Source of the DNA: Desulfuromonas sp.
Lineage (GTDB): Bacteria; Desulfobacterota; Desulfuromonadia; Desulfuromonadales; UBA2294
Direction of reading: 5' to 3'
DNA length: 64,000 bases
Assembly: GCA_002868925.1 (NCBI GenBank)
Contig: PKTZ01000020.1
Location: 3,710 to 67,709 of the forward strand
In this document: one piece after another, positions 1 to 64,000 of the stretch
How the letters are laid out: the number at the start of each line of letters is the position of its first letter
How positions within the stretch are numbered: position 1 is the stretch's first letter
The notes under the pieces: generated by a model
Told to the model about the DNA's origin: nothing
The model's database searches: none
What the model saw: only the letters and a program-made list of their open reading frames with translations
Position numbers and translations under genes: made by a program

Positions 1-13
1 GCGGGGTGGCGCC

Positions 14-2275
14 ATGACTTTCTTCGGGAAATCGTTCGTCTCCAGGCTGGTCGCAGGGTTTCTCGTCCTCTCGTTGCTGGCGGTGGCCGCAACCAGTCTC
101 GTCGCATTCTCCGTCGCCCGCAAAATCCTGTACGGGTCGGTTTACGATCGATTGACCGTCGCCGCGACCCTGAAAGAGAACGAACTGGATCGATGGATCG
201 AAGACCAGAAGCAGGAGGTTGTCTATCTTGCCAAGTCTCCTGCGATCAGGGACAACGCGGCAATCCTGATCGGACGTGACGAGAACCATCCTTACTATCA
301 ACAAGCCCACATTGCGTTGACGGAGAACTGTAACGCCTTTATCAAGCGTAACCCCTATTTTCGAGAAATCGAAATCATTTCTGCCGAGGGGGTGGTTCTT
401 TATTCGACCCAGATCGAGCATGAAAAAAGCTTCCATAACCATGACACCTTCTTCCTGGAAGGGTTGAAAAATACCTATATCCAGAATGTCTACCCCTCAT
501 CGTCCAATTACGAGCCGACCCTGACCGTGGCGACACCGATGACCAACGAATTCGGGATCAAAAACGGGGTGTTGGCGGTGCATTTCAACCTCGAGTGGAT
601 GAACCGGCTGATTATTGAAAACATCGGCCTGGGCGAGACCGGGGTGACATACCTGATCGATCAGTATGGCGATTTCGTAACCCAAGTTTATGGCGATGCC
701 GATGATTATCCCGGAGGTGTTCATACCGAAGGGATCGATGCCGCGATCAGCGGTAAGAACGGATTCGGACAATACCTGAACTTCAGGGGGGAACAGGTGC
801 TCGGCGTCTATCGCTGGCTGGAAGAGAGACAGCTGGCCCTACTTTGCGAGATTAGTACGGAGGAAGCCCTGGCCCCGGCCCGCAGTGTCGGAATGACCAT
901 CATTTTGTTCGGCTCCTTTATTTCAGTACTGTCGGCGGTCGCAATCTACCTGCTGGCCCGCCAGATTGCCAAGCCGGTTATTTCAATGGCAAAAACCTCT
1001 TCACGGATCGCCGATGGCGACCTCGATCTCAACGTCCCGGTCAAGTATGATGATGAAGTCGGCGAGCTGGCCCGTTCTTTCAACCGGATGGTTGAGCAGC
1101 TCCGCAATATGTACCTCACTGCGAGCCGGAGCGAGGAAAAGTACCGGTTGCTGGTCGAGAACCAGACCGATATGGTGGTCAAGATCGACCCTGAGATGCG
1201 ACTCCTCTTCGCAAGCCCGAGCTTCTGCGAAATGTTCGGGGTTGAAGAGAACGAGGTTCTCGGTAAGAAATTTACGCATTTCGATACGGTGCAGGACGAG
1301 GAATCACTGGCGGTTTTTGTCAACTCGATGTTGTCGCCACCGTACTCCGATTTCCATGAACACCAGGCCGAGACCGAGTTCGGAATGCGCTGGTTCGCCT
1401 GGGTCAGTACTGCCGTTCTCGACGCGGATGGCGGGTTGGCTGAGATCGTTTCGGTCGGGCGGGATGTAACCGACCGCAAAATGGCCGAAGTCGAATTGGA
1501 AAAATACCAGAAGAACCTCGAGTCGATTATCGAAGAACGGACGTCGCGGCTACGCGATACCCAGTCGGAACTGCTGCAGAAAGAGCGGCTGGCAGCCCTC
1601 GGGCAGCTGGCGGCGACCGTCAGTCATGAAATCCGCAACCCGCTCGGAACAATTCGGAACGCCGTCTATTCGCTCGATGAGGCAATCACCCGCAGCGAGT
1701 ATGATTATGTCAGCAAGATGACTGAGTTGGCGGAACGGAACATCGATCGTTGCGACCGCATTATCAACGAGATGCTCGATTTTACCCGGAACCGGCAGCT
1801 GATCGAGGAGCAGATCGATTTCGATCAGTGGCTTGAAGCGCTGCTGGACGAGCAGACGATACCGGACGATATCCAGTTGCAGCGCGACCTGAAGTGTGGC
1901 AGCGTGGTTAATTTCGACACCGAGTTGCTCCGGCGGGTTATTCTCAATATACTGACAAATGCCTTCCAGGCATTCGATGGGAAAGAGAATGACGTCAACC
2001 GGGTCACCATGTCGTCCCGTCTCCCGCAGGAGGCGGGTGAGCTTGAGGTGACGATTTCCGATAATGGTTGCGGGATCAGCGAGGAGAACATGGCCAAAAT
2101 ATTCGAGCCATTGTTCAGCACTAAAGGGTTCGGGGTCGGTCTCGGCATGGCTATCGTTAAGAACATTATCGAGGATCATTCGGGGGAACTCCTTGTTGAC
2201 AGTCTGCCAGGAGATGGGACATCGGTTACGTTCCGGATTCCGGTCAAGGCGAAAGCGGCTTCAGCGGATGAATAA
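14..2275 (+). CDS. Membrane sensor histidine kinase (extracytoplasmic Cache-like domain, HAMP, PAS, HisKA, HATPase_c)
   Basis: 753-aa ORF. Two TM segments (FLVLSLLAVAATSLVAF; IILFGSFISVLSAVAIYLLA) bracket a ~270-aa sensor domain. HAMP-like linker ELARSFNRMVEQL, PAS YRLLVENQTDMVVKID, H-box SHEIRNPL, G-boxes DNGCGI and GFGVGLGM. Confidence 0.9.
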   Translation: MTFFGKSFVSRLVAGFLVLSLLAVAATSLVAFSVARKILYGSVYDRLTVAATLKENELDRWIEDQKQEVVYLAKSPAIRDNAAILIGRDENHPYYQQAHIALTENCNAFIKRNPYFREIEIISAEGVVLYSTQIEHEKSFHNHDTFFLEGLKNTYIQNVYPSSSNYEPTLTVATPMTNEFGIKNGVLAVHFNLEWMNRLIIENIGLGETGVTYLIDQYGDFVTQVYGDADDYPGGVHTEGIDAAISGKNGFGQYLNFRGEQVLGVYRWLEERQLALLCEISTEEALAPARSVGMTIILFGSFISVLSAVAIYLLARQIAKPVISMAKTSSRIADGDLDLNVPVKYDDEVGELARSFNRMVEQLRNMYLTASRSEEKYRLLVENQTDMVVKIDPEMRLLFASPSFCEMFGVEENEVLGKKFTHFDTVQDEESLAVFVNSMLSPPYSDFHEHQAETEFGMRWFAWVSTAVLDADGGLAEIVSVGRDVTDRKMAEVELEKYQKNLESIIEERTSRLRDTQSELLQKERLAALGQLAATVSHEIRNPLGTIRNAVYSLDEAITRSEYDYVSKMTELAERNIDRCDRIINEMLDFTRNRQLIEEQIDFDQWLEALLDEQTIPDDIQLQRDLKCGSVVNFDTELLRRVILNILTNAFQAFDGKENDVNRVTMSSRLPQEAGELEVTISDNGCGISEENMAKIFEPLFSTKGFGVGLGMAIVKNIIEDHSGELLVDSLPGDGTSVTFRIPVKAKAASADE

Positions 2276-2636
2276 GGTCGGAAAAATACTTCTGATCGAA
2301 GACGACCGGGACTTTTCCGAGAGTCTGGCGATCATGATGCGGATGCGCGGTTACGAGCTTGTTACCGTTTGCGGTGCTGAAGAAGCGATGGAGCAGATCG
2401 ACGGGGAACGTTTCGGCCTGATTATCGTCGACTTCAGGCTGCCCGGGATGTCGGGTGGCGAGTTCCTGGATTGGGCGCACCGTCATTCTCCGGATACGTC
2501 GACGGTGCTGATGACCGGTTGCGATCGCAACGCGCCCGAGATCGAATCCGTCAAGGAAAGTGGCGTTGATGAAATTCTTTATAAACCTTTCAAAATTAAA
2601 CACTTACTTTCAATTGTCGAGAATTCACTGAAATGA
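2268..2636 (+). CDS. Single-domain response regulator (REC only)
   Basis: ATG 2268 overlaps the kinase stop (ATGAATAA), so the two are probably translationally coupled. Track ORF 2064..2636 trimmed to MNKVGKILLIEDD. REC hallmarks: acidic pair DD, acceptor Asp in IIVDFRLPGMSG, LMTG, KPF. Confidence 0.85.
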   Translation: MNKVGKILLIEDDRDFSESLAIMMRMRGYELVTVCGAEEAMEQIDGERFGLIIVDFRLPGMSGGEFLDWAHRHSPDTSTVLMTGCDRNAPEIESVKESGVDEILYKPFKIKHLLSIVENSLK

Positions 2637-2675
2637 TATTGGCGCGCATATTTCGATTTATTCAAGGGTGAGTGT

Positions 2676-3353
2676 ATGCAACTGAAGGATGATTTATTGC
2701 AATGTCCGATGTTCTCCGGGGTGACCGATGAAGACCTGAAATTCCTGGCCGGAGTCATCCGGCAGAGGGTCTGCGAGAAGGGCGAGCTTCTCTTTTCGGA
2801 AGGGGATGCCGCCGCCGGTTTTTACGTGCTGGCCGAGGGACGGGTCAAGGTTTACAAGCTTTCGCCCGATGGCAAGGAGCGGATTCTGCATATCGTCCAG
2901 CCCGGCACCTCCTTTGCCGAAGCGGCGATCTTCGGTGACGGTCATTATCCGGCCTATGCCGAACCGCTGCAGAAGTCGCGGTTGCTCTTCTTTCCGAAAC
3001 GGGAGTTTCTCGACCTGCTGCACAATAAATCACAGATTGCGATCAACATGATCGGCGGTCTCTCCCGGTTCCTGCGGCAATTTGCCACTCAGGTCGAGCA
3101 GCTTACCTTCCAGGATGTCCCGGCCCGCCTGGCCAAGTATATCCTGGGCCTCGCCGGTGACGAGAATGACGAAGTGCTCCTGCCGATTCCGAAAGGGGAG
3201 CTCGCTTCAAACCTTGGGACGGTCAGTGAGACCCTGTCTCGAACCTTCCGCAAGCTATCGGAGGAGGGGCTGATTTCGGTCAAGGGGAAGCAGATCCGAA
3301 TCGAGGACCGGGACAGCCTCGAAGATATCGCCGAGAGCACCAAGGAGAGGTAG
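2676..3353 (+). CDS. Crp/Fnr-family transcription regulator (cNMP-binding-like domain plus C-terminal HTH); lacks the N-terminal Cys cluster of true FNR
   Basis: 225 aa. Beta-roll effector domain (FSEGDAAAGFYVLAEGRVKVYKLSPDGKERIL) and HTH (ELASNLGTVSETLSRTFRKLSEEGLI). Only one Cys in the N-terminus. Confidence 0.9.
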   Translation: MQLKDDLLQCPMFSGVTDEDLKFLAGVIRQRVCEKGELLFSEGDAAAGFYVLAEGRVKVYKLSPDGKERILHIVQPGTSFAEAAIFGDGHYPAYAEPLQKSRLLFFPKREFLDLLHNKSQIAINMIGGLSRFLRQFATQVEQLTFQDVPARLAKYILGLAGDENDEVLLPIPKGELASNLGTVSETLSRTFRKLSEEGLISVKGKQIRIEDRDSLEDIAESTKER

Positions 3354-3369
3354 TCGATTCAATCCGGTT

Positions 3370-3383
3370 TTGACTTCGGTCAA
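3370..3383. promoter_or_regulatory. Perfect FNR/CRP-type palindrome TTGACTTCGGTCAA (TTGAC-N4-GTCAA)
   Basis: Read directly. Centre lies 42.5 bp upstream of ATG 3419 and 17 bp after the Crp/Fnr gene stop. Confidence 0.6.
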
Positions 3384-3418
3384 GGTTTTGTCCGTTTATC
3401 CATGTCAGGATAGCCCCG

Positions 3419-4552
3419 ATGAAAAAATACTTTCAAAACAGATTAGTGCTGCTCTCGGCTTTCTTTACTGTGGTGATCGCAGGTTGTGCCGCTGTACCAC
3501 CTGTTACTGATCTGCCGTCAGATTATCAGCTAAACCAGGTCGGCTCGCTCGGGAAGGGGGACGCGGTAGCCTGGCACCCCGACGGCGAACGTTTCTCCGC
3601 CGCTGGCAAGCGTCTCATGGTTGGATCGGTCGATGGTAACCTGGTTACGATCGACGGTGACGATCCGGCTGCTATCGCCTGGTCACCGACCGGGGCGGTT
3701 CTGGCGGCATCATTCATTGATGGAACTGAAACAACGGTCCGCCTTTACGATGTCGACACCTGGAACAAAATCGCCGAGATCGCGGTTGAGGGCAGGGCGC
3801 GCGATCTCGCCTTTATCGACGATACGGCGCTGCTCATCGCCTCGGTTCTGCTCAAGGAATATTCTTTCGGAGCCAACTATACGGTCCGCCTCTACACCTG
3901 GCGCCAGAATGAACCGCTCGCTTACGATACTATTGCCGACACCTCGCCGCTCAAGTCGTTCCTGGAAGCGCTGGGCGATTCGATCTACGACTCGGTCCAC
4001 CTACAGATATCGCCATTTCGGGACGAGATCCTCTACACCAAGCTATTGTTGACACCGAACGCCGGGCGCAAGGCTCAGCTGGTGGTCCGGCATCTTGCCA
4101 CTGGCCGCGAGCGGATCGTTGCCGCTTTGCCGGCCACTAGTTCCGGCGGACGCTACTTGGCCAAGGGAGACGCCATCTTCTTCAGTGACGGCGCTTACCA
4201 GTCGATCAAGGGGTCGATTTGGGGGACCGAGCCGTACGAAACCTACCTCCCCGGCCTCAGGCTCGAAATCTCGCCGGGAGGGCGTTACAAGCTGATCGAT
4301 AACGCCTTGCTGAAAGACCGCGAAGAGATATTGAAATTCAAAGTACTCGACAGTGCCGCCTTCAGCCCGGACGGCTCCAAACTGCTGCTGCTTGCCGACG
4401 GAACATTGTTCCTGCTTTCGTTTTTTGATGATGCTGTAGTTGATCGTCCGTCCGCGACCCCGAAACTGTTGGAGCTGCGCAGCTGGCGTAGCGAAGGGCT
4501 GATCAGTCCGCAGGAATTCCTGCGCTACCAGCGCCAACTGGAGAATAGATGA
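3419..4552 (+). CDS. Lipoprotein with WD40/TolB-like beta-propeller repeats and a SHOCT-like C-terminal tail
   Basis: Lipobox signal MKKYFQNRLVLLSAFFTVVIAGC. Repeated AWHPDG / AWSPTG / AFSPDG propeller-type motifs. C-terminal LRSWRSEGLISPQEFLRYQRQL. Stop overlaps the next start (ATGA). Confidence 0.75.
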   Translation: MKKYFQNRLVLLSAFFTVVIAGCAAVPPVTDLPSDYQLNQVGSLGKGDAVAWHPDGERFSAAGKRLMVGSVDGNLVTIDGDDPAAIAWSPTGAVLAASFIDGTETTVRLYDVDTWNKIAEIAVEGRARDLAFIDDTALLIASVLLKEYSFGANYTVRLYTWRQNEPLAYDTIADTSPLKSFLEALGDSIYDSVHLQISPFRDEILYTKLLLTPNAGRKAQLVVRHLATGRERIVAALPATSSGGRYLAKGDAIFFSDGAYQSIKGSIWGTEPYETYLPGLRLEISPGGRYKLIDNALLKDREEILKFKVLDSAAFSPDGSKLLLLADGTLFLLSFFDDAVVDRPSATPKLLELRSWRSEGLISPQEFLRYQRQLENR

Positions 4553-5448
4553 TCATTTTACGACCGCTTCTCATAACGGCGCTATTTCTTTTATCCGTGA
4601 TCTCGACGGTTGTCGCCGCCGAATCCTGTCTCGACTGTCACCAAGACGAGACGCCGGGAGCGGTGCGGCAATGGCAGGAGTCAGCCCATGCCGTCGATGT
4701 CGGTTGCGCCGATTGCCACAAGGGTGATCATGAAGCGATCGTCGCCGGTGAAGCGCCGGTCGTCGCTGCCGTCTGCGGTGAATGTCATCGTGATGAATAC
4801 AGTCAACACACTGACAGCCGGCACGGCATGGGGCTGCATGCCGGCTGGGGCTGTACCCGCAACATGCCGGACCGTAACAAGGAAGAATGCCGCTTCTGTC
4901 ACGAAGAGGGGAGCACGCTGCCCCGAACGATCGTCCATTGTGCCCGTTTCCTCAAGCAGAGCAGCGAGATGGGGATGATCGGCTGCAACCGCTGTCACCA
5001 GGTCGAAAACAACTGTGCCTCCTGCCACAGCAACCACCTGACCCGTCCGGAGATCGCCGCCGATCCGAAGGTCTGCGCCAAGTGCCACATGGGGCCGGAT
5101 CACCCGCAGTGGGAGATGTGGGAGACCTCAATGCACGGCACACTCTATTCCTCGGCAGGCCCCGAAGTCGGGCCGAGTTGCCAGCTCTGTCACATGCCTG
5201 ATGGCAGCCATGACGTTTCACGCGGCCTGACATCACCGCCGAGCATGAAGCCGTACACGGAAGCCGAACAGGCCGGGCAACGCGATGAGATGATCGAAAT
5301 CTGTAGCCAGTGCCACGCGGCCGATTTCGCCCGCCGTGATCTGGCTGCTGCCGACGCCGTGCGCAGACAAGGCCTCGCCCTTGTTGCAGAGGCGGAAGAG
5401 GTGGTGCGGGATATAAACGACCGCAATCTGCTCGACCCGCCGCCGTAG
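4549..5448 (+). CDS. Multiheme c-type cytochrome, hydroxylamine-oxidoreductase (HAO)-like, N-terminal heme-binding part; ends at an in-frame TAG
   Basis: Signal peptide. Nine CXXCH motifs (CLDCH, CADCH, CGECH, CRFCH, CNRCH, CASCH, CAKCH, CQLCH, CSQCH). HAO-type motif CAKCHMGPDHPQWEMWETSMHG. Confidence 0.85.
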   Translation: MIILRPLLITALFLLSVISTVVAAESCLDCHQDETPGAVRQWQESAHAVDVGCADCHKGDHEAIVAGEAPVVAAVCGECHRDEYSQHTDSRHGMGLHAGWGCTRNMPDRNKEECRFCHEEGSTLPRTIVHCARFLKQSSEMGMIGCNRCHQVENNCASCHSNHLTRPEIAADPKVCAKCHMGPDHPQWEMWETSMHGTLYSSAGPEVGPSCQLCHMPDGSHDVSRGLTSPPSMKPYTEAEQAGQRDEMIEICSQCHAADFARRDLAAADAVRRQGLALVAEAEEVVRDINDRNLLDPPP

Positions 5449-5499
5449 AAGCGGCCAAAACACCCACTGCAGGGGAATAAACTGGTCACCGACGGCGAG

Positions 5500-5832
5500 A
5501 TGCTCTACGAGGACTACTCGCACATCGAGCGGCTGTTCTTCAAGATGAAGAAGTACTCCCTGGCCAAAACAGTCAAGGGCGCCTACCACCAGAACCCGGC
5601 CTACACCCACTGGTACGGCAACGCCGAGATGAAGATGGACCTGGTCGATATCAAGGCCGAGGCGAGCCGGTTGAAAAAGATGGCCGCCCCGGTGAAGACG
5701 GCAACCACGAGCGATGACAGCAGTTTCGAAGCTAAGCTGAAACTGCTCAAGAAAAAGTTCGATCGCGGAGCATTGAACAAGGAAGAGTACGAACAGGAGA
5801 AGAGAGTGCTGATGCAGGGCTACCTCGAGTAG
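5500..5832 (+). CDS. Same-frame continuation of the HAO-like cytochrome (helical C-terminal region plus SHOCT-like tail)
   Basis: Same frame as 4549..5448, with only TAG 5446..5448 between them. Codons 5449..5499 are open (KRPKHPLQGNKLVTDGE). No Shine-Dalgarno before ATG 5500. Tail KLKLLKKKFDRGALNKEEYEQEKRVLMQGYL. Confidence 0.6.
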   Translation: MLYEDYSHIERLFFKMKKYSLAKTVKGAYHQNPAYTHWYGNAEMKMDLVDIKAEASRLKKMAAPVKTATTSDDSSFEAKLKLLKKKFDRGALNKEEYEQEKRVLMQGYLE

Positions 5833-5856
5833 TCCAGCCTGCGCTATAATCGAGTC

Positions 5857-6234
5857 ATGAAGATGGATGCGGCAAACAAGAGTGAACTGACCAAGAAAGA
5901 GCTGAAGGACCTGCGCGTGCTGGCCCAGTTTACTTCGGTCTATTGCAAAGCCCATCACGACACGGAGCGGTCGCCGCTCGCCGCCGACACTCAGGGAGTC
6001 GCCGAACTGAATGTAAGTAAATACCCGGTCTGCCCGGAGTGCAGCGATTTTCTCTACTACGCGATCAAGCGTCGCCTCTATTGCCCACTCGATCCGAAGC
6101 CGACCTGCAAGCACTGCCCGGTACATTGCTACAAGCCCGACTATCGTCAGAAGGTGAAGGAGATCATGCGCTTTTCCGGAAAATACCTGATGTTGCGCGG
6201 TCGCCTCGATCTGCTCTGGCACTACTTCTTCTAG
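5857..6234 (+). CDS. ygbA: YgbA-like 'nitrous oxide-stimulated promoter' family Cys-rich protein
   Basis: 125 aa. Motifs VYCKAHH, CPECSDFLYYAIKRRLYCPLDPKPTCKHCPVHCYKPDYRQKVKEIMRFSG match my recollection of the YgbA family. Confidence 0.7.
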   Translation: MKMDAANKSELTKKELKDLRVLAQFTSVYCKAHHDTERSPLAADTQGVAELNVSKYPVCPECSDFLYYAIKRRLYCPLDPKPTCKHCPVHCYKPDYRQKVKEIMRFSGKYLMLRGRLDLLWHYFF

Positions 6235-6261
6235 AACCCCTTTAAGGATAGTAGTCGTTTG

Positions 6262-6374
6262 ATGGGACTGTCCACATAAGGGGGCTGTCCCTCTGGTTTT
6301 GCTGTGTGAACTGCCGCGGCACCAGCCTCTGTAATTATATCGGGACAGCCCCCGTTGGAACCGGGGACAGCCCC
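6262..6374. repeat. Cluster of GGGACAGCCCC-type motifs forming a long hairpin
   Basis: GGGGGCTGTCCC (6280..6291) is the exact reverse complement of GGGACAGCCCCC (6342..6353). A third copy GGGGACAGCCCC lies at 6363..6374 and a degenerate GGGACTGTCC at 6264..6273. Confidence 0.6.
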
Positions 6375-6434
6375 GGGTTGGTTTTCTCGGTTAATTGCCT
6401 TCATGACAACCGATTTATCACTTTTCTGTATTTT

Positions 6435-6448
6435 TTGACGCGCGTCAA
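6435..6448. promoter_or_regulatory. Perfect FNR/CRP-type palindrome TTGACGCGCGTCAA (TTGAC-N4-GTCAA)
   Basis: Read directly. Centre 6441.5, upstream of the Fe-S protein gene at 6536. Confidence 0.65.
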
Positions 6449-6467
6449 AGATGTTGTCGGACTGTTT

Positions 6468-6476
6468 TGATATTCT
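6468..6476 (+). promoter_or_regulatory. Extended -10 candidate TGATATTCT
   Basis: TGn plus TATTCT. Predicted TSS ~6483 puts the upstream palindrome centre at about -41.5, the class II activator geometry. Confidence 0.45.
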
Positions 6477-6535
6477 CTGCTTAACAATTGACGAATTGAT
6501 CAACCGAAAACGTTTTTTAGATAAAGGAGAAAGAC

Positions 6536-7330
6536 ATGATCCGCGACATCGTACTCATCGACGAAGAAAAATGTGACGGCTGCGGCCTCTGCGTACCGGC
6601 CTGCGCCGAAGGGGCGATCCAGATCGTCGACGGCAAGGCGAAACTGGCGGCTGATAACCTCTGCGACGGCCTCGGCGCCTGTCTCGGCCATTGTCCGCAG
6701 GACGCGATCAAGGTGGTCAAGCGCGAAGCGGATGAGTTCGACGAGGTGGCGGTCGAGCAGCATTTGAAGGAGACCGCACCGGAGAAACTGGAAGAGTTCC
6801 ATGCCGAGCACGGACACGCACCGACCGGTGGCGGCTGCCCTTCGGCCCAGGTTCAGAACTTCGCCAAGCAGGCCGCTCCCGTTGGCGGTGGTTGCCCGTC
6901 GGCGCGGATGATGAATTTCGACAGCAAGCCGCAAACGGATGCTGATGATCAGGCGGGTCAGCGCCCGTCCGAGCTGCGCCAGTGGCCGGTTCAGCTTCAC
7001 CTGGTACCGCCGACCGCACCGTTCTTCCAGAATGCCGATGTTGTGTTGGCGGCCGATTGCGCGGCGTTTGCCTACGGTGATTTCCATAAGGATATTATCA
7101 AGGACAAGGCGTTGGCGATCGCCTGCCCGAAGCTCGACGACACCACACCTTACATCGACAAACTGACGGCGATGATCACCCAGAGCAATATCAAGAGCCT
7201 GACCGTCGTGTTGATGGAAGTTCCCTGCTGTGGCGGCCTGCTGGCGATGGCGAAACAGGCGATCGCCAACAGCGGAAAGGATATCCCGCTGGAGACGATC
7301 GTCGTCGGTATCCAGGGTGATATCAAGTAG
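6536..7330 (+). CDS. 4Fe-4S ferredoxin-domain protein with Cys-rich C-terminal domain
   Basis: RBS AAAGGAGAAAG. N-terminal CDGCGLCVPACAEG and CDGLGACLGHCP cluster motifs. Duplicated GGGCPSA motif. C-terminal CPKLDD and EVPCCGG. Confidence 0.8.
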   Translation: MIRDIVLIDEEKCDGCGLCVPACAEGAIQIVDGKAKLAADNLCDGLGACLGHCPQDAIKVVKREADEFDEVAVEQHLKETAPEKLEEFHAEHGHAPTGGGCPSAQVQNFAKQAAPVGGGCPSARMMNFDSKPQTDADDQAGQRPSELRQWPVQLHLVPPTAPFFQNADVVLAADCAAFAYGDFHKDIIKDKALAIACPKLDDTTPYIDKLTAMITQSNIKSLTVVLMEVPCCGGLLAMAKQAIANSGKDIPLETIVVGIQGDIK

Positions 7331-7360
7331 TTCCGAGAAAGCTTGTTCATCGTTTATAAA

Positions 7361-7392
7361 GGGCCCGGAATATTCCGGGCCTTTTATTTTTT
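7361..7392 (+). terminator. Rho-independent terminator
   Basis: GGCCCGGAA-TA-TTCCGGGCC hairpin followed by TTTTATTTTTT. Confidence 0.8.
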
Positions 7393-7419
7393 GACAGCAC
7401 CGATACAGTTGCGTAAATT
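7391..7419 (+). promoter_or_regulatory. Sigma70-like promoter candidate (TTGACA-N17-TAAATT)
   Basis: -35 TTGACA at 7391..7396, 17-nt spacer, -10 TAAATT at 7414..7419, ~30 nt before the HD-protein start. Confidence 0.5.
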
Positions 7420-7448
7420 GAAGTAATTTCAATCCGATGGAGGCTGTC

Positions 7449-8012
7449 ATGTCATATGGAATCACCCGTGACGAGGCGCTCGCCCTGGTTGAGGAGCGGC
7501 TCGAATCCCCGAATCTGATCAAACATTGCCTGGCGACCGAGGCGGTGATGCGGGCCTTGGCACTTCGGTTCGATGAGGACCCGGAAAAGTGGGGTTTGGC
7601 CGGTCTGCTGCACGATCTTGACGCCGAAACCCAGCCCGACCTGGCAATCCATACTCAGGAGACCGAAGAGATCCTGCGCGAAAAAGGTGTTGATTCCGAG
7701 ATTATCGAGGCGATCGGCATGCACAACGAGCTGGCGCGCGACCGCAAACGCGCCTCGATTTTCGAGCACGCCCTGGCCGCCGGCGAGACCATCACCGGCC
7801 TGATCGTCGCCACCGCCCTGGTTTATCCCGAAAAGAAACTCGCCTCGGTCAAGCCGAAGTCGGTACGCAAGCGGATCAAGGAGAAGGTGTTCGCTGCCGG
7901 CGCCAACCGCGATATCATCCGCGAGTGTGAGCTGATCGATATTCCGCTCGACGAGTTCTGCAATCTCTGCCTTGAGGCGATGCAGACGGTTTCCGACGAT
8001 CTCGGCCTTTGA
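7449..8012 (+). CDS. HD-domain (HDIG-type) metal-dependent phosphohydrolase
   Basis: GGAGG 5 nt upstream of ATG 7449 (track start 7437 is less likely). Motifs HCLATEAVMRALA and LAGLLHDLD. Confidence 0.8.
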   Translation: MSYGITRDEALALVEERLESPNLIKHCLATEAVMRALALRFDEDPEKWGLAGLLHDLDAETQPDLAIHTQETEEILREKGVDSEIIEAIGMHNELARDRKRASIFEHALAAGETITGLIVATALVYPEKKLASVKPKSVRKRIKEKVFAAGANRDIIRECELIDIPLDEFCNLCLEAMQTVSDDLGL

Positions 8013-8018
8013 GGTGGC

Positions 8019-8438
8019 ATGATGCCTGAGATGAATACCATTACAACCGAAACCGAGCTTACGGTCCGCTATGCCGAGACCGACGCCCAGGGGATCGTCC
8101 ATCACGCCAACTACCTGGTCTGGTTCGAGGAGGGACGCTCCGATTTTCTGCGTCAGCTCGGCCTGAACTACACCGATTTCGAAAAGGCCGGCTTTTATAT
8201 CGTTGTCGCCGAGGCGACGAGCCGTTACAAGGCGCCCTGTTTCTACGAGGAGAAGTTGACCATCGAGACCACGCTGTCGAACCTGCGCGGCAAGATGTTG
8301 AAGTTTTCCTACCGGGTGCTTGATTCAGAAAGGAATATTCGGGCCGAAGGGGAGACCGTGCACGTGGTGATCGGTCGCGACCGCAGGCCGGTCAAGCTGC
8401 CGGATAACTTTTATGAGGCATTAAGTGGGAATGATTGA
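8019..8438 (+). CDS. YbgC/4HBT-family acyl-CoA thioesterase
   Basis: VRYAETDAQGIVHHANYLVWFEEGRSDFLRQLG is the typical hotdog-fold 4HBT N-terminus. Confidence 0.85.
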   Translation: MMPEMNTITTETELTVRYAETDAQGIVHHANYLVWFEEGRSDFLRQLGLNYTDFEKAGFYIVVAEATSRYKAPCFYEEKLTIETTLSNLRGKMLKFSYRVLDSERNIRAEGETVHVVIGRDRRPVKLPDNFYEALSGND

Positions 8439-8439
8439 A

Positions 8440-8468
8440 TTGACAACCTTATGGGGAGTTGATATATA
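8440..8468 (+). promoter_or_regulatory. Near-consensus sigma70 promoter for the tRNA (TTGACA-N17-TATATA)
   Basis: -35 at 8440..8445, 17-nt spacer, -10 at 8463..8468, 15 nt before the tRNA 5' end. Confidence 0.6.
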
Positions 8469-8483
8469 GATTTCCACAATTTC

Positions 8484-8558
8484 GGGCGTTTAGCTCAGCG
8501 GGAGAGCACTGCCTTCACACGGCAGGGGTCGACAGTTCGATCCTGTCAACGCCCACCA
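8484..8558 (+). tRNA. tRNA-Val (anticodon CAC), CCA encoded
   Basis: Manual cloverleaf: acceptor GGGCGTT/AACGCCC, D stem GCTC/GAGC, anticodon stem CTGCC/GGCAG with loop TTCACAC, T stem GACAG/CTGTC with loop TTCGATC; 75 nt. Confidence 0.9.
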
Positions 8559-8566
8559 GTAAATTT

Positions 8567-8602
8567 AAGGACTTGGCCGGTTTCGGTCAAGTCCTTTTGT
8601 TT
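8567..8602 (+). terminator. Rho-independent terminator after the tRNA
   Basis: AAGGACTTG...CAAGTCCTT stem (9 bp plus inner pairs) followed by TTGTTT. Confidence 0.7.
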
Positions 8603-8618
8603 GACGTGCAATATCGCA

Positions 8619-8795
8619 TCAGGCAGGAGTCTGTTCTTTCCTGTTTCTGATGATCCTCTTCATATCCTCGGCCACGGCCGGATCCATATCTGCCAGGGAA
8701 TCACTGTCGAGGAGCTTCTCCAATTCATTCAACCGCTCCTGGTTGCGCCAGTTGTGAAGATATTGTGATCTCCTGATGCTCGATTGTCTGTACAT
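8619..8795 (-). CDS. Small hypothetical protein (58 aa)
   Basis: GGAGG 6 nt upstream of ATG 8795 (MYRQSSIRRSQYLHNWRNQERLNELEKLL...). Directly downstream of the repeat-protein gene on the same strand. No family recognised. Confidence 0.4.
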   Translation of the reverse strand: MYRQSSIRRSQYLHNWRNQERLNELEKLLDSDSLADMDPAVAEDMKRIIRNRKEQTPA

Positions 8796-8849
8796 GTCGG
8801 CCTCCATCAATGTTGCCGATTTGTTTGTTCGCACTCTTTGCAACGGCGA

Positions 8850-9239
8850 TTATTGCTGCCCCGCAGGTTTCCCTTCATCTTCCTCCATACCATCCCGGTC
8901 GCGGTCTCTATCCTGATCACGATCCCGGTCCTGATCCGGAGTTTGGTCGTCATGGAGCTCATCCCTGTCACGATCACGGTCTCGATCTCTGTCCTGATCT
9001 TGCTCCTGATCGGCGCTTTCCTGTTTCATCTGCTGGTTTTGGTGCTGATAACGCTCCTCGTCCTGCATCTGATGTTCTGAGGCATTTCCATATCCCGACA
9101 TGCCCATTCCTGATTCACCGGCGGAACCGCTCCCTGAGCCGCCACCCGCGCCGCCTCCGCCTCCACGTGCCGGTGCCTGGGGTGCGAAGATCAGAGCGAG
9201 CAACAAGCCGGATAACATCAGTTTTGCGAACCGTTTCAT
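8850..9239 (-). CDS. Secreted low-complexity protein (Gly-rich segment then Asp-Arg/Asp-Gln dipeptide repeats)
   Basis: RBS AGGAGAGAGAG before ATG 9239. Signal peptide MKRFAKLMLSGLLLALIFAPQAPA. GGGGGAGGGSGSGSAG, then QDQDRDRDRDRDRDELHDDQTPDQDRDRDQDRDRDRD. Confidence 0.6.
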   Translation of the reverse strand: MKRFAKLMLSGLLLALIFAPQAPARGGGGGAGGGSGSGSAGESGMGMSGYGNASEHQMQDEERYQHQNQQMKQESADQEQDQDRDRDRDRDRDELHDDQTPDQDRDRDQDRDRDRDGMEEDEGKPAGQQ

Positions 9240-9488
9240 TTTCTCTCTCTCCTGTCTGGTGCATTCATTGAGTGGCAAAGTATTGTAATAAAGATAAAAT
9301 ATCTCTAGATATAGTGTTTGCAAGTGCATTCGGTTGAATTGTATTCGTTTTACAAGTTGTTGATATGTAAACGTTTATTTTCTGCCATTCTTTTGTTCTT
9401 TTGGTCGGGAATTTACAGGAGAGACGGGTTGGAAACTAAGGGTAAGGAATCAATCTGTTTTTTCGGTTAAGCCTGCTGACTGAACAAT

Positions 9489-10838
9489 GTGACAGGGCCT
9501 CTTTTCGAATTTGAACCTATTATGAGCTATCTGATCGCCGGTGTTATATGGGTCTTTTTCTACCTCGGGCTGGTTCTGGCGCCGTTGCTCGTTTTGTTGG
9601 CGCAGCCGGAGCCGGGTGGCAGCGGATTCTGGTGGGATTTTTCCCTGGCCCTCGGTTTCGCGGCAACCACGATGATGGGGGTCACTTTTGCCCTGACCGC
9701 GCGCTTCCGGCACGCAACCGAGCCGTTCGGTATCGATATCGTCTATTATATCCACCGCCGGATCTCATTGATCGCAGTCGGTTTTACCACGATCCATGTT
9801 GCCCTGGTTATTGTTGAAGACCCGGGTCTGCTTGACCAGCTCGTGTCGACGGAGATGCCGCCATATCTCATGGCTGCAATCGCCTCGCTGCTTTCTCTTT
9901 TGCTTTTAATCGCCAGCTCCATCTGGCGCAGCAGATTTCAGATCGAGTATGATCGCTGGCGGCTTTTGCATATCGTTCTTGCCGTTGTCGCACTGTCGTT
10001 TTCCGTGGTTCATATCCAGTTGGTCGGCCACTATACCAATGTCCCCTGGAAAAAAACCTTGTGGATTGTCATCCCCGCATCCTGGGTTTTGTTTTTGCTG
10101 TATCGCCGCCTGGTTAAGCCGCTATTGATCATGCGCCGACCATTCAAGGTGACGGAGGTCCGGTCCGAACGGGGCAATGCTTGGACCCTCGTCATCGAAC
10201 CGGATGGGCATGCCGGGATGACGTTCATGCCCGGACAGTTCGTTTGGCTTTCGCTCTGGCATACGCCCTTTGCCCTGCGCGAACATCCCTTTTCAATCGC
10301 ATCAAGTGCAGAATATCCAGGTAAATTGGAAATGACCGTTAAGGAACTCGGTGACTTTACCCGCAGGATAGGTCAGGTGCGTCTCGGTGAACGGGCTTAT
10401 CTCGAGGGACCGTACGGGGCGTTTTCGATCGATCGCTGGCCTGCTCCCGGGTACGTTCTCATAGCCGGCGGTATCGGGGTTGCGCCTTTTATGAGCATTC
10501 TGCGTACCATGGCCGACCGGGGAGATATGAGGCCGGTGCTGCTCTTTTATGCTTCGAGAGATTGGGAAGGGTTGACCTTCCGGGAAGAGCTCGAGACCCT
10601 GAAAGGACGAATGAACCTGGAAACTGTGGTCATCCTCGAACAGTCGCTGGAGAATTGGAACGGTGAGAGCGGTCGGATTTCAATGGAAATCCTTGAGCGC
10701 CATTTGCCTAAAGAACGTATTCGCCGCAAATACTTCGTTGATGGACCGGTGCCGATGATGGAATCTGTTGAAAAATCATTGCTCGAACTTGGGCTTTCCG
10801 GCAGTGATATCCATGTTGAGCTTTACGATTTTGTTTGA
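9489..10838 (+). CDS. Ferric-reductase-domain (FRD/NOX-like) membrane flavocytochrome with FAD- and NAD(P)H-binding domains
   Basis: Multi-TM N-terminus with two H-x13-H pairs (HRRISLIAVGFTTIH; HIVLAVVALSFSVVH). FAD motif REHPFSIAS. NAD motif LIAGGIGVAPFMSIL. Start uncertain (GTG 9489 or ATG 9522). Confidence 0.85.
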   Translation: MTGPLFEFEPIMSYLIAGVIWVFFYLGLVLAPLLVLLAQPEPGGSGFWWDFSLALGFAATTMMGVTFALTARFRHATEPFGIDIVYYIHRRISLIAVGFTTIHVALVIVEDPGLLDQLVSTEMPPYLMAAIASLLSLLLLIASSIWRSRFQIEYDRWRLLHIVLAVVALSFSVVHIQLVGHYTNVPWKKTLWIVIPASWVLFLLYRRLVKPLLIMRRPFKVTEVRSERGNAWTLVIEPDGHAGMTFMPGQFVWLSLWHTPFALREHPFSIASSAEYPGKLEMTVKELGDFTRRIGQVRLGERAYLEGPYGAFSIDRWPAPGYVLIAGGIGVAPFMSILRTMADRGDMRPVLLFYASRDWEGLTFREELETLKGRMNLETVVILEQSLENWNGESGRISMEILERHLPKERIRRKYFVDGPVPMMESVEKSLLELGLSGSDIHVELYDFV

Positions 10839-10866
10839 AATGGGCAGAAGAAAGGAGTGATGTCTT

Positions 10867-10962
10867 ATGCGTAGACGTCTTGCCCGGATATTGACTGATA
10901 GCAGTGCCTTGATCATCATTATCCTGTCGGTTGTTTTTGCCTGGGTGCAAAACCTGCCGTAA
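10867..10962 (+). CDS. Candidate 31-aa small membrane peptide (below the ORF-track threshold)
   Basis: AAGGAG 9 nt upstream of ATG 10867. MRRRLARILTDSSALIIIILSVVFAWVQNLP has a basic N-terminus and one hydrophobic helix. Lies 29 nt after the NOX-like gene. Confidence 0.25.
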   Translation: MRRRLARILTDSSALIIIILSVVFAWVQNLP

Positions 10963-11021
10963 GACTGCTGCACGTTGCCATGTGTTAATTCTTTACAATA
11001 TTTCACTTTGTTTGCTAATTT

Positions 11022-13022
11022 ATGGCGATGAAGCGTTCCAAATTTCTCATCATCCTGATGACATCGCTGGCGGTCTTCTTCATCGTTTTCCTCTATTACC
11101 AGCAGTCACGCCTGTTCGAAGGTTTTGAAGCCAAAACCTACGATTTCCGTTTCCATACCCTGCGTGGTCCGATCCCCGCATCTTCCGATATCGTTATCGT
11201 CGCCATCGACGAGAAGAGCGTCGATGAACTCGGCCGCTTCCCCTGGAGTCGTACCTATTTTGCCCAATTCGTCGACAAGGTGACCGCCGCCGGCGTGCGC
11301 GGCGTGATGCTCGACGCCTTCTTCCCGGAGACGGAGAGCGAGGTAGCGGACGCTGCCTTTGCCAGAGCGTTGCGGGAATCCGGCAAGGTCTCTCTGGCAG
11401 TCGCCTTCGAGTTCGCCGCCGACGGTTCGGTCAGCCAGGTGACGAGAAGTCTGCCGCAGCTGCAACAGGTCTCGCAGTACGAAGCGCACATCAACCTGAC
11501 CCCGGACGAGGACGGGGTCGTCCGCTGGACGCCGCTGCACCTGCAGGACGAGCAGGGGGGAGACGTCTACTCGCTCGCCGTGAACGGGGCGCGGGTGCTG
11601 CTCGGCGAAGAACAAGTCGAGCCGGGGGTCTATGACATATCGATCGGGTCGCGCACGATTCCGACCGATGGCGGCCACTTCGCCCTGATCAACTACGCTG
11701 GTCCGCCCGGCATCTACAAGCGGATCCCTTTCGTCGACGTGGTCAAGGATCGGGTCGACCCGGAGGAGCTGCGTGACAAGCTGGTGCTGGTCGGCTCGAC
11801 CGCGCTCGGTATTTACGATATGCGGGTCACCCCGTTCTCCAATAATTCACCCGGGGTCGAGGTCCACGCCAACATGATCGACAGCATCCTGCGCAACGAC
11901 TTTATCCAGCGTGGCGGTTTCGAATCGCTGCTCGATCTGATCGCCATAATCGCCCTCGGCATTCTGGCTGCCTTTATCACCCTCAGCCTGCGCCATTCGA
12001 TCTCGTTTCCGTTGGTCCTGCTACTTTTGCTCGGTCACGGTGTGTTCGCATACAGCATGTTCGTCAAAGGTCACTGGGTGAGCATGGTCTACCCGGAGAT
12101 GAGTATCCTGCTGGCCTACTGCCTGACCGCTTACCTCCGCTTCTTTTTTCTCGACCGCAAATCGCGGGAAATCCGCGATATCTTTTCCAGTTATGTTTCG
12201 GAAAAGCTGGTCGATCGGCTGGTGCAGGACCCTTCTCGGGCCCGGGTCGGTGGTGAAACCCGAGTCATCACGGTGCTGTTCTCCGACATTGCCAACTACA
12301 CCAGCTATAGTGAAAAACTGCCGGCCGAAGAGGTCGTACGCAACCTCAATCGCTATCTGGCTGCAATGACCGATGTCATCATGGAGCATGACGGCACCCT
12401 CGACAAGTTCATGGGAGACGGGATCATGGCTTTCTGGGGCGCGCCGATGCCGCAGGAGGATCATGCCCACCGGGCAATTGATTGTGCTCTGGGAATGATG
12501 CAGGCGCTGGAGGAGGTCAACCGGGCGATGGAGGCAGAAGGGGGCGAGTCGCTCTCGATGCGGATCGGAATCCATACCGGAGAGGCGGTCGTCGGCAATA
12601 TCGGTTCCGAGTCGAAAAAGATGGAGTACACCGCCATCGGTGACACGGTCAATGTCGCCTCCCGGATCGAACAGGCGAACAAACTCTACGGTACCACAGT
12701 GATGGTCAGCGAGAGTACAAGGCGCCATGTTGATGGAGCGTATGTTCTTCGCGAGATCGACAACGTGCGGATGAAGGGGAAGTCAGAACCGATGCTGATC
12801 CACGAGGTTCTACCGCAGGCAACGGAGCTGCTGCCGGAGTTCGAAAAAGCTGTTGACCTCTATCGAGACAGGGATTTTGAAGCCGCTTTGCAGATTTTTG
12901 TCGAATTGGGAGAGCGCTTCGCCGATCCGGTTTCGGCACGCTATGTTTCCAGTTGTCGCGACTATATAGAAAATCCCCCCGCTGACGACTGGGATGGTGC
13001 TCATTACTCTCTGCGCCGCTGA
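11022..13022 (+). CDS. CHASE2-sensor class III adenylate/guanylate cyclase
   Basis: N-terminal TM, CHASE2-like periplasmic region (IVIVAIDEKSVDELGRFPWSR), three TM helices, cyclase domain (VITVLFSDIANYTSYSE, KFMGDGIMAFWGAP, RIGIHTGEAVVGNIGS, YTAIGDTVNVASRIE). Confidence 0.9.
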   Translation: MAMKRSKFLIILMTSLAVFFIVFLYYQQSRLFEGFEAKTYDFRFHTLRGPIPASSDIVIVAIDEKSVDELGRFPWSRTYFAQFVDKVTAAGVRGVMLDAFFPETESEVADAAFARALRESGKVSLAVAFEFAADGSVSQVTRSLPQLQQVSQYEAHINLTPDEDGVVRWTPLHLQDEQGGDVYSLAVNGARVLLGEEQVEPGVYDISIGSRTIPTDGGHFALINYAGPPGIYKRIPFVDVVKDRVDPEELRDKLVLVGSTALGIYDMRVTPFSNNSPGVEVHANMIDSILRNDFIQRGGFESLLDLIAIIALGILAAFITLSLRHSISFPLVLLLLLGHGVFAYSMFVKGHWVSMVYPEMSILLAYCLTAYLRFFFLDRKSREIRDIFSSYVSEKLVDRLVQDPSRARVGGETRVITVLFSDIANYTSYSEKLPAEEVVRNLNRYLAAMTDVIMEHDGTLDKFMGDGIMAFWGAPMPQEDHAHRAIDCALGMMQALEEVNRAMEAEGGESLSMRIGIHTGEAVVGNIGSESKKMEYTAIGDTVNVASRIEQANKLYGTTVMVSESTRRHVDGAYVLREIDNVRMKGKSEPMLIHEVLPQATELLPEFEKAVDLYRDRDFEAALQIFVELGERFADPVSARYVSSCRDYIENPPADDWDGAHYSLRR

Positions 13023-13122
13023 ATGTTAAGACTGGCCGAAGGGTCCGTTTTTGTGCTATTTTATTTAAATTCGATTATCAATTATCTCCTCGTTTCCCCA
13101 AAAACCGGTTATAGGTGTGACA

Positions 13123-16100
13123 ATGAAGAAGATCACTTTATTCTCTCTTCTACTTACCGTCCTTTTCTGCGGCACTATCGCGTCGTCCGCCCGGGCCGCT
13201 TTCCAGCAGGTTGATTTTATTGCCAGCATCAAGGTTGAAAAGCCGCTATCACTGGCGGCTGGTCCCGATGGCACGATCTACATGACGACAACCGACGGCC
13301 GGGCTCTGGCTGTTTCAGCTGACGGTGAGATCCTTCGCGAGTACGGCCTGCTCGAAAAGGGTGAGAAGCCGATTCTCAAGAAGGCTGCCGGCATCGCTTA
13401 CGCTGACGGGATCGTCTACGTTACCGACAGCCGTCTTGATAAAGTGGTCCTCTTTTCGGTCGATGGCAAACTGCTCGATGCGTTCGGCAAAAGAGGCCGG
13501 GATGCCAAGGAGTTCGACGATCCCACCGCTATCACCGTGCGGGACAGCATTATCTACGTGGTTGATTCCGGTAACGATCGGGTGCAGCTGTTCGGTCGCA
13601 ATGGCGTTTATATCGGAGCGATCGGACAGGCGGTTGCTGAGACGGAACAGCTCAATGACCCGGTCGACTTGGCGGTCGATGAAGGGGGGCGTCTCTACGT
13701 CGTTGATCAATCCGATTCAAGGGTTAAAATTTACAACCAGGATGGATCCTATGCCGGCCAGTACAGCGAGCCAGAGAGACCGTCTTCGATAACCATCGCC
13801 CGAGACAGCGTCTTTGTCGCCGATGATTACCACCATACGGTGACCCGCATCTTTTTCGATAACCGTCCCGCCGAGAGCTTCGGCGTCAAGGGAGAGGCGC
13901 GGGCCCAGTTCAAGGGGATCAGCGGTCTTTTCGTCAACGGTCTCGGTCATCTCTTCGTGGCCGACCGGAAAAACGACAACATTCAATCCTTCGCGATGGA
14001 GGTCGAGGAGGGTTCTGGTTTGACCGAGCCGACGCCGATCCCGACCTGGGTCGAGTGGATGGAGACGGTCGAACTTAGCGCGAGCGGCCTGTTCTGGGAT
14101 GAAACCGGCAAACGTCTGCTGGTCGTCGATGATAAATCGAAGAGCCTGACCATTGTTGTCGATGGTCAGCCGGCAGGAGTGATTACCGTGCCGAACTGGA
14201 AGCCGCTCGCAGCTGCTGTCGACAGTGAAGGAGCGATCTGGACCGTCGATCGTGGTAAGAACAGACTGCTCAAGCTGGGCGCAGACGGCTCGATTCTGCT
14301 CGAAATCGGCAAATATGGGAGTCGCGAGGGTTACTTCTCCTCTCCGAGCGACCTCGCCATCACCCCAGACGGGTTGATTTACGTCGCCGATAAAGGGAAC
14401 CACCGGGTACAGGCCTTTAATTCCGACGGCGTCTTCCTTTCCGCTTTCGGTTCCGACGGCAGTCAGGCTCTGCTGAAGAGTCCATCGGCGCTGCAGATCG
14501 ATCCGGTGGGCAACCTGTTTGTCCTCGATGAGAGCAGCGACAAGGTCGTCATGTTCGCTCCGGACGGCGAGCCGATCCGGGAGATCGGCGGGGCTGAGGG
14601 TGAGCCCGGTTATCTCAAAGAACCGGTCGCGATAACCCTGGTAGCGGATGAGCTGATGGTCCTCGATGAGGGGCAGGATTGCATTAAGGTTTTTGATGTG
14701 GATGGTTCATTCCGCCGTGTTTTTGGCTCCGGCGGCGAAGGCCGCGGCGATTTTAGTAAACCGGTGGCCATGGCCCGGATCAGCGAGACCGAGTTGCTCG
14801 TTGCCGATGCCGAGAACGGCCTGGTACACAAATTTAAAACGCACAACACGCCGAAGCCGGTCGCCGATGTCGAAGTCAAAGCCGGGATGCGCAAGGTCAA
14901 GATCGAATGGTCTGCCAGCGGGGCGGCCGATGTCGAGGGGTATGCGATCTACCGCTCACAGGATGCGGCCGGACCTTACCAAATGGTGGCAACAACCAAC
15001 CTGAACAGCTATGCCGATGCCGACGTCGAGCCGGGAGAGACCTATTTCTACCGGGTTGGCGTGCAGACCCGAAACGGCCAGGAAAGCCCTCTTACCACAG
15101 CGCAAAGAGCCCGGCCCGAGAAGGGGCGGGCAGCCAAGATCGGAGAGGTCAGCGCCGATCCAATGGAATGGTCGGTAACCCTCTCCTGGCCACAGAAAAA
15201 GCAGCAACCTTTCCTCGATCATTATAATGTTTACCAGCAAGTGGTCGAAGGTGAGTTCGAGAAGATCGGTGATACGAAAGAGACTGATTTTGTCGCTGCC
15301 GGGCTCGACCCGTCGACCGATTATGTTTTCCGGGTAACGGCTGTCAGTATCGACGATGTCGAAACCACGCCGGTCGAGGTGTCGACGACGACCTTGGTGG
15401 CAACGCGGCCACCGATCGAAATCGTCGAATTCGGTATCGACGATATTTTCTCCAATACCTACAAGATCTACGAGGATGAGGGGATCGGTTTTATGCGGAT
15501 CGCCAACAATACCGGGGCCAAAATCTCGAGCCTGAAGGTGTCGTTTGCGATCAAGGAGTTCATGGACTACCCGTCCGAGGTCGAAATCAAGGATCTCGGC
15601 CCCCGCTCGACCAAGGATGTCGTGCTCAAGGCGGTATTCAACAACAAGATTCTCGATGTGACCGAGGATACGCCGGTCCAGACCTCTATCGGGCTCTCCT
15701 ATTATGAGAATGGCGAATTGCAGAGCTATTCGCGCAACCACGCGATCAATATCTTCGAGAAACACCGGATGATGTGGGACGTGCGGGAGCGGTTCGCGAC
15801 CTTCGTTACCCCGAAGGACGAGGTCGTGCTCGAATTCGTCCGTTCGGTCATTACCCAGTACCCCGAGGTCAACGACCCGATCCTGTTTGCGGCAGCTCTC
15901 TATGATGCCCTCGGCGTGGTCGGGCTCAAGTATATCCAGGACCCTTCCAATCCGTACCAGATGACCTCGGAGGATACCGACACCATTGATTACATCCAAT
16001 ATCCGCGCGAGACGCTGAATCGACGCTCAGGCGACTGTGATGACCTGGTGGCGCTCTTCGGTGCCATGCTCGAGAGCCTCGGCATCCGGACCAAGGTGAT

Positions 16101-16845
16101 CGAGGTGCCTGGGCATATGTTCATGATGTTCGCCACCGAGTTTACCCCGGAGGATCGTCCGGTTGCGGTTGCCGACCTGTTCATTGAACATGAGGACGTA
16201 CTCTGGGTACCGGTCGAAGTGACCCTGGTCGGTTCCTCATTTCTCAAGGCCTGGGAGAAGGGGAGTTCCAATCATGCCGAGTGGGTCGGGCGCAACCTCG
16301 ACCTGATGGATATCCGTACGGCATGGGAGACTTACAAGCCGGGAAGTTTGGTGAAGTCGGACTGGCGGCCGAAGGAAGTTCTGCGTAGCGATATTGAAAC
16401 GAGCTTTGACGAGTTCAAAATGCTGAAGAAGATCCGGATGAGCTGCATTACCAAGAATTATGTTGACCGGGCCCGGCGTGAACCGGACAATTTCGATCCG
16501 TACCTGCAACTCGGTATCATTTATGCTGAAGAGGGGGAGCCGGAGGAGGCGTTGAAGCTTTTCGAAAAGGCGCGCGAGCTGGATCCGGAAAACCCGGCAA
16601 TTTACAATAATCTTGGTAATATCTATTACCTACAAGATAAATATACGGAGGCGGTTGAAGCCTATGCTGCTGCCGTTGAAAATGATCCGGCTGATCCGTA
16701 TGTCCTGGTCAACCTGGCCCGGGCCAACCTGAAGAACGATCAACGGGAGCAGGCTTCGCAGAATTTCTCGCGGGCGATCGAGCTGTCTCCGGAGATTGCG
16801 GCCAAGTACCGGAGCATGGCCCTTGAATTGATGAGTCCACTCTAA
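13123..16845 (+). CDS. Large secreted multidomain protein: ~2 NHL-repeat propellers, 2 FN3 domains, transglutaminase-like cysteine-protease core, C-terminal TPR
   Basis: Signal peptide MKKITLFSLLLTVLFCGTIASSARA (ATG 13123; track start GTG 13117). Repeated NHL motifs (YVVDSGNDRVQLF, YVADKGNHRVQAF). FN3 (VKIEWSASGAADVEGYAIYRS). TGase core (RRSGDCDDLVALFGAMLESLG..VPGHMFMMF). TPR (IYNNLGNIYYLQDKYTEAVEAY). Confidence 0.85.
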   Translation: MKKITLFSLLLTVLFCGTIASSARAAFQQVDFIASIKVEKPLSLAAGPDGTIYMTTTDGRALAVSADGEILREYGLLEKGEKPILKKAAGIAYADGIVYVTDSRLDKVVLFSVDGKLLDAFGKRGRDAKEFDDPTAITVRDSIIYVVDSGNDRVQLFGRNGVYIGAIGQAVAETEQLNDPVDLAVDEGGRLYVVDQSDSRVKIYNQDGSYAGQYSEPERPSSITIARDSVFVADDYHHTVTRIFFDNRPAESFGVKGEARAQFKGISGLFVNGLGHLFVADRKNDNIQSFAMEVEEGSGLTEPTPIPTWVEWMETVELSASGLFWDETGKRLLVVDDKSKSLTIVVDGQPAGVITVPNWKPLAAAVDSEGAIWTVDRGKNRLLKLGADGSILLEIGKYGSREGYFSSPSDLAITPDGLIYVADKGNHRVQAFNSDGVFLSAFGSDGSQALLKSPSALQIDPVGNLFVLDESSDKVVMFAPDGEPIREIGGAEGEPGYLKEPVAITLVADELMVLDEGQDCIKVFDVDGSFRRVFGSGGEGRGDFSKPVAMARISETELLVADAENGLVHKFKTHNTPKPVADVEVKAGMRKVKIEWSASGAADVEGYAIYRSQDAAGPYQMVATTNLNSYADADVEPGETYFYRVGVQTRNGQESPLTTAQRARPEKGRAAKIGEVSADPMEWSVTLSWPQKKQQPFLDHYNVYQQVVEGEFEKIGDTKETDFVAAGLDPSTDYVFRVTAVSIDDVETTPVEVSTTTLVATRPPIEIVEFGIDDIFSNTYKIYEDEGIGFMRIANNTGAKISSLKVSFAIKEFMDYPSEVEIKDLGPRSTKDVVLKAVFNNKILDVTEDTPVQTSIGLSYYENGELQSYSRNHAINIFEKHRMMWDVRERFATFVTPKDEVVLEFVRSVITQYPEVNDPILFAAALYDALGVVGLKYIQDPSNPYQMTSEDTDTIDYIQYPRETLNRRSGDCDDLVALFGAMLESLGIRTKVIEVPGHMFMMFATEFTPEDRPVAVADLFIEHEDVLWVPVEVTLVGSSFLKAWEKGSSNHAEWVGRNLDLMDIRTAWETYKPGSLVKSDWRPKEVLRSDIETSFDEFKMLKKIRMSCITKNYVDRARREPDNFDPYLQLGIIYAEEGEPEEALKLFEKARELDPENPAIYNNLGNIYYLQDKYTEAVEAYAAAVENDPADPYVLVNLARANLKNDQREQASQNFSRAIELSPEIAAKYRSMALELMSPL

Positions 16846-16878
16846 AAGAATGCGGGGAGTTGCAAAAGGAGATCTGTT

Positions 16879-17454
16879 ATGGGGAGATTATTAACGATTA
16901 TTCTGCTGGTTCTGGGACTGGCACTGCCGGCGCTGGCTGATGAGAGCAAGTCCGAAGAAAGTTTTTGGGATGTTCTGCGCAGCAAGATCGAGAAAGTGAC
17001 GCCGACCAAGAAGGCGAAGGTGACGACCGCGGTCGGGGGCGTACGTGGGTCGTTGACCGAGAGCGAGAGCGAGCTCTACTGGAAGGGGAAGGAGGAGAGG
17101 CTTGAAATCCCTGAGGAGGAGCTGGAACTGTTCAACGGTGCGATGACGGCGGCGACGATCGGCGACCGGGATGTTGCGATCGACCTGTTCGAATCGTTTG
17201 TCAGTGAGTACCCGGAAAGCGCGCTGCATGAGGATTCGCTACTCGCCCTGAAGTTTCTGCGGGTCAACCCGGCCGAGGCGCCGGTGGTGGAAGAGAAGAC
17301 TGAGCCGGCCGAGACATCGGAGCCGCAGGGGACGGCCGAGCCGCAGCAGGACGTTGCTGAACCACAGCAGGACGTTGCTGAACCACAGCAGGACGTTGCT
17401 GAACCACAGCAGGACGTTGCTGAACCACAGCAGGAGGCGACCAGTTCCGTCTGA
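16879..17454 (+). CDS. Secreted protein with YbgF/TPR-like segment and C-terminal AEPQQDV tandem repeats
   Basis: RBS AAGGAG. Signal peptide MGRLLTIILLVLGLALPALA. FESFVSEYPESALHEDSLLAL. Four to five AEPQQDV repeats. Confidence 0.7.
   Translation: MGRLLTIILLVLGLALPALADESKSEESFWDVLRSKIEKVTPTKKAKVTTAVGGVRGSLTESESELYWKGKEERLEIPEEELELFNGAMTAATIGDRDVAIDLFESFVSEYPESALHEDSLLALKFLRVNPAEAPVVEEKTEPAETSEPQGTAEPQQDVAEPQQDVAEPQQDVAEPQQDVAEPQQEATSSV
17338..17435 (+). repeat. 21-bp tandem repeat, ~4.7 copies (GAACCACAGCAGGACGTTGCT), in-frame within the CDS
   Basis: Copies at 17338 (degenerate), 17359, 17380 and 17401 (three identical), plus a partial copy at 17422..17435. Confidence 0.95.
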
Positions 17455-17476
17455 TTCGCTACTGTAAAGAATGATA

Positions 17477-17510
17477 AAAGCCCACCTCGATCCGGGGTGG
17501 GCTTTTCTTT
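17477..17510. terminator. Bidirectional rho-independent terminator between convergent genes
   Basis: AAGCCCACC / GGTGGGCTT stem, T-run on the + side (TTTTCTTT) and on the - side (TTTTATCAT). Confidence 0.8.
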
Positions 17511-17549
17511 TGGAATCAGGATGTTAAGGCCTGATTTGAATAATCTACC

Positions 17550-18938
17550 TTAAATGGCGTTTTCGGCGAGGTAGTGTTTGATCTGTTCGAGGTCGGCATC
17601 GAGAACTTCACAGCGGCGGTCACGTTTGTCGATCCCCTGCAGCGATGCCGGGTAGGTCGGCGGTTCACCAATCGCCTTTTCGACCGCCTCCCCGAACTTG
17701 GCCGGATGCGCGGTAGCGAGGCAGATGACCGGGCACTCACCGCCGGCGAGCTCCTGTCCGGCCCGGACGCCGACCGCAGTGTGCGGGTCGAGCACGTAAC
17801 CGCTCTTTTTGAAGAAGTCTCTGATGGTAGCGATCGTTTGCTCGCTGTCGACCGACGTCGACATGAAGTCTTCCGCCACCCGCTTGATTTCCTCTTCGGT
17901 GAAGGCGAGCTTGTTTCCCTCGGCGAAGGTCTGCATGGCAGCGCGCACCTTGTCGCTGTCTCCCCGGTAGAGGTAGAAGAGGTAGCGCTCGAAGTTGCTC
18001 GCTTTCTGGATATCCATCGACGGGGAGAGGGAAGGGTGGACCGCACCGATCGAGTAGTCGCCGTTACGGATAAAACGGGTCAGGATGTTGTTCTCGTTGG
18101 TGGCGAGGATCAGTTTCTTGATCGGCAGCCCCATCCGCATGGCGATGTAGCCGGCGAAAATATCGCCGAAATTTCCAGTCGGGACCGAAAAGTAGACTTC
18201 CTTGCAGCCGGTCGCCTTGCGAACCTGGCCCCAGGCGTAGAAATAGTAAACAATTTGCGCCAGCACCCGGGCCCAGTTGATCGAGTTGACAGCGCCGAGG
18301 GCGTAGCGGCTCTTGAATGCCAGGTCGCCGAAGGTCTCCTTGACGATATGCTGGCCGTCGTCGAAGGTTCCACGGATGGCGATATTGAAGACGTTCGGGT
18401 CGGTCACCGTCGTCATCTGCAGTTCCTGGATCGGCGAGACCTTCTTATGTGGATGCATGATGAAGATGTTGATGTTTTTCTTGCCGCGCACGCCGTAGAT
18501 GGCGGCGCTGCCGGTATCGCCGCTGGTGGCCCCGAGAATGTTCATCTTTTCGCCCCGTTCGGCCAGCAGGTATTCGAAAAGGTTGCCGAGAAGCTGCAGG
18601 GCAACATCCTTGAAGGCGAGGGTCGGGCCGTGAAAGAGCTCGAGGATATAGACCCCGTCCTGATGCACCACCGGGGTGACGTCAGGGTGGGTGAAACTGG
18701 CGTAGGAACGGTCGATCAGCTCCATCAGGTCGGCCGCCGGGATGTCGGTGGCATAGCGGGAGATAATCTGGAAGGCGAGCTCGGGGTAATCGTATTTTGC
18801 CAGGGCATCGAGGTCGCCTTCGGTCAGGGTCGGGATTTCCTCCGGCAGGAGGAGCCCGCCGTCATCGGCCAGGCCCATCATTACCGCTTCCTTGAACGGG
18901 ATATTCTGCACACCGCCGCGGGTACTGATATAGTTCAT
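17550..18938 (-). CDS. thrC: Threonine synthase
   Basis: 462 aa. MNYISTRGG..., PLP-lysine region HGPTLAFKDVALQ, GATSGDTGSAA. Confidence 0.95.
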   Translation of the reverse strand: MNYISTRGGVQNIPFKEAVMMGLADDGGLLLPEEIPTLTEGDLDALAKYDYPELAFQIISRYATDIPAADLMELIDRSYASFTHPDVTPVVHQDGVYILELFHGPTLAFKDVALQLLGNLFEYLLAERGEKMNILGATSGDTGSAAIYGVRGKKNINIFIMHPHKKVSPIQELQMTTVTDPNVFNIAIRGTFDDGQHIVKETFGDLAFKSRYALGAVNSINWARVLAQIVYYFYAWGQVRKATGCKEVYFSVPTGNFGDIFAGYIAMRMGLPIKKLILATNENNILTRFIRNGDYSIGAVHPSLSPSMDIQKASNFERYLFYLYRGDSDKVRAAMQTFAEGNKLAFTEEEIKRVAEDFMSTSVDSEQTIATIRDFFKKSGYVLDPHTAVGVRAGQELAGGECPVICLATAHPAKFGEAVEKAIGEPPTYPASLQGIDKRDRRCEVLDADLEQIKHYLAENAI

Positions 18939-19027
18939 GTCTGTTTCTCCAGGCTGAAAAATCGGCTTATGATAGCAGGAAGAGGTAGTAAGGTGAAGAG
19001 GGAAAAGGTCGCTTTAACCGATGGCAC

Positions 19028-19058
19028 AAACAAAAAGGGAGCGGCATTTGCCGCTCCC
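19028..19058 (-). terminator. Rho-independent terminator downstream of maeB
   Basis: GGGAGCGGC / GCCGCTCCC stem, followed on the minus strand by TTTTTGTTTG. Confidence 0.75.
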
Positions 19059-19082
19059 TTCGGTTGTTGGATCGTTGCTTGA

Positions 19083-21344
19083 TCAGGCTGAGGCTTCCTG
19101 GGCGTCGACCACGGCAACAGCGGCCATGTTGACAATGTCGGCAACATCGTCGCCGCGCTGCAGAACGTGAACCGGTTTCTTGGTCCCCATCAGGATCGGG
19201 CCGATCTGCTCGGCGCCGCCGAGCTTGTGCAGAAGCTTGTAGGCGATATTGCCCGACTGCAGGTCAGGGAAGATAAAGACGTTGGCGTTCCCCTTGAGTT
19301 TGGAGAAGGAGTATTGCTGCTCGATCAGCTCCGGATCAAGGGCGACGTTGGCCTGGATTTCACCATCGACGATCAGCTCTGGCGACCACTCTTTGACCAG
19401 TTTCGTCGCCTTGGCGACCTTGTTGGTCAGCGGGTGCTGGGCGCTGCCGAAGTTGGAGAAGGAGAGCATGGCGACACGCGGCTCGATCTCGAAATACTTG
19501 GCCCGTTCGGCGGTCAGGATCGCTGTTTCGGCCAGCTCCTCGGCGGTCGGCTCGATCGTGACCGTAGTATCGGCGAAGAAAACCGCCTCTTTTTTGGTGA
19601 CCATCATGTAGAGACCGTGAACCCTCGAAAGGTCGTCCTGCTTGCCGATGATCTCCAGTGCCGGGCGGATCGTCTCAGGGTAGTGATGGCTGATGCCGGA
19701 GAGGAGGGTGTCGGCGTCTCCCTGCTCAACCATCATCGCGCCGAAGTAGTTGCGGTTTTTCTTGATCAACCGCTTCGCTTCGGCCTTGGTCACCCCTTTA
19801 CGCTGACGCAGGGCGAAGAGCTCGTCGATGTAGTCGTTGCGCTTATCGCTTTTCTCTGGGTCGACAATCTCGGCACCGTCAAGGTCGAGGCCGAGCTCCA
19901 TGATCTTGGCTTCGATCTCTTCCTTGTTGCCGAGCAGGATCGGCTTGGCAACCCCTTCGTCGAGCAGGATCTGGGATGCACGCAGAACCTTTTCTTCGTC
20001 CCCTTCCGGGAAAACCACCCGCTTGGGACAGCTCTTGGCCTTGTTGATCAGGGTCCGCATAACCGACTTGGAGCGGCCTTGTAACGCCTCGAGACGTTCT
20101 TTGTATTTGTCCATGTCTTCGATCGGACGGCGGGCAACTCCTGAATCCATAGCTGCCTGGGCGACCGCCGGGGCGACATGTAGCAGTACGCGCGGGTCGA
20201 ACGGTTTCGGAATCAGGTACTCACGGCCGAATTTGATGACGTCGCCGCCGTAAGCACGGCGAACCGAGTCGGGGACATCCTCTTTGGCCAGTTCGGCCAA
20301 GGCGCGGACCGCTGCCAGTTTCATCTCGTCGTTGATGGCGCTGGCGTGGGTGTCGAGGGCTCCGCGGAAGAGGAACGGGAAGCAGAGGACGTTGTTGACC
20401 TGGTTGTTGTAGTCGGAGCGGCCGGTGCCGATGATGACATCGTCGCGAACCGCTTTCGCTTCCGGCGGAGTGATTTCCGGGTCGGGATTGGCCATGGCGA
20501 AGACGATCGGATCCTTGGCCATGGTTTTGAGCATCTCCGGACTGAGGGCACCTTTGGCGGAAACGCCGAAGAAGATGTCGGCATCGACCATGGCATCCTC
20601 GAGGGTGCGGGCGTCAGTTTCAGCGGCCAGACGTTCCTTGTAGTCGTTCATTCCTTCGGCACGCCCTTTATAAATGACGCCTTTGGTGTCGCAGAGTATG
20701 ACGTTGTTCTTGTTTATTCCCATAGTGATGGCGAGGTTGGCGCAGGCGATGCCGGCGGCGCCGGCACCGTTGACGACGATCTTGGCGTCCTCTACTTTTT
20801 TGCCGATAATTTCGAGGGCGTTAAGCATTCCGGCTGCCGATATGATGGCGGTACCGTGCTGATCGTCGTGGAAGACCGGAATATTCATGATCTTCTGCAG
20901 CTCTTCCTCGATATAGAAGCACTCGGGGCCCTTGATGTCCTCGAGGTTGATGCCGCCGAAGGTCGGCTCCAGCAATTTGACGGTCCGGATCAGCTCATCC
21001 GAATCCTTGGTGTCGAGTTCGATATCAAAGACGTCGACGTCGGCGAAGCTCTTGAACAGAACCCCTTTGCCCTCCATGACCGGCTTGCCGGCAAGGGCGC
21101 CGATGTCGCCGAGGCCGAGAACGGCGGTACCGTTGGAAACGACCGCGACCAGGTTCCCCTTGGCGGTATATTCATAAGCGTCGTTCGGATTCTTCTCGAT
21201 GTCGAGGCAGGGCTCAGCGACGCCCGGGCTGTAGGCGAGGGAGAGGTCGCGGCTGGTGGCGCACGGCTTGGTGGTGATGACCTCGATTTTTCCTTTACGA
21301 CCTGTACTGTGATAATCTAGTGCTTCTTGACGTTTGTTGGACAT
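19083..21344 (-). CDS. maeB: NADP-dependent malic enzyme (malic enzyme domain fused to a PTA-like domain)
   Basis: 753 aa. [53 protein letters not shown]-terminal phosphotransacetylase-like half. Confidence 0.95.
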
Positions 21345-21539
21345 TGAAATGATCCTCCGTTGGATGTTCAGTCCTTTGCTGTTTTGTTCTTAATTCTTTG
21401 GCGTGTTGAAAACAGTATTTTAAGTCAGGCGAAAAAAATTTACTAAAATTAAAATGTGAAAATAGCGACTGCACTCTGTACTGTCAAGTATATTGTGCGT
21501 AAACAGTCTGTTTGCTCGAAATAGAATGTTATTTTACCA

Positions 21540-21554
21540 GCAATGGTAATGCCA
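21540..21554 (-). promoter_or_regulatory. Sigma54-type -24/-12 candidate (TGGCATTACCATTGC on the minus strand)
   Basis: The GG and GC dinucleotides are spaced as in the TGGCAC-N5-TTGC consensus. ~190 nt upstream of the maeB start. Could be chance. Confidence 0.3.
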
Positions 21555-21760
21555 ACCAGAATCAATTATACCAGTCGCTTTCAGGTTGGCGAATTCTAGG
21601 CGTCATTTTTAAGGTTACCGCCGCATAATGCGTCGATTCATCGGCTAATTTTGGCCTTTTTGTCGGGAAGTGGCCTGTTTTCGGGGTAGTAACCATCAAA
21701 TATACCTGTATTTGCAATAATTTGCAGAATCTGAACCAATTTTTGCTTATAATGTAGATC

Positions 21761-22291
21761 ATGAAGATCGGTGTTATTTCAGATACGCATATCGGCAACC
21801 TGAGCGAGGGGGTCGAACTGTTGGAACTGCTCGACCGAGAACTGTTCCACGATGCCGAGGCAATCCTTCATGCTGGTGATGTCGTCCATCCAGACCTGCT
21901 CGACTGTTTTGCCGACCGCCCCATCATCGGGGTTCGAGGCAATTGCGACCAGGCAAGCACCGGTCTACCACAGCAGCGGGTCTGTGAATTTGCCGATTTT
22001 CGGATCGGGCTTATCCACGGATGGGGCCGACCGACCGGGTTTTTCGATAACATCGTATCTGCCTTCGACGGTTATCGGCTCGATGTCTTGGTCTTCGGCC
22101 ACACCCATTTCCCGCTCTGCCGTCGGCAGGGTGAACTGCTGCTTTTCAATCCGGGAAGTGCGATCGATCGACGCGAAGCCCCTTATCATACTGTCGGTAT
22201 TTTGCATCTCGATAAAGAGGTGCGGGGTGAGATCGTCAATATCGATCGATATCTGAACGTGATGCCCGAACAGTACGGAGGCTGTGCATGA
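21761..22291 (+). CDS. YfcE/MJ0936-family metallophosphoesterase
   Basis: MKIGVISDTHIG, HAGDVV, VRGNCD, GLIHGW, FGHTHFP. Confidence 0.85.
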   Translation: MKIGVISDTHIGNLSEGVELLELLDRELFHDAEAILHAGDVVHPDLLDCFADRPIIGVRGNCDQASTGLPQQRVCEFADFRIGLIHGWGRPTGFFDNIVSAFDGYRLDVLVFGHTHFPLCRRQGELLLFNPGSAIDRREAPYHTVGILHLDKEVRGEIVNIDRYLNVMPEQYGGCA

Positions 22292-22782
22292 AACCGCTCT
22301 GGGCTCCCTGGCGCATGGATTACATTCTCGATAAAGATCGTGATCCTGATGCCTGTGTTTTTTGTGTTGGTGACGATCCGGTCGATGATCCAGCCCGCCT
22401 GATTTTACACCGGGCGCAATCAGGGTTTGTCGTAATGAACCGTTATCCGTACAATAACGGGCATCTGCTGGTTGCGCCGTACCGTCATGTTGCTGATATC
22501 TGCCAGTTGTCGGCGGAAGAAAGCGGCGAACTGTTCGGCCTGATCTGTCTCTGCCGCGATGTACTGCAGGAGACGATGCAACCACAGGGGATGAACATCG
22601 GACTAAATCTCGGCGCCGCCGCCGGGGCCGGTATTGCCGATCATCTGCACTGGCATCTGGTTCCGCGTTGGCAGGGCGACACCAATTTTATGCCGGTTCT
22701 GGCCGAGAACCGGGTTATCCCTCAGCATCTCGAGGAGACTTATCAATCGTTACAGGTAGCTTTTGCAAGGAGAGAGGAATGA
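22288..22782 (+). CDS. HIT-family nucleotide hydrolase/transferase
   Basis: Histidine triad HLHWHLVPRW. VMNRYPYNNGHLLV. Start overlaps the previous stop. Confidence 0.85.
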   Translation: MKPLWAPWRMDYILDKDRDPDACVFCVGDDPVDDPARLILHRAQSGFVVMNRYPYNNGHLLVAPYRHVADICQLSAEESGELFGLICLCRDVLQETMQPQGMNIGLNLGAAAGAGIADHLHWHLVPRWQGDTNFMPVLAENRVIPQHLEETYQSLQVAFARREE

Positions 22783-23228
22783 TTCTGATCTGGCGTTTTC
22801 TGCTGCTGGTTCTCGTTGTCCTGCTGTTGATTTTCTGCATGTCAAATCTCGATGCGGTGATGGTCAAGTTCCTTACCTGGCAAAGTCCGGAGATGCCGCT
22901 CTTCCTGGTGCTCCTCTTTGTTTTTTTCTTCGGTTTTTTTCTCGCCCTTTTCTGGCAGGCGGTCCGGAGCGCGACCCGCAAAAAGCCGGACGTCGGAATA
23001 TCGAAGCCGGCGCCGGCGCAAAAGGTTGAAAAACCGAAAAAAGAGAAACGCTGGGGCCGAAAGAAGATGGTGGAGACACCGGAATCGTCGGTCGATGCAC
23101 CGCAACCGGAAACCGAAGAGCAGTCGGTCAAAAAGAGCGATTCGATGACGGAGCCAGAAGAAAAGACCGCCGGTTCGAATACCACTGATGAGAAAGACGA
23201 ACCCGTTATAAACGAGGGTGATAAATAG
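22779..23228 (+). CDS. LapA-domain (DUF1049-like) membrane protein with Lys/Pro/Glu-rich cytoplasmic or periplasmic tail
   Basis: ATG 22779 overlaps the HIT gene stop (ATGA). Two hydrophobic helices (ILIWRFLLLVLVVLLLIF; LFLVLLFVFFFGFFLALFW), then KPAPAQKVEKPKKEKRWGRKK...EPEEKTAGS. Confidence 0.7.
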   Translation: MILIWRFLLLVLVVLLLIFCMSNLDAVMVKFLTWQSPEMPLFLVLLFVFFFGFFLALFWQAVRSATRKKPDVGISKPAPAQKVEKPKKEKRWGRKKMVETPESSVDAPQPETEEQSVKKSDSMTEPEEKTAGSNTTDEKDEPVINEGDK

Positions 23229-23304
23229 AATAACTGCTGTGTGGCGCTTGTCGCCCATGATGTCGATTTATCGTTTCTGATGTTTCTGTTGGAGGGTTTT
23301 ACCG

Positions 23305-23904
23305 ATGCTTGAACTATTTGAGAAGGGTGGGGTCCTGATGTACCCCATCCTGTTTTGCTCCATTCTCGCCCTTGCGATCTTTCTAGAACGGATCTGGTTC
23401 TACTCCCGCTTTATAAAGGGGCACGACGAGTTGATCTCAGAGGTCGACCCGTTAATCGCCGAAGAGAAGTTCGATCAGGCTTCTGTTGCCTGTCAACGCT
23501 TCGGTAATCCACTCTCCCGTATTTATGCCACCGCTATCCGCCTGGCCGGCCGTTCCCGGGCCCAGATCAAGGCGGTGGTCGAGGAGGCCGGTTCGCGTGA
23601 AGTCGCTCCGCTGGAGCGTTACCTCGGTCTCCTCGGGACCATAGCCACCATTACACCGCTGCTCGGACTGCTTGGTACCGTTCTCGGCATGATCCGCGCG
23701 TTTACCATCATCTCGGCCGAAGGGGTCGGCACGCCGGCAACCCTCGGGGGCGGCATTTCCGAGGCGTTGATCACCACCGCCGCCGGCCTGACGGTCGCGA
23801 TCCCGACCATCCTGCTGCATAAATATCTGACCGGCCGGGTCGATCGGATGGCTCTCGATCTTGAAGTGAAATCGTTGCGGGTCGTCGATCGATTGGGGAA
23901 GTAG
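23305..23904 (+). CDS. exbB: MotA/TolQ/ExbB proton-channel protein
   Basis: 199 aa, three TM helices, signature LGLLGTVLGMIRAF and EALITTAAGLTVAIP. Confidence 0.9.
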   Translation: MLELFEKGGVLMYPILFCSILALAIFLERIWFYSRFIKGHDELISEVDPLIAEEKFDQASVACQRFGNPLSRIYATAIRLAGRSRAQIKAVVEEAGSREVAPLERYLGLLGTIATITPLLGLLGTVLGMIRAFTIISAEGVGTPATLGGGISEALITTAAGLTVAIPTILLHKYLTGRVDRMALDLEVKSLRVVDRLGK

Positions 23905-23907
23905 GGG

Positions 23908-24327
23908 ATGTTCCGACGTAAGAAAAGAGAGGAACTCCGGGTCGAACTGACGCCGATGATTGACGTCGTTTTCCTGCTGCTGATCTTTTTCATGATCTCG
24001 ACGACTTTTATCGAAACGCCCGGCCTCTCGATCAAGTTGCCGGAGTCGAGCACCAGTATCGCCGACCGGGAGCCGGATGAGGTCAAGATCTACTTGTCGA
24101 AGGAAGGAGAGATCTTCCTGCAGGAAGAAAAGATCAACATCGCCGCACTGCGGGCCCATCTGAAAACATTTGGCGAGCGCAGCCGGAGCATGACCTTCTT
24201 GCTGCTTGCCGACGAGGAGGCCCGTCATGGTCAGGTCGTTCAGCTGATGGATACGGCCAAGGAGAGTGGCTTCGGCAAGTTGGCGATCGCAACCGAAGCG
24301 AAGCCGGGAGGGGTGAAGCAAAATTAG
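23908..24327 (+). CDS. exbD: ExbD/TolR biopolymer transport protein
   Basis: ELTPMIDVVFLLLIFFMISTTF with the conserved TM Asp, and a periplasmic domain. Confidence 0.9.
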   Translation: MFRRKKREELRVELTPMIDVVFLLLIFFMISTTFIETPGLSIKLPESSTSIADREPDEVKIYLSKEGEIFLQEEKINIAALRAHLKTFGERSRSMTFLLLADEEARHGQVVQLMDTAKESGFGKLAIATEAKPGGVKQN

Positions 24328-24372
24328 TATATCCGTGTCCGACTGAGTTGTAATACATCTTTGGAGGAGATA

Positions 24373-25464
24373 ATGAGTAAAACCATAGCGATATTGACCG
24401 GCGGCGGTGACTGCCCGGGGTTGAACGCCGTGATCCGAGGGGTAGTGCGGGCGGCAAGTCGTCGTGATTGGCGGGTGCTCGGTATTCGTGACGGTTTCGA
24501 TGGTCTGGTCGGTGAGCCGCGTTGGATCGAACTCGACAAGAAGGCGGTAAGTGGCATCCTGCAGAGGGGAGGAACCATCCTCGGCACCTCGAACCGGGGG
24601 AACCCATTCTCCTACCCGGTCGAACAGGATGGTAAGACGGAACTGCGAGATGTTTCGCAGACGGTGGTCGATAATTTCCGGAAAATCGGGGCCGATGCCC
24701 TGATTGCGGTCGGCGGCGACGGGACCCTCAAGATCGCCCGCCAACTCGGGCGGCTTGGTATCCCGGTGGTCGGTGTGCCGAAGACCATCGACAACGACCT
24801 GAAGGGGACCGATGTTACCTTCGGTTACAATACCGCGGTCGGGATCGTGACTGAGGCGCTCGACCGGCTACATTCGACCGCCGAAAGCCATCACCGGGTG
24901 ATGGTGGTCGAGGTCATGGGACGCGACGCCGGCTGGATCGCTCTCGAATCGGGTATCGCCGGCTCGGCCGATGTCATCCTGATCCCGGAAATTCCCTATC
25001 GGATCGACAAGGTATGTGCGGCTATTCGCCGCCGGAGCGAGTCGGGACATCTCTTTTCGATCGTCGTCGTTGCCGAAGGCGCGACCTCGGCCAGCGGTGA
25101 CAAGGTCGTCCAGCTCACGGCCGACCAAAACCTCGGGGTCGAGCGGCTCGGAGGAGTCGGCCATCAAGTCGCACGTGAGATCGAAACCTGCCTCGATCTC
25201 GATATGGAGCTTAGGACCGTCGTTCTCGGGCATGTGCAACGCGGTGGAACACCGTCTCCCTTTGATCGCATCCTGAGCAGCCGTTTCGGTGTCAAGGCGG
25301 TTCAGTTGATCGAACAGGGCGGCTTCGGCAAGATGGTTGCACTGCACGGGCGAAAGATCGCTTTTGTCGATATCAATGACGCGGTCGGTCAGCTTAACCT
25401 GATCGACCCGGAAGGGGAATTGGTCGAGGCGGCGGAGGAGCTCGGAATCATGGTCGGCCGTTGA
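24373..25464 (+). CDS. pfkA: 6-phosphofructokinase
   Basis: GGAGGAG before ATG 24373 (the track start 24361 is TTG). IAILTGGGDCPGLNAVIRG, GGDGT, PKTIDNDL, MGRDAGWIA. Confidence 0.9.
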   Translation: MSKTIAILTGGGDCPGLNAVIRGVVRAASRRDWRVLGIRDGFDGLVGEPRWIELDKKAVSGILQRGGTILGTSNRGNPFSYPVEQDGKTELRDVSQTVVDNFRKIGADALIAVGGDGTLKIARQLGRLGIPVVGVPKTIDNDLKGTDVTFGYNTAVGIVTEALDRLHSTAESHHRVMVVEVMGRDAGWIALESGIAGSADVILIPEIPYRIDKVCAAIRRRSESGHLFSIVVVAEGATSASGDKVVQLTADQNLGVERLGGVGHQVAREIETCLDLDMELRTVVLGHVQRGGTPSPFDRILSSRFGVKAVQLIEQGGFGKMVALHGRKIAFVDINDAVGQLNLIDPEGELVEAAEELGIMVGR

Positions 25465-25572
25465 AAATTCTTGACGATTTTGCTGTCAGAAACTAAAGTG
25501 GCATTAATTTAATTATATTATGTTATTAAATAGTTATCCTGCATTGGGGATGCGGCCAAACAGGAACCCGAC

Positions 25573-27573
25573 ATGAAGAAGTTATCTCTTGAATCCCTGA
25601 ATAAGCGCTGGATGTTCACCCTGATCGGGTTCGCCCTCGGTATCTTTGCGCCGATCGGCTGGATCATGCTGAGACTCATCCTTTTTTCCGACCCGGAAAA
25701 AGGGCTCATTGACCAGATTCTGGCTGATATCTTCCATAGTAATGATTCGATTGCGCTCTACCTGTACATGGGGGTCGGTACCGCCGTTGTTCTCGCCTTT
25801 GCCGGGTCGATGCTCGGGCAGTTTATCCTGCAGATGCATGATCGCGCTGAAAAGCTCGACCGTCTCAACTTCGAGATAGCCGTGCAGAAAGAGAAGTTCG
25901 AACAGCGTTTCCAGTCTCTTAACCAGAATATTAAGAATTTTCATACCATTAACGCCCACCTGCAGAAATCTCTCGACCTGATGGAAATTCTGCATCTCTC
26001 GGTTGACGGTCTGCACGAGGTGCTCGGCTATGACCGCGTCAACGTGGTCATGGTCAATCGGGACAAGAACTGTTTCGAGGTGACCGCAAGCAAGGGCGTG
26101 CTCGGTGATACCCCGATTGGGACAACCCTGCCGTATAACGATGATGCAGGTATCATTTTCAAAGCAGCCCAGGAAAACCGGGTTTTCAATGTCGAAGATA
26201 TGGCGCGGATGCCGGCCGAGTTTTTCGTGAAGTCGCCCTACGACAAGATCGAGGCCTTCCGGGCCAAGAGTTTCATCCTCTGCCCGATTTCGGTGCGGGG
26301 TGAGGTGGTCGGCCTGATCGAGGTCGATAACAAGCTGAGCCGTCGGCCGCTCTCCGATACCGATGTTGACACGATCCGTCTGTTTGCCGTTCAGGTCGCG
26401 GCCTCAATTATCAAGATCAACCTGATGGACGGGGTAGAAACACTCACCGGTGAACTTGAACAATCCTTTTCAGAACTGCTCGGTTTTCGCGATGGACATA
26501 ATTTTGCCGAATCGAACCTGCACCGTGCGATCGGCGTCAATAACGACTCGATCAGTGGCGTCGACTCGGCTGCCAACGCAATTCAGCGATCGGTCGACGA
26601 CACCCGCTCGTCGGCTGGAGAAATCTCGGTCACGATTGAACAGGTCAGCCGCAACCTCAACCAGTTGACCGATTTCATGAACGCGACCATCGCCTCGATG
26701 ACCGAAATTGCCAGCACCATCAAGTCGGTCGAGGAGAACAGCCAGCAGTCGCACGACATGTCGGAGACGGTTCAGCGCCAGTCGAATGAAGGGGTCGATG
26801 CCGTTGTCGATAACCTGACCGGTCTGCAGGGGATCTCGTCTTCGGTCGAAGGGACCGCTTCGGTCATCGGGCAGTTGGCGACCAAGAGCGAAGAGATCGG
26901 CCACATTACCGAGGTCATCACCGAGATCACCCAGAAAACCAATCTTCTGGCCCTTAATGCGGCTATCATCGCGGCCCAGGCCGGTGAACATGGACAATCG
27001 TTCGGCGTTGTCGCCGAAGAGGTCCGTTCTCTATCACAGGAGGCGGCCGAGTCAACCAACGCCATTGAAAGTATCATTGCCGAAATCCAGGAGTTGACCC
27101 GCGAGTCTGTTTCCCACGTTAATCAGACCAAGCAGTTGGTCGATTCTGGAATCGCTCTCGGCGAGACGGTCGAAACCTCGCTCAAGCAGATAAGTGGCAG
27201 TTCGGAAAAAGCGATGTTCATGACCCAGGAGATTCGCAAGTCGACCAAGGAGGTGGCGCGTGCCGTTGAGTCGGTCAGCAAGTCGGTCGAAAGCCTCGGC
27301 GATCTCTCCAACCAGGTAACCAGCGCCTCCCGCGAGCAGTCTCAAGGGATCCAGAGTATTGTCCACTCTATCGAAGAGATCAAATTGATGGCGGATGATA
27401 TGGCGCAGGCGACACAGTCGCAAAAATCGACGACCGCTGAAATCGACGAAGCGGTGCAGAGCGTCAGCGAGATGGCGCAGCGGATCTTCGAAGAGATGGA
27501 GATGCGGCAGCAGGGGAGCCGTGAGGTGATTGAAAAGCTCGAGATTTTAAAGAAGGAGAGCAGCGAGTACTGA
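25573..27573 (+). CDS. Methyl-accepting chemotaxis protein with cytoplasmic GAF sensor domain
   Basis: Two closely spaced TM helices, coiled coil, GAF (LGYDRVNVVMVNRD...CPISVRGEVVGLIEVDN), MCP hairpin core (LLALNAAIIAAQAGEHGQSFGVVAEEVRSLSQ). Confidence 0.9.
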   Translation: MKKLSLESLNKRWMFTLIGFALGIFAPIGWIMLRLILFSDPEKGLIDQILADIFHSNDSIALYLYMGVGTAVVLAFAGSMLGQFILQMHDRAEKLDRLNFEIAVQKEKFEQRFQSLNQNIKNFHTINAHLQKSLDLMEILHLSVDGLHEVLGYDRVNVVMVNRDKNCFEVTASKGVLGDTPIGTTLPYNDDAGIIFKAAQENRVFNVEDMARMPAEFFVKSPYDKIEAFRAKSFILCPISVRGEVVGLIEVDNKLSRRPLSDTDVDTIRLFAVQVAASIIKINLMDGVETLTGELEQSFSELLGFRDGHNFAESNLHRAIGVNNDSISGVDSAANAIQRSVDDTRSSAGEISVTIEQVSRNLNQLTDFMNATIASMTEIASTIKSVEENSQQSHDMSETVQRQSNEGVDAVVDNLTGLQGISSSVEGTASVIGQLATKSEEIGHITEVITEITQKTNLLALNAAIIAAQAGEHGQSFGVVAEEVRSLSQEAAESTNAIESIIAEIQELTRESVSHVNQTKQLVDSGIALGETVETSLKQISGSSEKAMFMTQEIRKSTKEVARAVESVSKSVESLGDLSNQVTSASREQSQGIQSIVHSIEEIKLMADDMAQATQSQKSTTAEIDEAVQSVSEMAQRIFEEMEMRQQGSREVIEKLEILKKESSEY

Positions 27574-27597
27574 TCTATTTCAAATAGCAGAGAAACG

Positions 27598-27631
27598 AAA
27601 GCGCGTCCTTGAAGCGGTCGCGCTTTTTTTA
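27598..27631. terminator. Bidirectional rho-independent terminator between convergent genes
   Basis: AAGCGCG / CGCGCTT stem with TTTTTTT on the + side and TTTCGTTTCTC on the - side. Confidence 0.75.
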
Positions 27632-27640
27632 TTGCTGAGT

Positions 27641-28090
27641 TTAGTTGGGATCAGATTTATTAGATTTAAGGTAAATAGAGTTAAGCTGTCGATCATCCGG
27701 CCGTTTTATATTTTTCAGCCATGCCTCCAAAAACTCGATCTCCATCGGTTTCTGCACGACCGTGACACCGATTTCCTTCGCTTTATCCATATCGATACTT
27801 GTGGTGTCGCCGGATATCAACAACACGTTTGAAAATGGTCTTTTGCAGCCTTTCGTTTTCAAATCTGCCAGGAACTCCAGCCCCTTCATTCCAGGCAGAT
27901 GGTGGTCAATGATCAGTACATCGGCACATGGAGCGTTTCGGGTGCAAGAATAACCCTTCCAGACATCGCAGCTGAAAGGGACCTCGCCAAAAATTACTTC
28001 ATTGCCGAGATCTTCAAAAAACCAAGTATGTGATTCACGAACTGACTTCTCATCTTCGACGATCATGATTTTCAGTTTTTTGGAAGACAT
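27641..28090 (-). CDS. Single-domain response regulator with Cys-rich insert replacing helix alpha-2
   Basis: KIMIVEDEKS, acceptor Asp in ADVLIIDHHLPGMKG, LISGD, QKP. Insert FSCDVWKGYSCTRNAPCAD plus KGC. Confidence 0.85.
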   Translation of the reverse strand: MSSKKLKIMIVEDEKSVRESHTWFFEDLGNEVIFGEVPFSCDVWKGYSCTRNAPCADVLIIDHHLPGMKGLEFLADLKTKGCKRPFSNVLLISGDTTSIDMDKAKEIGVTVVQKPMEIEFLEAWLKNIKRPDDRQLNSIYLKSNKSDPN

Positions 28091-28093
28091 AAC

Positions 28094-29389
28094 TTAATCG
28101 TTTTCCTGTGAAGTGGCATCGGCTGATATTGCCGGGATGAGTATGTTTATCTTTGTGTACGCACCCTCTTTACTGTCAATATCGATAGAGCCATCGTGCC
28201 TCTTGACGATATCGTTAACAATCGACAGACCAAGGCCTGTCCCTTCTGCCGGGGGCTTGGTTGTGAAAAAAGCTTCCAGAGCTTTTTTTGCAATCTCTTC
28301 GGTCATGCCAACACCGTTGTCGTAAACTTCCAGCAACAGGAACGGGTGCTCATGTTCTTTATGGAGGCTGGCGCCGATGCTAATTTTCTTTTCCGATAGA
28401 CCCGCTTTGTCTTTCAATGCATCATTCGAATTATCAATGAGATTGATGACGATTTGTTGGATGCTTTGCGGTTGCACCAGCAGTGGTGGTATATCGTCCT
28501 TAATATCAACGGTAAGAGTAATATCCTGGTTTTTTACCTTGGTTGCAATGAGGGAAAGAGCTCCTTTAATGGTCTTTTGAATATCAACCAGTTTCTTTTC
28601 AATGCGGGTATCCTTGGAATAGAACAGCAAATCCTGGGTTATCTCGGCGATATTTTTACTCTCATCTTTGATGCGTCTTGCAATTTCCAGGTTTCGATCA
28701 GACCGTTCAGGCGATCGTTCCAATAGCGTTGCATAGTTCATAATCCCCTGAATGGGGTTGTTGATTTCGTGAGCGACTCCGGCTGCCACTGTACCGAGTG
28801 CAGCCAGTTGCGCAGAGCGGGATCGTTCCTCCTCAAGTTGTTTGCGTTCAGTAATGTCGCGAACGAAACTGATGATACCCAATTTGTCCCCTTCAGCAGT
28901 CTGGAGTAAACTGACCGTATGCTCAGTGGGGAAAATCTCTCCTGATTTGCGCTTTGCCTTAAACTCGAAACGGGCCACTCGTCCCTTCTGAAAAGCATCC
29001 TGAATGCGGCTTCCGAACTCCAGATAATGATCGTGGTTGACATGAAGAATTTCTGTCGAGTTGGCTGAAACTTCCTCTTCCGTGTAGCCGAAGATTTTCG
29101 TTGCAGCCGGATTGATAAAAAGTAATCTTCGATCAGTAGAGACAACCAGGACCGCCTCGTCCAGGCAGTTAAACACTCTATCGAGCAATAGCTCAGGGCT
29201 TTGCAGGAACTTATTTGTTTCAGGATTGTCTTTAGAGAAAGGCAACTTCTTCCCCTCGGCTCTTAGCTGTTTTGTTGCGGCAGTCAAGAGACTAAATTTT
29301 AAAAACAAACTTGATTGCCGGGTAACCTCATGAGGATGATGCAAAATTGCACGGGAAAACGGGCAGTTTCGCTGTATTTTGAATGCCAA
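28094..29389 (-). CDS. PAS-domain sensor histidine kinase (cytoplasmic)
   Basis: PAS (VLVVSTDRRLLFINPAATKIFGYTEEEV), H-box VAHEINNPI, HATPase (VYDNGVGM, GTGLGLSIV). Ends 3 nt before the receiver gene. Confidence 0.9.
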   Translation of the reverse strand: MAFKIQRNCPFSRAILHHPHEVTRQSSLFLKFSLLTAATKQLRAEGKKLPFSKDNPETNKFLQSPELLLDRVFNCLDEAVLVVSTDRRLLFINPAATKIFGYTEEEVSANSTEILHVNHDHYLEFGSRIQDAFQKGRVARFEFKAKRKSGEIFPTEHTVSLLQTAEGDKLGIISFVRDITERKQLEEERSRSAQLAALGTVAAGVAHEINNPIQGIMNYATLLERSPERSDRNLEIARRIKDESKNIAEITQDLLFYSKDTRIEKKLVDIQKTIKGALSLIATKVKNQDITLTVDIKDDIPPLLVQPQSIQQIVINLIDNSNDALKDKAGLSEKKISIGASLHKEHEHPFLLLEVYDNGVGMTEEIAKKALEAFFTTKPPAEGTGLGLSIVNDIVKRHDGSIDIDSKEGAYTKINILIPAISADATSQEND

Positions 29390-29600
29390 TATACAGTAGC
29401 TAGGATTTCAGGTCAAAAACATATAGAAGATATAAACTCTTACGTCTTTACCATTCGTGCAACGTTATATAGTTTCTACTAGATGTTTTGGTTTTTTGGG
29501 TGGCACGAACCAGGGACGACGGCATATCGTTTCCCTGATGGTATAATCTGAATTAGTAACTAATGTATACGAATAGAGGTAACCGATGACGGGAGTCGTT

Positions 29601-29996
29601 ATGAAATTACAGAGTTATTTCGAAACAACCGACGGTTTTGGTGTTTTATCGACAGCAGATGGTAAAGGTAATGTCGATGCAGCTGTTTATGCTAAACCGC
29701 ATGTTATCGACGATGGCCGAATCGCATTCATCATGCGGGAACGGTTGACCCATCACAACATACAGCAGAACGACAGCGCTTGTTACCTGTTCAGGGAAGA
29801 GGGAGGCGGCTACCGGGGAGTTCGTCTTTATCTGACACGGGTCGGGGAAGATCAGGACCCTGAATTGATCGAAAAGATGACCCGGGCTTGGCTCAGCCCA
29901 GAGGTGGACTCGGCCAAGGGGCAAAAGTTTATCGTTTACTTTCGCCTTGAAAAGATCCTCAGTCTGATCGGTGATGGTACCCCTGACATCTCTTGA
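29601..29996 (+). CDS. Pyridoxamine 5'-phosphate oxidase-family (split-barrel flavin-binding) protein
   Basis: MKLQSYFETTDGFGVLSTADGKGNVDAAVYAKP...RIAFIMRERLTHHNI. The track ORF starts at 29586; ATG 29601 is preferred. Confidence 0.75.
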   Translation: MKLQSYFETTDGFGVLSTADGKGNVDAAVYAKPHVIDDGRIAFIMRERLTHHNIQQNDSACYLFREEGGGYRGVRLYLTRVGEDQDPELIEKMTRAWLSPEVDSAKGQKFIVYFRLEKILSLIGDGTPDIS

Positions 29997-30013
29997 TGAG
30001 AAAGGAGAAGATT

Positions 30014-30493
30014 ATGAAACGTTTGATCCGAGCCGGAGCTGTGGTTGCAGCGACCCTGCTGGCAACGAATGCCGGAGCATTGGAAGTCGGCGCCCGGGCG
30101 CCAGACTTTTCAGCCGAATCGACTCACGGAAAGGTTGTTCTCAGCGACCTGCTGAAAAACGGCCCGGTTATTCTGGCTTACTATTACGCCGATTTCACCT
30201 CGGGCTGAACCAGCGAAATGAAGGCTTTTCAAGACGACATCGAGCGTTTTGAGAAGCTCAACGCCCAGGTCCTGGGCGTGAGTAAAGATGACCTTAAGAC
30301 ACATCGCGATTTTTCCGAGGAATTGGGTTTGACCTTTCCGCTGGTTGTAGATGATGGTCGTATCAGCGAACACTACGGACGTGGTCGGATCACCCATTTA
30401 ATTGGTCAGGATGGGATCGTTCGATATGTTTATAGCGGGATGCCGGACAACGAGGTATTGCTAGATGAGATTATGAAACTACAGTCTTATTGA
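30014..30493 (+). CDS. Periplasmic AhpC/TSA (Bcp-like) peroxiredoxin with in-frame TGA (30206..30208) read as selenocysteine
   Basis: RBS AAGGAGAAG before ATG 30014. Signal peptide MKRLIRAGAVVAATLLATNAGA. Track ORFs 29993..30208 and 30218..30493 share one frame. The joined sequence FTSG-U-TSE puts the TGA at the T-x-x-C peroxidatic site. Conserved Arg in RGRITHLIGQDG. Confidence 0.8.
30215..30235 (+). other. Candidate SECIS-like hairpin just downstream of the TGA
   Basis: TGAA(30219..30222)/TTCA(30228..30231) stem with GGCTT loop, starting 11 nt after the TGA. The GC pairs 30214/30236 and 30215/30235 are possible. Weak by eye; needs a folding program. Confidence 0.3.
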
Positions 30494-30573
30494 TGACGCG
30501 TCTATTGATTTTATTGATGTGAAAAGAGCGGCCTGCCTGGAGCCGCTCTTTCAGCTTTTCAATAATATATATT

Positions 30574-30981
30574 TTATTCCATTCGTTTTTCGCACTGCGC
30601 GATCCAGGCCATGAATTCGCTGATGCGGAAAGGTTTTTTGAAAAACTTGCAGCCGAGAGATTCGATCTTCGCCAGGGCTTCCTTCGACAAGGTCGCACCG
30701 GTAATAATGGCCTTGTTGACATCCTGGGCCTTGCAGCCGCGTTCTCTTTGCATTACCAGGAAATCGATGCCGCTGATGTTGGGCATCATGTTGTCGGTAA
30801 TGACGATGTCGGCACACGGTTTTTCCTTTGGGCACCCTTTGTCGTGCCCTTCGAAAACCGGGCAGACTGTCGGGTTGTCGAACATCTGGACCGAATGGCC
30901 CCTCTGCTCCAATGTGACCTGCAACAGCAGGGAAATGGTCGGGTCGTCTTCGAAGAGAAGAATTTTAAGTGGTTTGCTCAA
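30574..30981 (-). CDS. Single-domain response regulator with Cys-rich insert (paralog of 27641..28090)
   Basis: Probable TTG start 30981 (GGAG 8 nt upstream, 20 nt after the kinase stop). The track ORF extends to 31101 inside the kinase gene. KILLFEDDPT, acceptor Asp in ADIVITDNMMP, ITGA, KKP. Insert VCPVFEGHDKGCPKEKPCAD plus RGC. Confidence 0.8.
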   Translation of the reverse strand: MSKPLKILLFEDDPTISLLLQVTLEQRGHSVQMFDNPTVCPVFEGHDKGCPKEKPCADIVITDNMMPNISGIDFLVMQRERGCKAQDVNKAIITGATLSKEALAKIESLGCKFFKKPFRISEFMAWIAQCEKRME

Positions 30982-31000
30982 TTGGAGACTCCGGAACGAT

Positions 31001-32896
31001 TCAATTTGCCGTCGGTAGGAAAAAAGTGAAGGTCGAGCCCACACCTTTGGCACTTTCAACCTGGATATGGCCGTGATGGGCTTCGATGATCTGTTTGGCA
31101 ATACTCATCCCGAGCCCCAAGCCGGATATTGCAGTTTCACTGGTGTCGGCCCGGTAGAACTTGTCAAAAACACGCCGGGCTTCCTCCTCGGTCATGCCAA
31201 TTCCGGTGTCACAAATGCTTACTGCAACTTCGTTGTTTATTGCTTCAGCCTTGATCGTAATGGCCGATCCTTCGTTTGAGTATTTAACGGCGTTGCTGAG
31301 AAGGTTCTCCAGAACCTGAAGAATCCTGTGACGGTCGATCGCTAGCGGGATTGATTTGGTTGCTTCGGAGATCTCCAATTCGAACTCGCGATTGGTAAAC
31401 TGGTCGGAAAAAGAGTCGACGGAGACCGAAATGACGTCCTGGATGTGTACGTTTTCAAAATGCATCCTCAGCGGCTGACCACGTTCAATACGGCTGATAT
31501 CGAGCAGGTCGTCGATCATTTTTTTAAGTGATTCGCTTCGGTCAAAAATCTTCTTGATGAAGGTCGTTCTCTGCTCATCCGAAAAATCCCGACCGGTTTT
31601 CGGGTCACTCAGGATCTCGGCAAAACCCATAATCGCCGTCAACGGGGTGCGCAGTTCGTGGGCGGCGGTCGATATGAATTCACTTTTGATCTGGTCGGTT
31701 TCGATCAGGGCGCGCTCGGCCATTTTTTCGTCTGTAATGTCACGCACGATAATCAGAATATACGGTTCGTCGTTTAGGTGAAAAACCTTGGCCGAGAGCT
31801 TACAGGGCCTAACCTTATCCCCTTGGGTTCGGAAATTGACTTCCTGGTTGATGATAGCCCCGTTACGGATCAGCTCTTCGCGAAACGCCTGGCGGTTGCC
31901 TTCGTCTTCCCATAGGTTCAGGTCGGCTGAATTGTGCCCGATCGCCTCAATCCGTTTAATTCCGGTCTCAAACTCAAAGGCGGGATTAACGTCGACGATT
32001 GCTCCGTCGCTGAGCTTCGCAATGACTACCGGGTCCGGAATCGTAACGAAGGCAGAACGGAACCGCTCTTCGCTCTCCTTGAGGGCCTGCTCCGTATTTT
32101 TTTGCCGGGTTATATCAAGGAAGATACAGGCGAACTGTCCGGGGCGAGGGGAGTAAGCCTTGACTTCGAAGTGTCGGTCGATCTCACCCGAGTAGTGGTC
32201 GAAGTGGACCGTTTTGCCGTTCAGGGCGACATCGCCGTAGGTTTTGATCCAATGCGACTCCGTGCCGGGCATGACTTCCAGCACGGTTTTACCGATGACG
32301 TCAACGGCTTTCAATCCGGTGATTTTTTCAAAGGCCGGATTGACGTTGAGGAAACGGTAATCGATGGGTGTTCCTGCTTCGTCGCAGATGATCTCGTGTA
32401 GGGCAAAGGCATCGATCATTTCGCTGAAAACATGCCGGAAGTCGGTCTCGAGCTGTCGCTGACGGGTGACGTCGCGGTCGATGCCACGGTAGCCTTTGAA
32501 ATTTCCGTCTTCGTCGAAAATCGGAGTTCCGCTCGACTCGATGATCACCTCGTGGCCATCTTTGTGGAGGTTGATGTTTTCCAGGCAGCTGAATGGTTGG
32601 TATCTTTTTGCGATCGGATCAAAATACTTGTGGACCCGTTCCGCTTCCTCCGACGCCATCAGGTCAAAGGCATTCAACCCGATAATCTCTTCCGGTTCGT
32701 AGCCGAGCAGATCCTTTATGCGCGGACTGGCATAGGTGAAATCGGCATTCTCGTCAAATTCCCAGAACCAGTCCTGAGAGTTTTCGACCATATTTTTGAA
32801 TCTATCTGAATCAGGAGACATTATATCCTCATTCAAAAAAGACAGTGATGTGAAATCACGATAATTGTTATTTTGAAATACTTCTTCGGTCTTCAT
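31001..32896 (-). CDS. Multi-PAS (three PAS/PAC) sensor histidine kinase
   Basis: 631 aa. Three PAS modules (FWEFDENADFTYASPRIKDLLGYEPEEI; EIICDEAGTPIDYRFLNVNPAFEKITG; VVIAKLSDGAIVDVNPAFEFETG). H-box AAHELRTPL. HATPase (ICDTGIGM, GLGLGMSIA). Confidence 0.9.
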   Translation of the reverse strand: MKTEEVFQNNNYRDFTSLSFLNEDIMSPDSDRFKNMVENSQDWFWEFDENADFTYASPRIKDLLGYEPEEIIGLNAFDLMASEEAERVHKYFDPIAKRYQPFSCLENINLHKDGHEVIIESSGTPIFDEDGNFKGYRGIDRDVTRQRQLETDFRHVFSEMIDAFALHEIICDEAGTPIDYRFLNVNPAFEKITGLKAVDVIGKTVLEVMPGTESHWIKTYGDVALNGKTVHFDHYSGEIDRHFEVKAYSPRPGQFACIFLDITRQKNTEQALKESEERFRSAFVTIPDPVVIAKLSDGAIVDVNPAFEFETGIKRIEAIGHNSADLNLWEDEGNRQAFREELIRNGAIINQEVNFRTQGDKVRPCKLSAKVFHLNDEPYILIIVRDITDEKMAERALIETDQIKSEFISTAAHELRTPLTAIMGFAEILSDPKTGRDFSDEQRTTFIKKIFDRSESLKKMIDDLLDISRIERGQPLRMHFENVHIQDVISVSVDSFSDQFTNREFELEISEATKSIPLAIDRHRILQVLENLLSNAVKYSNEGSAITIKAEAINNEVAVSICDTGIGMTEEEARRVFDKFYRADTSETAISGLGLGMSIAKQIIEAHHGHIQVESAKGVGSTFTFFLPTAN

Positions 32897-33016
32897 GGCG
32901 ACTTAGATTGAATTATCTATTAGGTTACCAGAAGAATTATATAAAAAAATTAAAAAATGGATGGTTGATTACGTGAGAAGAAGGATACTTTTCACGACAT
33001 CGTCTTCCGTTTTTTT

Positions 33017-34219
33017 CTAATTTCTATGTTCCTTGTTGTTCGGTACCGTGTTTGACGAATAGAGGACGAAATAACCGAGGATTCCTGAAATTAACGATCC
33101 AGAAAGAATGCCGATCCGGTGCGTCGTCAGGTAGCGTATTGCGTCTCCACCCGTATGTTCGAAGGCCAACCCCCCGATGAAAAGACTCATTGTGAAACCG
33201 ATTCCGCACAGGGCGGCGACACCGAAAAGATGTCTGGTCGTAGCCCGGGTCGGCATTTCGGCATATCCGAATTTTATCGAGGCGTAGGAAAAGCCGAAAA
33301 CTCCAAACAGTTTCCCGCCGACCAGGCCGAGCATGATGCCTAATGGTACAGGATGAAATAAATCTCCGAATGACATCCCGGTCAGGGGAATGCCGGCGTT
33401 GGCAAAGGCAAAAATCGGAAGTATCCAGTAATTGACCCAGGGGTGCAATACATGCTCGAGCGTTTTCAGCGGCGATTCTTTTGTGCCGTCTTTACTGTTT
33501 AACGGGATGGCGAAGGCGAGGGCGACTCCGGCCAGAGTGGCATGAACACCTGATTTGAGCACGAAAATCCAGAGGAATATCCCGACCCACAAGTAAGGGG
33601 CAATGTTGTCGACTTTCAAGCGATTCAACACGACAAGAATGACCAGGCAGATGGCTGACAGGACCATCATCGTCGTCGACAGATCCCCGGAATAGAAAAT
33701 AGCAATAATTATGATGGCGCCGAGGTCATCCATGATGGCCAGGGCGAGTAGGAATATTTTCAGTGACGAGGGCACCCGGTCGCCGAGCAGGGCCAGAACC
33801 CCCAGTGCAAATGCGATGTCCGTTGCAGCCGGAATCGCCCAACCGCTTAAAGCAATCTGGTCACTGCTGTTGATTATTGCGTAAATGCCGGCAGGGACAA
33901 CCATTCCCCCTATAGCAGCAACTCCCGGGAGGATGATCTTTTCCCGTCTCGATAACTGGCCGATCAGAATCTCCCGTTTCACTTCAAGTCCGATCAACAG
34001 GAAGAAGATGGCCATCAGGCCATCGTTAATCCAGAGCAGGAGCGGTTTGGCAATATGAACCTGACGTCCGAGGCGAACTTCAAAAGGGGTGTCGAGGAAA
34101 TGAATGTAGTACTCATGCAAAAAGGTGTTGGCACAGAACATCGCCAGCACGGTTGCGATCATTAATAGGATGCCGGTCGAGGATTCCTTTTTTAAGAAAC
34201 TTTTGAAATTTGTGAGCAT
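33017..34219 (-). CDS. nhaA: Na+/H+ antiporter NhaA
   Basis: 400 aa polytopic protein. WINDGLMAIFFLLIGLEVKRE, AIPAATDIAFALGVLALLG, LLALAIMDDLGAIIIIA. Confidence 0.95.
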   Translation of the reverse strand: MLTNFKSFLKKESSTGILLMIATVLAMFCANTFLHEYYIHFLDTPFEVRLGRQVHIAKPLLLWINDGLMAIFFLLIGLEVKREILIGQLSRREKIILPGVAAIGGMVVPAGIYAIINSSDQIALSGWAIPAATDIAFALGVLALLGDRVPSSLKIFLLALAIMDDLGAIIIIAIFYSGDLSTTMMVLSAICLVILVVLNRLKVDNIAPYLWVGIFLWIFVLKSGVHATLAGVALAFAIPLNSKDGTKESPLKTLEHVLHPWVNYWILPIFAFANAGIPLTGMSFGDLFHPVPLGIMLGLVGGKLFGVFGFSYASIKFGYAEMPTRATTRHLFGVAALCGIGFTMSLFIGGLAFEHTGGDAIRYLTTHRIGILSGSLISGILGYFVLYSSNTVPNNKEHRN

Positions 34220-34299
34220 TTTTGAGGAAAAATCTCCGTTGAGTTGAATCGTTAATGTATTTCTTCACTAACTGGTCGAATCGAGAACGTTTTAAACCC

Positions 34300-35148
34300 C
34301 TAGTCGACCTTGACCAGATGGACATCCCGTTGCGGGAAGGGGATGGAGATTCGCGCTTCGGCAAGCGCTTTATGAATCGCCAGATTCACCTGGTAGAGTA
34401 CCTGGAAATATTTTTTGGTCGGGACCCAGTAACGTAGGCCGATATTGATCGATGAATCGGCGAACTCCTCGATGCCGATTAGCGGGGCCGGATCCTGCTT
34501 GATCTCCATGAAATTGGCCAATGTTTGCCGTAATACCGCTATTGCCTGTTCCGGGTCATCCTCGTAAGAAATTCCGACGCTGGTCTCGATAACCCTGTTT
34601 TCAAACGAATTGACAAGAACTTCACCCACGATGTGTTTGTTGGGGATGGTGATCTGCTCGCCATCTTCCGTGTCGAGCAGGGTCGCTGCCAACCGGATTT
34701 CATCGACGACACCACTGACGCCCTGTACCGTGATGGTGTTGCCGACCACGAAGGGCCTGGTCAAAATCAGGGTCAGGCCGGCGCCGTAGTTGGATAAAGG
34801 CCCCGCCAGAGCGAAGCTGCTGCCGAAGGCCAGAGCACCGAGAGCGGCGATGAAGGGGGCTATGGAAATACCGAACTTGCCGATGGCGATAATGATGACA
34901 AACATCATGATCAGCAGCTTGACGCTGCTGGCGAGGAATTTCGATAAAGTGATATCGATATCGCGCTTCTCGCAGACCCGTAACACCATTTGTGACAGCC
35001 ATCCGGAAAGCTTGAGGCCGATGATAAGGATGACCAGCGCACCGACGATCTGGAAGCTGTACTGGATACAGAACTCGACAACGACGTCAATAATTTTCTG
35101 TAACATCTGGAGTTCTTCGCCGATCAACGCATTGCTTTCAGGATTCAT
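34300..35148 (-). CDS. MscS-family mechanosensitive channel
   Basis: Three TM helices, then the conserved pore/beta domain (LSNYGAGLTLILTRPFVVGNTITVQGVSGVVDEIRLAATLLDTEDGEQITIPN). Confidence 0.9.
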   Translation of the reverse strand: MNPESNALIGEELQMLQKIIDVVVEFCIQYSFQIVGALVILIIGLKLSGWLSQMVLRVCEKRDIDITLSKFLASSVKLLIMMFVIIIAIGKFGISIAPFIAALGALAFGSSFALAGPLSNYGAGLTLILTRPFVVGNTITVQGVSGVVDEIRLAATLLDTEDGEQITIPNKHIVGEVLVNSFENRVIETSVGISYEDDPEQAIAVLRQTLANFMEIKQDPAPLIGIEEFADSSINIGLRYWVPTKKYFQVLYQVNLAIHKALAEARISIPFPQRDVHLVKVD

Positions 35149-35256
35149 TGGAGTGCCTCCCGTTTTAGTAAGGATTCAATCTATTGAAATTTGCTGTCCC
35201 GGAGAGACTGCTTAAAAGCATTTTAGCGTGAATCACTGTGAATACCATGCTTTTCC

Positions 35257-35295
35257 CAAACAAAAACGCCTGCGGACCATAGGTGGCTGCAGGCG
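35257..35295 (-). terminator. Rho-independent terminator downstream of phnA/yjdM
   Basis: Minus-strand CGCCTGC...GCAGGCG stem followed by TTTTTGTTT. Confidence 0.65.
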
Positions 35296-35340
35296 CTTGT
35301 CGACAAAAAGGTTGCAGGAAGTCGAATCGATTGAGGCAGC

Positions 35341-35682
35341 TCAGGCCTTTTTCACGAATTCCGATTTCAGTTTCATCGCGCCGAAACCGTCAATTTTGCA
35401 GTCGATGTCGTGATCACCCTCGACCAGGCGGATATTACGCACCTTGGTCCCTACCTTGACCGATGACGAGGCTCCCTTGACCTTGAGGTCCTTGATCACG
35501 GTAACGGTATCGCCGTCGGCGAGCAGGTTGCCGTTGGCATCACGAACGACCAGGCCGTCCTCCTCGGGCTCGGAGGGTTCGGCTGTACTCCACTCGTGGG
35601 CACACTCGGGGCAGACGAACAGGCCACGGTCTTCATATGTGTATTCGGAATTGCACTCGGGACAGTTGGGTAGATCACTCAT
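35341..35682 (-). CDS. phnA: PhnA/YjdM zinc-ribbon protein
   Basis: [28 protein letters not shown] zinc ribbon. C-terminal [49 protein letters not shown]. Confidence 0.9.
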
Positions 35683-35714
35683 TTTATACTCCGGTTTAAA
35701 GGATTGCAGGTAAA

Positions 35715-36680
35715 TTACTGTTTGGTATCGGTTTTTTGGTTGTTTGTGTCGTCATCTTCATTCGGCATGCGCATCTTTTCGGAGCTGCAGTTCTCTTTTC
35801 CCGGACAGTCGCCGCGCATACAGGGCTCAAGGTGGATGGTGATGTCTGAACCGGTGATCTCTGCCTTGATTTTGTTTTCGAGTTCGTCGGCGATCTCGTG
35901 GGCGTCCTCGAGCGACATGTGACGGCAGACGATCATCTCCAGGTCCATGAATTTCTGCGAGCCGGCCCGGCGGGTGCGCAGGTTACGGTAATCGACCAGG
36001 TTTTCACGGAAGTCATCGAGCAGGCGATTGACGTTGTCCAGTACTGCCGGCGGGAGTTCGGCGTCGAGAACGTCGCGCATGCCGTGCCGGACCAGCTTGA
36101 ATGCCTCGACGATGATGTAACCGCCGACCAGGATCGACAGGATCGGGTCGATGTGGGTCAGCCCGGTAAATTGTATGATCAGCAAGCCGCCGGCGAGGGC
36201 GGCGTTGGTATAGACGTCCATTGAAAAGTGGAGTGAATCGGCTTCGAGGGCCGAGGAGTCGGTTTGTTTTGCGATCATCCGCAGGTAGCGACTGATCGCG
36301 AACGAGGCGAAAATGCTAATGACCAGGACTACGACGCCTCCCTCAATTGACCGTAGTTCGCTCCCCTGGATTAACCTGCGGGCCGCCTCGAAGATGATCC
36401 AGCTGCCGGAGATGGCGATGACGAACGCCTGGATCAGGGTGGCGAGCGTCTCGTACTTGCCGTGGCCGAAGGGGTGGCATTCGTCGGCCGGCTCTTCCGC
36501 CTTCTTGATGGCGTAGAAGTTGATGCTCGACATCAGGATGTCGAGAACCGAATCGACCGCCGAGGCAAGCACCGCCATCGAGCCGGTGGTGATGCCGGTG
36601 ACCAGCTTGATCAGGGTGAGCAGGCTTGCGGTGACGACCGAGAGCCGGGCGGCCCGGATTTTTTTCAGGGAGTTGCTCAT
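35715..36680 (-). CDS. Cation diffusion facilitator (CDF) metal efflux transporter with Cys-rich C-terminal tail
   Basis: Likely start MSNSLKK (36680), just after the upstream gene stop. Six TM helices, HFSMD and ILMSSINF motifs, cytoplasmic domain, tail [14 protein letters not shown]. Confidence 0.85.
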
Positions 36681-36690
36681 CGACGAAGAT

Positions 36691-37176
36691 TCACGTGACC
36701 GGGCAGGCGTCGTTCCAGGCGATGAAGCCGTCGCCGCTGATATCATGGAACGCCTCGATCCGCTCGGTGTAGTAGTCGGTCGCCAGGCAATGGGCGCCGA
36801 TCTCGCTGTTGGCAGCTCGATCGATCAGATTCAGACCAGCGCAGAACTCGTAGAAGGCGGCAACCCCGGCGAGGATGTCGCCGAGCTCGGCCAGGTTCGG
36901 CTCCATGTTGGAAAGGATGTACCAGTTGCCGCCGAACTGCCTGACCCGTTCCGGCGTGATTTGGAAGATATTTTCCCGCCGGTCGGCGATGATGAAGTCG
37001 CGCAGGAAGTAGTCGGCGCCCCGCGCCCTGCTGCCTGCATCGAGCGGTTCTAGACCTCTTTCATCGAGCAGGTGTTTATAAAATGCGCCCAGAAATTCAA
37101 CGCAGAGTTTGTCGACCTTGATCTCATCGTCGAGGCTGGCAATGGTGAAGTCGTCGATATTTGCTTTTTCTTCCAT
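36691..37176 (-). CDS. Hypothetical protein (161 aa), no family recognised
   Basis: Long ORF with normal composition, tightly packed upstream of the CDF gene on the same strand. Confidence 0.55.
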   Translation of the reverse strand: MEEKANIDDFTIASLDDEIKVDKLCVEFLGAFYKHLLDERGLEPLDAGSRARGADYFLRDFIIADRRENIFQITPERVRQFGGNWYILSNMEPNLAELGDILAGVAAFYEFCAGLNLIDRAANSEIGAHCLATDYYTERIEAFHDISGDGFIAWNDACPVT

Positions 37177-37228
37177 CTTTATGAAATTCCTTGAAATTTA
37201 TGAGTATTTAAACCGGGATAAAGCTTGC

Positions 37229-37470
37229 CCACCAAGGCACCAAAAGCAAAGAAATTCAAAATCTGTTTTTAACGCAAAGACGCGGAGCCGCAGAGAGAAT
37301 CAAAAACGCTTTTTAAGGTTTAAAATCAAAAACTTAAAACAATCAAGGCTTTGGTTTTACCCCACACTAAAATGATCTTGCTTTTTTTCGGTTGTCGACT
37401 TTCTTCGCGTCTTTGCGTGAGAAAAGTCTTTAAGGATCAGCCTTTCTTGGTGCTCTTCGTGTCTTGGTGG
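37229..37470. repeat. Structured intergenic repeat element, copy A (inverted arms of CTTNGYG-type heptamers around an AT-rich core)
   Basis: CCACCAAGGCACCAA (37229..) pairs with TTGGTGCTCTTCGTGTCTTGGTGG (..37470). AACGCAAAGACGCG pairs with CGCGTCTTTGCGT. The core T7-GGTTGTCGA-CTTTCTTCGCGTCTTTGCGTGA is shared with 59031..59230. Confidence 0.7.
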
Positions 37471-37703
37471 CGATAAGTCTTTGAGCAGCTTGTATAGATG
37501 AAAAATTACGGGTTGCGAATTATGTATCACTGCTCCCGCTACCGGTCAAGGCTGAAGCCGGTTTTTTCATGAAAAACGGCCTTGCAATCTGTTTACTTTA
37601 CAGTGGCGCTTTGTTAACATAATCGCGCCTGGCGGCACGTACTTTTGGTCCGTGATTTTCTGCCAGAACGAACGCCGCAAGGTCTGCAAGAGGTTTTGTT
37701 CCG

Positions 37704-40318
<2,615 letters not shown>

Positions 40319-40322
<4 letters not shown>

Positions 40323-42022
40323 TGAAACGCTGCCTTATTTTTATGCTGATTCTGCTGCTGCCTGCCCTGGTATGGGCAGACGCTTCCGAGCGTGCCTACG
40401 GTGCGGCCCGCGACAGCTATTACAAATTGAAGAAATCGCAAAAAGAGCGGCTCTACCGCCACAACTGGGAAAAGGTGGTCGACCAGTTCGAGCGGGTGCA
40501 GAACAACTATGCGCAGGGCGAGAAGGGGGACGATGCCCTCTTCATGGCGGCGAAGACGACCTACGAACTCTATGCCGTCTCCGGTTTGAAGGATGATGCC
40601 GCCGGCGCGGCCTCCATCTTCGACCGGGTGCCGGAACTCTACCCGGAGAGCAGCCTGGCCGACGACGCTCTCGAATTTTCGGCAAAAATCCACGAGACGG
40701 TGCTCGATGATCTGGAGGGGGCGTATGCCCGCTACCGGAGGATCGTGACCATCTACCCGCAGGGCGACATGGTGCGCCAGGCCAAGAGTAAAACAGCCGC
40801 TCTTGCCCGCTATGCACCGGACCGGATCGTTAGCAAGCCGCCGCCGTCGTCGAAAAAAGACGGTCGAACCAGCCTCGATACTATCCGCTTCTGGTCGAAC
40901 CCCGGCTATACCCGCGTCGTGCTCGAGGTCGGTAGCGTAACCGAATTTACATCGAACTTTCTCAAGGGTGACCCGGCCAAGGGCGAAGCGTCTCGGATCT
41001 ACGTCGATCTGGCCGGTACCGTGCCGGCCGAAAAACTCGATTCGAGCCGCGATGTCAACGATGGCCTGCTCACCCGGATCAGGGCTGGGCAACCGGACAG
41101 CGAGACGACCCGGGTGGTGCTCGACCTGGAGAGTTTCGGCGACTACAAGGTCTTCCCGCTTGCTGAACCGGCCCGTATCGTGATCGACGTCCATGGCGCA
41201 AAACAGGCCGAACTGTCGGCCACAGAAGAACAGCTGACGGCGGCTCCGTCCGGAGATGACGATATCGCCGGGCTGCTCAGTTCGGCCCCGAAGGAGCGTC
41301 CGCTCAAGGTTCATATCCCGGAGAGTCGGCCCGGCCGAGGATTACGACGGATCGTGGTCGATGCCGGACACGGCGGCAAGGATCCGGGGGCGGTCGGGCC
41401 GGGCGGGACCCGGGAAAAAGATGTGACCCTGGCGATGGCGAAGGCTCTCGGCCGCGAGCTGGAGAGTCAGCTGGGGTGTGAGGTTATACTGACCCGCAGC
41501 GGCGATACCTTTCTCGAGCTGCCGGAGCGGACAGCGATCGCCAACAAGGTCGGGGCCGACCTTTTTATCTCAATTCACGCCAACGCCAACAAGAATCGTA
41601 GTGCCCGTGGCATCGAAACCTATTATCTCAACTTTTCAAAGAGTGACGACGCGCTCGAAGTTGTTGCCCGTGAGAACAAAACCTCGCTCGAACAGGTCGG
41701 CGATCTGGAGCTGATCCTGCTCGACCTGCTGGCCAACTCGAAGATCAACGAGTCGAGCCGGCTGGCAGCCGAAATACAGAAATCGATGACCGGCCAGCTC
41801 CGGAAACATTACAAGGTCAAGGATCTCGGCGTCCGCCAGGGACCGTTTTACGTTCTGCTCGGCGCGACCATGCCGTCGGTACTGGTCGAGACCGCCTTTA
41901 TCAGTAACCGGACCGAAGAGAAGCTGCTGGTCAATCGCAAATACCAGCAGCGCACCGCCTCGGCCATCGTCGGCGGTGTCCGCAAGTATGCTACCGCCCT
42001 TAAACTTCTGGCCTCCCAATGA
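40319..42022 (+). CDS. N-acetylmuramoyl-L-alanine amidase (Amidase_3) with N-terminal YbgF/TPR-like and AMIN domains
   Basis: Signal peptide. AMIN-like [16 protein letters not shown] and [11 protein letters not shown]. Catalytic [15 protein letters not shown]...FISIHANA. Confidence 0.9.
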
Positions 42023-44739
42023 AAAAAGACAACATCCAGGATATCGACAGCTTTCTACCGGTCGAATTGATTACCGACAGCAGTATCCCGTTCGATGAGC
42101 GGCGCGAACGTTTGTGTGACGGCGCCCGTCAACTCCTCGAAAAATCACGCCAGGACCTGTTCGCCCGACACCGGGCCGGAGCCTCCGGAACCGAGATCGT
42201 CCGGCTCTACACCACCCTGATCGATGCGCTGGTCTGTTCCCTGTTCAAGGCAGCGACCGTCGGTGCTGACGGGGCGGCCCTGGCTGACCTCTCTCTGATC
42301 GCCATCGGCGGTTACGGCCGCGGTGAACTCAACCCCCGTTCCGATATCGACATCATGTTTTACTGCGGTGCCGGTGATGTCACCAAGCTCAAGGACACGA
42401 CCGAACGGATGCTCTATATGTTGTGGGACCTTGGGCTCGATGTCGGCTACAGTGTCCGCTCGACCCGCGATTGCCTCGACATGGCTCAGCAGGACATCAC
42501 CGCCCAGACCGCGCTGCTCGATTCCCGCTTCCTGATCGGTAACCGAGAACTTTACAAGGAGTATGAAAAGGCGGTGCTCAAAGAGGTTCTGGGCAAGAAC
42601 AGCCAGGCTTTTATCAAGTACAAGCTCGAAGAGAACGAGTCACGCAGGGCAAAATACGGATCGACCGTCTACCTGCTCGAACCGAACATCAAGGAGGGGG
42701 AAGGGGGCTTGCGTGACCTGCACGCCGCCCTCTGGATCATGCGGGTCAAGTTCAAGGCGATGTCGTTGCGGGGCCTGGTCAAAAAAGGGGTTGTCACTGA
42801 ACATGAGGAAGCCGCCTTCAATACGGCGCTCGATTACCTCTGGCGCGTGCGCAACGAGCTCCATTTTATCTCGCCGCGCAAGAACGAGCAGATCAATTTC
42901 GACCACCAGGAGAAGATCGCCCATTTCCTCGGCTACCGTGACACCAAGAAGGCGCCGGCGGTCGAGCTCTTTATGCAGGATTACTATTTCCAGGCGACCC
43001 AGATCGAACATCTCGCCTCGACCCTTATTTCACGAGCAACGGTCAAGGACGAACGGCAGCCGAAGTTTCTCGGGGTTTTGGGGAAACGGCAGCTCGACGA
43101 AAACTTCTATACCCTGAAGGGTGAACTGCGGCTAAAGAAGACCGTGGAGATTTTCGAAGAGAAGCCTGAGTTGATGATGCAGGCCTTCCTCCACGCACAC
43201 CAGCAGCACGTCGAGCTCAGCTTCCGCCTCAAGGGGTTGATCCGGGACAACCTGCACCGGATCAACAACCAGGTGCGCCGCTCACGGATGATGGCGGGCG
43301 GTTTTCTCGAAATTCTGCGGACGATGCGCCCCGATTCAACCGTGCTGCGTGACATGCACCACCTCGAGTTCCTCAATGCCTTCATGCCGGAGTTCCGCCG
43401 GATCTACTGCAAGGTCCAGCACGACGTTTACCATATCTACACCGTCGACATGCACTCGATCCTGGCGGTCGAGGAGATTGCCAAGCTCTGGGACGGCGTC
43501 TACAAGGAGCGTAAACCGTTGTTGACCCGGCTCGCCAACGATATAGAAAAGCGGGAACTGCTGCAGCTCGCCGTGCTGCTGCACGATATCGGCAAGGGAG
43601 AGGGGAAGGATCACGCCAACAAGGGTGGTAGCATGATTCCGACTATTTCCCGCCGACTCGGCTTGAAGAAGGAAGACAGCCAGCGTCTCGAATTCCTGGT
43701 TCGTCACCACCTCGACATGGCCCATATCTCCCAGCGCCGCGACCTGCACGACGACAAGCTGATCGACCAGTTCGCGACCACGATGGGGATGACCGAATCG
43801 CTGAAAATGCTCTACCTGCTGACTTTCGCCGATATCAAGGCGGTCGGACCCGAGGTCTGGACCGAGTGGAAAGGTTTTCTGCTGCAGGAGCTCTACGAGA
43901 AGAGTTACGACGTGCTCGAGCGGGGCAACTTCCGTTTCGACAGCCGCTCCGAGCGGGTGCGCAACCGCAAGCGCAAGGTCGTGGCCAACCTCAAGGAAGA
44001 GTTTGGTGAGCGCCGGGTCAAGGCCGCCCTGAAGACGATGAGCAACCGCTACCTGTTCTCGCACCGTTCGCCCGAAATTACTGACCATGTCCGGCTCAGT
44101 TTCAGCCGTGGCGACCAGACCCTGGTGCTCCGGGTCGATCACGAAACCGAAGCCGATTACTCCCAGGTTTACCTCTCCACTCTCGACGTGCCGGGGTTGT
44201 TCTCAATGATCACCGGGGTGATGGCAGCCAACGGCGTTAATATCCTCGGCGCCCAGATCTACACCCGGAGCAACGGTGAGGCGCTCGATATTCTGCAGGT
44301 GCGCAGCTCGGCCGGGACGATTATCGATAACCCGAAGAAGTGGGAAAAGGTCGAAGCCGATCTCAATGCCGTTCTCGAAGGACGCAAGCAAGTCGGGAAG
44401 ATGGTCGCCAAGCGGCACAGTGGTTCCGGTCTGCTTCCGGAGAAGCCGACACCCCGCTTCGCCAACCGGGTTGAAATTGATAACGTCGTTTCCGACCAGT
44501 ACACGGTTCTCGATATCTATGCCGTGGATCGGGTTGGTTTGCTCTACGACATCTCCCGGACCCTGACCGACCTCGGCCTCTATATCGGGGTCTCCAAGAT
44601 CTCGACCAAGGTCGACCAGGCAGCCGACACCTTCTACGTGCAGGATATCTTCGGACAGAAGGTCCTCGATGTTGAGAAGATCGAAGAGGTCAAATCGACC
44701 CTGTTGGCGACGTTGTCTGAAAAGGTCAGTGACGACTAA
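42019..44739 (+). CDS. glnD: [Protein-PII] uridylyltransferase/uridylyl-removing enzyme
   Basis: 906 aa. NTase motif GGYGRGELNPRSDIDIMF, HD domain LLHDIGKG, two C-terminal ACT domains. Confidence 0.93.
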   Translation: MKKDNIQDIDSFLPVELITDSSIPFDERRERLCDGARQLLEKSRQDLFARHRAGASGTEIVRLYTTLIDALVCSLFKAATVGADGAALADLSLIAIGGYGRGELNPRSDIDIMFYCGAGDVTKLKDTTERMLYMLWDLGLDVGYSVRSTRDCLDMAQQDITAQTALLDSRFLIGNRELYKEYEKAVLKEVLGKNSQAFIKYKLEENESRRAKYGSTVYLLEPNIKEGEGGLRDLHAALWIMRVKFKAMSLRGLVKKGVVTEHEEAAFNTALDYLWRVRNELHFISPRKNEQINFDHQEKIAHFLGYRDTKKAPAVELFMQDYYFQATQIEHLASTLISRATVKDERQPKFLGVLGKRQLDENFYTLKGELRLKKTVEIFEEKPELMMQAFLHAHQQHVELSFRLKGLIRDNLHRINNQVRRSRMMAGGFLEILRTMRPDSTVLRDMHHLEFLNAFMPEFRRIYCKVQHDVYHIYTVDMHSILAVEEIAKLWDGVYKERKPLLTRLANDIEKRELLQLAVLLHDIGKGEGKDHANKGGSMIPTISRRLGLKKEDSQRLEFLVRHHLDMAHISQRRDLHDDKLIDQFATTMGMTESLKMLYLLTFADIKAVGPEVWTEWKGFLLQELYEKSYDVLERGNFRFDSRSERVRNRKRKVVANLKEEFGERRVKAALKTMSNRYLFSHRSPEITDHVRLSFSRGDQTLVLRVDHETEADYSQVYLSTLDVPGLFSMITGVMAANGVNILGAQIYTRSNGEALDILQVRSSAGTIIDNPKKWEKVEADLNAVLEGRKQVGKMVAKRHSGSGLLPEKPTPRFANRVEIDNVVSDQYTVLDIYAVDRVGLLYDISRTLTDLGLYIGVSKISTKVDQAADTFYVQDIFGQKVLDVEKIEEVKSTLLATLSEKVSDD

Positions 44740-44762
44740 AAATAACTGTTCCGCAGGTAGTT

Positions 44763-45650
44763 ATGGATCAATATCTCGATCTGTTTCTTAACTTTCTAGT
44801 GGTCGAACGCGGTCTTTCGGCCAACACCCTTGACGCCTATGGCCGCGACCTGTCGCGTTATCTCGATTTCCTGCAACGGCAGAAGGTTGAGCGGCCGGAC
44901 GATGTCTCCCCGGCGGTCGTACTCCGTTTCCTGTCCGACCTGAAAAAACAGGGGCTTTCACCGCGTAGCCGGGCCCGGGCGCTGGTCTCCCTGCGGATGT
45001 TTCACAAGTTTTTACATTCCGAAGAGCTTGCCTCTGCTAACCCGGCGGACCGGGTCGAAGCGCCGAAAAATATCAAGTCATTGCCGCATACGCTGTCGCC
45101 GGGCGAGGTCGAACGGCTTTTGGCAGCACCAAAGGGGGATGATTTTCTCGCCTGCCGTGACCGGGCGATGCTCGAAGTCCTCTACGCCACCGGCCTGCGT
45201 GTTTCGGAGCTGATCGGGATCAAGCTCTCCGATCTGCAACTCGATGTCGGCTACCTGGTCGCCTTCGGCAAGCGGAGCAAGCAAAGGATCGTTCCGATCG
45301 GCGAGGTGGCGGTCGAGGCGCTGCGTGAATACCTGAAGACGTCGCGCTCCGTTCTGGCCAAAGACCTGGGGAGTCCGCAGGTTTTTCTCAATCGTTCCGG
45401 TCGGGGGTTGACACGTCAGGGCTTCTGGAAGATTATTAAGCGCCGCGCCGTTCAGGCCGGGATTGCGAAGAACATTACGCCGCACACCCTGCGCCATTCT
45501 TTTGCGACCCACCTGCTCGATAACGGCGCCGATCTGCGTTCGGTGCAGACGATGCTTGGACATGCCGATATCTCGACCACGCAGATTTATACCCATGTAA
45601 CCCGGGAAAGGCTGAAGAAGATTCACGGCCTGCACCACCCGCGTAGTTAA
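44763..45650 (+). CDS. xerD: Tyrosine recombinase XerD
   Basis: 295 aa. ERGLSANTLDAYGRDL, ATGLRVSEL, HTLRHSFATHLLDNGADLRSVQTMLGHADISTTQIYTHV. Confidence 0.9.
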   Translation: MDQYLDLFLNFLVVERGLSANTLDAYGRDLSRYLDFLQRQKVERPDDVSPAVVLRFLSDLKKQGLSPRSRARALVSLRMFHKFLHSEELASANPADRVEAPKNIKSLPHTLSPGEVERLLAAPKGDDFLACRDRAMLEVLYATGLRVSELIGIKLSDLQLDVGYLVAFGKRSKQRIVPIGEVAVEALREYLKTSRSVLAKDLGSPQVFLNRSGRGLTRQGFWKIIKRRAVQAGIAKNITPHTLRHSFATHLLDNGADLRSVQTMLGHADISTTQIYTHVTRERLKKIHGLHHPRS

Positions 45651-45672
45651 CTGTTTTGATTGGAGTTTTTGT

Positions 45673-46881
45673 ATGAAGTATGTCGTTTTACTTGGCGATG
45701 GTATGTCGGACGAACCGATCGAGGAGCTCGATGGGCTGACCCCGCTCGAGAAGGCCGCAACCCCGAATATGGACCGCCTGGCGAAAGAAGGGGAGTGTGG
45801 ACTCGCCCGGACCGTTCTTGACGGGTTTCACCCCGGCAGCGATGTCGCCAATCTTTCGGTTTTCGGCTACGACGCGGCGCAGTGCTACAGCGGTCGCTCC
45901 CCCCTCGAAGCGGCGAGCATGGGAGTCGACCTCGGCCCGAATGATGTCGCCTTCCGTCTCAACCTGGTGACCCTGACCCCGAACTACGGCAAACTCTACA
46001 TGGAGGATTTCTCGGCCGGTCACATCTCCACCGAAGAGGCGGCCGAGTTGATCGCGACTTTGCAGGAGGAACTCGGCGGGGACGAGTTCCAGTTCTACCC
46101 GGGGGTGTCGTATCGCCACCTCATGGTCTGGAAGAACGGCAAGGATCAGCTCAAGTTCGTGCCGCCGCACGATATCAGCGACCAGACGGTCGATGATCAC
46201 ATGCCGCAGGGTGACGGCGCCGAGGAGTTGATCCATCTGATGACTTCGGCACAGATGCTGTTCTGCCATCACCCGGTTAATACTGAACGGGAAAAAGCCG
46301 GCAAGCTGCCGGCCAGTTCGATCTGGCTCTGGGGACATGGCCGGGCGCCGCAGATGGAGAGCATGCAGCAGCGCTTCGGAATCGATGGCGGTGCCGTCAT
46401 CTCGGCGGTCGACCTGATCAAGGGGATCGGGATCTACGCCGGGCTCGATGTTATCGAGGTGCCGGGCGCGACCGGTTATATTGATACCAACTACCGGGGC
46501 AAGGCGGAGGCGGCGATCGAGGCGCTCAAGACCCGCGATTTCGTTTACCTGCATGTCGAAGCCCCGGACGAGGCGGCGCACAGCGGCAGCCTCGAAGACA
46601 AAATGACCGCGATCGAATCATTCGACCGCGAAGTGGTCGGCCCGGTGCTCGAGGGATTGTCGCAGTACGGCGATTTCCGGTTGATGGTCCTGCCTGACCA
46701 CCCGACCCCGGTCGAGAAGAAGACTCACACCTCCGACCCGGTCCCGTTCGCCCTGTACGGTTCGAATGGTGAATTCAAGAATGCCGCTCCGGTTGCCGGT
46801 TACAGTGAAAAAGAGGCGGAAGCGAGCGGCGTTCTGGTCGATCCCGGTTTCAGGTTGATGGCCCGCCTGACCGGAGAGTAA
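45673..46881 (+). CDS. apgM: Cofactor-independent phosphoglycerate mutase, archaeal ApgM type (family also proposed as an alternative homoserine kinase)
   Basis: MKYVVLLGDGMSDEP...TPLEKAATPNMDRLAKEG, HVEAPDEAAHSG, VLPDHPTP. Confidence 0.85.
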   Translation: MKYVVLLGDGMSDEPIEELDGLTPLEKAATPNMDRLAKEGECGLARTVLDGFHPGSDVANLSVFGYDAAQCYSGRSPLEAASMGVDLGPNDVAFRLNLVTLTPNYGKLYMEDFSAGHISTEEAAELIATLQEELGGDEFQFYPGVSYRHLMVWKNGKDQLKFVPPHDISDQTVDDHMPQGDGAEELIHLMTSAQMLFCHHPVNTEREKAGKLPASSIWLWGHGRAPQMESMQQRFGIDGGAVISAVDLIKGIGIYAGLDVIEVPGATGYIDTNYRGKAEAAIEALKTRDFVYLHVEAPDEAAHSGSLEDKMTAIESFDREVVGPVLEGLSQYGDFRLMVLPDHPTPVEKKTHTSDPVPFALYGSNGEFKNAAPVAGYSEKEAEASGVLVDPGFRLMARLTGE

Positions 46882-46884
46882 GAG

Positions 46885-47304
46885 ATGCGCCGGGTCGATT
46901 TCATCAAGCTTGAGAAGCCGGAGAAGGCCCGTTTTTTGTGCGAGCTCTCCGAGCAGTACCTGGCAGCCGGTAAGCGGGTGTTGATCGTTGTCCAGGACGA
47001 CAACCAGGGGGTAACGCTCGACCGTTTCATGTGGACCTGGAACCGTACCGCTTTTCTGCCGCACGCCTACGACAACGGCGCGGTCGAGTGTATCGATGAA
47101 CCGGTGGTGATCACCATGGTCGAAGAGAACCCGAACGGCGCCTCGATTCTGATCATGGCTAAACCGTGCAGCGTCGAGTTCATGCGCCGGTTCGAGTCAA
47201 TAATCGATTTTGCCGAACTCTATGCCGACGACCTGGCAGATGCGTCGCGGACCCGTTTTGCAGCTTACCGGGAGGCCGGCTTTGAAACTCGTCTTCGTCA
47301 ATGA
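46885..47304 (+). CDS. holC: DNA polymerase III subunit chi
   Basis: 139 aa. VDFIKLEKPEKARFLCELSEQYLAAGKRVLIVVQDDNQGVTLDRFMWTW resembles the HolC N-terminus. Confidence 0.7.
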   Translation: MRRVDFIKLEKPEKARFLCELSEQYLAAGKRVLIVVQDDNQGVTLDRFMWTWNRTAFLPHAYDNGAVECIDEPVVITMVEENPNGASILIMAKPCSVEFMRRFESIIDFAELYADDLADASRTRFAAYREAGFETRLRQ

Positions 47305-48055
47305 GGGCGGTCCCGCCTCACTCATCCGCAGCACCGATACCCTGAATTTTGAACAGACCGCCGAACTGCCACCGTCCGCTTCGGCGGCTCTTCTTTGCTG
47401 GCAGTCGCGCCCCGGCGAGATCGTCACCGTCAGCGGACCGGACGGTTCCTGCTGGCGCTGCCGGGTCGAGTCGCTGCGCGATGATGCGGCAACCATCGTT
47501 CCGTTTGAAAGTTTGCCGAGGCCGGTCGAAAGCCCGATCGCGATAACGGTTTACCACGCCCTGCCGGAAAAAGAGCGGTTCGAACTTGTGTTGCAGAAAC
47601 TGACCGAGCTCGGAGTGACCCGGGTCGTGCCGATGTTGACCGAACGTTCGGCAACTCTGGATGAGTGGGACGCCGCCCAGGAAATACCGCACCGCTGGTC
47701 GCAGGCCGTGCTCAAGGCGGCAAAACAGTGTCGGCGCGCCATGATTCCGGAGTTGGCAGAGTTGATCGCATGGAACACCGCGCTCGCTGATACCGCGCAG
47801 AGCGATACCAGGTTGATGCTCTGTGAGGGAGAGACGAACTGGTCGCTGCAGGAGGTGTTCGAGCGTAATCGGCCGATCAAGGTCGCCCTCATGATCGGCC
47901 CGGAGGGCGGGTTCAGCCCGGAAGAGGTCGCGCAGGCCGAACAGCAAGGGATTTTGCCGATTGTGCTCGGGCCGCGGATTTTGCGTGCCGAAACCGCCGC
48001 CATCGCGGCCGTCACAGGTATCCAGTACGCCGTAGGCGATCTGGCGACAGGTTGA
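47282..48055 (+). CDS. rsmE: 16S rRNA (uracil1498-N3)-methyltransferase RsmE
   Basis: Probable TTG start 47282 (MKLVFVNEG). The track ORF starts at 47210 inside holC. PEKERFELVLQKLTELGV, MIGPEGGFSPEEV, GPRILRAETAAIAA. Confidence 0.85.
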   Translation: MKLVFVNEGGPASLIRSTDTLNFEQTAELPPSASAALLCWQSRPGEIVTVSGPDGSCWRCRVESLRDDAATIVPFESLPRPVESPIAITVYHALPEKERFELVLQKLTELGVTRVVPMLTERSATLDEWDAAQEIPHRWSQAVLKAAKQCRRAMIPELAELIAWNTALADTAQSDTRLMLCEGETNWSLQEVFERNRPIKVALMIGPEGGFSPEEVAQAEQQGILPIVLGPRILRAETAAIAAVTGIQYAVGDLATG

Positions 48056-48057
48056 AA

Positions 48058-48825
48058 ATGAGTCTGAATGAACAAAATGTCAGGGTTGTCCTGGTCGAAC
48101 CGCAGGGGAGCCTGAATATCGGTTCGGTTGCCCGGGTGATGGCCAATTTCGGGTTCGGCAAGCTCTACCTGGTCAACCCGGAAGCCGATCACCTCAATGA
48201 TGAGGCGCGCCGGATGGCGGTCAAGGCGGCCCCGTTGCTCGAGCAGGCGGTGATCGTGCCCGATCTCGCCGCCGCTCTGGCCGATTGCCGGCTGGCGCTC
48301 GGGACGACCCGTCGTTTCGGCAAGTACCGTGAAGATTTTCTGCATCCGGATGAGCTCGGTCCGCAGGTTGTTCCGGTCGCCGAGGCGGGAGAGGTGGCGC
48401 TCGTGTTCGGGCGTGAAGATAAAGGGTTGTTGACCGAAGAGCTCGATCTCTGTCAGCGTTTTATCACCATCCCGACCAGTGACGAATTGCCGTCGATGAA
48501 CCTGGCGCAGTCGGTCGCCGTCTCTCTTTATGGACTTGTCCTCTCGTCGCGCAATCACGAAGGCGAGAACCGGCATGGCCGCAAGTCTCTCGCCTCCGGC
48601 CAGACCCTCGAACGGCTGTACGACCATATGCGGCGGACTCTGCTCGATATCGAGTATCTCGATCCGCAAAACCCCGAACATATCCTGCACACCTACCGGC
48701 GAATCTTCGGCCGGGCGCAGCTTAACGACCGCGAGGTGCGGGTATTACGCGGGCTGCTCAGCCGGATCGACTGGGTTGAAGCAGAGCGGAGAAAAGGTTT
48801 AAAGGATAAGTTAGATGAAGAATGA
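48058..48825 (+). CDS. SpoU/TrmH-family RNA 2'-O-methyltransferase (TrmJ-like)
   Basis: ATG 48058 (the track start 48052 is TTG). VVLVEPQGSLNIGSVARVMANFG, FGREDKGL, PSMNLAQSVAV. Confidence 0.85.
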   Translation: MSLNEQNVRVVLVEPQGSLNIGSVARVMANFGFGKLYLVNPEADHLNDEARRMAVKAAPLLEQAVIVPDLAAALADCRLALGTTRRFGKYREDFLHPDELGPQVVPVAEAGEVALVFGREDKGLLTEELDLCQRFITIPTSDELPSMNLAQSVAVSLYGLVLSSRNHEGENRHGRKSLASGQTLERLYDHMRRTLLDIEYLDPQNPEHILHTYRRIFGRAQLNDREVRVLRGLLSRIDWVEAERRKGLKDKLDEE

Positions 48826-49213
48826 CAAGCTGATCGCCCGCCATCGCCTCGATAATGGGCTCGAGCTTCTTTTTTGTGAGCAGGGGAATCGCTATTTCGG
48901 CGATTACCACCAGGTCAAGGTGGTCGTCATCTGTCGGGTGCCGGTCGATGAATCGATGCAGTCGGAGCATCTGTCGTTGCCGGACCTGCAAAAGGCGAAG
49001 CAGCTGTTCGGTGACCAGGTCGAGTATCGTCGCGAGCTGCGCCAGATGGCGGTCGCCGGGGACGATGTCGAAACGGTCCGGGACGACTTGGTCCGGAATT
49101 TCATCGCGAACAGCGGCGCCTACATGCAGGCGGCCGGGTTCGCCTCCCGGTTCATTGCGCGCAAGCTGAAAGAGCATCGCAACCGCAGTCGGCTGCATCT
49201 GTTTAAACCATGA
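48815..49213 (+). CDS. Hypothetical protein (132 aa)
   Basis: ORF overlaps both neighbours by a few nt in an operon-like arrangement. No family recognised. Confidence 0.55.
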   Translation: MKNDKLIARHRLDNGLELLFCEQGNRYFGDYHQVKVVVICRVPVDESMQSEHLSLPDLQKAKQLFGDQVEYRRELRQMAVAGDDVETVRDDLVRNFIANSGAYMQAAGFASRFIARKLKEHRNRSRLHLFKP

Positions 49214-50493
49214 TCGAACTGAATATCGAAAAGCTTGCCTTCGGCGGGCGCGGCATCGGTTACGATAACGGCAAGGCGGTCTTCGTGCCGTACACCATGC
49301 CGGGTGACCGTGTCGCCTGCAAGGTCGTTCGTGAGAAAAAGCGCTATTGCGAAGCCGAACCGGTCGAGCTGTTGCAGCCGGCGCCGCAACGGCAACAGCC
49401 GCGCTGTTCGGTTTTCGCCGACTGCGGCGGTTGCCAATGGCAGCACCTTCCTTATCCGCTGCAGCTCGAGTGGAAGGAACAGCTTTTTCGTGATGCCCTG
49501 GTGCGACAGCACGATCTCGATGAGGGGCTGTTTGATCCGATCGTTTCGTCGCCGAATGAGTGGCACTATCGCTGCCGGGCCCAGATCAAATGCCGCAAGG
49601 TCGGCGATCGTTTCGTCGCCGGCTTTTACCGGGCCGGTTCGCATTATGTCGTCGATATCGACCACTGTCCGCTGCTCGCATTGGAGATAAACTCAGTTTT
49701 TACGCGTATTAAGTCACATTTGGCTAACTTCGACCGGGTCGAGCGGATTTCGCAGATTGACCTCTCGGTCGACGATTCCGGCCAGGTCTGTGCCATCATT
49801 CATTACCTCGAGACGCCACTCGAACCGTTGTGGAAATGGATGCAGCCGTTGGTCGAAGAGCTGAATCTTGCGCTCTTCGTACAGCAGGGTAGCAAGCAGA
49901 GCCTGACCGCACTGACATCCGGGCCTGAGCCGTTTATCCGCCCCTTGCGCGGAGATGATATGCGGCTTCATTATCCCCCCGGCGGTTTCGTCCAGGTCAA
50001 CCTCGAACAGAACCGGAACCTGGTCGACGATGTCTGTCGAGAGGTGTCTCCGGATTCTCGTATTCTCGATCTTTTTTGCGGTATCGGTAATTTTTCGCTG
50101 CCGCTGGCACGGACGGCGCGGCGGGTGGTCGGGATCGAGGACTATGCTCTGGCAATCGACGCCGCCATCGAAAACGGGCAAAGGAATGGTCTGGATAATA
50201 GCTCCTTTGTAGCGACTGCCGCCGAACGGGGGCTGCAGGAACAATGGCAGAACGAAGATTTCGAAGTGGTGCTGCTCGATCCGCCCCGGACAGGTGCTTG
50301 TGAGGTCGCCCGACAGCTCGTGGACCTGCGTCCTGCACGCATTATCTACATCTCATGTGATCCGATGACCCTCGCCCGCGACTTGAAGCCGCTGCTGAAT
50401 GGCGGTTACCGGCCGCTTAAGTTCCGTGCTTACGATATGTTTCCCCAGACCGGCCATATTGAATCGCTGACTCTGCTCGAACGGATCTATTGA
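49210..50493 (+). CDS. RumA/RlmD-type 23S rRNA (uracil-C5)-methyltransferase (TRAM domain, Fe-S Cys cluster, SAM MTase)
   Basis: TRAM N-terminus (GRGIGYDNGKAVFVPYTMPGDRV), Cys cluster CSVFADCGGCQWQH, SAM motif DLFCGIGNFSLP, DPPRTG, catalytic YISCDP. Confidence 0.85.
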   Translation: MIELNIEKLAFGGRGIGYDNGKAVFVPYTMPGDRVACKVVREKKRYCEAEPVELLQPAPQRQQPRCSVFADCGGCQWQHLPYPLQLEWKEQLFRDALVRQHDLDEGLFDPIVSSPNEWHYRCRAQIKCRKVGDRFVAGFYRAGSHYVVDIDHCPLLALEINSVFTRIKSHLANFDRVERISQIDLSVDDSGQVCAIIHYLETPLEPLWKWMQPLVEELNLALFVQQGSKQSLTALTSGPEPFIRPLRGDDMRLHYPPGGFVQVNLEQNRNLVDDVCREVSPDSRILDLFCGIGNFSLPLARTARRVVGIEDYALAIDAAIENGQRNGLDNSSFVATAAERGLQEQWQNEDFEVVLLDPPRTGACEVARQLVDLRPARIIYISCDPMTLARDLKPLLNGGYRPLKFRAYDMFPQTGHIESLTLLERIY

Positions 50494-50554
50494 CTCCTGA
50501 TTGCATGTCCTGTCTCGACTGTTAAACTTGGACACACAAACAGCCGAGGTTCCC

Positions 50555-51241
50555 ATGAAAAAATTTCTGTCTTTCCTGTTGCCGTCCCTGTTCCTGCTTT
50601 CGGCCTGTGGTCATTTCCAGCAAACCATGCCGCCTCTCCCGCAGGCCGCCGAGCAGTTACCGGTAGTTGACCGACTGCAGATTGCCGACGATATCGTGAT
50701 CGGTCTTTCTTATCGGCTCGATCGGTGGCAGTCGGAATCGGAGGCCCCCGATTTTTTGATTGAGGAGTTCGTTCATCATATCGAGCACGAACTTGCAGAA
50801 AAGGGGTTGGTCCGCAGCGAGGAAGAGAAGATTGCAGTCGCCCGCAAGCGGTTGGCGGCAAACGAACTCTTTATCTTCCGCTCCGAGAGCGGAGCCTGGG
50901 TTTCGATCGATTTCAGCCGACTGCGCGAAGGAGAGCGCGCCCCCGATCGCCGGGCCGTCTTTAACTCGGCCGGCTACGCCGCTGAATCCCTGGCCGGGGA
51001 GGAGGGGGTAGCGGCTCTCGATTACCGGGTGTCGGCGGTCCGTTTGCCAGGTGCCGCTTACGCTTTCCGGCTCGATGCCGATTACCTGCTGCACGAAGAA
51101 CCGCATAAATTCTCCGGCCTGATCGCTTTTGCCAATCCGTACTGGTTTTATGTCTACTACAACGATCCCTTGACCGACCGAGAGGACTTTACCGATATCG
51201 ATCGCATGCTCCGGACGCTGCAGGTCACGGTCAACCAATAA
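50555..51241 (+). CDS. Hypothetical lipoprotein
   Basis: Lipobox MKKFLSFLLPSLFLLSAC at ATG 50555 (the track ORF starts at 50501). Confidence 0.65.
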   Translation: MKKFLSFLLPSLFLLSACGHFQQTMPPLPQAAEQLPVVDRLQIADDIVIGLSYRLDRWQSESEAPDFLIEEFVHHIEHELAEKGLVRSEEEKIAVARKRLAANELFIFRSESGAWVSIDFSRLREGERAPDRRAVFNSAGYAAESLAGEEGVAALDYRVSAVRLPGAAYAFRLDADYLLHEEPHKFSGLIAFANPYWFYVYYNDPLTDREDFTDIDRMLRTLQVTVNQ

Positions 51242-51382
51242 CCATTGTCCTGTTTTCGTGGAGCGATTTGATCTGTCAGTCTGGGAGGGATCGATAGCGA
51301 GAGGCCTTTATATTCCAAATATCTGCTTGCAATCGGCAATCGTTATATGATAAGTAGTTTCTACTTTTCGTAGTTGTATTGG

Positions 51383-51414
51383 AAAAGTGGGCTTTGGCTC
51401 ACTTTTTTTTGTTT
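51383..51414 (+). terminator. Intrinsic terminator/attenuator hairpin immediately upstream of the rimP RBS
   Basis: AAAAGTGGGC-TTTG-GCTCACTTTT stem (one G-U pair) followed by TTTTGTTT. GGAGAAG RBS at 51415. Confidence 0.6.
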
Positions 51415-51431
51415 GGAGAAGACACGTGAAC

Positions 51432-51920
51432 ATGATGCAGCGATCACTTGTCGACGAGCTGGTCGATCTTGCCACCCCGATTCTGGACGAATTCGGTTAC
51501 GAACTGGTAGATCTCGAGTTCAAGCGCGAAGGGTCGGACTGGTTCCTCCGGATTTTTATCGACAAGGAGGGCGGGGTCGGACTCGACGACTGCGTCAGCG
51601 TAAGCCGGGAGCTGAGTGCACTCCTCGAAGTCGAGGACATCATCGAAACCGCCTACCGGCTGGAGGTTTCGTCACCCGGTCTCGATCGGCCGTTGAAGAA
51701 GCCGGAAGATTTTGAGCGCTTCGCCGGTGAAAAGGTCAAGGTCAAGACTCTCGACCTGATCGACCCGGACGAACGTGGCTATACCCGCAAGACCTTCAGC
51801 GGAACCCTCGTCGGACTGTTCGACGGCAGGATCCGCCTGCAGCTGCTCGACAAAAAGGGCGGCGAAATAGAAATCGCATTGACCGAGATCGGCTCGGCCC
51901 ATCTCGATCCGGAATTTTAA
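51432..51920 (+). CDS. rimP: Ribosome maturation factor RimP
   Basis: ATG 51432 after GGAGAAG. ILDEFGYELVDLEF, LRIFIDKEGGVGLDDC, LEVSSPGLDRPL. Confidence 0.9.
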   Translation: MMQRSLVDELVDLATPILDEFGYELVDLEFKREGSDWFLRIFIDKEGGVGLDDCVSVSRELSALLEVEDIIETAYRLEVSSPGLDRPLKKPEDFERFAGEKVKVKTLDLIDPDERGYTRKTFSGTLVGLFDGRIRLQLLDKKGGEIEIALTEIGSAHLDPEF

Positions 51921-51977
51921 CAAAACGCAGCACGTTGCTGCCTCGATTTAGAAGAAAGACGCAAGGGGGACAATCAG

Positions 51978-53270
51978 ATGGTTCTCAATCTGAATCATGT
52001 CATCGATCAGGTCGTCAAGGACAAGGGTATTAACAAGGACGTACTCGTAGAGGCGCTCGAATCAGCCGTTTTGTCGGCCGCCAACAAGAAGTACCGCAAC
52101 ACCCGCGACCTGGAAGCACATTTCAACCACGAGATCGGCGAAGTCGAGCTGTTTGAGTTTGTCACGGTCGTCGAGGAGGTTGAGGACTCCTACCAGGAGA
52201 TCTCCATCGAGGAGGCGAAGGAAATCGATCCCGACGCCGAACCGGGCGATTCTCTCGGGATGAAGCTCGATGCTTCCAATTTCAGCCGCATCGCCGCCCA
52301 GACTGCCAAGCAGGTGATCATCCAGAAGGTGCGTGAGGCTGAGCGTGAAGGGATCTACAACGAATTCAAGGACCGGATCGGTGAACTGCTTAACGGCATC
52401 GTTCGTCGCTACGAGCGGGGTGATCTGATTATCGATCTCGGCCGGGCCGAGGCGCTTTTGCCGCATCGTGAGCAGGTGCCGCGCGAAAATTACCGCCAGG
52501 GAGATCGGGTCAGGGCGTACCTCTCCGAAGTAAAGCTGTCTCCGAAAGGGCCGCAGATTATCCTCTCCCGTACTCATCCGGGCGTGGTCGCTTCACTGTT
52601 CAACTCAGAAGTCCCTGAGATTTCCGAGGGGATCGTCGAGATCATGGGTGTTGCCCGTGAGCCGGGCAGCCGGACCAAGATCGCCGTGGTGTCGCACGAT
52701 TCCGATGTCGATCCGGTCGGCGCCTGCGTCGGGATGCGTGGCTCACGCGTGCAGAATGTCGTCTCCGAGCTGCGCGGTGAGAAGATCGATATCATCCCCT
52801 GGACTCCCGACATCGCCCGTTTCGCCTGTTCGGCCCTGTCGCCGGCCGAGGTGACCCGGGTCTATGTCGACAACGACGAGCAGGCGCTGGAGATCATCGT
52901 GCCGGACGATCAGTTGTCGCTGGCGATCGGCAAGAAGGGGCAGAACGTCCGTCTCGCCGCCAAGCTGACCAACTGGAAAATTGATATCAAGAGCGAGACC
53001 CGGGCAGAAGAGGCCGAACTGGAAGAGGCTGCTGCCGCCGCCGAGGCGGAAGAGGACCTTTCCGCCGAATCGCTGCTTGAGAAACATACCAAGGACGAAC
53101 TGTACCAGATGGCGAAAGTGCACTCCGTCCCCGGACGCAGCTCGCTGAGCAAGGAAGAGCTGGCCGAAAAGTTGGCCGAAATCCTGCCGACGGTGGTCGA
53201 GGAAGTCGACGAAGAGGACGAAATGCAGCACGCCGTCGCCGATCCTCACGCCGAGGAGGAGACGGAATAA
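51978..53270 (+). CDS. nusA: Transcription termination/antitermination factor NusA
   Basis: 430 aa. N-terminal domain, S1 ([15 protein letters not shown]), KH1/KH2 ([11 protein letters not shown]; [15 protein letters not shown]), acidic C-terminal extension. Confidence 0.97.
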
Positions 53271-53277
53271 GCCATCG

Positions 53278-53871
53278 ATGGAGACGACTTGTCGCAAGGT
53301 GGAGAGAAGCTGTATCGCCTGTCGGGAAAAACGGGAGCAACAGCAACTGATCCGTTTCGTTCTCGCCCCCGATAAGACGATCGTCGTCGATTACCGGCAC
53401 CGGTTGCCGGGGCGGGGCGCATATATATGTATCGATCGAGGTTGTATCGATACCGCCGTGGCCAGAAACTGTTTCGACCGCGCCTTTCGCCAGAAACTGC
53501 CGGCGCAACAGGGAGAAGAGCTGGTTTCCGCCGTCGCTGAAGCCATTGGCCAGCGGTTGCTCGGTCTTCTCGGTATCGCCCGCAAGGCGGGTGGGGTGGC
53601 CAGCGGTACCAGCCAGATCCAGGCTATTCTCGATCGCGGTGAGGTTCATCTTCTGATCGCCGCCGTCGATGCGCCGGCGGGGACGGTTTCGAAAGCGTTG
53701 AAAACAGCCGAAGCGCACGGGGTCAAGACGGCCCGTTTCGCGGACCGGGAGAGTCTCGGTCGGGTCGCAGGCCGCGACGGTCGCAGCTTGATCGGCATCA
53801 CAAATGAGCAATTCGCCGAATCATTGGCACTGGAAATAAAAAGGTTGCAGCAGATTGCAGGGGAGAATTGA
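53278..53871 (+). CDS. Fusion of YlxR/RnpM-like (DUF448) and L7Ae/YlxQ-like RNA-binding domains
   Basis: N-terminus: [19 protein letters not shown]...[11 protein letters not shown]-terminus: [36 protein letters not shown]. Confidence 0.8.
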
Positions 53872-56450
53872 TGGGTAAGACACGCGTTCACGAATTGGCC
53901 AAGAAGCTCGAAATGGAAAACAAGGAGCTTCTGGAGAAACTTCAGGAAGCTGGAATTGAAGCCGCCAGCCATATGAGCGTTCTGGAAGAGGAAGATGTCC
54001 AGAAGTTCGAAGCGGCTCAATCACCGCAGCAGGTGAAGATTGAAGAGCAGCGGATCAATCCCGGGATTATCCGGCGACGCAAAAAAGCTGTTGAGCCGAA
54101 GGCAGCGCCTGCCGAGGAACCGGTAGCGGAGGAAGAGCGGCCGGAAACGGAGGCTGCCGAAGAAGAGGCCGCGACGGAACCGGCAACGGAAGCTCCCGAA
54201 GAGGTAACTGCCGAGCCTGCGCAGGAAGCAACGGCCGAACAGGAGCCACAAGAGGCGCCGACGGCCGAGGAGCCGGCACCGGCCAAGTCGAAAGCCGAGG
54301 CGAAGCCTGAGAAGGCGAGTGCCAACCGGGCCAAAATTCTCGGTCGCGTTGAACTGCCGACCCCGGCCGAAAGACCGTCCCGTCCGGCCCGGGGCGATGC
54401 CCCAGGCCGAAAGAAACCTGCAGGAAAGCCTGCCGGGAAACGTCCCGGAGGAGCTCCCCAGGTGCCTGCTCCCGGGATGGCGCCGCCGCCTCCTGAGAAG
54501 GAACAGTCTCGGGGCAAGAAGCGGAAAAAAGGGAAGGAGCGGGTCGACTTCGGCTCCGGTGATGGCCCGAAACGGCGCGGCAGACGCGAGGTGTTCGAGC
54601 CGGACCGCGATTTCGGTCGACGTAAAGGCCGCAAGCGGGACAAGCCGGCCAAGAAGACCGAGATCACCGTCAGTAAGGCGATCAAGCGGAAAATCAAGAT
54701 CAGCGATGTTATCACCGTCGGTGAACTGGCGAAGCGGATGAGTATCAAGGCGAACGACCTGATCCGCGAACTGATAAACCAGGGACAGATGGTAACGATC
54801 AACCATCCTCTCGATTTTGATACGGCAGCGATCCTCGCCTCTGAATTCGACTATGAGGTCGAAAATATCGCTTTCGACGAGGAGACCATCCTCGAAAAGA
54901 CGGATATCAACCTCGATGACGAAGGGAAGTCCGAGGATATTTGTGAGCGACCGCCGGTCGTGACCATCATGGGTCATGTCGACCACGGCAAGACCAGTCT
55001 CCTCGATGCCATTCGCGAGGCGAACGTCACCGCCGGTGAAGCGGGCGGGATCACCCAGCATATCGGTGCCTACGAGGTCGATATCGACGGGCGCAAGATC
55101 GCCTTCCTCGACACCCCGGGCCACGAGGCGTTTACCGCCATGCGTTCGCGCGGTGCCCAGGTTACCGATATCGTTATCCTGGTTGTCGCCGCCGACGACG
55201 GCGTTATGCCGCAGACCAAGGAGGCGATCAACCACGCCAAGGCGGCCGGAGTGCCGCTGATCATCGCCGTCAACAAGATCGACAAGCCGGATGCCAACCC
55301 GGATCGGGTCAAGCAGGAGCTTGCCGAGTTCGAACTGGTTCCGGAGGACTGGGGTGGCGACACTATCTTCGTCGAGGTCTCGGCCAAGCAGCAGACCAAC
55401 CTCGATCAATTGCTAGAGATGATCCTGCTCCAGGCAGAAGTCCTGGAGCTCAAGGCCAACCCGAAGAAGAGAGCGAAGGGTACGGTTGTCGAAGCCCGCC
55501 TCGATAAGGGGCGCGGCCCGGTCTCGACCATTCTGGTCCAGGAAGGGACGCTCAAGATCGGTGATCCGATCGTGTCCGGCCTGCATTTCGGCCGGGTCCG
55601 GACCATGCTTGACGATCTCGGCAAGCCGGTCGAAGAGGCCGGTCCGTCCTGTCCGGTTGAGGTGACCGGTCTCTCCGGTGTCCCCGATGCCGGCGATACC
55701 CTGCACGCGGTCGAGGATGAAAAGACGGCCAAAGACGTCGCCCAGCACCGTCAACAGAAGCTGCGCGAGTCGGAACTGGCCAAGACCAGCAAGGTCTCTC
55801 TCGACCAACTCTACGCCCAGATCCAGGAAGGGGACGTCAAGGAGCTCAAGATTATTATCAAGGCCGACGTTCAGGGTTCAGTCGAGGCGGTCAAGGATGC
55901 CCTCAACAAGCTTGCGACCGACGCCTGTCGCCTGGTCGTGATCCATACCGCTGTCGGTGGTATTATCGAGAGCGATATCAGTCTCGCCTCGGCCTCGAAC
56001 GCCATCGTCCTCGGCTTCAACGTCCGGCCGGAAGTGAAAGCGTCCAACCTGGCGGAGAAGGAAGGGGTCGATATCCGGCTCTACAACATCATCTACGATG
56101 CGGTCGAGGATATCCGTAATGCCATGGAGGGTCTGCTCGCGCCGACCCTGCAAGAGAAGGCGATGGGGCGGATCGAGATCCGCGAGACCTTCCATGTTTC
56201 CAAGGTCGGCACGGTCGCCGGTTGTTATGTTCTCGACGGCAAGGTCATGCGCAACGCCAAGGCGCGCCTGGTCCGTGACAATATTGTAATCTGGGAGGGG
56301 ACGCTCAACTCACTCAAGCGTTTCAAGGACGATGTCAAAGAGGTTCAGGCCGGTTACGAGTGTGGTCTCGGTCTGGAGAACTACAACGACATCAAGGTGG
56401 GTGACATCCTCGAAGCCTACGAGATGGAAGAGGTCAAAACGACACTTTAA
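53871..56450 (+). CDS. infB: Translation initiation factor IF-2
   Basis: ATG 53871 overlaps the preceding TGA. Low-complexity Ala/Glu/Pro/Lys N-terminus. GTPase [26 protein letters not shown]. Confidence 0.97.
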
Positions 56451-56462
56451 ACGGTAGGAGCC

Positions 56463-56750
56463 ATGATCGTCGGAGTGTTGCGCCTTGAGCTGCAGCTTTA
56501 TTCGCCACAGAGCTTGAAGGAGAAGCGTTCAATCGTACGCCGCATCCTCGGGCGCTGTCGCGAGCGTTTCCCGGTTTCGGCCGCCGAGACCGGCCTGCAT
56601 GATCCATGGCAGCGCGCCGAGGTCGGCTTCACTGCTGTCGGCAGTGACGATGTCACATTCGACGCATTGTTTGAAAAAATTGAATCAGAGATTGAACGGA
56701 CCGGGCTGGCTGAAATCTGTGCCCGGTCTTCTGATATCTTCCACTATTAA
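56463..56750 (+). CDS. DUF503 (YlxP-like) protein
   Basis: 95 aa. MIVGVLRLELQLYSPQSLKEKRSIVRRI is typical of DUF503, at the conserved position between infB and rbfA. Confidence 0.8.
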   Translation: MIVGVLRLELQLYSPQSLKEKRSIVRRILGRCRERFPVSAAETGLHDPWQRAEVGFTAVGSDDVTFDALFEKIESEIERTGLAEICARSSDIFHY

Positions 56751-56763
56751 CGGAGAGTGCTTT

Positions 56764-57135
56764 TTGGAGTTCAAACGTTCACATCGTGTTGGCGAAACCA
56801 TCCTCAAGGAGGTTTCGGAGATCCTCAACCGGGGCCTTAAGGATCCCCGGGTCGGTTATGTTACCATCACCGCGGTCGATGTGACGCCCGATCTGAGCAT
56901 CGCCCGGGTTTTTTACACGGTTATCGGTGATGAGAAGGAACGGCACCAGACCGGGGAAGGGCTGGCCAAGGCGACCCCCTATATCCGTCGACAGCTGTCA
57001 CAGCGGTTGCGGATGCGGCGCACGCCCGAGATCGAGTTCCGCTACGATACTTCGATCGATTATGGCAACCATATCGAATCCCTGCTGAAAGATATCGAGA
57101 ATGAGCGAAGCGACGACGATCAAGGCGATAACTGA
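56764..57135 (+). CDS. rbfA: Ribosome-binding factor A
   Basis: Probable TTG start 56764 after GGAGAG. RSHRVGETILKEVSEILNRGLKDPRVGYVTITAVDVTPDLSIARVFY. Confidence 0.88.
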   Translation: MEFKRSHRVGETILKEVSEILNRGLKDPRVGYVTITAVDVTPDLSIARVFYTVIGDEKERHQTGEGLAKATPYIRRQLSQRLRMRRTPEIEFRYDTSIDYGNHIESLLKDIENERSDDDQGDN

Positions 57136-58060
57136 CCTGATCCGCGAGCAGGAGAGTTTCCTGGTCGCCTCACACGAAAGCCCGGACGGCGACGCCCTGG
57201 CCTCGACCCTCGCCCTGACCCTCGCCCTGCGCGGGATGGGCAAAGAGGTAGTCGCCTACAACCAGGACGGCGTTGTCACACCGTTCTCTTTTCTCCCCGG
57301 CGCTGAGACCCTGGTCGACACCCTGCCGGTGGGTCAGTCGTTCGATGTCGGCTTCGTGCTTGACGCCGGCGAGCTGAAGCGGGCCGGTGACGAACTCCGG
57401 GATCGCTGCCGGGTACTGGTCAATATCGACCATCATCCCTGCTCCGAGGACTTCGGTGAGCATTACTTCGTTGACGAGTCGGCCTGTTCGACCGGGGTGC
57501 TGATTTACCGCCTGCTCCAGGCGATGCAGTGCCCGATCGACACCGCCGTTGCAACCAACCTCTACGTGACCATCCTCTCCGACACCGGTTCGTTCCGCTA
57601 CTCAAACGCCGACAAGGAGGCCTTTGCCGTCGCCTCCGAGATGATCGACAAGGGGCTCAATGCCTGGGATATCGCCTCGCGGCTCTATGAAACCCAACCG
57701 GTGGAGCGTCTGAACCTGCTCGGTGAGGCGCTGCAGACCCTGACTGTCTCCAAGTGCGGTCGTTTCGCTTCGGTCAGTGTCTCTTGTGCCATGATGGAGC
57801 GGGCCGGGGCCGGTCCCGAGCATACCGACGGCTTCGTCAACTATCCCCGATCGATCGAGGGGGTCGAGGTCGCTATCTTCTTCCGCGAAATTTCGACCGG
57901 TCTGTTCAAGGTCGGTTTTCGCTCCAAGGGGAACGTCGATGTCGGTGCCCTGGCACGAGAACTCGGCGGCGGCGGTCATCACAACGCGGCCGGGGCCAAG
58001 GTCGAGGGTAACCTCGCCGAGGTCCGCGCCGAAGTCTTCAAACGCCTCGGTATCTCCTGA
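57101..58060 (+). CDS. DHH/DHHA1 phosphoesterase (NrnA-like oligoribonuclease/pAp phosphatase)
   Basis: SHESPDGDALAS, NIDHH, DTGSFRYSN, GGGHHNAAG. Confidence 0.88.
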   Translation: MSEATTIKAITDLIREQESFLVASHESPDGDALASTLALTLALRGMGKEVVAYNQDGVVTPFSFLPGAETLVDTLPVGQSFDVGFVLDAGELKRAGDELRDRCRVLVNIDHHPCSEDFGEHYFVDESACSTGVLIYRLLQAMQCPIDTAVATNLYVTILSDTGSFRYSNADKEAFAVASEMIDKGLNAWDIASRLYETQPVERLNLLGEALQTLTVSKCGRFASVSVSCAMMERAGAGPEHTDGFVNYPRSIEGVEVAIFFREISTGLFKVGFRSKGNVDVGALARELGGGGHHNAAGAKVEGNLAEVRAEVFKRLGIS

Positions 58061-58068
58061 TTTCTTCC

Positions 58069-58983
58069 ATGCATGGTTTTTTGCTGATCGACAAGCCGGC
58101 CGGGATCACCTCGCACGACATCGTGCGCCAGATCCGGCGCAAGCTCCATATCAAAAGGGTTGGTCACGGCGGTACCCTCGACCCGATGGCGACCGGGCTG
58201 GTCCCGGTGGCGATCGGTGATGCGACCCGCCTGCTCGAATTCTATTCCGATAGTGACAAGGGTTACTCGGCAACGATGCGTCTCGGTGTGACCACCGATA
58301 GCCAGGATGCCGAAGGTGAGGTTGTCGCTACCGCCGACTGGCAGAGCGTGACGCCCGATACGGTCGAGCAGACGCTGACGTCGATGCAGGGCGATCTCGA
58401 CCAGGTGCCGCCGATGTTTTCGGCCCTGAAGAAGGACGGGACTCCACTTTACAAGCTGGCTCGGCAGGGGATCGAAGTCGAACGCAAGGCACGTCGTATC
58501 ACCATCCGTTCCATCGCCATGACCGCCTGCGAGCTGCCATCGGTGAGCTTCGACGTCGTCTGCTCCAAGGGGACCTATATTCGTACCCTGGCTCACGATG
58601 TCGGCCAGAGCCTCGGCTGTGGCGCCCACCTGACCGCGCTGCGCCGCTTCCGCCACGGACCGTATGAGATCGCGGCCGCAATCCGGCTCGAGGATTTCGT
58701 TGCCGCCAGCGACGAGCAGGCAGCCGCGATGCTGATCCCGCTGCTCGAGATGCTGCCTGACCTGCCGCTTGGCCGCCTGTCGGATGAGGCGATCCCACGA
58801 CTGCTCAACGGCATCCCGCCGCAGAGTGATGAGGTCGACTTTGATGCTGACTGTGTGGGTGGCGATATAGTCCGCCTCGTTGCCGGAGGTAGGCTGCTGG
58901 CCGTCGCCGAGTTCGACCCGGCCCGTACGCGGGAGAAGAGGGGGGATTTTATCCTCTCCCGGGTTTTTACCTGTGGCCAATAA
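58069..58983 (+). CDS. truB: tRNA pseudouridine(55) synthase TruB
   Basis: GFLLIDKPAGITSHD, catalytic-Asp motif GHGGTLDPMATG, QVPPMFSALK. Confidence 0.95.
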   Translation: MHGFLLIDKPAGITSHDIVRQIRRKLHIKRVGHGGTLDPMATGLVPVAIGDATRLLEFYSDSDKGYSATMRLGVTTDSQDAEGEVVATADWQSVTPDTVEQTLTSMQGDLDQVPPMFSALKKDGTPLYKLARQGIEVERKARRITIRSIAMTACELPSVSFDVVCSKGTYIRTLAHDVGQSLGCGAHLTALRRFRHGPYEIAAAIRLEDFVAASDEQAAAMLIPLLEMLPDLPLGRLSDEAIPRLLNGIPPQSDEVDFDADCVGGDIVRLVAGGRLLAVAEFDPARTREKRGDFILSRVFTCGQ

Positions 58984-59030
58984 GATCCGGACTGATCATC
59001 GTAAGGGTTGCAAAAGGTTGCCCTGGAAAG

Positions 59031-59230
59031 TCAAAATCTGTTTCACGCGAAGGCGCAAAGTAAAGAAAATACGAACAGGCAACGGCTTAAAGTCGACAAG
59101 ATTAATAGGTTTTGTTTTTAACCTTGAGGAGTATTTTTTTATGGTTGTCGATTCTCTTGGCGACTTTGCGGCTTTGCGTGAAATACGTTTTTCGAATAGA
59201 CTATTGCGGTTCTCTTCGTGCCTTCGTGGT
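59031..59230. repeat. Structured intergenic repeat element, copy B (same family as 37229..37470)
   Basis: Shares TCAAAATCTGTTT and T7-GGTTGTCGATTCTCTTGGCGACTTTGCGGCTTTGCGTGA. Inverted arms CACGCGAAGGCGCAAAG / CTTTGCGGCTTTGCGTG. Terminal CTCTTCGTGCCTTCGTGG. Confidence 0.7.
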
Positions 59231-59361
59231 AATAACCATTTGTTCGGGTTGCAGAACCGATAAAATAATCGAATCAAGGCTTTACATCGGGTTGATGTTG
59301 TGATAAATAGACGTGTTTCTAAGACATAATAAAGATTATTGCCGGAAAGGAAGCGTAACAG

Positions 59362-59628
59362 ATGCTGGCTACGGAACGTAAACAGGAAATTATTGAAAAG
59401 TTCAAGACTCATGAAAGTGACACCGGTTCGCCGGAAGTGCAGATCGCACTTCTCTCTGAGCGGATCAGTTACCTGACTGAGCATTTCAGAACACACAAGA
59501 AGGATCATCATTCCCGTCGCGGATTGCTCAAGCTTGTCGGTCAGCGCCGGAGGCTCCTCGATTATCTGAAGTCCAAGAATGTCGAGAGCTACCGGACGAT
59601 CATCAAGGAACTCGGTATCCGCCGGTAA
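59362..59628 (+). CDS. rpsO: 30S ribosomal protein S15
   Basis: 88 aa. [47 protein letters not shown]. Confidence 0.97.
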
Positions 59629-59634
59629 AAAAAG

Positions 59635-59680
59635 GGCAGCGGTTCTTCAGCCGACACGGAGAACACGCTGCCTTTTGCTT
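59635..59680 (+). terminator. Rho-independent terminator/attenuator between rpsO and pnp
   Basis: GGCAGCGGTTCT...AGAACACGCTGCC stem (12 bp, one bulge) followed by TTTTGCTTT. Confidence 0.75.
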
Positions 59681-59696
59681 TACATAGGCTGGCGCG

Positions 59697-59759
59697 GGAG
59701 GTTGTCCGGAGAGAGTGTCTGTGCCCGATCGGTACAGGCAATGTCTCAGGCCATCCTCC
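59697..59759 (+). promoter_or_regulatory. Long imperfect hairpin in the pnp 5' leader (candidate processing/autoregulation stem)
   Basis: Basal GGAGG(59697..59701)/CCTCC(59755..59759). Apical CTGTGCC(59719..59725)/GGTACAG(59731..59737). Confidence 0.4.
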
Positions 59760-59839
59760 TTTGCCTTTCTTCCGCGTGTTGGTATCCTCTATCGGAAGAG
59801 ATTGTCGTAAAACTGAATAGAAAGCTAAAGGAGGCTTAA

Positions 59840-61939
59840 ATGGCCCACCAGAAAGTACAGGCCGAATTCAACGGCCAGCCGCTGACCATCGAAACCGGTC
59901 AGGTGGCACGTCAAGCTGATGGCGCGGTAATCGTCACCTATGGAGAATCGAAGGTTCTCTGTACGGTCGTCTCCGCGACCAAGATGCGCGAAGGTCAGGA
60001 TTTCTTCCCCCTGACCGTCAACTACCAGGAAAAATTCTACGCAGCCGGCAAAATTCCCGGCTCCTTCTTCCGCCGCGAGCGCGGCGCCACCGAGCGTGAG
60101 ACCCTGATCTGTCGTCTCATCGACCGCCCGATGCGTCCGCTCTTCCCGAAGGGTTACCTCTACGAGACCCAGATCATGCCGACCGTTATCTCGGCCGACC
60201 TGGTCAACGACCCCGACACCCTGGCCATGGTTGCCGCTTCGGCCGCCGTTGCCGTTTCCGACATTCCGTTCGAAGGCCCCATCGCCGCCGTTCGCGTCGG
60301 CCGGATCGACGGCAAGCTCGTCGCCAACCCGACCCGCGAGCAGATGGAAAACAGCGATATCGAGATCGTCGTTTCCGGTTCGAAGGACGCGGTGATGATG
60401 GTCGAAGGTGAAGCCGACCTGATTTCCGAAGACGAGATGCTCGAAGCGATCTTCTTCGGCCACGAGTCGCTGCAGCCGCTGATCGCCCTGCAGGAAGAGC
60501 TGGCCGCCAAGGTCGGTGTCGAAAAACGTGAATTCATCGTTCCTGAAACCGACGCCACCCTCGAGGAGCGGGTCACCGCTCTGACCGAGGAGCCGATGGG
60601 CAAAGCGGTCCGCATCCAGACCAAGCAGGAGCGCTACGCCGCCATCGACCAGGTCAAGACCGAGGTCAAGGAAGCGTTGGCCGAAGAATTCGAAGGCCGC
60701 GAGGAGGAGATCAGCTCCATTATCGGCTCGATTCACAAGCGGATCGTACGCCAGATGGTCGTTAACGATCGCGTCCGGATCGACGGCCGTGACATGTCGA
60801 CCATCCGCCCGATCACCTGCGACGCCGGCTTTTTGCCGCGCGCCCACGGCAGCGCCCTGTTTACCCGTGGCGAGACCCAGGCTCTGGTTGCCGCCACCCT
60901 CGGCACCGCTGTCGATGAACAGCGCATGGACAATGTGCAGGCGATGGAGTTCAAGAAGTTCCTGCTCCATTACAACTTCCCGCCGTTCTGCGTCGGTGAG
61001 ACCAGCATGCGCCTCTTCCCGGGCCGCCGTGAGATCGGTCATGGTTACCTGGCCGAGCGTTCGGTTGCCAAGATCCTGCCGAAGCATGACGACTTCCCGT
61101 ACACCATCCGTATCGTCTCCGACATCCTCGAGTCGAACGGTTCCTCGTCGATGGCCTCGGTCTGCGGTTCCTCGCTGGCGTTGATGGACGCCGGAGTCCC
61201 GGTCAGTGACGCTGTCGCCGGTATCGCCATGGGCCTGATCAAGGAAGACGACAAGGTCGCAGTCCTCTCCGACATCCTCGGTGACGAGGACCACCTCGGC
61301 GACATGGACTTCAAGGTGACCGGTACCGCCAACGGTGTTGCCGCTCTGCAGATGGATATCAAGATCACCGGCGTCGACAAGGCGATCATGAAGCAGGCGC
61401 TCGAGCAGGCCCGTGAAGGCCGCCTCCACATCCTCGGCAAGATGGCCGAAGCGATCGCCGAGGCCCGTCCGGAGCTTTCGCCGTACGCACCGCGGATTAC
61501 CACTATCTACGTCAAGCCGGACCAGGTCCGTACCGTTATCGGCCCCGGTGGCAAGAACATCCGTGGTATCATCGACGCTACCGGTTGCGCCATCGATATC
61601 GAAGACGACGGCCGGGTCAACATCGCTTCTTCGGACGGCGAAGCGGCCAAGGCGGCGATCAAGATGATCCGCGACCTGACCCAGGAGGCCGAAGTCGGCC
61701 GCCTCTACCAGGGCGAAGTCAAGAAGATCATGGAATTCGGCGCCTTCGTCGAAATCTTCCCCGGCACCGACGGCCTGGTTCATATCTCCGAACTGGCCAA
61801 AGAGCGCGTGCGCTCGGTTACCGATATTCTCAACGAAGGTGACTCGGTTCTGGTAAAATGTATCGGTATAGACAAGCAGGGCAAGATCAAGCTGTCACGC
61901 AAGGAAGCGCTCGATCAGAAGCTTCCTGAAGAGGGCTGA
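59840..61939 (+). CDS. pnp: Polyribonucleotide nucleotidyltransferase (PNPase)
   Basis: 699 aa. Two RNase PH domains, KH ([12 protein letters not shown]), S1 ([28 protein letters not shown]). Confidence 0.97.
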
Positions 61940-61955
61940 TACAGATAGGGGAACC

Positions 61956-63218
61956 ATGATCAACCAGACGATCATCGATAATGGAATCAGGATCATTACC
62001 GAACAGATACCGGTCGCTCACTCCGTCTCCCTCGGAGCCTGGGTGACGACCGGTTCAAGATATGAAGATGCCGCTTTAAGCGGCATCTCTCATTTTGTCG
62101 AGCATATGTACTTCAAGGGGACCGAGCAGCGCTCGGCGCGGCAGATCGCGTTGGAGATTGACGCCGTCGGCGGGCTCCTCAACGCCTTCACCAGCCACGA
62201 GTACTGCTGCTACTACGCCAAGGTCCTCTCTCATAACCTGCCGCTGGCGACCGACCTGATCTCCGACATCCTGCTCAATTCGGTCTTCTCGCTCGACGAT
62301 ATCGAAAAAGAGCGGCGGGTTATCCTCAACGAGATCGCCATGGTCGAGGATACACCCGACGACCAGGTACATGAGCTGTTCAGCCAGATGTTCTGGCAGG
62401 GGAACAGCCTGGGACAGCCGATTCTCGGCAGCCGGGATTCGGTCAGCCGTTTCAGTCGCGCATCCATACTCGAATTCGTGAAAGAGGCCTACTGCGGCAA
62501 TAACCTGATGATCACCGCCGCCGGCAACCTTGAGCACCAGGCGGTGGTTGACCAGGTCGCCGAACGATTCGCCAAGGTCAAGCCGGGCCGTAAACCGGCA
62601 TCGGTCAAGGCTCCGGAATATCGGGGCGGGGTCGATGTGCGCAAGCGCCAGCTCGAGCAGGTCCATGTCTGTCTCGGCACCAAGGGTTTGCCGCAGAGCC
62701 ACCCCGATCGCTTTGTGATCTATTTTCTCAATACCATCCTCGGTGGCAGTATGAGTTCGCGCCTTTTCCAGGCCATCCGCGAGGAGCGTGGGCTTGCCTA
62801 TTCAATCTACAGCTACCTCCATTCCCACTCCGATGCCGGTGCCCTGATCGTCTATGCCGGAACGCCTCCGGAGGATGCTTACGATGTGGTCGCCCTGATC
62901 TTGCGCGAGCTACATGAAACCAGCCACTCGCTGGTGCCGGATGAGGAGTTCGCCGCCGCCCGCGAGCAACTCAAGGGGAACCTGCTGCTGTCGCTGGAAA
63001 GTACCGAGAACCGGATGACCCGCCTTGCCAAGAACGAGATATACCTCGGCAAGCAGCCATCGATCGAAGAGTCGATCGACGGGATCGACAAGGTGACGCC
63101 GGAGGATGTTCGCACCCTGGCCTCGGAGCTGTTCCACGACAAGTACCTGACCCTGCAGATGCTCGGTACCCCAGATGATGCCGATTTTTCCATCCTCGAC
63201 CTGACGGTCAACGAATAA
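61956..63218 (+). CDS. M16-family zinc peptidase (insulinase-like)
   Basis: Inverted zinc motif HFVEH. EYCCYYAKV, RVILNEI. Confidence 0.88.
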   Translation: MINQTIIDNGIRIITEQIPVAHSVSLGAWVTTGSRYEDAALSGISHFVEHMYFKGTEQRSARQIALEIDAVGGLLNAFTSHEYCCYYAKVLSHNLPLATDLISDILLNSVFSLDDIEKERRVILNEIAMVEDTPDDQVHELFSQMFWQGNSLGQPILGSRDSVSRFSRASILEFVKEAYCGNNLMITAAGNLEHQAVVDQVAERFAKVKPGRKPASVKAPEYRGGVDVRKRQLEQVHVCLGTKGLPQSHPDRFVIYFLNTILGGSMSSRLFQAIREERGLAYSIYSYLHSHSDAGALIVYAGTPPEDAYDVVALILRELHETSHSLVPDEEFAAAREQLKGNLLLSLESTENRMTRLAKNEIYLGKQPSIEESIDGIDKVTPEDVRTLASELFHDKYLTLQMLGTPDDADFSILDLTVNE

Positions 63219-63248
63219 CCTATTACGCTGCTATTCCCGGAGTTAAAG

Positions 63249-63712
<464 letters not shown>

Positions 63713-63716
<4 letters not shown>

Positions 63717-63985
63717 CTGAGTGTTCGACCCCGGAGGTCGAGTTTCCGACCGAATACACCTTCAAGGCGTTCGGCCTTGCCGAGAAGGAAGAAGAGTTCA
63801 TAAAGGCGGTTAAGCAGGCGGTCAACAACAGCGTGACCTGCAGTGATGATGCCATCCACATCCGCGAGAGTTCCGGTGGCAAGTATGTCTGCGTGTCGGC
63901 CATGGCCTATCTGACTGGTAAAGAGCAGCTCTACGCCGTCTACCGCGATCTCAAAGCGATCGACGGCCTGATGTTTCTGCTGTAG
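63713..63985 (+). CDS. DUF493 (YbeD-like) protein
   Basis: 90 aa. [11 protein letters not shown] motif. Start overlaps the dut stop. Confidence 0.75.
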
Positions 63986-64000
63986 GGTCACATTGCCGGC

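Follow-up and report, generated by a model that had tools for sequence, protein, structure and literature searches.

The 64 kb stretch of DNA from an uncultured Desulfuromonas that was analysed here (the window) appears with fairly good confidence to carry an HcpR-controlled nitrosative-stress locus, in which a Crp/Fnr-type regulator is predicted to act on two perfect TTGAC-N4-GTCAA palindromes in front of its neighbouring genes (Table 1). Because the regulator, the motif and the ferredoxin target all match the HcpR regulon predicted in 2004-2005, the locus is, judged by sequence comparison, a well-supported further example of the known HcpR system, which is itself not new. The reading as an HcpR/Dnr-type regulon put forward in the initial annotation is thus upheld by the published motif, by DNR being the top structural match, by the Ser-Glu...Arg recognition helix, by the conservation of the boxes and by a FrdX-type target.

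Table 1. Features of the predicted HcpR locus (positions in the window).
Feature	Position	Strand	Remarks
hcpR-type Crp/Fnr regulator gene, HcpR1/DNR-like, 225 aa	2676..3353	+	cNMP_binding and HTH_Crp_2 domains
HcpR box 1 (predicted), TTGACTTCGGTCAA	3370..3383	.	centre 3376.5, 42.5 bp upstream of lipoprotein ATG
Predicted -10 hexamer CAGGAT	3406..3411	+	22 nt past box 1, 7 nt before lipoprotein ATG
Lipoprotein gene	3419..4552	+	lipobox VIAGC; predicted seven-bladed WD40-type beta-propeller with C-terminal two-helix tail
HAO-family multihaem cytochrome c gene, 427 codons	4549..5832	+	PF13447 and SHOCT; interrupted in the window
In-frame TAG, codon 300 of HAO-like gene	5446..5448	+	A5447 is C (TCG, Ser) in L001-L004
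ygbA-like gene, 125 aa, 'nitrous oxide-stimulated promoter' family	5857..6234	+	PF11756; NF007714 126 bits (cutoff 88)
Two short GC hairpins with T-runs, repeated GGGACAGCCCC element	6279-6294, 6361-6376	+	likely terminators of the lipoprotein-HAO-ygbA unit
HcpR box 2 (predicted), TTGACGCGCGTCAA	6435..6448	.	centre 6441.5, 94.5 bp upstream of frdX ATG
Predicted -10 hexamer TATTCT	6471..6476	+	22 nt past box 2
frdX-type gene, 264 aa	6536..7330	+	Fer4 families; PF27217 recorded on identical protein
Strong intrinsic terminator, 14 bp stem and T-run	7356..7387	+	end of frdX unit

The regulator

Amongst proteins of known structure, the regulator is most similar to DNR of Pseudomonas aeruginosa (3DKW; 108 bits, E=4e-30), with FNR and CRP scoring 61 and 48 bits, respectively, and a database protein 100% identical to it carries the name Crp/Fnr regulator (Desulfuromonas sp.). 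As stated initially, it lacks the N-terminal Fe-S cysteines of FNR; an alignment with E. coli FNR shows that the N-terminal extension is missing along with the cysteine cluster. The recognition helix GTVSETLSRT has Ser, Glu and Arg at the positions corresponding to 180, 181 and 185 of CRP and is invariant in an alignment of eight orthologues. In the 'profile 2' HcpR regulators described by Rodionov et al. in 2004 (Genome Biol, PMC545781) and 2005 (PLoS Comput Biol, PMC1274295), Arg180 is replaced by Ser or Pro; the locus shares with that regulon the taxonomic group, the motif and the Arg180-to-Ser change.

DNR, a haem-based NO-sensing activator of denitrification (3DKW, 2Z69), is the closest solved relative and agrees with the regulator in domain layout, in the FNR-like half-site, in the Pro/Ser-Glu-x3-Arg recognition helix and in having no Fe-S cysteines. 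However, the two proteins are only about 35% identical, and the DNR haem ligand His187 aligns with Asn in the regulator of the window, so that the sensing chemistry may differ from that of DNR. Also, the predicted targets here are stress and detoxification genes, in contrast to nir, nor and nos for DNR. In the proposed mechanism a dimer of the regulator would sense a nitrogen oxide, presumably NO or nitrite-derived NO, and would then bind to both boxes, reading TTGAC-N4-GTCAA via the Ser-Glu-x3-Arg recognition helix. As with DNR and the HcpR of P. gingivalis, the cofactor for sensing is probably haem.

The palindromic boxes and their conservation

With respect to the distribution of the motif, an exact scan for TTGACNNNNGTCAA that covered the two strands of the entire window, coding sequence included, found boxes 1 and 2 and no further match, so that the two perfect palindromes reported initially are the sole ones in 64 kb. 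The expected count is 0.09, and none of 100 shuffles contained at least two matches. Allowing for one mismatch added no site to the window, compared to 1.5 expected. A weight matrix trained solely on orthologous loci, and therefore out-of-sample for the boxes of the window, assigned them scores of 22.4 and 20.3, respectively, while no other site in the window scored above 11.2.

Across nine hcpR-linked loci (95 kb in total), 13 perfect boxes are found where 0.06 would be expected, whereas 146 kb of lipoprotein-HAO loci lacking hcpR contain not a single one. The equivalent of box 1 directly 3' of the regulator gene is perfect in four loci (L005, L006, L007 and L009) and deviates at one position in L019, while L022, from which the regulator was not recovered, has a perfect box upstream of the lipoprotein gene. 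A box also precedes frdX in L005, L006, L009, L020, L022, L089 and, with one mismatch, L087. The placement of both boxes in promoter regions adjoining the Crp/Fnr gene, as proposed initially, agrees with their conservation at class II spacing in orthologous loci, and the comparison identifies both palindromes as real, conserved sites that are predicted targets of the adjoining regulator.

Delta-proteobacteria encode many Crp/Fnr paralogues, and as several of them are present in the Desulfuromonadales one could share the TTGAC-N4-GTCAA motif. It is accordingly conceivable, although improbable, that the boxes are bound by such a paralogue encoded elsewhere, for instance an oxygen/redox-sensing FNR-like or a general anaerobic one, and that the adjoining regulator is there by coincidence or has other targets. 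The FNR consensus TTGAT-N4-ATCAA is one base per half-site away, some orthologous sites indeed read TTGAT, and in L012 and L013 the lipoprotein-HAO pair is preceded by box-like sites without any adjacent regulator. However, besides the tight co-occurrence of regulator and perfect boxes, with no such box in the 146 kb of unlinked loci, and the missing Fe-S cysteine cluster, the recognition helix is invariant in the orthologues wherever the motif is retained, and the first box is always found directly 3' of the regulator gene.

Promoter geometry

In the 11 lipoprotein or ygbA promoters compared, the box is followed after 22-23 nt by an xAxxxT-type hexamer and after another 6-8 nt by the ATG, the distance from box centre to start codon being 41.5-43.5 bp across orthologous loci, and a -10-like hexamer lies 22 nt past the box in all eight frdX promoters. 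Hence, in 19 promoters box and -10-like hexamer show the canonical class II FNR/CRP spacing. None of the 11 lipoprotein/ygbA promoters has a separate Shine-Dalgarno sequence, the AGGA 8 nt upstream of the ATG in the window and in L019 being part of the -10 hexamer CAGGAT, which is itself a weak element at box 1. Box distance and lack of a ribosome-binding site together suggest that the lipoprotein and ygbA mRNAs are leaderless; in the window, the position of CAGGAT would place the transcription start at about 3418-3419. Such a leaderless geometry was not noted in the published descriptions. The Geobacter cytX-frdX sites given there at -50 and -51 imply a matching distance of 41.5-42.5 bp (PMC545781, PMC1274295). 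In turn, all frdX genes have a Shine-Dalgarno sequence, with predicted leaders of about 36-55 nt across loci. In the window, transcription of frdX is predicted to start at about 6483, which leaves about 53 nt of leader, with GGAG at 6526-6529 as the ribosome-binding site.

With the boxes centred about 41.5 bp upstream of the predicted starts, the regulator is expected to activate transcription in the class II manner. From promoter 1, a single transcript would cover the lipoprotein, the HAO-like cytochrome and ygbA, with its 5' end no more than 1-2 nt from the lipoprotein start codon and its 3' end at the hairpins between ygbA and box 2, and promoter 2 would drive frdX from a strong ribosome-binding site up to the intrinsic terminator. 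Slightly less probable still than binding by a paralogue is repression by the regulator at one or both boxes, or a dual role, with the boxes overlapping the true promoters and not lying at -41.5. The start sites at both boxes are predicted from spacing, the TTGACT within box 1 is similar to a -35 hexamer, and Desulfovibrio HcpR is predicted to repress sulfate-reduction genes (PMC545781). However, there is no acceptable -10 element 16-18 nt past either TTGAC half-site, a scan for sigma-70 promoters gives none at box 1 or box 2, the exact class II spacing recurs in the 19 promoters, and where tested, HcpR regulates hcp and frdX positively (PMC12915319, PMC1274295).

The predicted target genes

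The arrangement of lipoprotein, HAO-like and YgbA-like genes behind box 1 holds as initially described with regard to gene order and families; however, the HAO-like reading frame is broken by a TAG that had gone unreported. The AlphaFold2 model of the lipoprotein (pLDDT 89.6) has WD40 propellers as best Foldseek matches. Its gene overlaps with the start of the HAO-like gene (ATGA at 4549-4552) and is paired with it in nearly all orthologous loci. The HAO-like product has a signal peptide, nine CxxCH motifs and a C-terminal SHOCT domain, and matches the Kuenenia HOX (KsHOX 4N4J) with E=9e-33 and NeHAO with 3e-24. It is 99% identical to an intact 427-aa protein (P0001), the TAG is absent from all four near-identical assemblies (L001-L004), and homology continues to 5832. 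Due to this nonsense codon the HAO-like effector is probably inactive in the strain of the window. As the gene is interrupted here and bears an internal deletion in L022, the contribution of the HAO-like protein would seem to be dispensable or decaying.

The HAO-like enzyme is likely to be of the reductive type, acting on nitrite, NO or hydroxylamine. It belongs to the same family as the epsilon-proteobacterial eHao and the Kuenenia HAOr (Kustc0458, PDB 6H5L; PMC8042395), with E values of about 1e-26 to 1e-33, and like these is predicted to be periplasmic, without strict conservation of the cross-linking tyrosine. In contrast to these, it has nine instead of eight CxxCH motifs, the additional one being C114xxC117H118. 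Further differences are the invariant cysteines C102 and C131, the SHOCT tail at the C-terminus, the obligate pairing of its gene with that of a WD40-propeller lipoprotein and the predicted HcpR control in one lineage. Cytochrome and lipoprotein would be located in the periplasm, and YgbA and FrdX in the cytoplasm.

The YgbA-like product and YgbA of E. coli share 41% identity (E=2e-13) and the conserved CKxCPVHCY core. In line with the initial annotation, which had placed YgbA in an NO-responsive enterobacterial regulon, YgbA is a member of the NsrR regulon (PMC2884951, PMC5320621). While the regulator would respond to NO in both cases, here it is predicted to be a Crp/Fnr activator and not a Rrf2 repressor like NsrR, and ygbA is clustered with frdX, unlike in E. 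coli and Salmonella.

Box 2 was correctly described as preceding a 4Fe-4S protein gene. In the FrdX-type protein, a 2x[4Fe-4S] ferredoxin domain at the N-terminus is combined with two GGCPSA motifs and, at the C-terminus, a Cys domain of the AF_0155 type. Compared with the 4Fe-4S protein from an hcp-Crp/Fnr-4Fe4S cluster in Roseburia, it shows 41.5% identity, the alignment covering 98% of its length, and the gene for a full-length homologue in Acetoanaerobium sits behind a GTAAC-N4-GTTAC HcpR2 box. The statement that ferredoxin-like genes accompany hcp in HcpR-type regulons is consistent both with this Roseburia cluster and with frdX being a core target. Knockdown of frdX renders C. difficile NO-sensitive (PMC12915319).

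The weakest of the alternatives is that the locus answers to something other than nitrogen oxides, such as CO, sulfide, a metal or the overall redox state, the nitrogen-oxide flavour being guilt by association. It might draw on the signal of this HcpR subgroup and the biochemical roles of YgbA, FrdX and the HAO-like protein in this lineage being putative, on the DNR His187 not being conserved and on D. desulfuricans HcpR1 answering to nitrate and not to NO (PMC5701242). It is quite unlikely in view of three independent links to nitrogen oxides, namely the FrdX requirement for NO tolerance in C. difficile, the NsrR control of ygbA and the handling of nitrogen oxides by the HAO family, and of the presence of hcp, nrfA, nar and dnrN in the published Geobacter/Desulfuromonas HcpR regulons (PMC545781, PMC1274295).

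Relation to known HcpR regulons and evolution of the locus

For Desulfuromonas, Geobacter and Desulfotalea, the published HcpR motif is wyTTGACnnnnGTCAArw with hcp and frdX as core targets (PMC545781, PMC1274295). In common with this regulon, frdX is a predicted target here, the published sites being about 85-105 bp before the ATG, and the sites at -50 and -51 of 'cytX-frdX' fit the ygbA-frdX pair. In contrast, the window contains the lipoprotein and HAO-like pair between regulator and ygbA and has no hcp gene within its 64 kb, so that a link between this regulator and the target that defines HcpR could not be made. The description of the cluster as lacking hcp is therefore correct for the 64 kb of the window; in the published regulon of Desulfuromonas, several hcp genes lie at loci of their own.

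The clostridial and Bacteroidetes HcpR2 systems (hcp-hcpR-frdX, e.g., in C. difficile and P. gingivalis) likewise have a Crp/Fnr activator adjoining frdX, activation being predicted in our case. The HcpR2 regulators belong to another clade (30% identity) and recognise GTAAC-N4-GTTAC, and hcp, absent here, is adjacent there. Experiments on these systems have demonstrated induction by NO as well as NO-sensitivity phenotypes (PMC12915319, PMC12750200), and haem-based NO sensing is documented for P. gingivalis HcpR (PMC12750200).

The initial proposal of a regulon built around a different effector set is not supported, since FrdX is a canonical core target of HcpR, the HAO-like gene is a lineage-specific insertion that is broken here, and the 'cytX-frdX' of the 2005 list is very probably the ygbA-frdX pair. 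In two of ten YgbA orthologues the sequence CKHCH mimics a cytochrome c signature, which would explain the name cytX. Regulators of about 70% identity occur in hcpR-ygbA-frdX clusters without HAO. This synteny points to hcpR-ygbA-frdX as the ancestral and widely conserved core, into which the lipoprotein-HAO pair would have been inserted under the first box in one lineage of the Desulfuromonadales.

The HcpR motif and its regulator

Throughout the 64 kb window, with both strands and coding sequence included, TTGACNNNNGTCAA has exactly two matches against a chance expectation of 0.09, and two matches never occurred in dinucleotide-preserving shuffles of the window. A one-mismatch scan of the window yielded zero additional sites where 1.5 were expected, and with a weight matrix trained solely on boxes from other genomes the two boxes obtained 22.4 and 20.3 bits and ranks 1 and 2, the third-best site in the window scoring 11.2. 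Both boxes are unchanged in all near-identical assemblies (L001 to L004), and the cognate palindrome TTGACnnnnGTCAA precedes the target genes and is kept across genomes.

Features of the hcpR locus and its downstream flank (window coordinates)
Feature	Position	Sequence or detail	Basis
Crp/Fnr regulator (hcpR)	2676-3353		domain matches
Box 1	3370-3383	TTGACTTCGGTCAA	exact pattern match
Box 1 promoter, hexamer	3406-3411	CAGGAT; lipoprotein ATG at 3419
Lipoprotein	3419-4552		lipobox VIAGC
HAO-family multihaem cytochrome	from 4549		domain and homology matches
YgbA-family protein	5857-6234		NF007714
Hairpin with T-run	6279-6294	GGGACAGCCCC repeat
Hairpin with T-run	6361-6376	GGGACAGCCCC repeat
Box 2	6435-6448	TTGACGCGCGTCAA	exact pattern match
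frdX promoter, -10 hexamer	6471-6476	TATTCT; GGAG at 6526-6529; ATG at 6536
4Fe-4S protein (frdX)	6536-7330		domain match
Hairpin with T-run	7356-7387
tRNA-Val (CAC)	8484-8558	downstream of the thioesterase gene	Rfam 65 bits; ARAGORN

The Crp/Fnr protein that controls hcp and frdX was defined as HcpR by Rodionov et al. (2004, PMC545781; 2005, PMC1274295), who tied its consensus in Desulfuromonas, Geobacter and Desulfotalea, wyTTGACnnnnGTCAArw, to a Ser or Pro in place of CRP Arg180. The regulator of the window has the Crp/Fnr architecture of sensor and C-terminal HTH (PF00027 at 1e-23, PF13545 at 8e-18) and agrees at 100% identity with an NCBI protein whose label is Desulfuromonas sp. MAG. Its recognition helix GTVSETLSRT, which aligns with GCSRETVGRI of CRP and SIQPETFSRI of DNR and is unchanged in eight orthologues, carries Ser, Glu and Arg at CRP positions 180, 181 and 185, respectively. 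The best match in the PDB is the NO sensor DNR, with 108 bits vs 61 for FNR and 48 for CRP; homologues of 68-71% identity bear the JGI label 'dissimilatory nitrate respiration regulator', and the DNR clade is sister to HcpR1 in the phylogeny of Rodionov 2005 (PMC1274295). An orthologue of DNR itself is nevertheless not indicated, as the identity is only about 35% and the haem ligand His187 is aligned with Asn, so that the regulator is best regarded as resembling DNR in its working, yet not as its orthologue. As for FNR, the protein has no N-terminal extension, equivalents of Cys16/20/23/29 are absent in the alignment with E. coli FNR, the set of four cluster-ligating cysteines (three N-terminal ones and Cys122) is not present, and the NCBIfam Fnr model gives 63 bits vs a cutoff of 228.

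Judged by their sequences, motif and regulator, the latter compared with HcpR1 by description, fit the published HcpR system. The initial annotation, which had reported two perfect boxes, called the regulator, lipoprotein, HAO-family cytochrome, YgbA-family and 4Fe-4S protein genes, noted the missing Fe-S cysteines of the FNR N-terminus and proposed a regulon of the HcpR/Dnr type, is borne out on all these points, the last by the published motif, the Ser-Glu-Arg helix, the DNR top match and the lack of the FNR cysteines. A divergently transcribed regulator gene, its product 40% identical, lies beside tandem HAO-like paralogues in a Thermodesulfobacteriota MAG (L023:5913-6581); its helix GTVRETLSK has Arg at position 180, for which a TGTGA-type motif would be predicted.

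FrdX, YgbA and the core of the regulon

The 4Fe-4S protein consists of a 2x[4Fe-4S] ferredoxin domain (Fer4 families) and a C-terminal PF27217 AF_0155 Cys domain, the latter having zero sequence match in the PDB. By tblastn of plasmid records two full-length homologues were found, in Roseburia and Acetoanaerobium. The Roseburia homologue, 41.5% identical over 98% of the length, is encoded at the end of a cluster of the order hcp - Crp/Fnr - 4Fe-4S in which hcp is preceded by a GTAACATTTGTTAC box, and the Acetoanaerobium homologue is preceded by GTAACCTATGTTAC; arrangement and motif are those of the clostridial HcpR2 of Rodionov 2005 (PMC1274295). Since full-length homologues are found in HcpR2 settings, the protein is classified as FrdX-type and as a predicted core target of HcpR, and box 2 precedes the gene for this full-length FrdX homologue. 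NO raises frdX expression more than 100-fold via HcpR in C. difficile, where knock-down of the gene results in NO sensitivity (PMC12915319). The FrdX linker (window 6800-6910), which joins the ferredoxin domain to the C-terminal CPKLDD / EVPCC(G/N/S)G domain, contains two GG(G)CPSA motifs that are kept in all orthologues.

The YgbA protein scores 126.4 bits with NF007714 (cutoff 88) and 71.5 bits with PF11756 (cutoff 25) and is 41% identical to E. coli YgbA (BLASTP 2e-13), a member of the NsrR NO regulon (PMC2884951, PMC5320621). For Desulfuromonas, the Rodionov table contains adjacent cytX1 and frdX genes (PMC1274295). CKHCH, a chance cytochrome c signature, is present in two of ten YgbA orthologues and probably accounts for the old name 'cytX'; the ygbA-frdX pair had in effect very probably been catalogued already in 2005. 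As FrdX moreover is a canonical member of the regulon, the earlier proposal of a different effector set is not established.

With respect to the wider distribution of the locus, a scan of the cytochrome alignment against one genome per species revealed 18 orthologous cytochrome loci at 55-60% identity. Regulator, ygbA and Fer4 gene are found in the Desulfuromonadales MAG loci L005, L006, L007, L009, L019, L020 and L022, where the boxes, nearly all of them perfect, immediately follow the regulator gene, if it was recovered, and also precede the Fer4 gene or ygbA. Regulators of about 70% identity occur, likewise with boxes, in hcpR-ygbA-Fer4-thioesterase clusters that have neither lipoprotein nor cytochrome (L087 to L089). 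Thirteen perfect boxes were counted in 95 kb of hcpR-linked loci vs 0.06 expected, and none in 146 kb of the Geobacter-type loci, which have the lipoprotein-cytochrome pair only. HcpR control of the pair in Geobacter-type loci is mostly absent, box-like sites being confined to two of the ten, L012 (score 22.2) and L013 (13.2, FNR-like), with none in the other eight.

Because boxes accompany hcpR, ygbA and the Fer4 gene in loci that lack the HAO-like gene, and because perfect boxes are missing from the unlinked pairs, the conserved core is hcpR-ygbA-frdX. The lipoprotein and cytochrome genes, which are translationally coupled through an ATGA overlap, appear to be a separate two-gene module inserted under the first box in one lineage. 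A tblastn with E. coli Hcp gave no homologue across the 64 kb of the window or the flanking DNA of the orthologous loci, and the description of the cluster as being without hcp holds to that extent; the published Desulfuromonas regulons carry hcp at other loci (PMC1274295).

Promoter geometry and transcription units

A -10-like hexamer, in most cases with A as its second and T as its sixth base, follows the box after 22-23 nt in 19 of 19 promoters examined. With this distance the box is centred at -41.5 relative to the predicted start, i.e., at the class II position of Crp/Fnr-dependent promoters, a site geometry well established for FNR and CRP. At frdX, 77.5-96.5 bp separate the ATG from the box centre, and there is always a strong Shine-Dalgarno sequence upstream; the frdX sites in the table of Rodionov are located 73-104 bp upstream (PMC1274295). 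At the first gene after the regulator, the ATG is 41.5-43.5 bp from the box centre, with 6-8 nt between it and the hexamer. These lipoprotein or ygbA promoters show no separate Shine-Dalgarno sequence, from which we infer leaderless mRNAs. The box-proximal first gene is the lipoprotein gene in the window, L005, L006, L007, L009 and L019, and ygbA in L007, L019, L020, L087/88 and L089. The cytX-frdX sites of two Geobacter species have been reported at -50 and -51 (PMC1274295), positions that imply an equal box-to-start distance. A scan of the window for sigma-70 consensus promoters found none overlapping either box.

Hairpins with T-runs are predicted to delimit two transcription units, one ending in the spacer between ygbA and box 2 and the other downstream of frdX. 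The hairpins of the spacer belong to GGGACAGCCCC copies at 6281-6374, of which exact copies occur nowhere else in the window. They have no Rfam match, and neither a mobile element nor an RNA gene is indicated; since each copy makes a short GC hairpin followed by a T-run, the repeats are most likely tandem terminators.

A perfect TATAAT (5845-5850) is situated 6 nt in front of the start codon of ygbA and lacks a box at -41.5. The stretch at that distance, in the end of the HAO gene, reads CTGATGCAGGGCTA and resembles a degenerate box, and L022 has TACAAT at the equivalent place (about 2766-2771). The site may be a relic or a box-independent form of the ancestral leaderless ygbA promoter.

The lipoprotein-cytochrome module

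The cytochrome belongs to the HAO family (KsHOX 9e-33, HDH 7e-30, NeHAO 3e-24), as a family member only and not as an orthologue of HDH or HAO, the NCBIfam HDH equivalog giving 103 bits vs a cutoff of 900. It has nine CxxCH motifs vs eight in N. europaea HAO. The extra motif, C114xxC117H118, is located together with the invariant Cys102 and Cys131 in a segment without NeHAO counterpart (residues 97-146), and the protein may thus be a nonahaem relative of HAO or one with an additional metal or disulfide site. The C-terminus is a SHOCT domain (31 bits when scanned alone).

It was shown that a cross-link tyrosine sets oxidative vs reductive HAO action (PMC8042395). In an alignment that is uncertain by 1-2 residues, Tyr467 of NeHAO corresponds to the invariant His354 of the cytochrome, and the Tyr of the KsHOX 'YGN' to Tyr356, which is Ile or Leu in three of 20 orthologues. 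As there is no strictly conserved cross-link tyrosine, the cytochrome would more likely act reductively, on nitrite, NO or hydroxylamine.

In the window strain, the HAO-like gene is interrupted by an in-frame TAG (5446-5448, codon 300), with homology running on to 5832; this corrects the gene calls of the initial annotation, in which the stop had gone unreported. Over 15.8 kb, the window shares 99.86% identity with the ENA metagenome contig L001; it is also close to three further assemblies, and all four (99.5-99.9% identical) encode an intact cytochrome of 427 aa with TCG (Ser) in place of the TAG. Of the 23 substitutions that separate the window from L001 over 15.8 kb, six, private to the window, fall into the 1.3 kb HAO-like gene. 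Programmed read-through or pyrrolysine insertion was rejected, as TCG in all four assemblies and the variation of the site between S, T and E in homologues argue against recoding, and the TAG is best explained as a strain-specific nonsense allele or a sequencing error.

In L022, from an uncultured Desulfuromonadales MAG, the HAO-like gene (1914-2780) has an in-frame internal deletion. Missing are the last haem motif and the helical domain of the C-terminus, so that the N-terminal portion runs directly into the SHOCT tail. This is a second case of decay or remodelling of the gene in an hcpR-linked locus, and a gene that is broken in the window strain and internally deleted in L022 counts against the proposal of a regulon built around a different effector set.

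The lipoprotein is modelled with high confidence (pLDDT 89.6) as a WD40-type propeller with a two-helix tail, a generic fold that offers no catalytic clue. The model points to a protein that may serve the cytochrome as scaffold or membrane anchor. Similar two-helix tails are encoded at 4450-4549 in the lipoprotein gene (KLLELRSWRSEGLISPQEFLRYQRQL) and at 5740-5829 in the cytochrome gene (KLKLLKKKFDRGALNKEEYEQEKRVL); Pfam SHOCT was called only on the latter and not detected on the lipoprotein tail, whose likeness to the HAO tail is apparent by eye only. These tails may mediate the pairing of the two proteins.

We consider it possible, though on balance rather doubtful, that in one Desulfuromonadales lineage the HcpR regulon recruited a hitherto uncharacterised periplasmic module, made up of the lipoprotein with its WD40 propeller and the HAO-family cytochrome with its nine CxxCH motifs and SHOCT tail, which would be expressed with ygbA from an activator-dependent promoter yielding leaderless mRNA, and which would constitute a new detoxifier of nitrite, NO or hydroxylamine in the periplasm, complementing or replacing the cytoplasmic Hcp. 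In that case, two unrelated regulators, NsrR and HcpR, would have independently taken up YgbA as an NO-stress protein. The module is widespread in Geobacterales and Desulfuromonadales and is put forward as a candidate for an N-oxide enzyme of the periplasm. The link of YgbA, a protein of the enterobacterial NsrR regulon, to a second, unrelated NO-responsive regulator strengthens the case for its direct role in nitrosative stress. In the supplements of a Geobacteraceae nitrate/nitrite study, hao, ygbA and Crp are not mentioned.

The locus independently confirms, with strong statistics, the 20-year-old comparative-genomics prediction of HcpR in Desulfuromonadales. This prediction is sharpened by the limits of the hcpR-ygbA-frdX core, the exact class II geometry and the apparently leaderless mRNA of the first gene, which together with the YgbA-HcpR link and the putative lineage-specific recruitment of the module are new from this analysis; the current understanding stands, and the value of the results lies in annotation and in the choice of targets for experiments.

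Neighbouring genes

Directly upstream of hcpR, the window contains genes for a dCache-HAMP-PAS histidine kinase and a stand-alone receiver (14-2636). The pair is kept only in the near-identical assemblies and is absent beside the regulator in all orthologous loci; its membership of the system is not supported. In L001 (4324-8088) there is in addition a gene for a periplasmic binding protein, which was seen in this contig only. The 40 nt between these genes and hcpR show no evident terminator, and hcpR may be co-transcribed with the two-component system in the species of the window, to which this arrangement is specific.

Further downstream, an ORF of 159 aa on the minus strand (8850-9329), which is a gene call in a near-identical contig and has no Pfam match, has an N-terminus resembling a signal sequence, along with a stretch rich in Gly and Ser and long repeats of Asp-Arg/Asp-Gln (DRDRDRDRD...).

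Follow-up and report, generated by a model that had tools for sequence, protein, structure and literature searches.

A probable strain-private nonsense substitution interrupts a nine-heme HAO-family gene in a Desulfuromonas strain

The HAO-like gene at positions 4549..5832 of the window, i.e. the whole 64-kb stretch of Desulfuromonas DNA analysed here, carries an in-frame TAG at codon 300. This TAG is most probably a recent, strain-private nonsense substitution, which would make the copy a loss-of-function allele, or young pseudogene. Among the explanations offered in the original prediction, those of a recent nonsense mutation or of variation between strains are favoured here, since TCG occupies this site in four further assemblies from the species. 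In our best reading, the allele is an ordinary strain-level knockout; a base error is less likely, and the TAG does not reflect genetic recoding.

The gene lies on the plus strand as a single frame of 299 codons, the TAG at 5446-5448, 127 further codons, and a terminal TAG at 5830-5832. All 427 codons before the terminal stop are sense save the sole internal TAG. The translation agrees with the earlier claim that the two listed open reading frames, 4549..5448 and 5500..5832, share a frame of about 427 codons and are separated only by TAG 5446..5448. The first 299 codons (4549..5445, plus strand) encode a signal-peptide-like N-terminus (MIILRPLLITALFLLSVISTVVAA, read by eye from the sequence rather than with a prediction tool), nine CXXCH motifs, and a first long helix (residues 258-291), and they match Pfam PF13447 with 70.8 bits (cut-off 21.9). 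All nine motifs that had been claimed were located, at residues 27, 53, 76, 114, 146, 156, 176, 211, and 252, upstream of the internal TAG, and no other open reading frame in the 64-kb window has two or more CXXCH. Long helices two and three are encoded by the 127 codons beyond the stop (5449..5829, plus strand), as are the best conserved motif and a SHOCT tail, and the HAO/HDH alignment extends to residue 383. The SHOCT-like short C-terminal domain (5734..5814, plus strand) scores 27.7 bits on the C-terminal piece against Pfam PF09851 (cut-off 27), and such a tail was found in many homologues. The natural stop (TAG, 5830..5832, plus strand) falls at the residue where a public database protein, P0001, also ends. 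The start at 4549 is preceded by GGAG at -10..-7. The sequence upstream of ATG 5500 is GACGGCGAG; on inspection it has no Shine-Dalgarno at proper spacing, as had been noted before, and the downstream piece (5500..5832) has no signal peptide.

Neighbouring open stretches in a common frame are also frequent elsewhere in the window. Therefore, the HAO-like case is meaningful only through homology, and pairs of open stretches around in-frame stops, which we tried as a measure of window quality, were uninformative. A minus-strand pair at 23452..25485, without Pfam matches and apparently an antisense artefact, was dropped. For the HAO-like gene, the NCBIfam HDH-model alignment spans query residues 19-383 and the alignments to HAO proteins in PDB span residues 143-383; both cross the TAG site. 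Judged by homology, the two pieces are one gene rather than a chance co-framing.

To identify the sense codon at this site, a check that the original prediction had suggested, orthologues of the same species were compared. An intact 427-aa gene is present in four same-species assemblies from four samples (L001-L004: ENA ERZ794997 and ERZ794998, JGI 3300007102, and Logan SRR5894288), which share 99.5-99.9% DNA identity with the window without indels. Base 5447 is C in all four, giving TCG (Ser300), and A in the window; thus, the window differs from them at codon 300 by one base. P0001, taken from public data, is 427 aa long, 99% identical to the read-through translation, and has Ser at residue 300. 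Over 15,832 bp, 23 substitutions and no indels separate the window from L001, which does not fit an indel-prone assembly. Seventeen substitutions in the 15.8 kb are private to the window; six of them fall within the HAO-like gene, three being synonymous. In the patch 4856-7695, the window and L002 have alleles in common at 6716, 6764, 6768, 7371, and 7695. As far as these sequence comparisons reach, the private synonymous differences and the L002-shared alleles show the window to be a genuinely distinct haplotype.

Besides the stop, P237T is the only amino-acid change in the window lineage, and both differences 3' of the stop are synonymous. Since the gene is without further decay, the lesion, if real, must be very young; continued selection on the interrupted gene, for example through low-level read-through, may also play a part. 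C-to-A on one and the same strand accounts for three of the six differences in the gene that are private to the window, and also for the one at 6274. The window-private substitutions comprise 7 transitions and 10 transversions, and those private to L003 approximately 10 and 7 (hand tally); these counts are too small for the spectrum to separate error from real mutation. Look-ups of exact products placed neither the 299-aa and 110-aa proteins nor another protein of the window on record, and the TAG allele was not found in other public assemblies. No matches were obtained when metagenomes were scanned with a 28-mer spanning the TAG site (N at the variable base), and a second scan, with a conserved 30-mer, recovered only orthologues at approximately 72% nucleotide identity and no close strains. 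A paper on mutation rates of Geobacter cytochromes does not mention nonsense or pseudogene alleles.

The proposed assignment to the HAO family, with a heme domain followed by a helical C-terminal part, was borne out by both sequence and fold searches. In a phmmer search against PDB, the matches were 4n4j (9.2e-33), 6t5e (1.8e-32), 6hif (6.5e-30), 6h5l (4.2e-26), and 4fas (2.9e-24); the HAO matches (about 9e-33 to 5e-24) cover the heme domain and the helical domain, that is, both halves of the gene. In the AF2 model (pLDDT 69, pTM 0.67), built from the intact allele, long helices span 258-291, 325-346, and 353-379, and confidence is low in the heme domain because the hemes are absent from the model. 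The loop that follows the first of these three helices contains the TAG site. When the model was compared with PDB by Foldseek, the top 11 matches were all HAO, HDH, or IhOCC (E 3e-9 to 3e-5, TM about 0.5). The HAO/ONR/NrfA group is characterised by a three-helix bundle that forms an interface (PMC9250108; PMC11492766). The window copy lacks an intact full-length frame, being stopped at codon 300, whereas L001-L004 have one.

Compared with KsHOX (kustc1061, 4N4J), NeHAO (1FGJ/4FAS), and HDH (6HIF), the protein has the three long C-terminal helices in common, and eight of its CXXCH line up with HAO hemes; those at residues 27, 53, 76, 146, 156, 176, 211, and 252 align with CXXCH of KsHOX. It differs from HAO and HDH proteins (500-580 aa) in its shorter length of 427 aa, its SHOCT tail, and a genomic context of a stress-type operon rather than of ammonia or hydrazine oxidation. 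The ninth motif, CRFCH at residues 114-118 (4888..4902, plus strand), also sets it apart, as it lies in a clade-specific insertion: the NeHAO alignment has a gap at this motif, and the aligned stretches of KsHOX do not include it. Since the protein scores 102.8 bits against the HDH equivalog NCBIfam NF052343, far under the cut-off of 900, it is not a hydrazine dehydrogenase. Where KsHOX has its cross-linking tyrosine, which we take to be Y415, the protein has a conserved YGN(A/G) segment. Y356 faces KsHOX Y415, whereas the NeHAO and HDH alignments place the tyrosine opposite H354 instead (index counting by hand). Y356 is a candidate counterpart of the HAO cross-linking tyrosine, which is bound to the neighbouring subunit's catalytic heme in the P460 cofactor and is a mark of oxidative HAOs only. 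Kustc0458 HAOr (6H5L) is among the best matches in both sequence and fold. Like epsilonproteobacterial Hao, it is reductive and without the Tyr cross-link. The protein studied here comes from a host that is neither a nitrifier nor an anammox organism. Kustc0458 differs in having Trp where the clade mostly has Tyr356, and the present protein has nine heme motifs versus eight. HAOr functions in the reduction of nitrite, NO, or hydroxylamine (PMC8042395). A reductive-HAO-like role on nitrite, NO, or hydroxylamine is probable for the protein.

Conservation was assessed in 120 listed database homologues and in 43 genomic orthologue loci among the matches listed, the latter with identity to the window of at most 62%. 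All 120 homologues are single chains of 419-505 aa with nine CXXCH, and CRFCH 114-118 is invariant in these close homologues; 8 CXXCH were counted in 37/37 distant relatives (approximately 30% identity). C102 and C131 are further invariant cysteines of the clade, which HAO and HDH proteins do not share. Residue 300 is variable (E, D, Q, A, S, R, G, or N), a surface-type position. The 83 residues past it, 301-383, are the best conserved stretch of the family, with a mean majority fraction of 0.81 compared to 0.73 for residues 26-299, and R302, H305, H347, H354, W355, and G357 are invariant across the 120 homologues. H347, H354, W355, and G357 belong to the motif KGAYHQNPAYTHWYGNAE (5575..5628, plus strand), which aligns with the HAO segment bearing the heme-cross-linking tyrosine; Y356 is present in 112 of the 120 homologues and replaced by L or I in 8.

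Among the other readings, an error of sequencing, consensus, or assembly at 5447, or a minority variant in the metagenome consensus, with the real gene intact (TCG), has an appreciable but small probability. The C at 5447 in all four other assemblies and the absence of the TAG allele from the exact-product look-ups would fit it. So would the same-strand C-to-A changes described above, as C-to-A also arises from oxidative DNA damage in library preparation. Against it, there are no indels over the 15.8 kb shared with L001, and the other window differences resemble real polymorphism, lying at synonymous sites or being shared with L002. Moreover, short-read consensus errors are, by a rough estimate, orders of magnitude rarer than the real differences of the window. 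With 17 private substitutions in 15.8 kb and approximately 4% of random coding changes creating stops (rough estimate), one real nonsense substitution is not unexpected. We infer that the A at 5447 is real. If so, decoding of the TAG has to be considered, whether by pyrrolysine, by a suppressor or near-cognate tRNA, or by programmed or leaky read-through, so that a full-length protein is made. The frame past the TAG is fully open with synonymous changes only, and an A follows the stop; TAGA is a weak termination context in E. coli. The part of the genome inspected is 64 kb, and a suppressor or pyrrolysyl tRNA could be encoded elsewhere in the genome. If the amber codon were read through in vivo in this way or by a near-cognate tRNA at TAGA, the full-length enzyme would be made and the TAG would be an expression-level switch, which we consider very improbable, as we do TAG decoding in general. 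Codon 300 is TCG within the same species and variable in the family, arguing that nothing has evolved around the TAG. No tRNA-Pyl is present in the 64-kb window, in which tRNA-Val is the only tRNA and the only Rfam match. The 120 nt 3' of the TAG have no significant RNA structure (MFE -33.9 kcal/mol, z = -1.05 versus shuffles); since the fold is no better than shuffles, a PYLIS-like read-through element was rejected. TAG is also an ordinary terminator here, ending 9 of the 55 long open reading frames of the window, the HAO-like gene itself, and the adjacent regulator gene. The suggested read-through or pyrrolysine insertion was therefore not supported. Methylamine methyltransferases are essentially the only proteins with known pyrrolysine, and the residue is not known to occur in Desulfuromonadales. 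The likeness to mtmB, mtbB, and mttB, which are recoded with pylTSBCD, is limited to an in-frame TAG in an open, conserved frame; unlike in those genes, even strains of one species do not all have the TAG, the residue is variable, and the family is unrelated to methyltransferases.

A different view of the two pieces is that the family is naturally split here into a heme-subunit gene and a helical-subunit gene, and public databases do hold short proteins matching the C-terminal part only. However, where such proteins were inspected on long contigs, they proved to come from frameshifts elsewhere, near residue 261 in L088 and in the 202-243 overlap in L047. L089 and L090 are overlapping ORF pairs taken as frameshifts without alignment, and in L089 the neighbouring Fer4 gene is fragmented too. 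Many fragments begin at the Met of a conserved DPMP motif because gene callers choose that ATG, and the downstream piece of the window has neither a Shine-Dalgarno nor a signal peptide. Natural termination of orthologues at the TAG site, which the original prediction had named as evidence against an interrupted gene, was not seen, since 120/120 homologues are full-length and the gene is continuous in 41 of the 43 orthologue loci listed. With its stand-alone C-terminal proteins traced to frameshifted copies elsewhere in the gene, the split-gene reading was rejected and retains a negligible probability. In a further reading, the truncated heme domain of 299 residues would be exported, would receive its hemes, and would function alone as an electron carrier or altered enzyme, so that the stop would yield a new, shorter cytochrome and not a dead gene. 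The signal-peptide-like N-terminus and the nine CXXCH all lie 5' of the stop. Furthermore, L046, an in-frame deletion variant, keeps the heme domain and the SHOCT tail and lacks the helical region, so a heme-only derivative is not unthinkable. Nevertheless, L046 is one MAG contig, and the SHOCT tail that it keeps is gone in the window product. Of the three long helices that characterise the HAO family, two lie in the lost region. In HAO, the segment aligned with this region extends to the catalytic heme of the adjacent subunit, and all 120 homologues have kept the region. Since the stop precedes the best conserved part of the family, a functional truncated cytochrome is unlikely, and we give it a low probability.

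The surroundings of the gene were conserved as well. The first gene of the operon (3419..4552, plus strand) encodes a 377-aa beta-propeller-like protein with weak WD40/beta-propeller Pfam matches, and its stop overlaps the cytochrome start (ATGA); a homologue lies directly 5' of the HAO-like gene in 35 of the 43 orthologue loci listed. The last gene (5857..6234, plus strand) encodes a YgbA_NO ('nitrous oxide-stimulated promoter') protein (NCBIfam NF007714, 126.4 bits, cut-off 88; Pfam PF11756), which has a homologue 3' of the HAO-like gene in 15/43 listed loci and is followed by terminator-like hairpins at 6279-6294 and 6361-6376. Upstream of the operon, a Crp/FNR-family, HcpR-like regulator is encoded at 2676..3353 (plus strand), with Pfam cNMP_binding and HTH_Crp_2 found on the identical gene in L001 and only sub-threshold NCBIfam matches to FtrB, Fnr, and CRP. 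It ends in TAG, and this TAG does terminate the gene, since orthologue alignments reach residue 224/225. An orthologue of the regulator lies 5' of the HAO-like gene in 13 of the 43 listed loci.

Between the regulator and the operon lies a palindromic box, TTGACTTCGGTCAA (3370..3383), and TTTTGACTTCGGTCAAGG at 3368-3385 matches the HcpR motif. That motif, wyTTGACnnnnGTCAArw, was reported from Geobacter and Desulfuromonas by Rodionov et al. (2005, PMC1274295), and predicted HcpR regulons often include cytochrome c-like and ferredoxin-like genes (PMC1274295). The 64-kb window has only two TTGAY-N4-RTCAA boxes; the second, TTGACGCGCGTCAA (6435..6448), lies upstream of a ferredoxin-like (Fer4-family) gene at 6536..7330. 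A like box occurs at the equivalent place in 15 of the 40 orthologue loci listed, compared with a background of 0.057 per kb. The box upstream of the operon and the adjacent FNR/CRP-family regulator are thus both present in the sequence. The arrangement resembles the HcpR regulon of Geobacter and Desulfuromonas in its TTGAC-N4-GTCAA box before the operon and before a ferredoxin-like gene, and in its adjacent regulator. The conserved operon of beta-propeller, HAO-like, and YgbA genes behind an HcpR-type box suggests a nitrosative-stress role for the HAO-like gene.

Taken from the intact allele, the HAO-like product would be a Sec-exported, periplasmic nine-heme protein, probably co-transcribed with the beta-propeller and YgbA-family genes from a promoter with the HcpR-type FNR/CRP box, and its likely job would be to reduce or detoxify nitrogen oxides (nitrite, NO, or hydroxylamine). 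In the window strain, a C-to-A transversion at 5447 would have changed the variable codon Ser300 (TCG) into amber (TAG), and ribosomes would stop at codon 300 to give a 299-residue precursor. This product would retain every heme-binding motif, nine in all, along with the first of the long helices; long helices two and three would be missing, as would the invariant YHQNPAYTHWYGNAE segment and the SHOCT tail. Such a product is most probably unstable or inactive, which is why the allele is regarded as a recent loss-of-function variant. The downstream piece could not complement the heme domain in the periplasm, having neither a ribosome-binding site nor a signal peptide.

Little is at stake in the stop codon itself, since such loss-of-function alleles appear whenever close strains are compared; the annotation should be a pseudogene or interrupted CDS, and neither two genes nor recoding. 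A by-product of the analysis is a large, uncharacterised HAO-family clade of Desulfuromonadales and Geobacterales with a ninth heme motif and a SHOCT tail. The clade is paired with a beta-propeller protein, and part of it lies behind an HcpR-type box beside a YgbA homologue, so that a role in nitrosative stress or in N-oxide reduction becomes testable. For such a role, the natural nonsense strain and its intact sister strains offer a ready-made comparison.

Translation of the plus strand from 4549 to 5832 gave a single frame, in which 299 sense codons are followed by a TAG (5446-5448), 127 further sense codons and a terminal TAG (5830-5832). Both ORFs cited by the original prediction (4549..5448 and 5500..5832) are present in the mechanical ORF list. 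The nine CXXCH motifs of this hydroxylamine oxidoreductase (HAO)-like gene, at residues 27, 53, 76, 114, 146, 156, 176, 211, and 252 (numbered on the intact allele), all lie upstream of the internal TAG, and no other ORF in the window was found to contain two or more. The prediction of a HAO-like, nine-CXXCH protein with one in-frame TAG was thus borne out by translation, motif count, and homology. The genuine start carries GGAG at -10 to -7 and shares an ATGA with the stop codon of the preceding gene; inspection of the bases ahead of ATG 5500 revealed no properly spaced Shine-Dalgarno sequence, as had been claimed. Same-frame pairs of open stretches are frequent across the window, and it is homology, not co-framing, that shows the two pieces to be one gene. 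One such pair, on the minus strand at 23452-25485, consists of two long open stretches in one frame with a TAG between them; neither has a Pfam match, and in translation the pair resembles an antisense artefact.

The intact form of the gene occurs in the same species. The 427-aa database protein P0001 shares 99% identity with the sequence translated through the TAG and has Ser at the stop position, and the predicted full HAO-family length of about 427 codons is therefore correct. Its gene is present in four assemblies, each from a different sample (ENA ERZ794997, ENA ERZ794998, JGI 3300007102, and Logan SRR5894288), and the gene order there matches that of the window. The window shares 99.5-99.9% DNA identity with the four contigs, without a single indel, and base 5447 is A in the window (TAG) versus C in all four (TCG). 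At five more positions of the gene the window differs from all four contigs, and three of these changes are synonymous. P237T is private to the window; at T103 the window retains the family-conserved Thr, which is Asn in the other four. Window-private C-to-A changes on the plus strand lie at 5157, 5257, 5447, and 6274.

Over 15,832 bp, 23 substitutions set the window apart from L001, one of the four contigs; 8 of them are synonymous, 12 are non-synonymous, and 3 are intergenic, a split typical of very close strains. Fourteen of the 23 fall within a 2.8-kb patch at 4856-7695, and at 6716, 6764, 6768, 7371, and 7695 the window shares with L002, another of the four, an allele absent from L001. 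The pattern resembles true haplotype variation or recombination rather than random noise, and may reflect a mosaic or recombinant tract or a mixture of strains.

We further compared the gene with 120 listed homologues from Desulfuromonadales and Geobacterales, which, except for P0001, were 56-68% identical. Every one is a single chain 419-505 aa long in which CXXCH occurs exactly nine times, so the alternative that orthologues end at this site and encode the remainder as a separate gene does not hold. Residue 300 is variable (E, D, Q, A, S, R, G, or N) and directly precedes the invariant R302-P-x-H305-P-L. The best-conserved part of the protein is residues 301-383, beyond the stop, with a mean majority fraction of 0.81 versus 0.73 for the heme domain; the near-invariant KGAYHQNPAYTHWYGNAE falls inside it.

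The gene is continuous in 41 of 43 listed orthologous loci, the exceptions being a frameshift on L047 and an in-frame internal deletion on L046. When the C-terminal piece was used as the query, short stand-alone proteins were matched, many beginning at the Met of a conserved DPMP motif. A natural two-gene split was rejected, since four copies traced on long contigs proved to be frameshifted, with breaks at other positions: L047 10001-11208 (within the residue 202-243 overlap), L088 3108-4387 (near residue 261), L089 2190-3480, and L090 2051-3357. The last two are overlapping ORF pairs read as frameshifts without alignment, and a gene neighbouring the L089 copy is fragmented. L088 and L089 are, at a guess from their 'contig_N' names, long-read assemblies. 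Such frameshifted public copies give rise to spurious stand-alone 'C-terminal' proteins in the databases. On L046, a Desulfuromonadales MAG contig, the copy at 1893-2738 is followed by ygbA and codes for a 281-aa variant, in which the heme domain to about residue 248 is joined straight to the SHOCT tail, without the ninth CXXCH and the helical region; this variant may be either a genuine short version or a product of misassembly.

The internal TAG is therefore probably a real, strain-private nonsense (amber) allele of a normally intact, single-ORF HAO-family gene; of the explanations originally offered, a nonsense mutation is favoured by the TCG of the four same-species contigs. That the A at 5447 is an error or a minority-variant artefact seems unlikely. 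Exact look-ups of the truncated ORF products found the TAG allele nowhere else, and C-to-A changes make up three of the gene's six window-private differences; however, there are no indels relative to L001 across 15.8 kb, the window's remaining differences behave like real polymorphisms, and consensus errors in a clean assembly are much rarer than such real differences. With 17 substitutions in the 15.8 kb private to the window, and an estimated 4% or so of random coding substitutions giving stops, one real nonsense SNP is unsurprising.

Read-through was also among the original explanations and is highly improbable, whether by recoding or by a suppressor tRNA encoded outside the 64-kb window. 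TAG serves as a normal stop in this DNA, closing 9 of 55 long window ORFs, the HAO-like gene itself (at the same residue as P0001), and the neighbouring regulator gene, to which orthologues align as far as residue 224 of 225. The 64-kb window yielded a single tRNA-Val and no other tRNA or Rfam match, and RNA structure in the 120 nt after the TAG was no better than in shuffled sequence (z = -1.05). In the sister strains the surrounding sequence is the same but the codon is a sense one, so the site has not evolved for recoding.

The N-terminal part of the protein matches PF13447 in Pfam (70.8 bits against a cut-off of 21.9). The NCBIfam hydrazine dehydrogenase (HDH) model aligns to residues 19-383, spanning the stop, at 102.8 bits against a 900-bit cut-off; therefore, the protein is a relative of HDH and not an HDH. 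By sequence, the intact allele matched solved structures of Kuenenia HOX (KsHOX, 4n4j; 9e-33), Brocadia HAO (6t5e), HDH (6hif), the reductive HAO Kustc0458 (6h5l), and Nitrosomonas HAO (NeHAO, 4fas/1fgj), with HAO/HDH alignments extending to residue 380-385. An AlphaFold model built from 30 homologues had a moderate pLDDT of 69, with poor quality in the heme domain, as is to be expected of a model lacking hemes; its best 11 PDB fold matches were every one HAO, HDH, or IhOCC. The model has three confident long helices (258-291, 325-346, and 353-379), and three long interface-forming C-terminal helices are a known hallmark of this group (PMC9250108; PMC11492766). The internal TAG falls in the loop following the first. 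The protein, presumably a periplasmic multiheme cytochrome, ends in a SHOCT-like short C-terminal domain (5734-5814) that scores barely over the Pfam cut-off and is kept across much of the clade.

Against the nine motifs of this clade, eight were counted in each of 37 more distant relatives from other phyla, at about 30% identity, and in the aligned regions of the solved HAOs. The ninth, C114-x-x-C117-H118 (4888-4902), is invariant and is accompanied by invariant C102 and C131, in an insertion that NeHAO and KsHOX lack. Judged from these alignments, the three features are specific to the Desulfuromonadales/Geobacterales clade, and no description of a nine-heme HAO clade was found in the literature searched. 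Tyr356, within THWYGNAE (5605-5628), is present in 112 of the 120 listed homologues and is L or I in the remaining 8. Index counting on the alignments places it opposite chain residue Y415 of KsHOX, which we take to be the cross-linking tyrosine. However, the tyrosine of NeHAO and HDH is aligned opposite the invariant H354, and in Kustc0458 the residue matching Tyr356 is Trp; given this conflict, the clade may either form a P460-type cross-link or be of the reductive HAO kind.

Directly 5' of the HAO-like gene, in 35 of 43 listed loci, is a gene for a 377-aa beta-propeller-like protein almost without family annotation (3419-4552), whose stop in the window overlaps the cytochrome start (ATGA) in translational coupling; it may be a partner subunit. 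A YgbA_NO-family gene lies 3' in 15 of the 43 loci, the window copy passing the NCBIfam cut-off, and a Crp/FNR regulator lies upstream of the operon in 13. TTGAY-N4-RTCAA boxes occur only twice in the 64 kb, both as TTGAC-N4-GTCAA palindromes: at 3370-3383, ahead of the beta-propeller/HAO-like/ygbA operon and with an equivalent in 15 of 40 listed loci, and at 6435-6448, ahead of a ferredoxin-like gene (6536..7330). Each fits the motif described for HcpR in Geobacter and Desulfuromonas (PMC1274295). In reductive members of the HAO family, the compounds reduced are nitrite, NO, and hydroxylamine (PMC8042395). The operon context, the box, and these relatives suggest that the intact gene may act in periplasmic N-oxide reduction or detoxification.

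Termination at codon 300 would leave a heme domain with its signal peptide and nine motifs but without two of the three long helices, the SHOCT tail, and the invariant His/Trp/Tyr motif, which aligns with the HAO segment bearing the heme-cross-linking tyrosine. The downstream piece lacks both an RBS and a signal peptide and therefore could not join the periplasmic heme domain. Loss of function is thus the most likely consequence, and a functional 299-residue product is very unlikely. Approximately 400 nt of untranslated mRNA could, in addition, lower expression of the downstream ygbA-like gene. We advise annotation as an interrupted gene or pseudogene. The explanation is ordinary and the finding real; its modest value lies in a natural null allele beside intact sister strains, and in an uncharacterised nine-heme, HcpR-linked clade.

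Follow-up and report, generated by a model that had tools for sequence, protein, structure and literature searches.

Sec-containing peroxiredoxins carrying a T-x-x-U motif (TxxU Prx; PF00578/COG1225) are an established and abundant selenoprotein family, known since 2001-2005 from the Kryukov and Gladyshev lineage of surveys and found in anaerobic Deltaproteobacteria including Geobacter, with WP_011365628.1 as the reference example (PMC1088965, PMC1794560, PMC13188914). The gene reported here, which lies in a 64-kb window (the whole 64,000-nucleotide stretch of DNA that was analyzed), is a new member of this known family, with which it shares the AhpC/TSA fold, the peroxidatic Sec in T-x-x-U, a putative recoding signal inside the coding sequence, and widespread Cys-containing homologues, whereas the clade to which it belongs differs in its predicted export, in a mature protein without Cys, and in having mostly Tyr or Phe in place of the motif Pro. 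PrxU of Eubacterium acidaminophilum, the peroxiredoxin in which peroxidatic Sec has reportedly been shown experimentally and which is said to prove that the substitution is functional in bacteria, is a 233-position protein of the AhpC/Prx1 type (NCBIfam NF040737); against this model the window protein scored 41.6 bits for a cut-off of 270, and is therefore not a PrxU orthologue. Its nearest solved relatives are in fact BCP/PrxQ peroxiredoxins (5ENU, 1e-18; 3DRN, 4e-17; then 2YWN, 3HJP and 2CX3), and these top relatives place it nearer to BCP/PrxQ than to Prx1, Prx6, Tpx, Prx5 or AhpE. The likeness to 5ENU, 3DRN, 2YWN and E. coli Bcp (E 1e-18 to 1e-15) extends to size, to the D-x-T-x-G-C-T-x-E context of the active site, and to the conserved Arg. 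Unlike these references, however, which we take to be cytoplasmic, the window protein bears a predicted signal peptide, has Sec for Cys, and lacks a resolving Cys at CP+5 (U-T-S-E-M-K) or elsewhere, so that the atypical 2-Cys mechanism, which most BCPs use, is not available to it. With no Cys at all among its 159 residues, as is the case for the mature part of its orthologues, it is grouped with the 1-Cys-type BCPs.

An earlier note on this DNA had recognized two ORFs, 29993..30208 (+) and 30218..30493 (+), as sharing a frame and being split by a TGA only, and both the ORF coordinates and the read-through sequence, ...GPVILAYYYADFTSG-[TGA]-TSEMKAFQDDIERFEKLNAQVLGVS..., held on re-examination. 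The TGA at 30206-30208 is the sole stop between them, and three sense codons (ACC AGC GAA, encoding T S E) separate it from ATG 30218. We consider it very probable, from comparison of sequences, that 30014-30493 is one gene encoding an exported BCP/PrxQ-type peroxiredoxin with a peroxidatic Sec. Its features are as follows:

30002..30007, + strand: Shine-Dalgarno-like AAGGAG, 6 nt 5' of ATG 30014, read directly
30014..30493, + strand: complete coding sequence of the probable Sec-peroxiredoxin, 159 aa including U, with stop TGA at 30491-30493 (translation and Pfam)
30014..30079, + strand: predicted Sec-type signal peptide MKRLIRAGAVVAATLLATNAGA, cleavage expected before LEVG (by eye and hydropathy)
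30197..30199, + strand: catalytic Thr codon of T-x-x-U, T in all orthologues except for S in L004
30206..30208, + strand: in-frame TGA, read as Sec, the peroxidatic residue (TGA/Cys conservation and 5ENU alignment)
30386..30388, + strand: conserved catalytic Arg codon, in GRGR-ITHLI (alignment A1 and 3DRN)

The mechanical ORF start, TTG 29993, is unlikely to be the true one; ATG 30014 coincides with the start Met in 22 of 24 orthologues, with L018 and L020 starting one residue further upstream, and the "KE" translated just before the start Met in 17 of the 24 reflects this same purine-rich, AAGGAG-like stretch. The geometry of the split ORF is not significant by itself, as 95 in-frame TGAs in the 64-kb window are flanked in both directions by 50 or more open codons. 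When these 95 geometric candidates were scanned for other TGA-split genes, protein-like flanks were found at 30206 only, and what makes this case significant is homology. Translated across the TGA, the product covers the Pfam PF00578 (AhpC-TSA) profile from position 1 to 124 of 124, with an E-value of 6.8e-28 and a score of 97.5 bits (cut-off, 26), while the two halves alone give 9.7e-5, which is under the gathering score, and 1e-13. Neither half, indeed, is complete by Pfam, in line with the earlier view that neither would be a functional thioredoxin fold alone. The window protein reached no equivalog cut-off among the NCBIfam models; the JGI label on homologous fragments is "peroxiredoxin Q/BCP".

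Within the active site, the alignment puts the TGA opposite the peroxidatic Cys of 5ENU (DNTPGCTTE), the window motif being D-F-T-S-G-U-T-S-E. The T-x-x-C/U signature of peroxiredoxins is present as F-T-S-G-U, with T or S in 24 of 24 orthologues. The Pro of PxxxTxxC is replaced by Y (Y-A-D-F-T-S-G-U), and among close orthologues only L001 and L003 have it, the remainder carrying Y, F or I; this is a departure from the consensus, but one not known to be disqualifying. Family-like sequence continues past the TGA as had been claimed, including the Arg (R57), which is invariant in the 32 C-terminal halves of alignment A1 and matches the R of RITFVID in 3DRN. The loss of the motif Pro, together with the predicted exported location, a weak whole-length NCBIfam similarity to ResA and DsbE, and PDB matches to ResA, could suggest that the selenoprotein acts as a periplasmic thiol:disulfide oxidoreductase, either TlpA/ResA/DsbE-like or "Prx-like", rather than as a peroxidase. 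We regard this as improbable. A CxxC or UxxC pair is the defining feature of those families (PMC1088965, PMC13188914), whereas here the motif is T-S-G-U-T-S-E in a mature protein without any Cys, the Thr and the Arg of peroxiredoxins are both conserved, peroxiredoxins are the best matches in both Pfam and PDB by many orders of magnitude, and all ResA and DsbE model scores fall far under their cut-offs. The Prx-like oxidoreductase selenoproteins, which are common in Geobacter and other Deltaproteobacteria, do share the thioredoxin fold and the selenoprotein character, but the U-T-S-E of the window protein, with no Cys, conforms to neither UxxC nor UxxU.

The reading of the TGA as the codon of a peroxidatic Sec in a peroxiredoxin draws much of its strength from related loci. 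In all 24 close orthologues with upstream sequence present, mostly from Desulfuromonadales, this codon is TGA, the N-terminal half ends exactly there, and both sides are conserved, with an identity of 49-74% for the C-terminal half and of 42-73% for the N-terminal half. A further 41 more distant BCP-type peroxiredoxins also have TGA at the peroxidatic codon, which brings the related loci to 65 (66 Sec forms including the window), and 13 homologues have TGC or TGT instead, which establishes Sec/Cys pairing. The claim that the TGA sits at the peroxidatic Cys is thus borne out by the Cys of 5ENU, by the Cys homologue P0114, and by the 13 TGC/TGT loci. The conservation 3' of the TGA that the earlier note had proposed to look for was found in the 24 orthologues, including the catalytic Thr and Arg, and the orthologues that truly terminate at this codon, which it had named as evidence against Sec, were not seen, as all 24 keep both flanks conserved around the TGA. 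The locus therefore has what is expected of a bacterial selenoprotein gene, namely an in-frame UGA aligned to the Cys of homologues and conserved flanks.

The sequence past the UGA contains two hairpins:

30223..30258, + strand: hairpin 1, a 14-bp stem with an 8-nt loop ACAUCGAG, beginning 14 nt past the UGA
30261..30279, + strand: hairpin 2, ACGCCCAG-GUC-CUGGGCGU, whose core (30263-30277) encodes AQVLG

Hairpin 1 (dG -17.6, z -5.4) is variable in sequence, and yet 89% of cells pair across 25 sequences, a share that is never above 60% with a slid partner, and five pairs are doubly changed; in L018 and L022 the helix is kept despite a register shift. Other Sec subfamilies have a different hairpin at this site, and Cys forms have none. 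Hairpin 2 (dG -14.0, z -4.75) has the loop G69-U70-C71 and starts 52-54 nt past the UGA, two nt after hairpin 1. It is a near-invariant mini-hairpin, GCCCAG-GUN-CUGGGC, whose 6-bp core is fully paired in 64 of the 66 Sec forms, compared to 2 of 13 Cys forms encoding that peptide. The synonymous sites of its stem hold pairing-compatible bases only, the third loop base is C, U or G, and there is one CAA/UUG double change; judged from these alignments, codon choice in hairpin 2 carries the signature of an RNA constraint. The hairpin-2 15-mer also occurs in a SelD gene, 27 nt past the Sec codon, where by its position it appears to serve that codon at the canonical distance. As a specific marker by itself the 15-mer was rejected, since 108 unrelated contexts were seen among the first 120 metagenome matches listed. 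Over the 60 nt past the codon, Sec forms (n=65) average a dG of -19.7 and a z of -2.4, and Cys forms (n=13) a dG of -10.2 and a z of 0.0 (Mann-Whitney p ~1e-7); in one matched pair, the Sec locus L044 has a dG of -32 and a z of -2.7, while in the Cys locus L045 the structure is absent (dG -15.4, z +1.35). Hence, at the place where a hairpin of SelB type had been suggested there is a conserved candidate with some compensatory changes, which Cys forms lack. Rfam, searched with the window at gathering thresholds and with 29900-30600 at E-values up to 10, returned no SECIS and no relevant family.

The bacterial SECIS (bSECIS) model calls for a loop of 3-9 nt with G in its first two positions, a stem of 4-16 bp, a loop located 16-37 nt from the UGA, and a dG of -7.5 or lower (PMC13188914). 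Hairpin 1, with its 14-bp stem, 8-nt loop, 28-nt spacing and dG of -17.6, departs from this model in that its loop opens with A-C and no G, while hairpin 2, with a stem of 6-8 bp, the loop GUC and a dG of -8.8 to -14.0, departs from it in a spacing of 60 nt; each hairpin thus conforms to three of the four constraints, and the two together to all four. Hairpin 1 alone was considered as a canonical bSECIS and rejected, as it breaks the loop-G rule and would leave the Sec-specific conservation of hairpin 2 unexplained. In the SECIS of E. coli fdhF, a 17-nt SelB-binding upper hairpin lies 11 nt past the UGA, and G23 and U24 are essential (PMC8659212). Hairpin 2 shares this CAGGUC apex, in which G69-U70 correspond to G23-U24, as well as a GC-rich stem and a small loop, but it starts 52-54 nt past the UGA rather than 11, has no bulged U, and is accompanied by a second, long hairpin (hairpin 1) at the canonical SECIS position. 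It is possible, although we put the idea forward tentatively and as somewhat short of probable, that Sec-BCP peroxiredoxins use a composite, or "bridged", SECIS, in which hairpin 2 binds SelB and hairpin 1 folds to bridge the gap. The putative SelB element would be the GCCCAG-GUN-CUGGGC mini-hairpin, which at 54 nt past the UGA lies outside the 16-37 nt of the model, and the folded, variable hairpin of 12-18 bp would reduce the effective distance to the SelB site to ~24 nt. Loci with both hairpins all belong to TGA forms and span sequence-defined subfamilies of several phyla, from Desulfuromonadales, Anaerolineae, Bacillota, Myxococcales, Burkholderiales, Acidobacteriota and Planctomycetota.

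As for the decoding machinery, a tRNA-Sec was detected by ARAGORN neither in the 64-kb window nor at any of the 24 orthologous loci, and Pfam scans found no SelA, SelB or SelD among the ~40 long ORFs of the window, an absence that says little given that it concerns 64 kb; selA, selB and selD were also not found in the 24 orthologous loci. The Sec trait is present in related Geobacter and Desulfuromonas genomes (PMC1794560). A second alternative, that the TGA is read through as Trp, Cys or Gly by a suppressor or near-cognate tRNA, or under a reassigned code, could appeal to the lack of a tRNA-Sec in the window and to a public JGI protein, P0001, with W at the TGA codon, but we find it very unlikely. 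P0001 also runs through the real stop codon, which marks its W as a translation-table artefact, and TGA is the commonest ordinary stop in the window (30 of 55 long ORFs, the prx gene and its upstream neighbour included), so the code is standard. Furthermore, the codon falls at the redox-active Cys of the family, Sec and Cys at such a position being a classic pair, and a conserved structure 3' of it, with a G-U loop resembling that of a SECIS, accompanies TGA forms only. The remaining alternative, that the TGA is a true stop in a pseudogene or between two genes (one for an exported peptide of 64 aa, the other for a protein of 91 aa that restarts at ATG 30218), is scarcely credible, for although only the 88-91-aa C-terminal half is annotated in more than 100 clusters, an ATG occurs four codons past the TGA, and no Sec machinery was seen in the 64-kb window, a pseudogene would not persist with its TGA and both flanks kept in 24 species with C-terminal halves at 49-74% identity, the replacement of the restart Met by Leu in six orthologues (L001, L003, L021 and L023-L025) and the absence of a Shine-Dalgarno sequence before ATG 30218 make a separate downstream gene unlikely, each half amounts to an incomplete thioredoxin fold, and the hairpins specific to TGA forms would be left without a role. 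Sec decoding, which had been called the most economical reading, is supported by the Sec/Cys pairing, the conserved flanks, the hairpin and the ordinary use of TGA as a stop, and we infer that Sec is inserted at 30206-30208.

Under the reading of the gene as a Sec-peroxiredoxin, the UGA at 30206-30208 would be recoded by SelB and Sec-tRNA(Sec), guided by mRNA structure within the coding sequence; the G-U-containing triloop of hairpin 2 on its GC stem is similar to the apex that SelB binds in known bacterial SECIS elements and might play this part. The 22-residue N-terminal signal peptide would then target the protein to the periplasm via the Sec translocon. That peptide, which the earlier note had also proposed, is a prediction made by eye and hydropathy; its layout of a basic n-region, a hydrophobic core (12-residue hydropathy maximum of 1.93) and an A-x-A c-region is common to 24 of 24 orthologues, whereas cytoplasmic relatives begin directly at the xVGxxAPDF motif, and periplasmic export is thus suggested. 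The mature protein of ~137 aa would retain Thr-x-x-Sec and the active-site Arg and no Cys, and its peroxidase activity would be expected to follow a cycle of the 1-Cys type (1-Sec), in which the selenolate attacks the peroxide to give a selenenic acid, and an external thiol partner resolves the latter and regenerates the enzyme. A precedent for the reductant is reportedly offered by the PprX system of Caulobacter, where a periplasmic thioredoxin-like protein is said to be fed by a relay of the CcdA/DsbD type.

Two further features flank the gene:

29586..29996, + strand: upstream gene, PNPOx-family split-barrel protein of 136 aa (ORF; family via homologues)
30523..30551, + strand: GC-rich hairpin resembling a terminator, with CAGCUUUU after it, in the gap where prx and the response-regulator gene converge

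The earlier note had described a co-oriented PNPOx gene 17 nt upstream. The gap, from the upstream stop (29994-29996) to ATG 30014, is indeed 17 nt, while the family assignment stands through homologues and not through the gene itself, which has no Pfam or NCBIfam match, its Pfam score being under the reporting level; the homologues (60-68% identity), from Desulfuromonas, Geoalkalibacter and Malonomonas, carry PF01243 and are annotated as pyridoxamine 5'-phosphate oxidase family. This gene is probably the first of a two-gene transcription unit with prx. No neighbour is common to the orthologous loci, and a PNPOx gene adjoins prx in the window only. Downstream, the fold of 30494-30565 has a dG of -24.5 and a z of -3.1, but a consensus scan made no call at 30523..30551, which leaves the terminator a weak assignment.

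The overall picture is unchanged by these results, as Sec-peroxiredoxins are already an established family. The window gene and its relatives in more than 100 database clusters are, however, recorded as C-terminal fragments of 88-91 aa, either "hypothetical" or "peroxiredoxin Q/BCP", which indicates that gene callers everywhere stop at the same TGA. Because of this, an exported selenium-dependent peroxidase would be missed in Desulfuromonadales and other lineages, and selenoproteome counts distorted. Since the protein has a predicted signal peptide and no Cys, and hence no internal resolving residue, a testable question is which reductant serves the periplasmic selenenic acid in metal-reducing anaerobes. 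If the composite SECIS is true, the widely conserved peptide NAQVLG would be largely the footprint of an RNA element. If the two-hairpin signal works as proposed, moreover, it may explain why some genuine selenoprotein genes fail the bSECIS model, and could provide a simple extra rule for detecting such genes.

The gene at 30014-30493 on the plus strand, whose 159-aa product requires TGA 30206-30208 to be read as Sec (U65), very probably encodes a Sec-decoded peroxiredoxin, as the earlier note had proposed. Beyond the homology itself, four independent lines favour this interpretation, namely the fragments found in protein databases, a conserved TGA with Sec/Cys pairing, the standard genetic code, and an RNA structure specific to the TGA-containing forms. 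ORFs 29993..30208 and 30218..30493 (plus strand) do share one frame, as had been claimed, with TGA 30206-30208 as the sole stop between them and three in-frame sense codons (T-S-E) leading from it to ATG 30218. Because the window holds 95 in-frame TGAs of comparable ORF geometry, geometry alone is uninformative, and the case is one of homology. The read-through product matches the entire Pfam AhpC-TSA profile (1-124/124, E 6.8e-28), the N-terminal piece alone scoring under the gathering score, and its nearest solved structures are BCP/PrxQ peroxiredoxins (5ENU, 1e-18; 3DRN, 4e-17). Aligned to these, the TGA occupies the position of the peroxidatic Cys in a D-x-T-x-G-C-T-x-E context, where the earlier note had placed it, and the catalytic residues are conserved:

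30197-30199, plus strand: catalytic Thr codon, conserved
30386-30388, plus strand: catalytic Arg codon, conserved, invariant across 32 homologues

The likely start, judging from sequence, is ATG 30014, which is preceded by AAGGAG at 30002-30007 and matches the start Met in 22 of 24 close orthologues (L018 and L020 start one residue upstream).

A search covering 5.8 billion proteins returned more than 100 clusters (P0001-P0120) that are 88-91-aa C-terminal fragments named "hypothetical" or "peroxiredoxin Q/BCP", meaning that gene callers halt at the same TGA across relatives. The sole "full-length" match, P0001, has W at the Sec codon and also passes the true stop; that W is therefore a translation-table artefact, which suggests that a TGA=Trp table was applied to its contig. 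In genome contigs, TGA is found at exactly the same codon in each of the 24 close orthologues whose contigs include the upstream sequence, mostly from Desulfuromonadales and including Geomobilimonas luticola and isolate IMCC39146, and in 41 more distant BCP-like genes (Anaerolineae, Bacillota, Myxococcales, Burkholderiales, Acidobacteriota and others). Two checks that the earlier note had proposed gave clear results, in that conservation continues across the TGA (42-73% identity in the N-terminal half and 49-74% in the C-terminal half, 24 orthologues), and 13 homologues carry TGC or TGT at this codon; at the sequence level, such a distribution is the classic Sec/Cys pattern. The possibility of two separate genes, the second starting at the Met after the TGA, is disfavoured since this Met is Leu in six orthologues and no Shine-Dalgarno sequence precedes it. 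The genetic code is standard, since TGA, which terminates 30/55 long ORFs, is used more often than any other ordinary stop in the window and closes this gene as well as the one upstream of it. No Sec-machinery gene and no tRNA-Sec was seen within the 64-kb window; in Geobacter and Desulfuromonas species, published surveys have recorded SelD together with several selenoproteins (PMC1794560).

The RNA downstream of the codon provides the remaining line of evidence. Over the 60 nt that follow it, TGA forms (n=65) have a mean dG of -19.7 and a mean z of -2.4, compared to -10.2 and 0.0 in Cys forms (n=13; Mann-Whitney p ~1e-7). The same is seen in a close pair sharing FTGG-U/C-TSEMTAFR..., L044 (Sec; dG -32.0, z -2.7) and L045 (Cys; dG -15.4, z +1.35), the latter lacking, unlike its relative, both of the hairpins described here, which makes the pair a handy natural control for SECIS studies. 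A downstream hairpin, also among the proposed checks, was found 14 nt after the UGA, and a second one is an addition to the earlier finding:

30223-30258, plus strand: hairpin 1, 14-bp stem, 8-nt loop, dG -17.6, z -5.4
30261-30279, plus strand: hairpin 2, 8 bp, core GCCCAGGUCCUGGGC at 30263-30277, dG -14.0

In an alignment of 25 sequences, 89% of hairpin 1 cells are paired, versus at most 60% with slid partners, five pairs show double changes, and L018 and L022 retain the helix in a shifted register. Other Sec subfamilies have in its place a hairpin of other sequence and register (median 5' spacer 13 nt, median 3' spacer 4 nt, stem of about 14 pairs). Hairpin 2 has a near-invariant consensus, GCCCAG-GUN-CUGGGC, encoding A-Q-V-L-G, and sits 54 nt past the active-site codon in every one of the 66 Sec forms except L053, where the distance is 51 nt; all six base pairs are intact in 64/66 Sec forms versus 2/13 Cys forms with the same peptide, counts that rest on a selection of 80 genome loci by peptide patterns including NAQVLG. 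Apart from the imperfect cores of L043 and L054, synonymous stem positions in the Sec forms hold only pairing-compatible bases: the Ala codon is GCC or GCU, never GCG or GCA, Leu is CUG or UUG, and Gly is GGC or GGU. The Val alternative GUC keeps a wobble pair, the third loop base is unconstrained (C, U or G), and L020 carries a CAA/UUG double change. Conservation of NAQVLG in Sec-BCPs may thus be largely an RNA footprint.

The CAG-GUC apex of hairpin 2 matches the E. coli fdhF SECIS, ...GGUUGCAGGUCUGCACC... (from NC_000913.3), whose apical loop contains G23 and U24; G23, with the bulged U17, contacts SelB, and its mutation abolishes UGA read-through, while U24 is one of the few invariant positions (PMC8659212). 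Under the published bSECIS model (PMC13188914), the loop-G rule is the only one that hairpin 1 fails, and the distance rule the only one that hairpin 2 fails. Folding of hairpin 1 would shorten the distance between the UGA and the loop of hairpin 2 to about 24 nt (14 + 2 + 8). It is plausible, if tentatively so, that both hairpins are required and that hairpin 2 is the putative SelB-binding part. When metagenome contigs were scanned for the hairpin 2 15-mer, unrelated contexts dominated the matches listed, as expected of so short a motif, and at least five additional Sec-peroxiredoxins with the 54-nt spacing were recovered, along with a Sec-containing SelD gene (TIGR00476, 359 bits) on contig L175:

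L175, minus strand: SelD, ORF at plus-strand 13456-14679, TGA at plus-strand 14457-14455, Sec at the known Cys/Sec position

Here the identical 15-mer hairpin lies 27 nt past the UGA with a small first hairpin before it, so that its loop falls 33 nt from the UGA, within the canonical 16-37-nt window.

The 159-aa product contains no Cys at all, and the mature parts of its orthologues are likewise Cys-free; it would therefore be a 1-Cys-type (here 1-Sec) peroxiredoxin that must rely on an external reductant. Tyr replaces the Pro of the canonical PxxxTxxC motif, which among close orthologues only L001 and L003 retain. At 41.6 bits, below the cut-off of 270, the protein falls outside the orthologues of PrxU, the experimentally characterised Sec-peroxiredoxin, and it lacks the UxxC of "Prx-like" selenoproteins. 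Its N-terminus, MKRLIRAGAVVAATLLATNAGA/LEVG, is organised like a Sec-type signal peptide; this part of the earlier note's claim stands, the layout being kept in 24/24 orthologues, and export is predicted from it. Anaerolineae and Bacillota relatives begin at the mature domain itself. The layout recurs in a second Sec-BCP subfamily with the motif F-T-K-T-U, from Burkholderiales/Betaproteobacteria and Planctomycetota (L041, L042, L047, L057, L061, L068, L072, L076), with a signal peptide in 6/8 loci, that is, all those whose N-terminus could be delimited; seven of the eight are Cys-free, and L057 has one Cys. Exported Sec-BCPs therefore extend beyond the Desulfuromonadales clade.

The upstream 136-aa gene (29586-29996) has no Pfam match of its own, and the PNPOx label of the earlier note holds, since PF01243 is present in homologues at 60-68% identity, whose names place them in the PNPOx family. 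The 17-nt gap reported between the genes is also correct, counted from the upstream stop (29994-29996) to ATG 30014, and the two probably form one transcription unit, with one further element downstream:

30523-30551: terminator-like hairpin, 3' of the Sec-peroxiredoxin gene

The upstream adjacency seen in the window is not kept in orthologous loci; a different PNPOx-family gene lies immediately downstream in L004 (4658-5107), L005 (6331-6855), L006, L010 and L024. Such genes thus adjoin the Sec-peroxiredoxin in 6/25 loci, from two unrelated subfamilies, and their recurrence might reflect a shared redox function. In the window, the Sec-peroxiredoxin has PAS histidine kinases and response regulators on either side, encoded on the opposite strand (27641-29389 and 30574-32896); in L001 (6343-8114) and L003 (6342-8113), the genes that come after it, in its own orientation, encode an OmpR-type response regulator and a histidine kinase. 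Such proximity may be due to chance in kinase-rich genomes. Elsewhere in the window lie a multihaem cytochrome gene and housekeeping genes (mutS, glnD, nusA, truB, pnp); this content, together with closest homologues that come mostly from Desulfuromonadales, is suggestive of a Desulfuromonadales chromosome. A 1242-aa ORF (13117-16845, plus strand) with NHL/beta-propeller repeats, fn3 and C-terminal TPR repeats adjoins a CHASE2 adenylate/guanylate cyclase gene (11022-13022). Long ORFs 3419-4552 (plus), 5233-6222, 6500-7522, 23452-24744 and 57979-58980 (all minus) had no Pfam match at E 1e-5, and some, overlapping annotated-looking genes on the opposite strand, may be non-coding shadows.

TxxU Sec-peroxiredoxins (COG1225/PF00578) are a well-established prokaryotic selenoprotein family with many members: the Sargasso Sea data alone yielded 43 such genes (PMC1088965), a 2006 genome survey counted 12 Sec-peroxiredoxins and listed "peroxiredoxin" among the Geobacter metallireducens selenoproteins (PMC1794560), and a 2026 review considers the family experimentally supported (PMC13188914). 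The window gene is therefore new and unannotated, and of a kind already known. What is less ordinary is that it is an exported, Cys-free, Pro-less variant, systematically mis-annotated, with a conserved two-hairpin signal that, if shown to work as proposed, would be a new bacterial SECIS variant.
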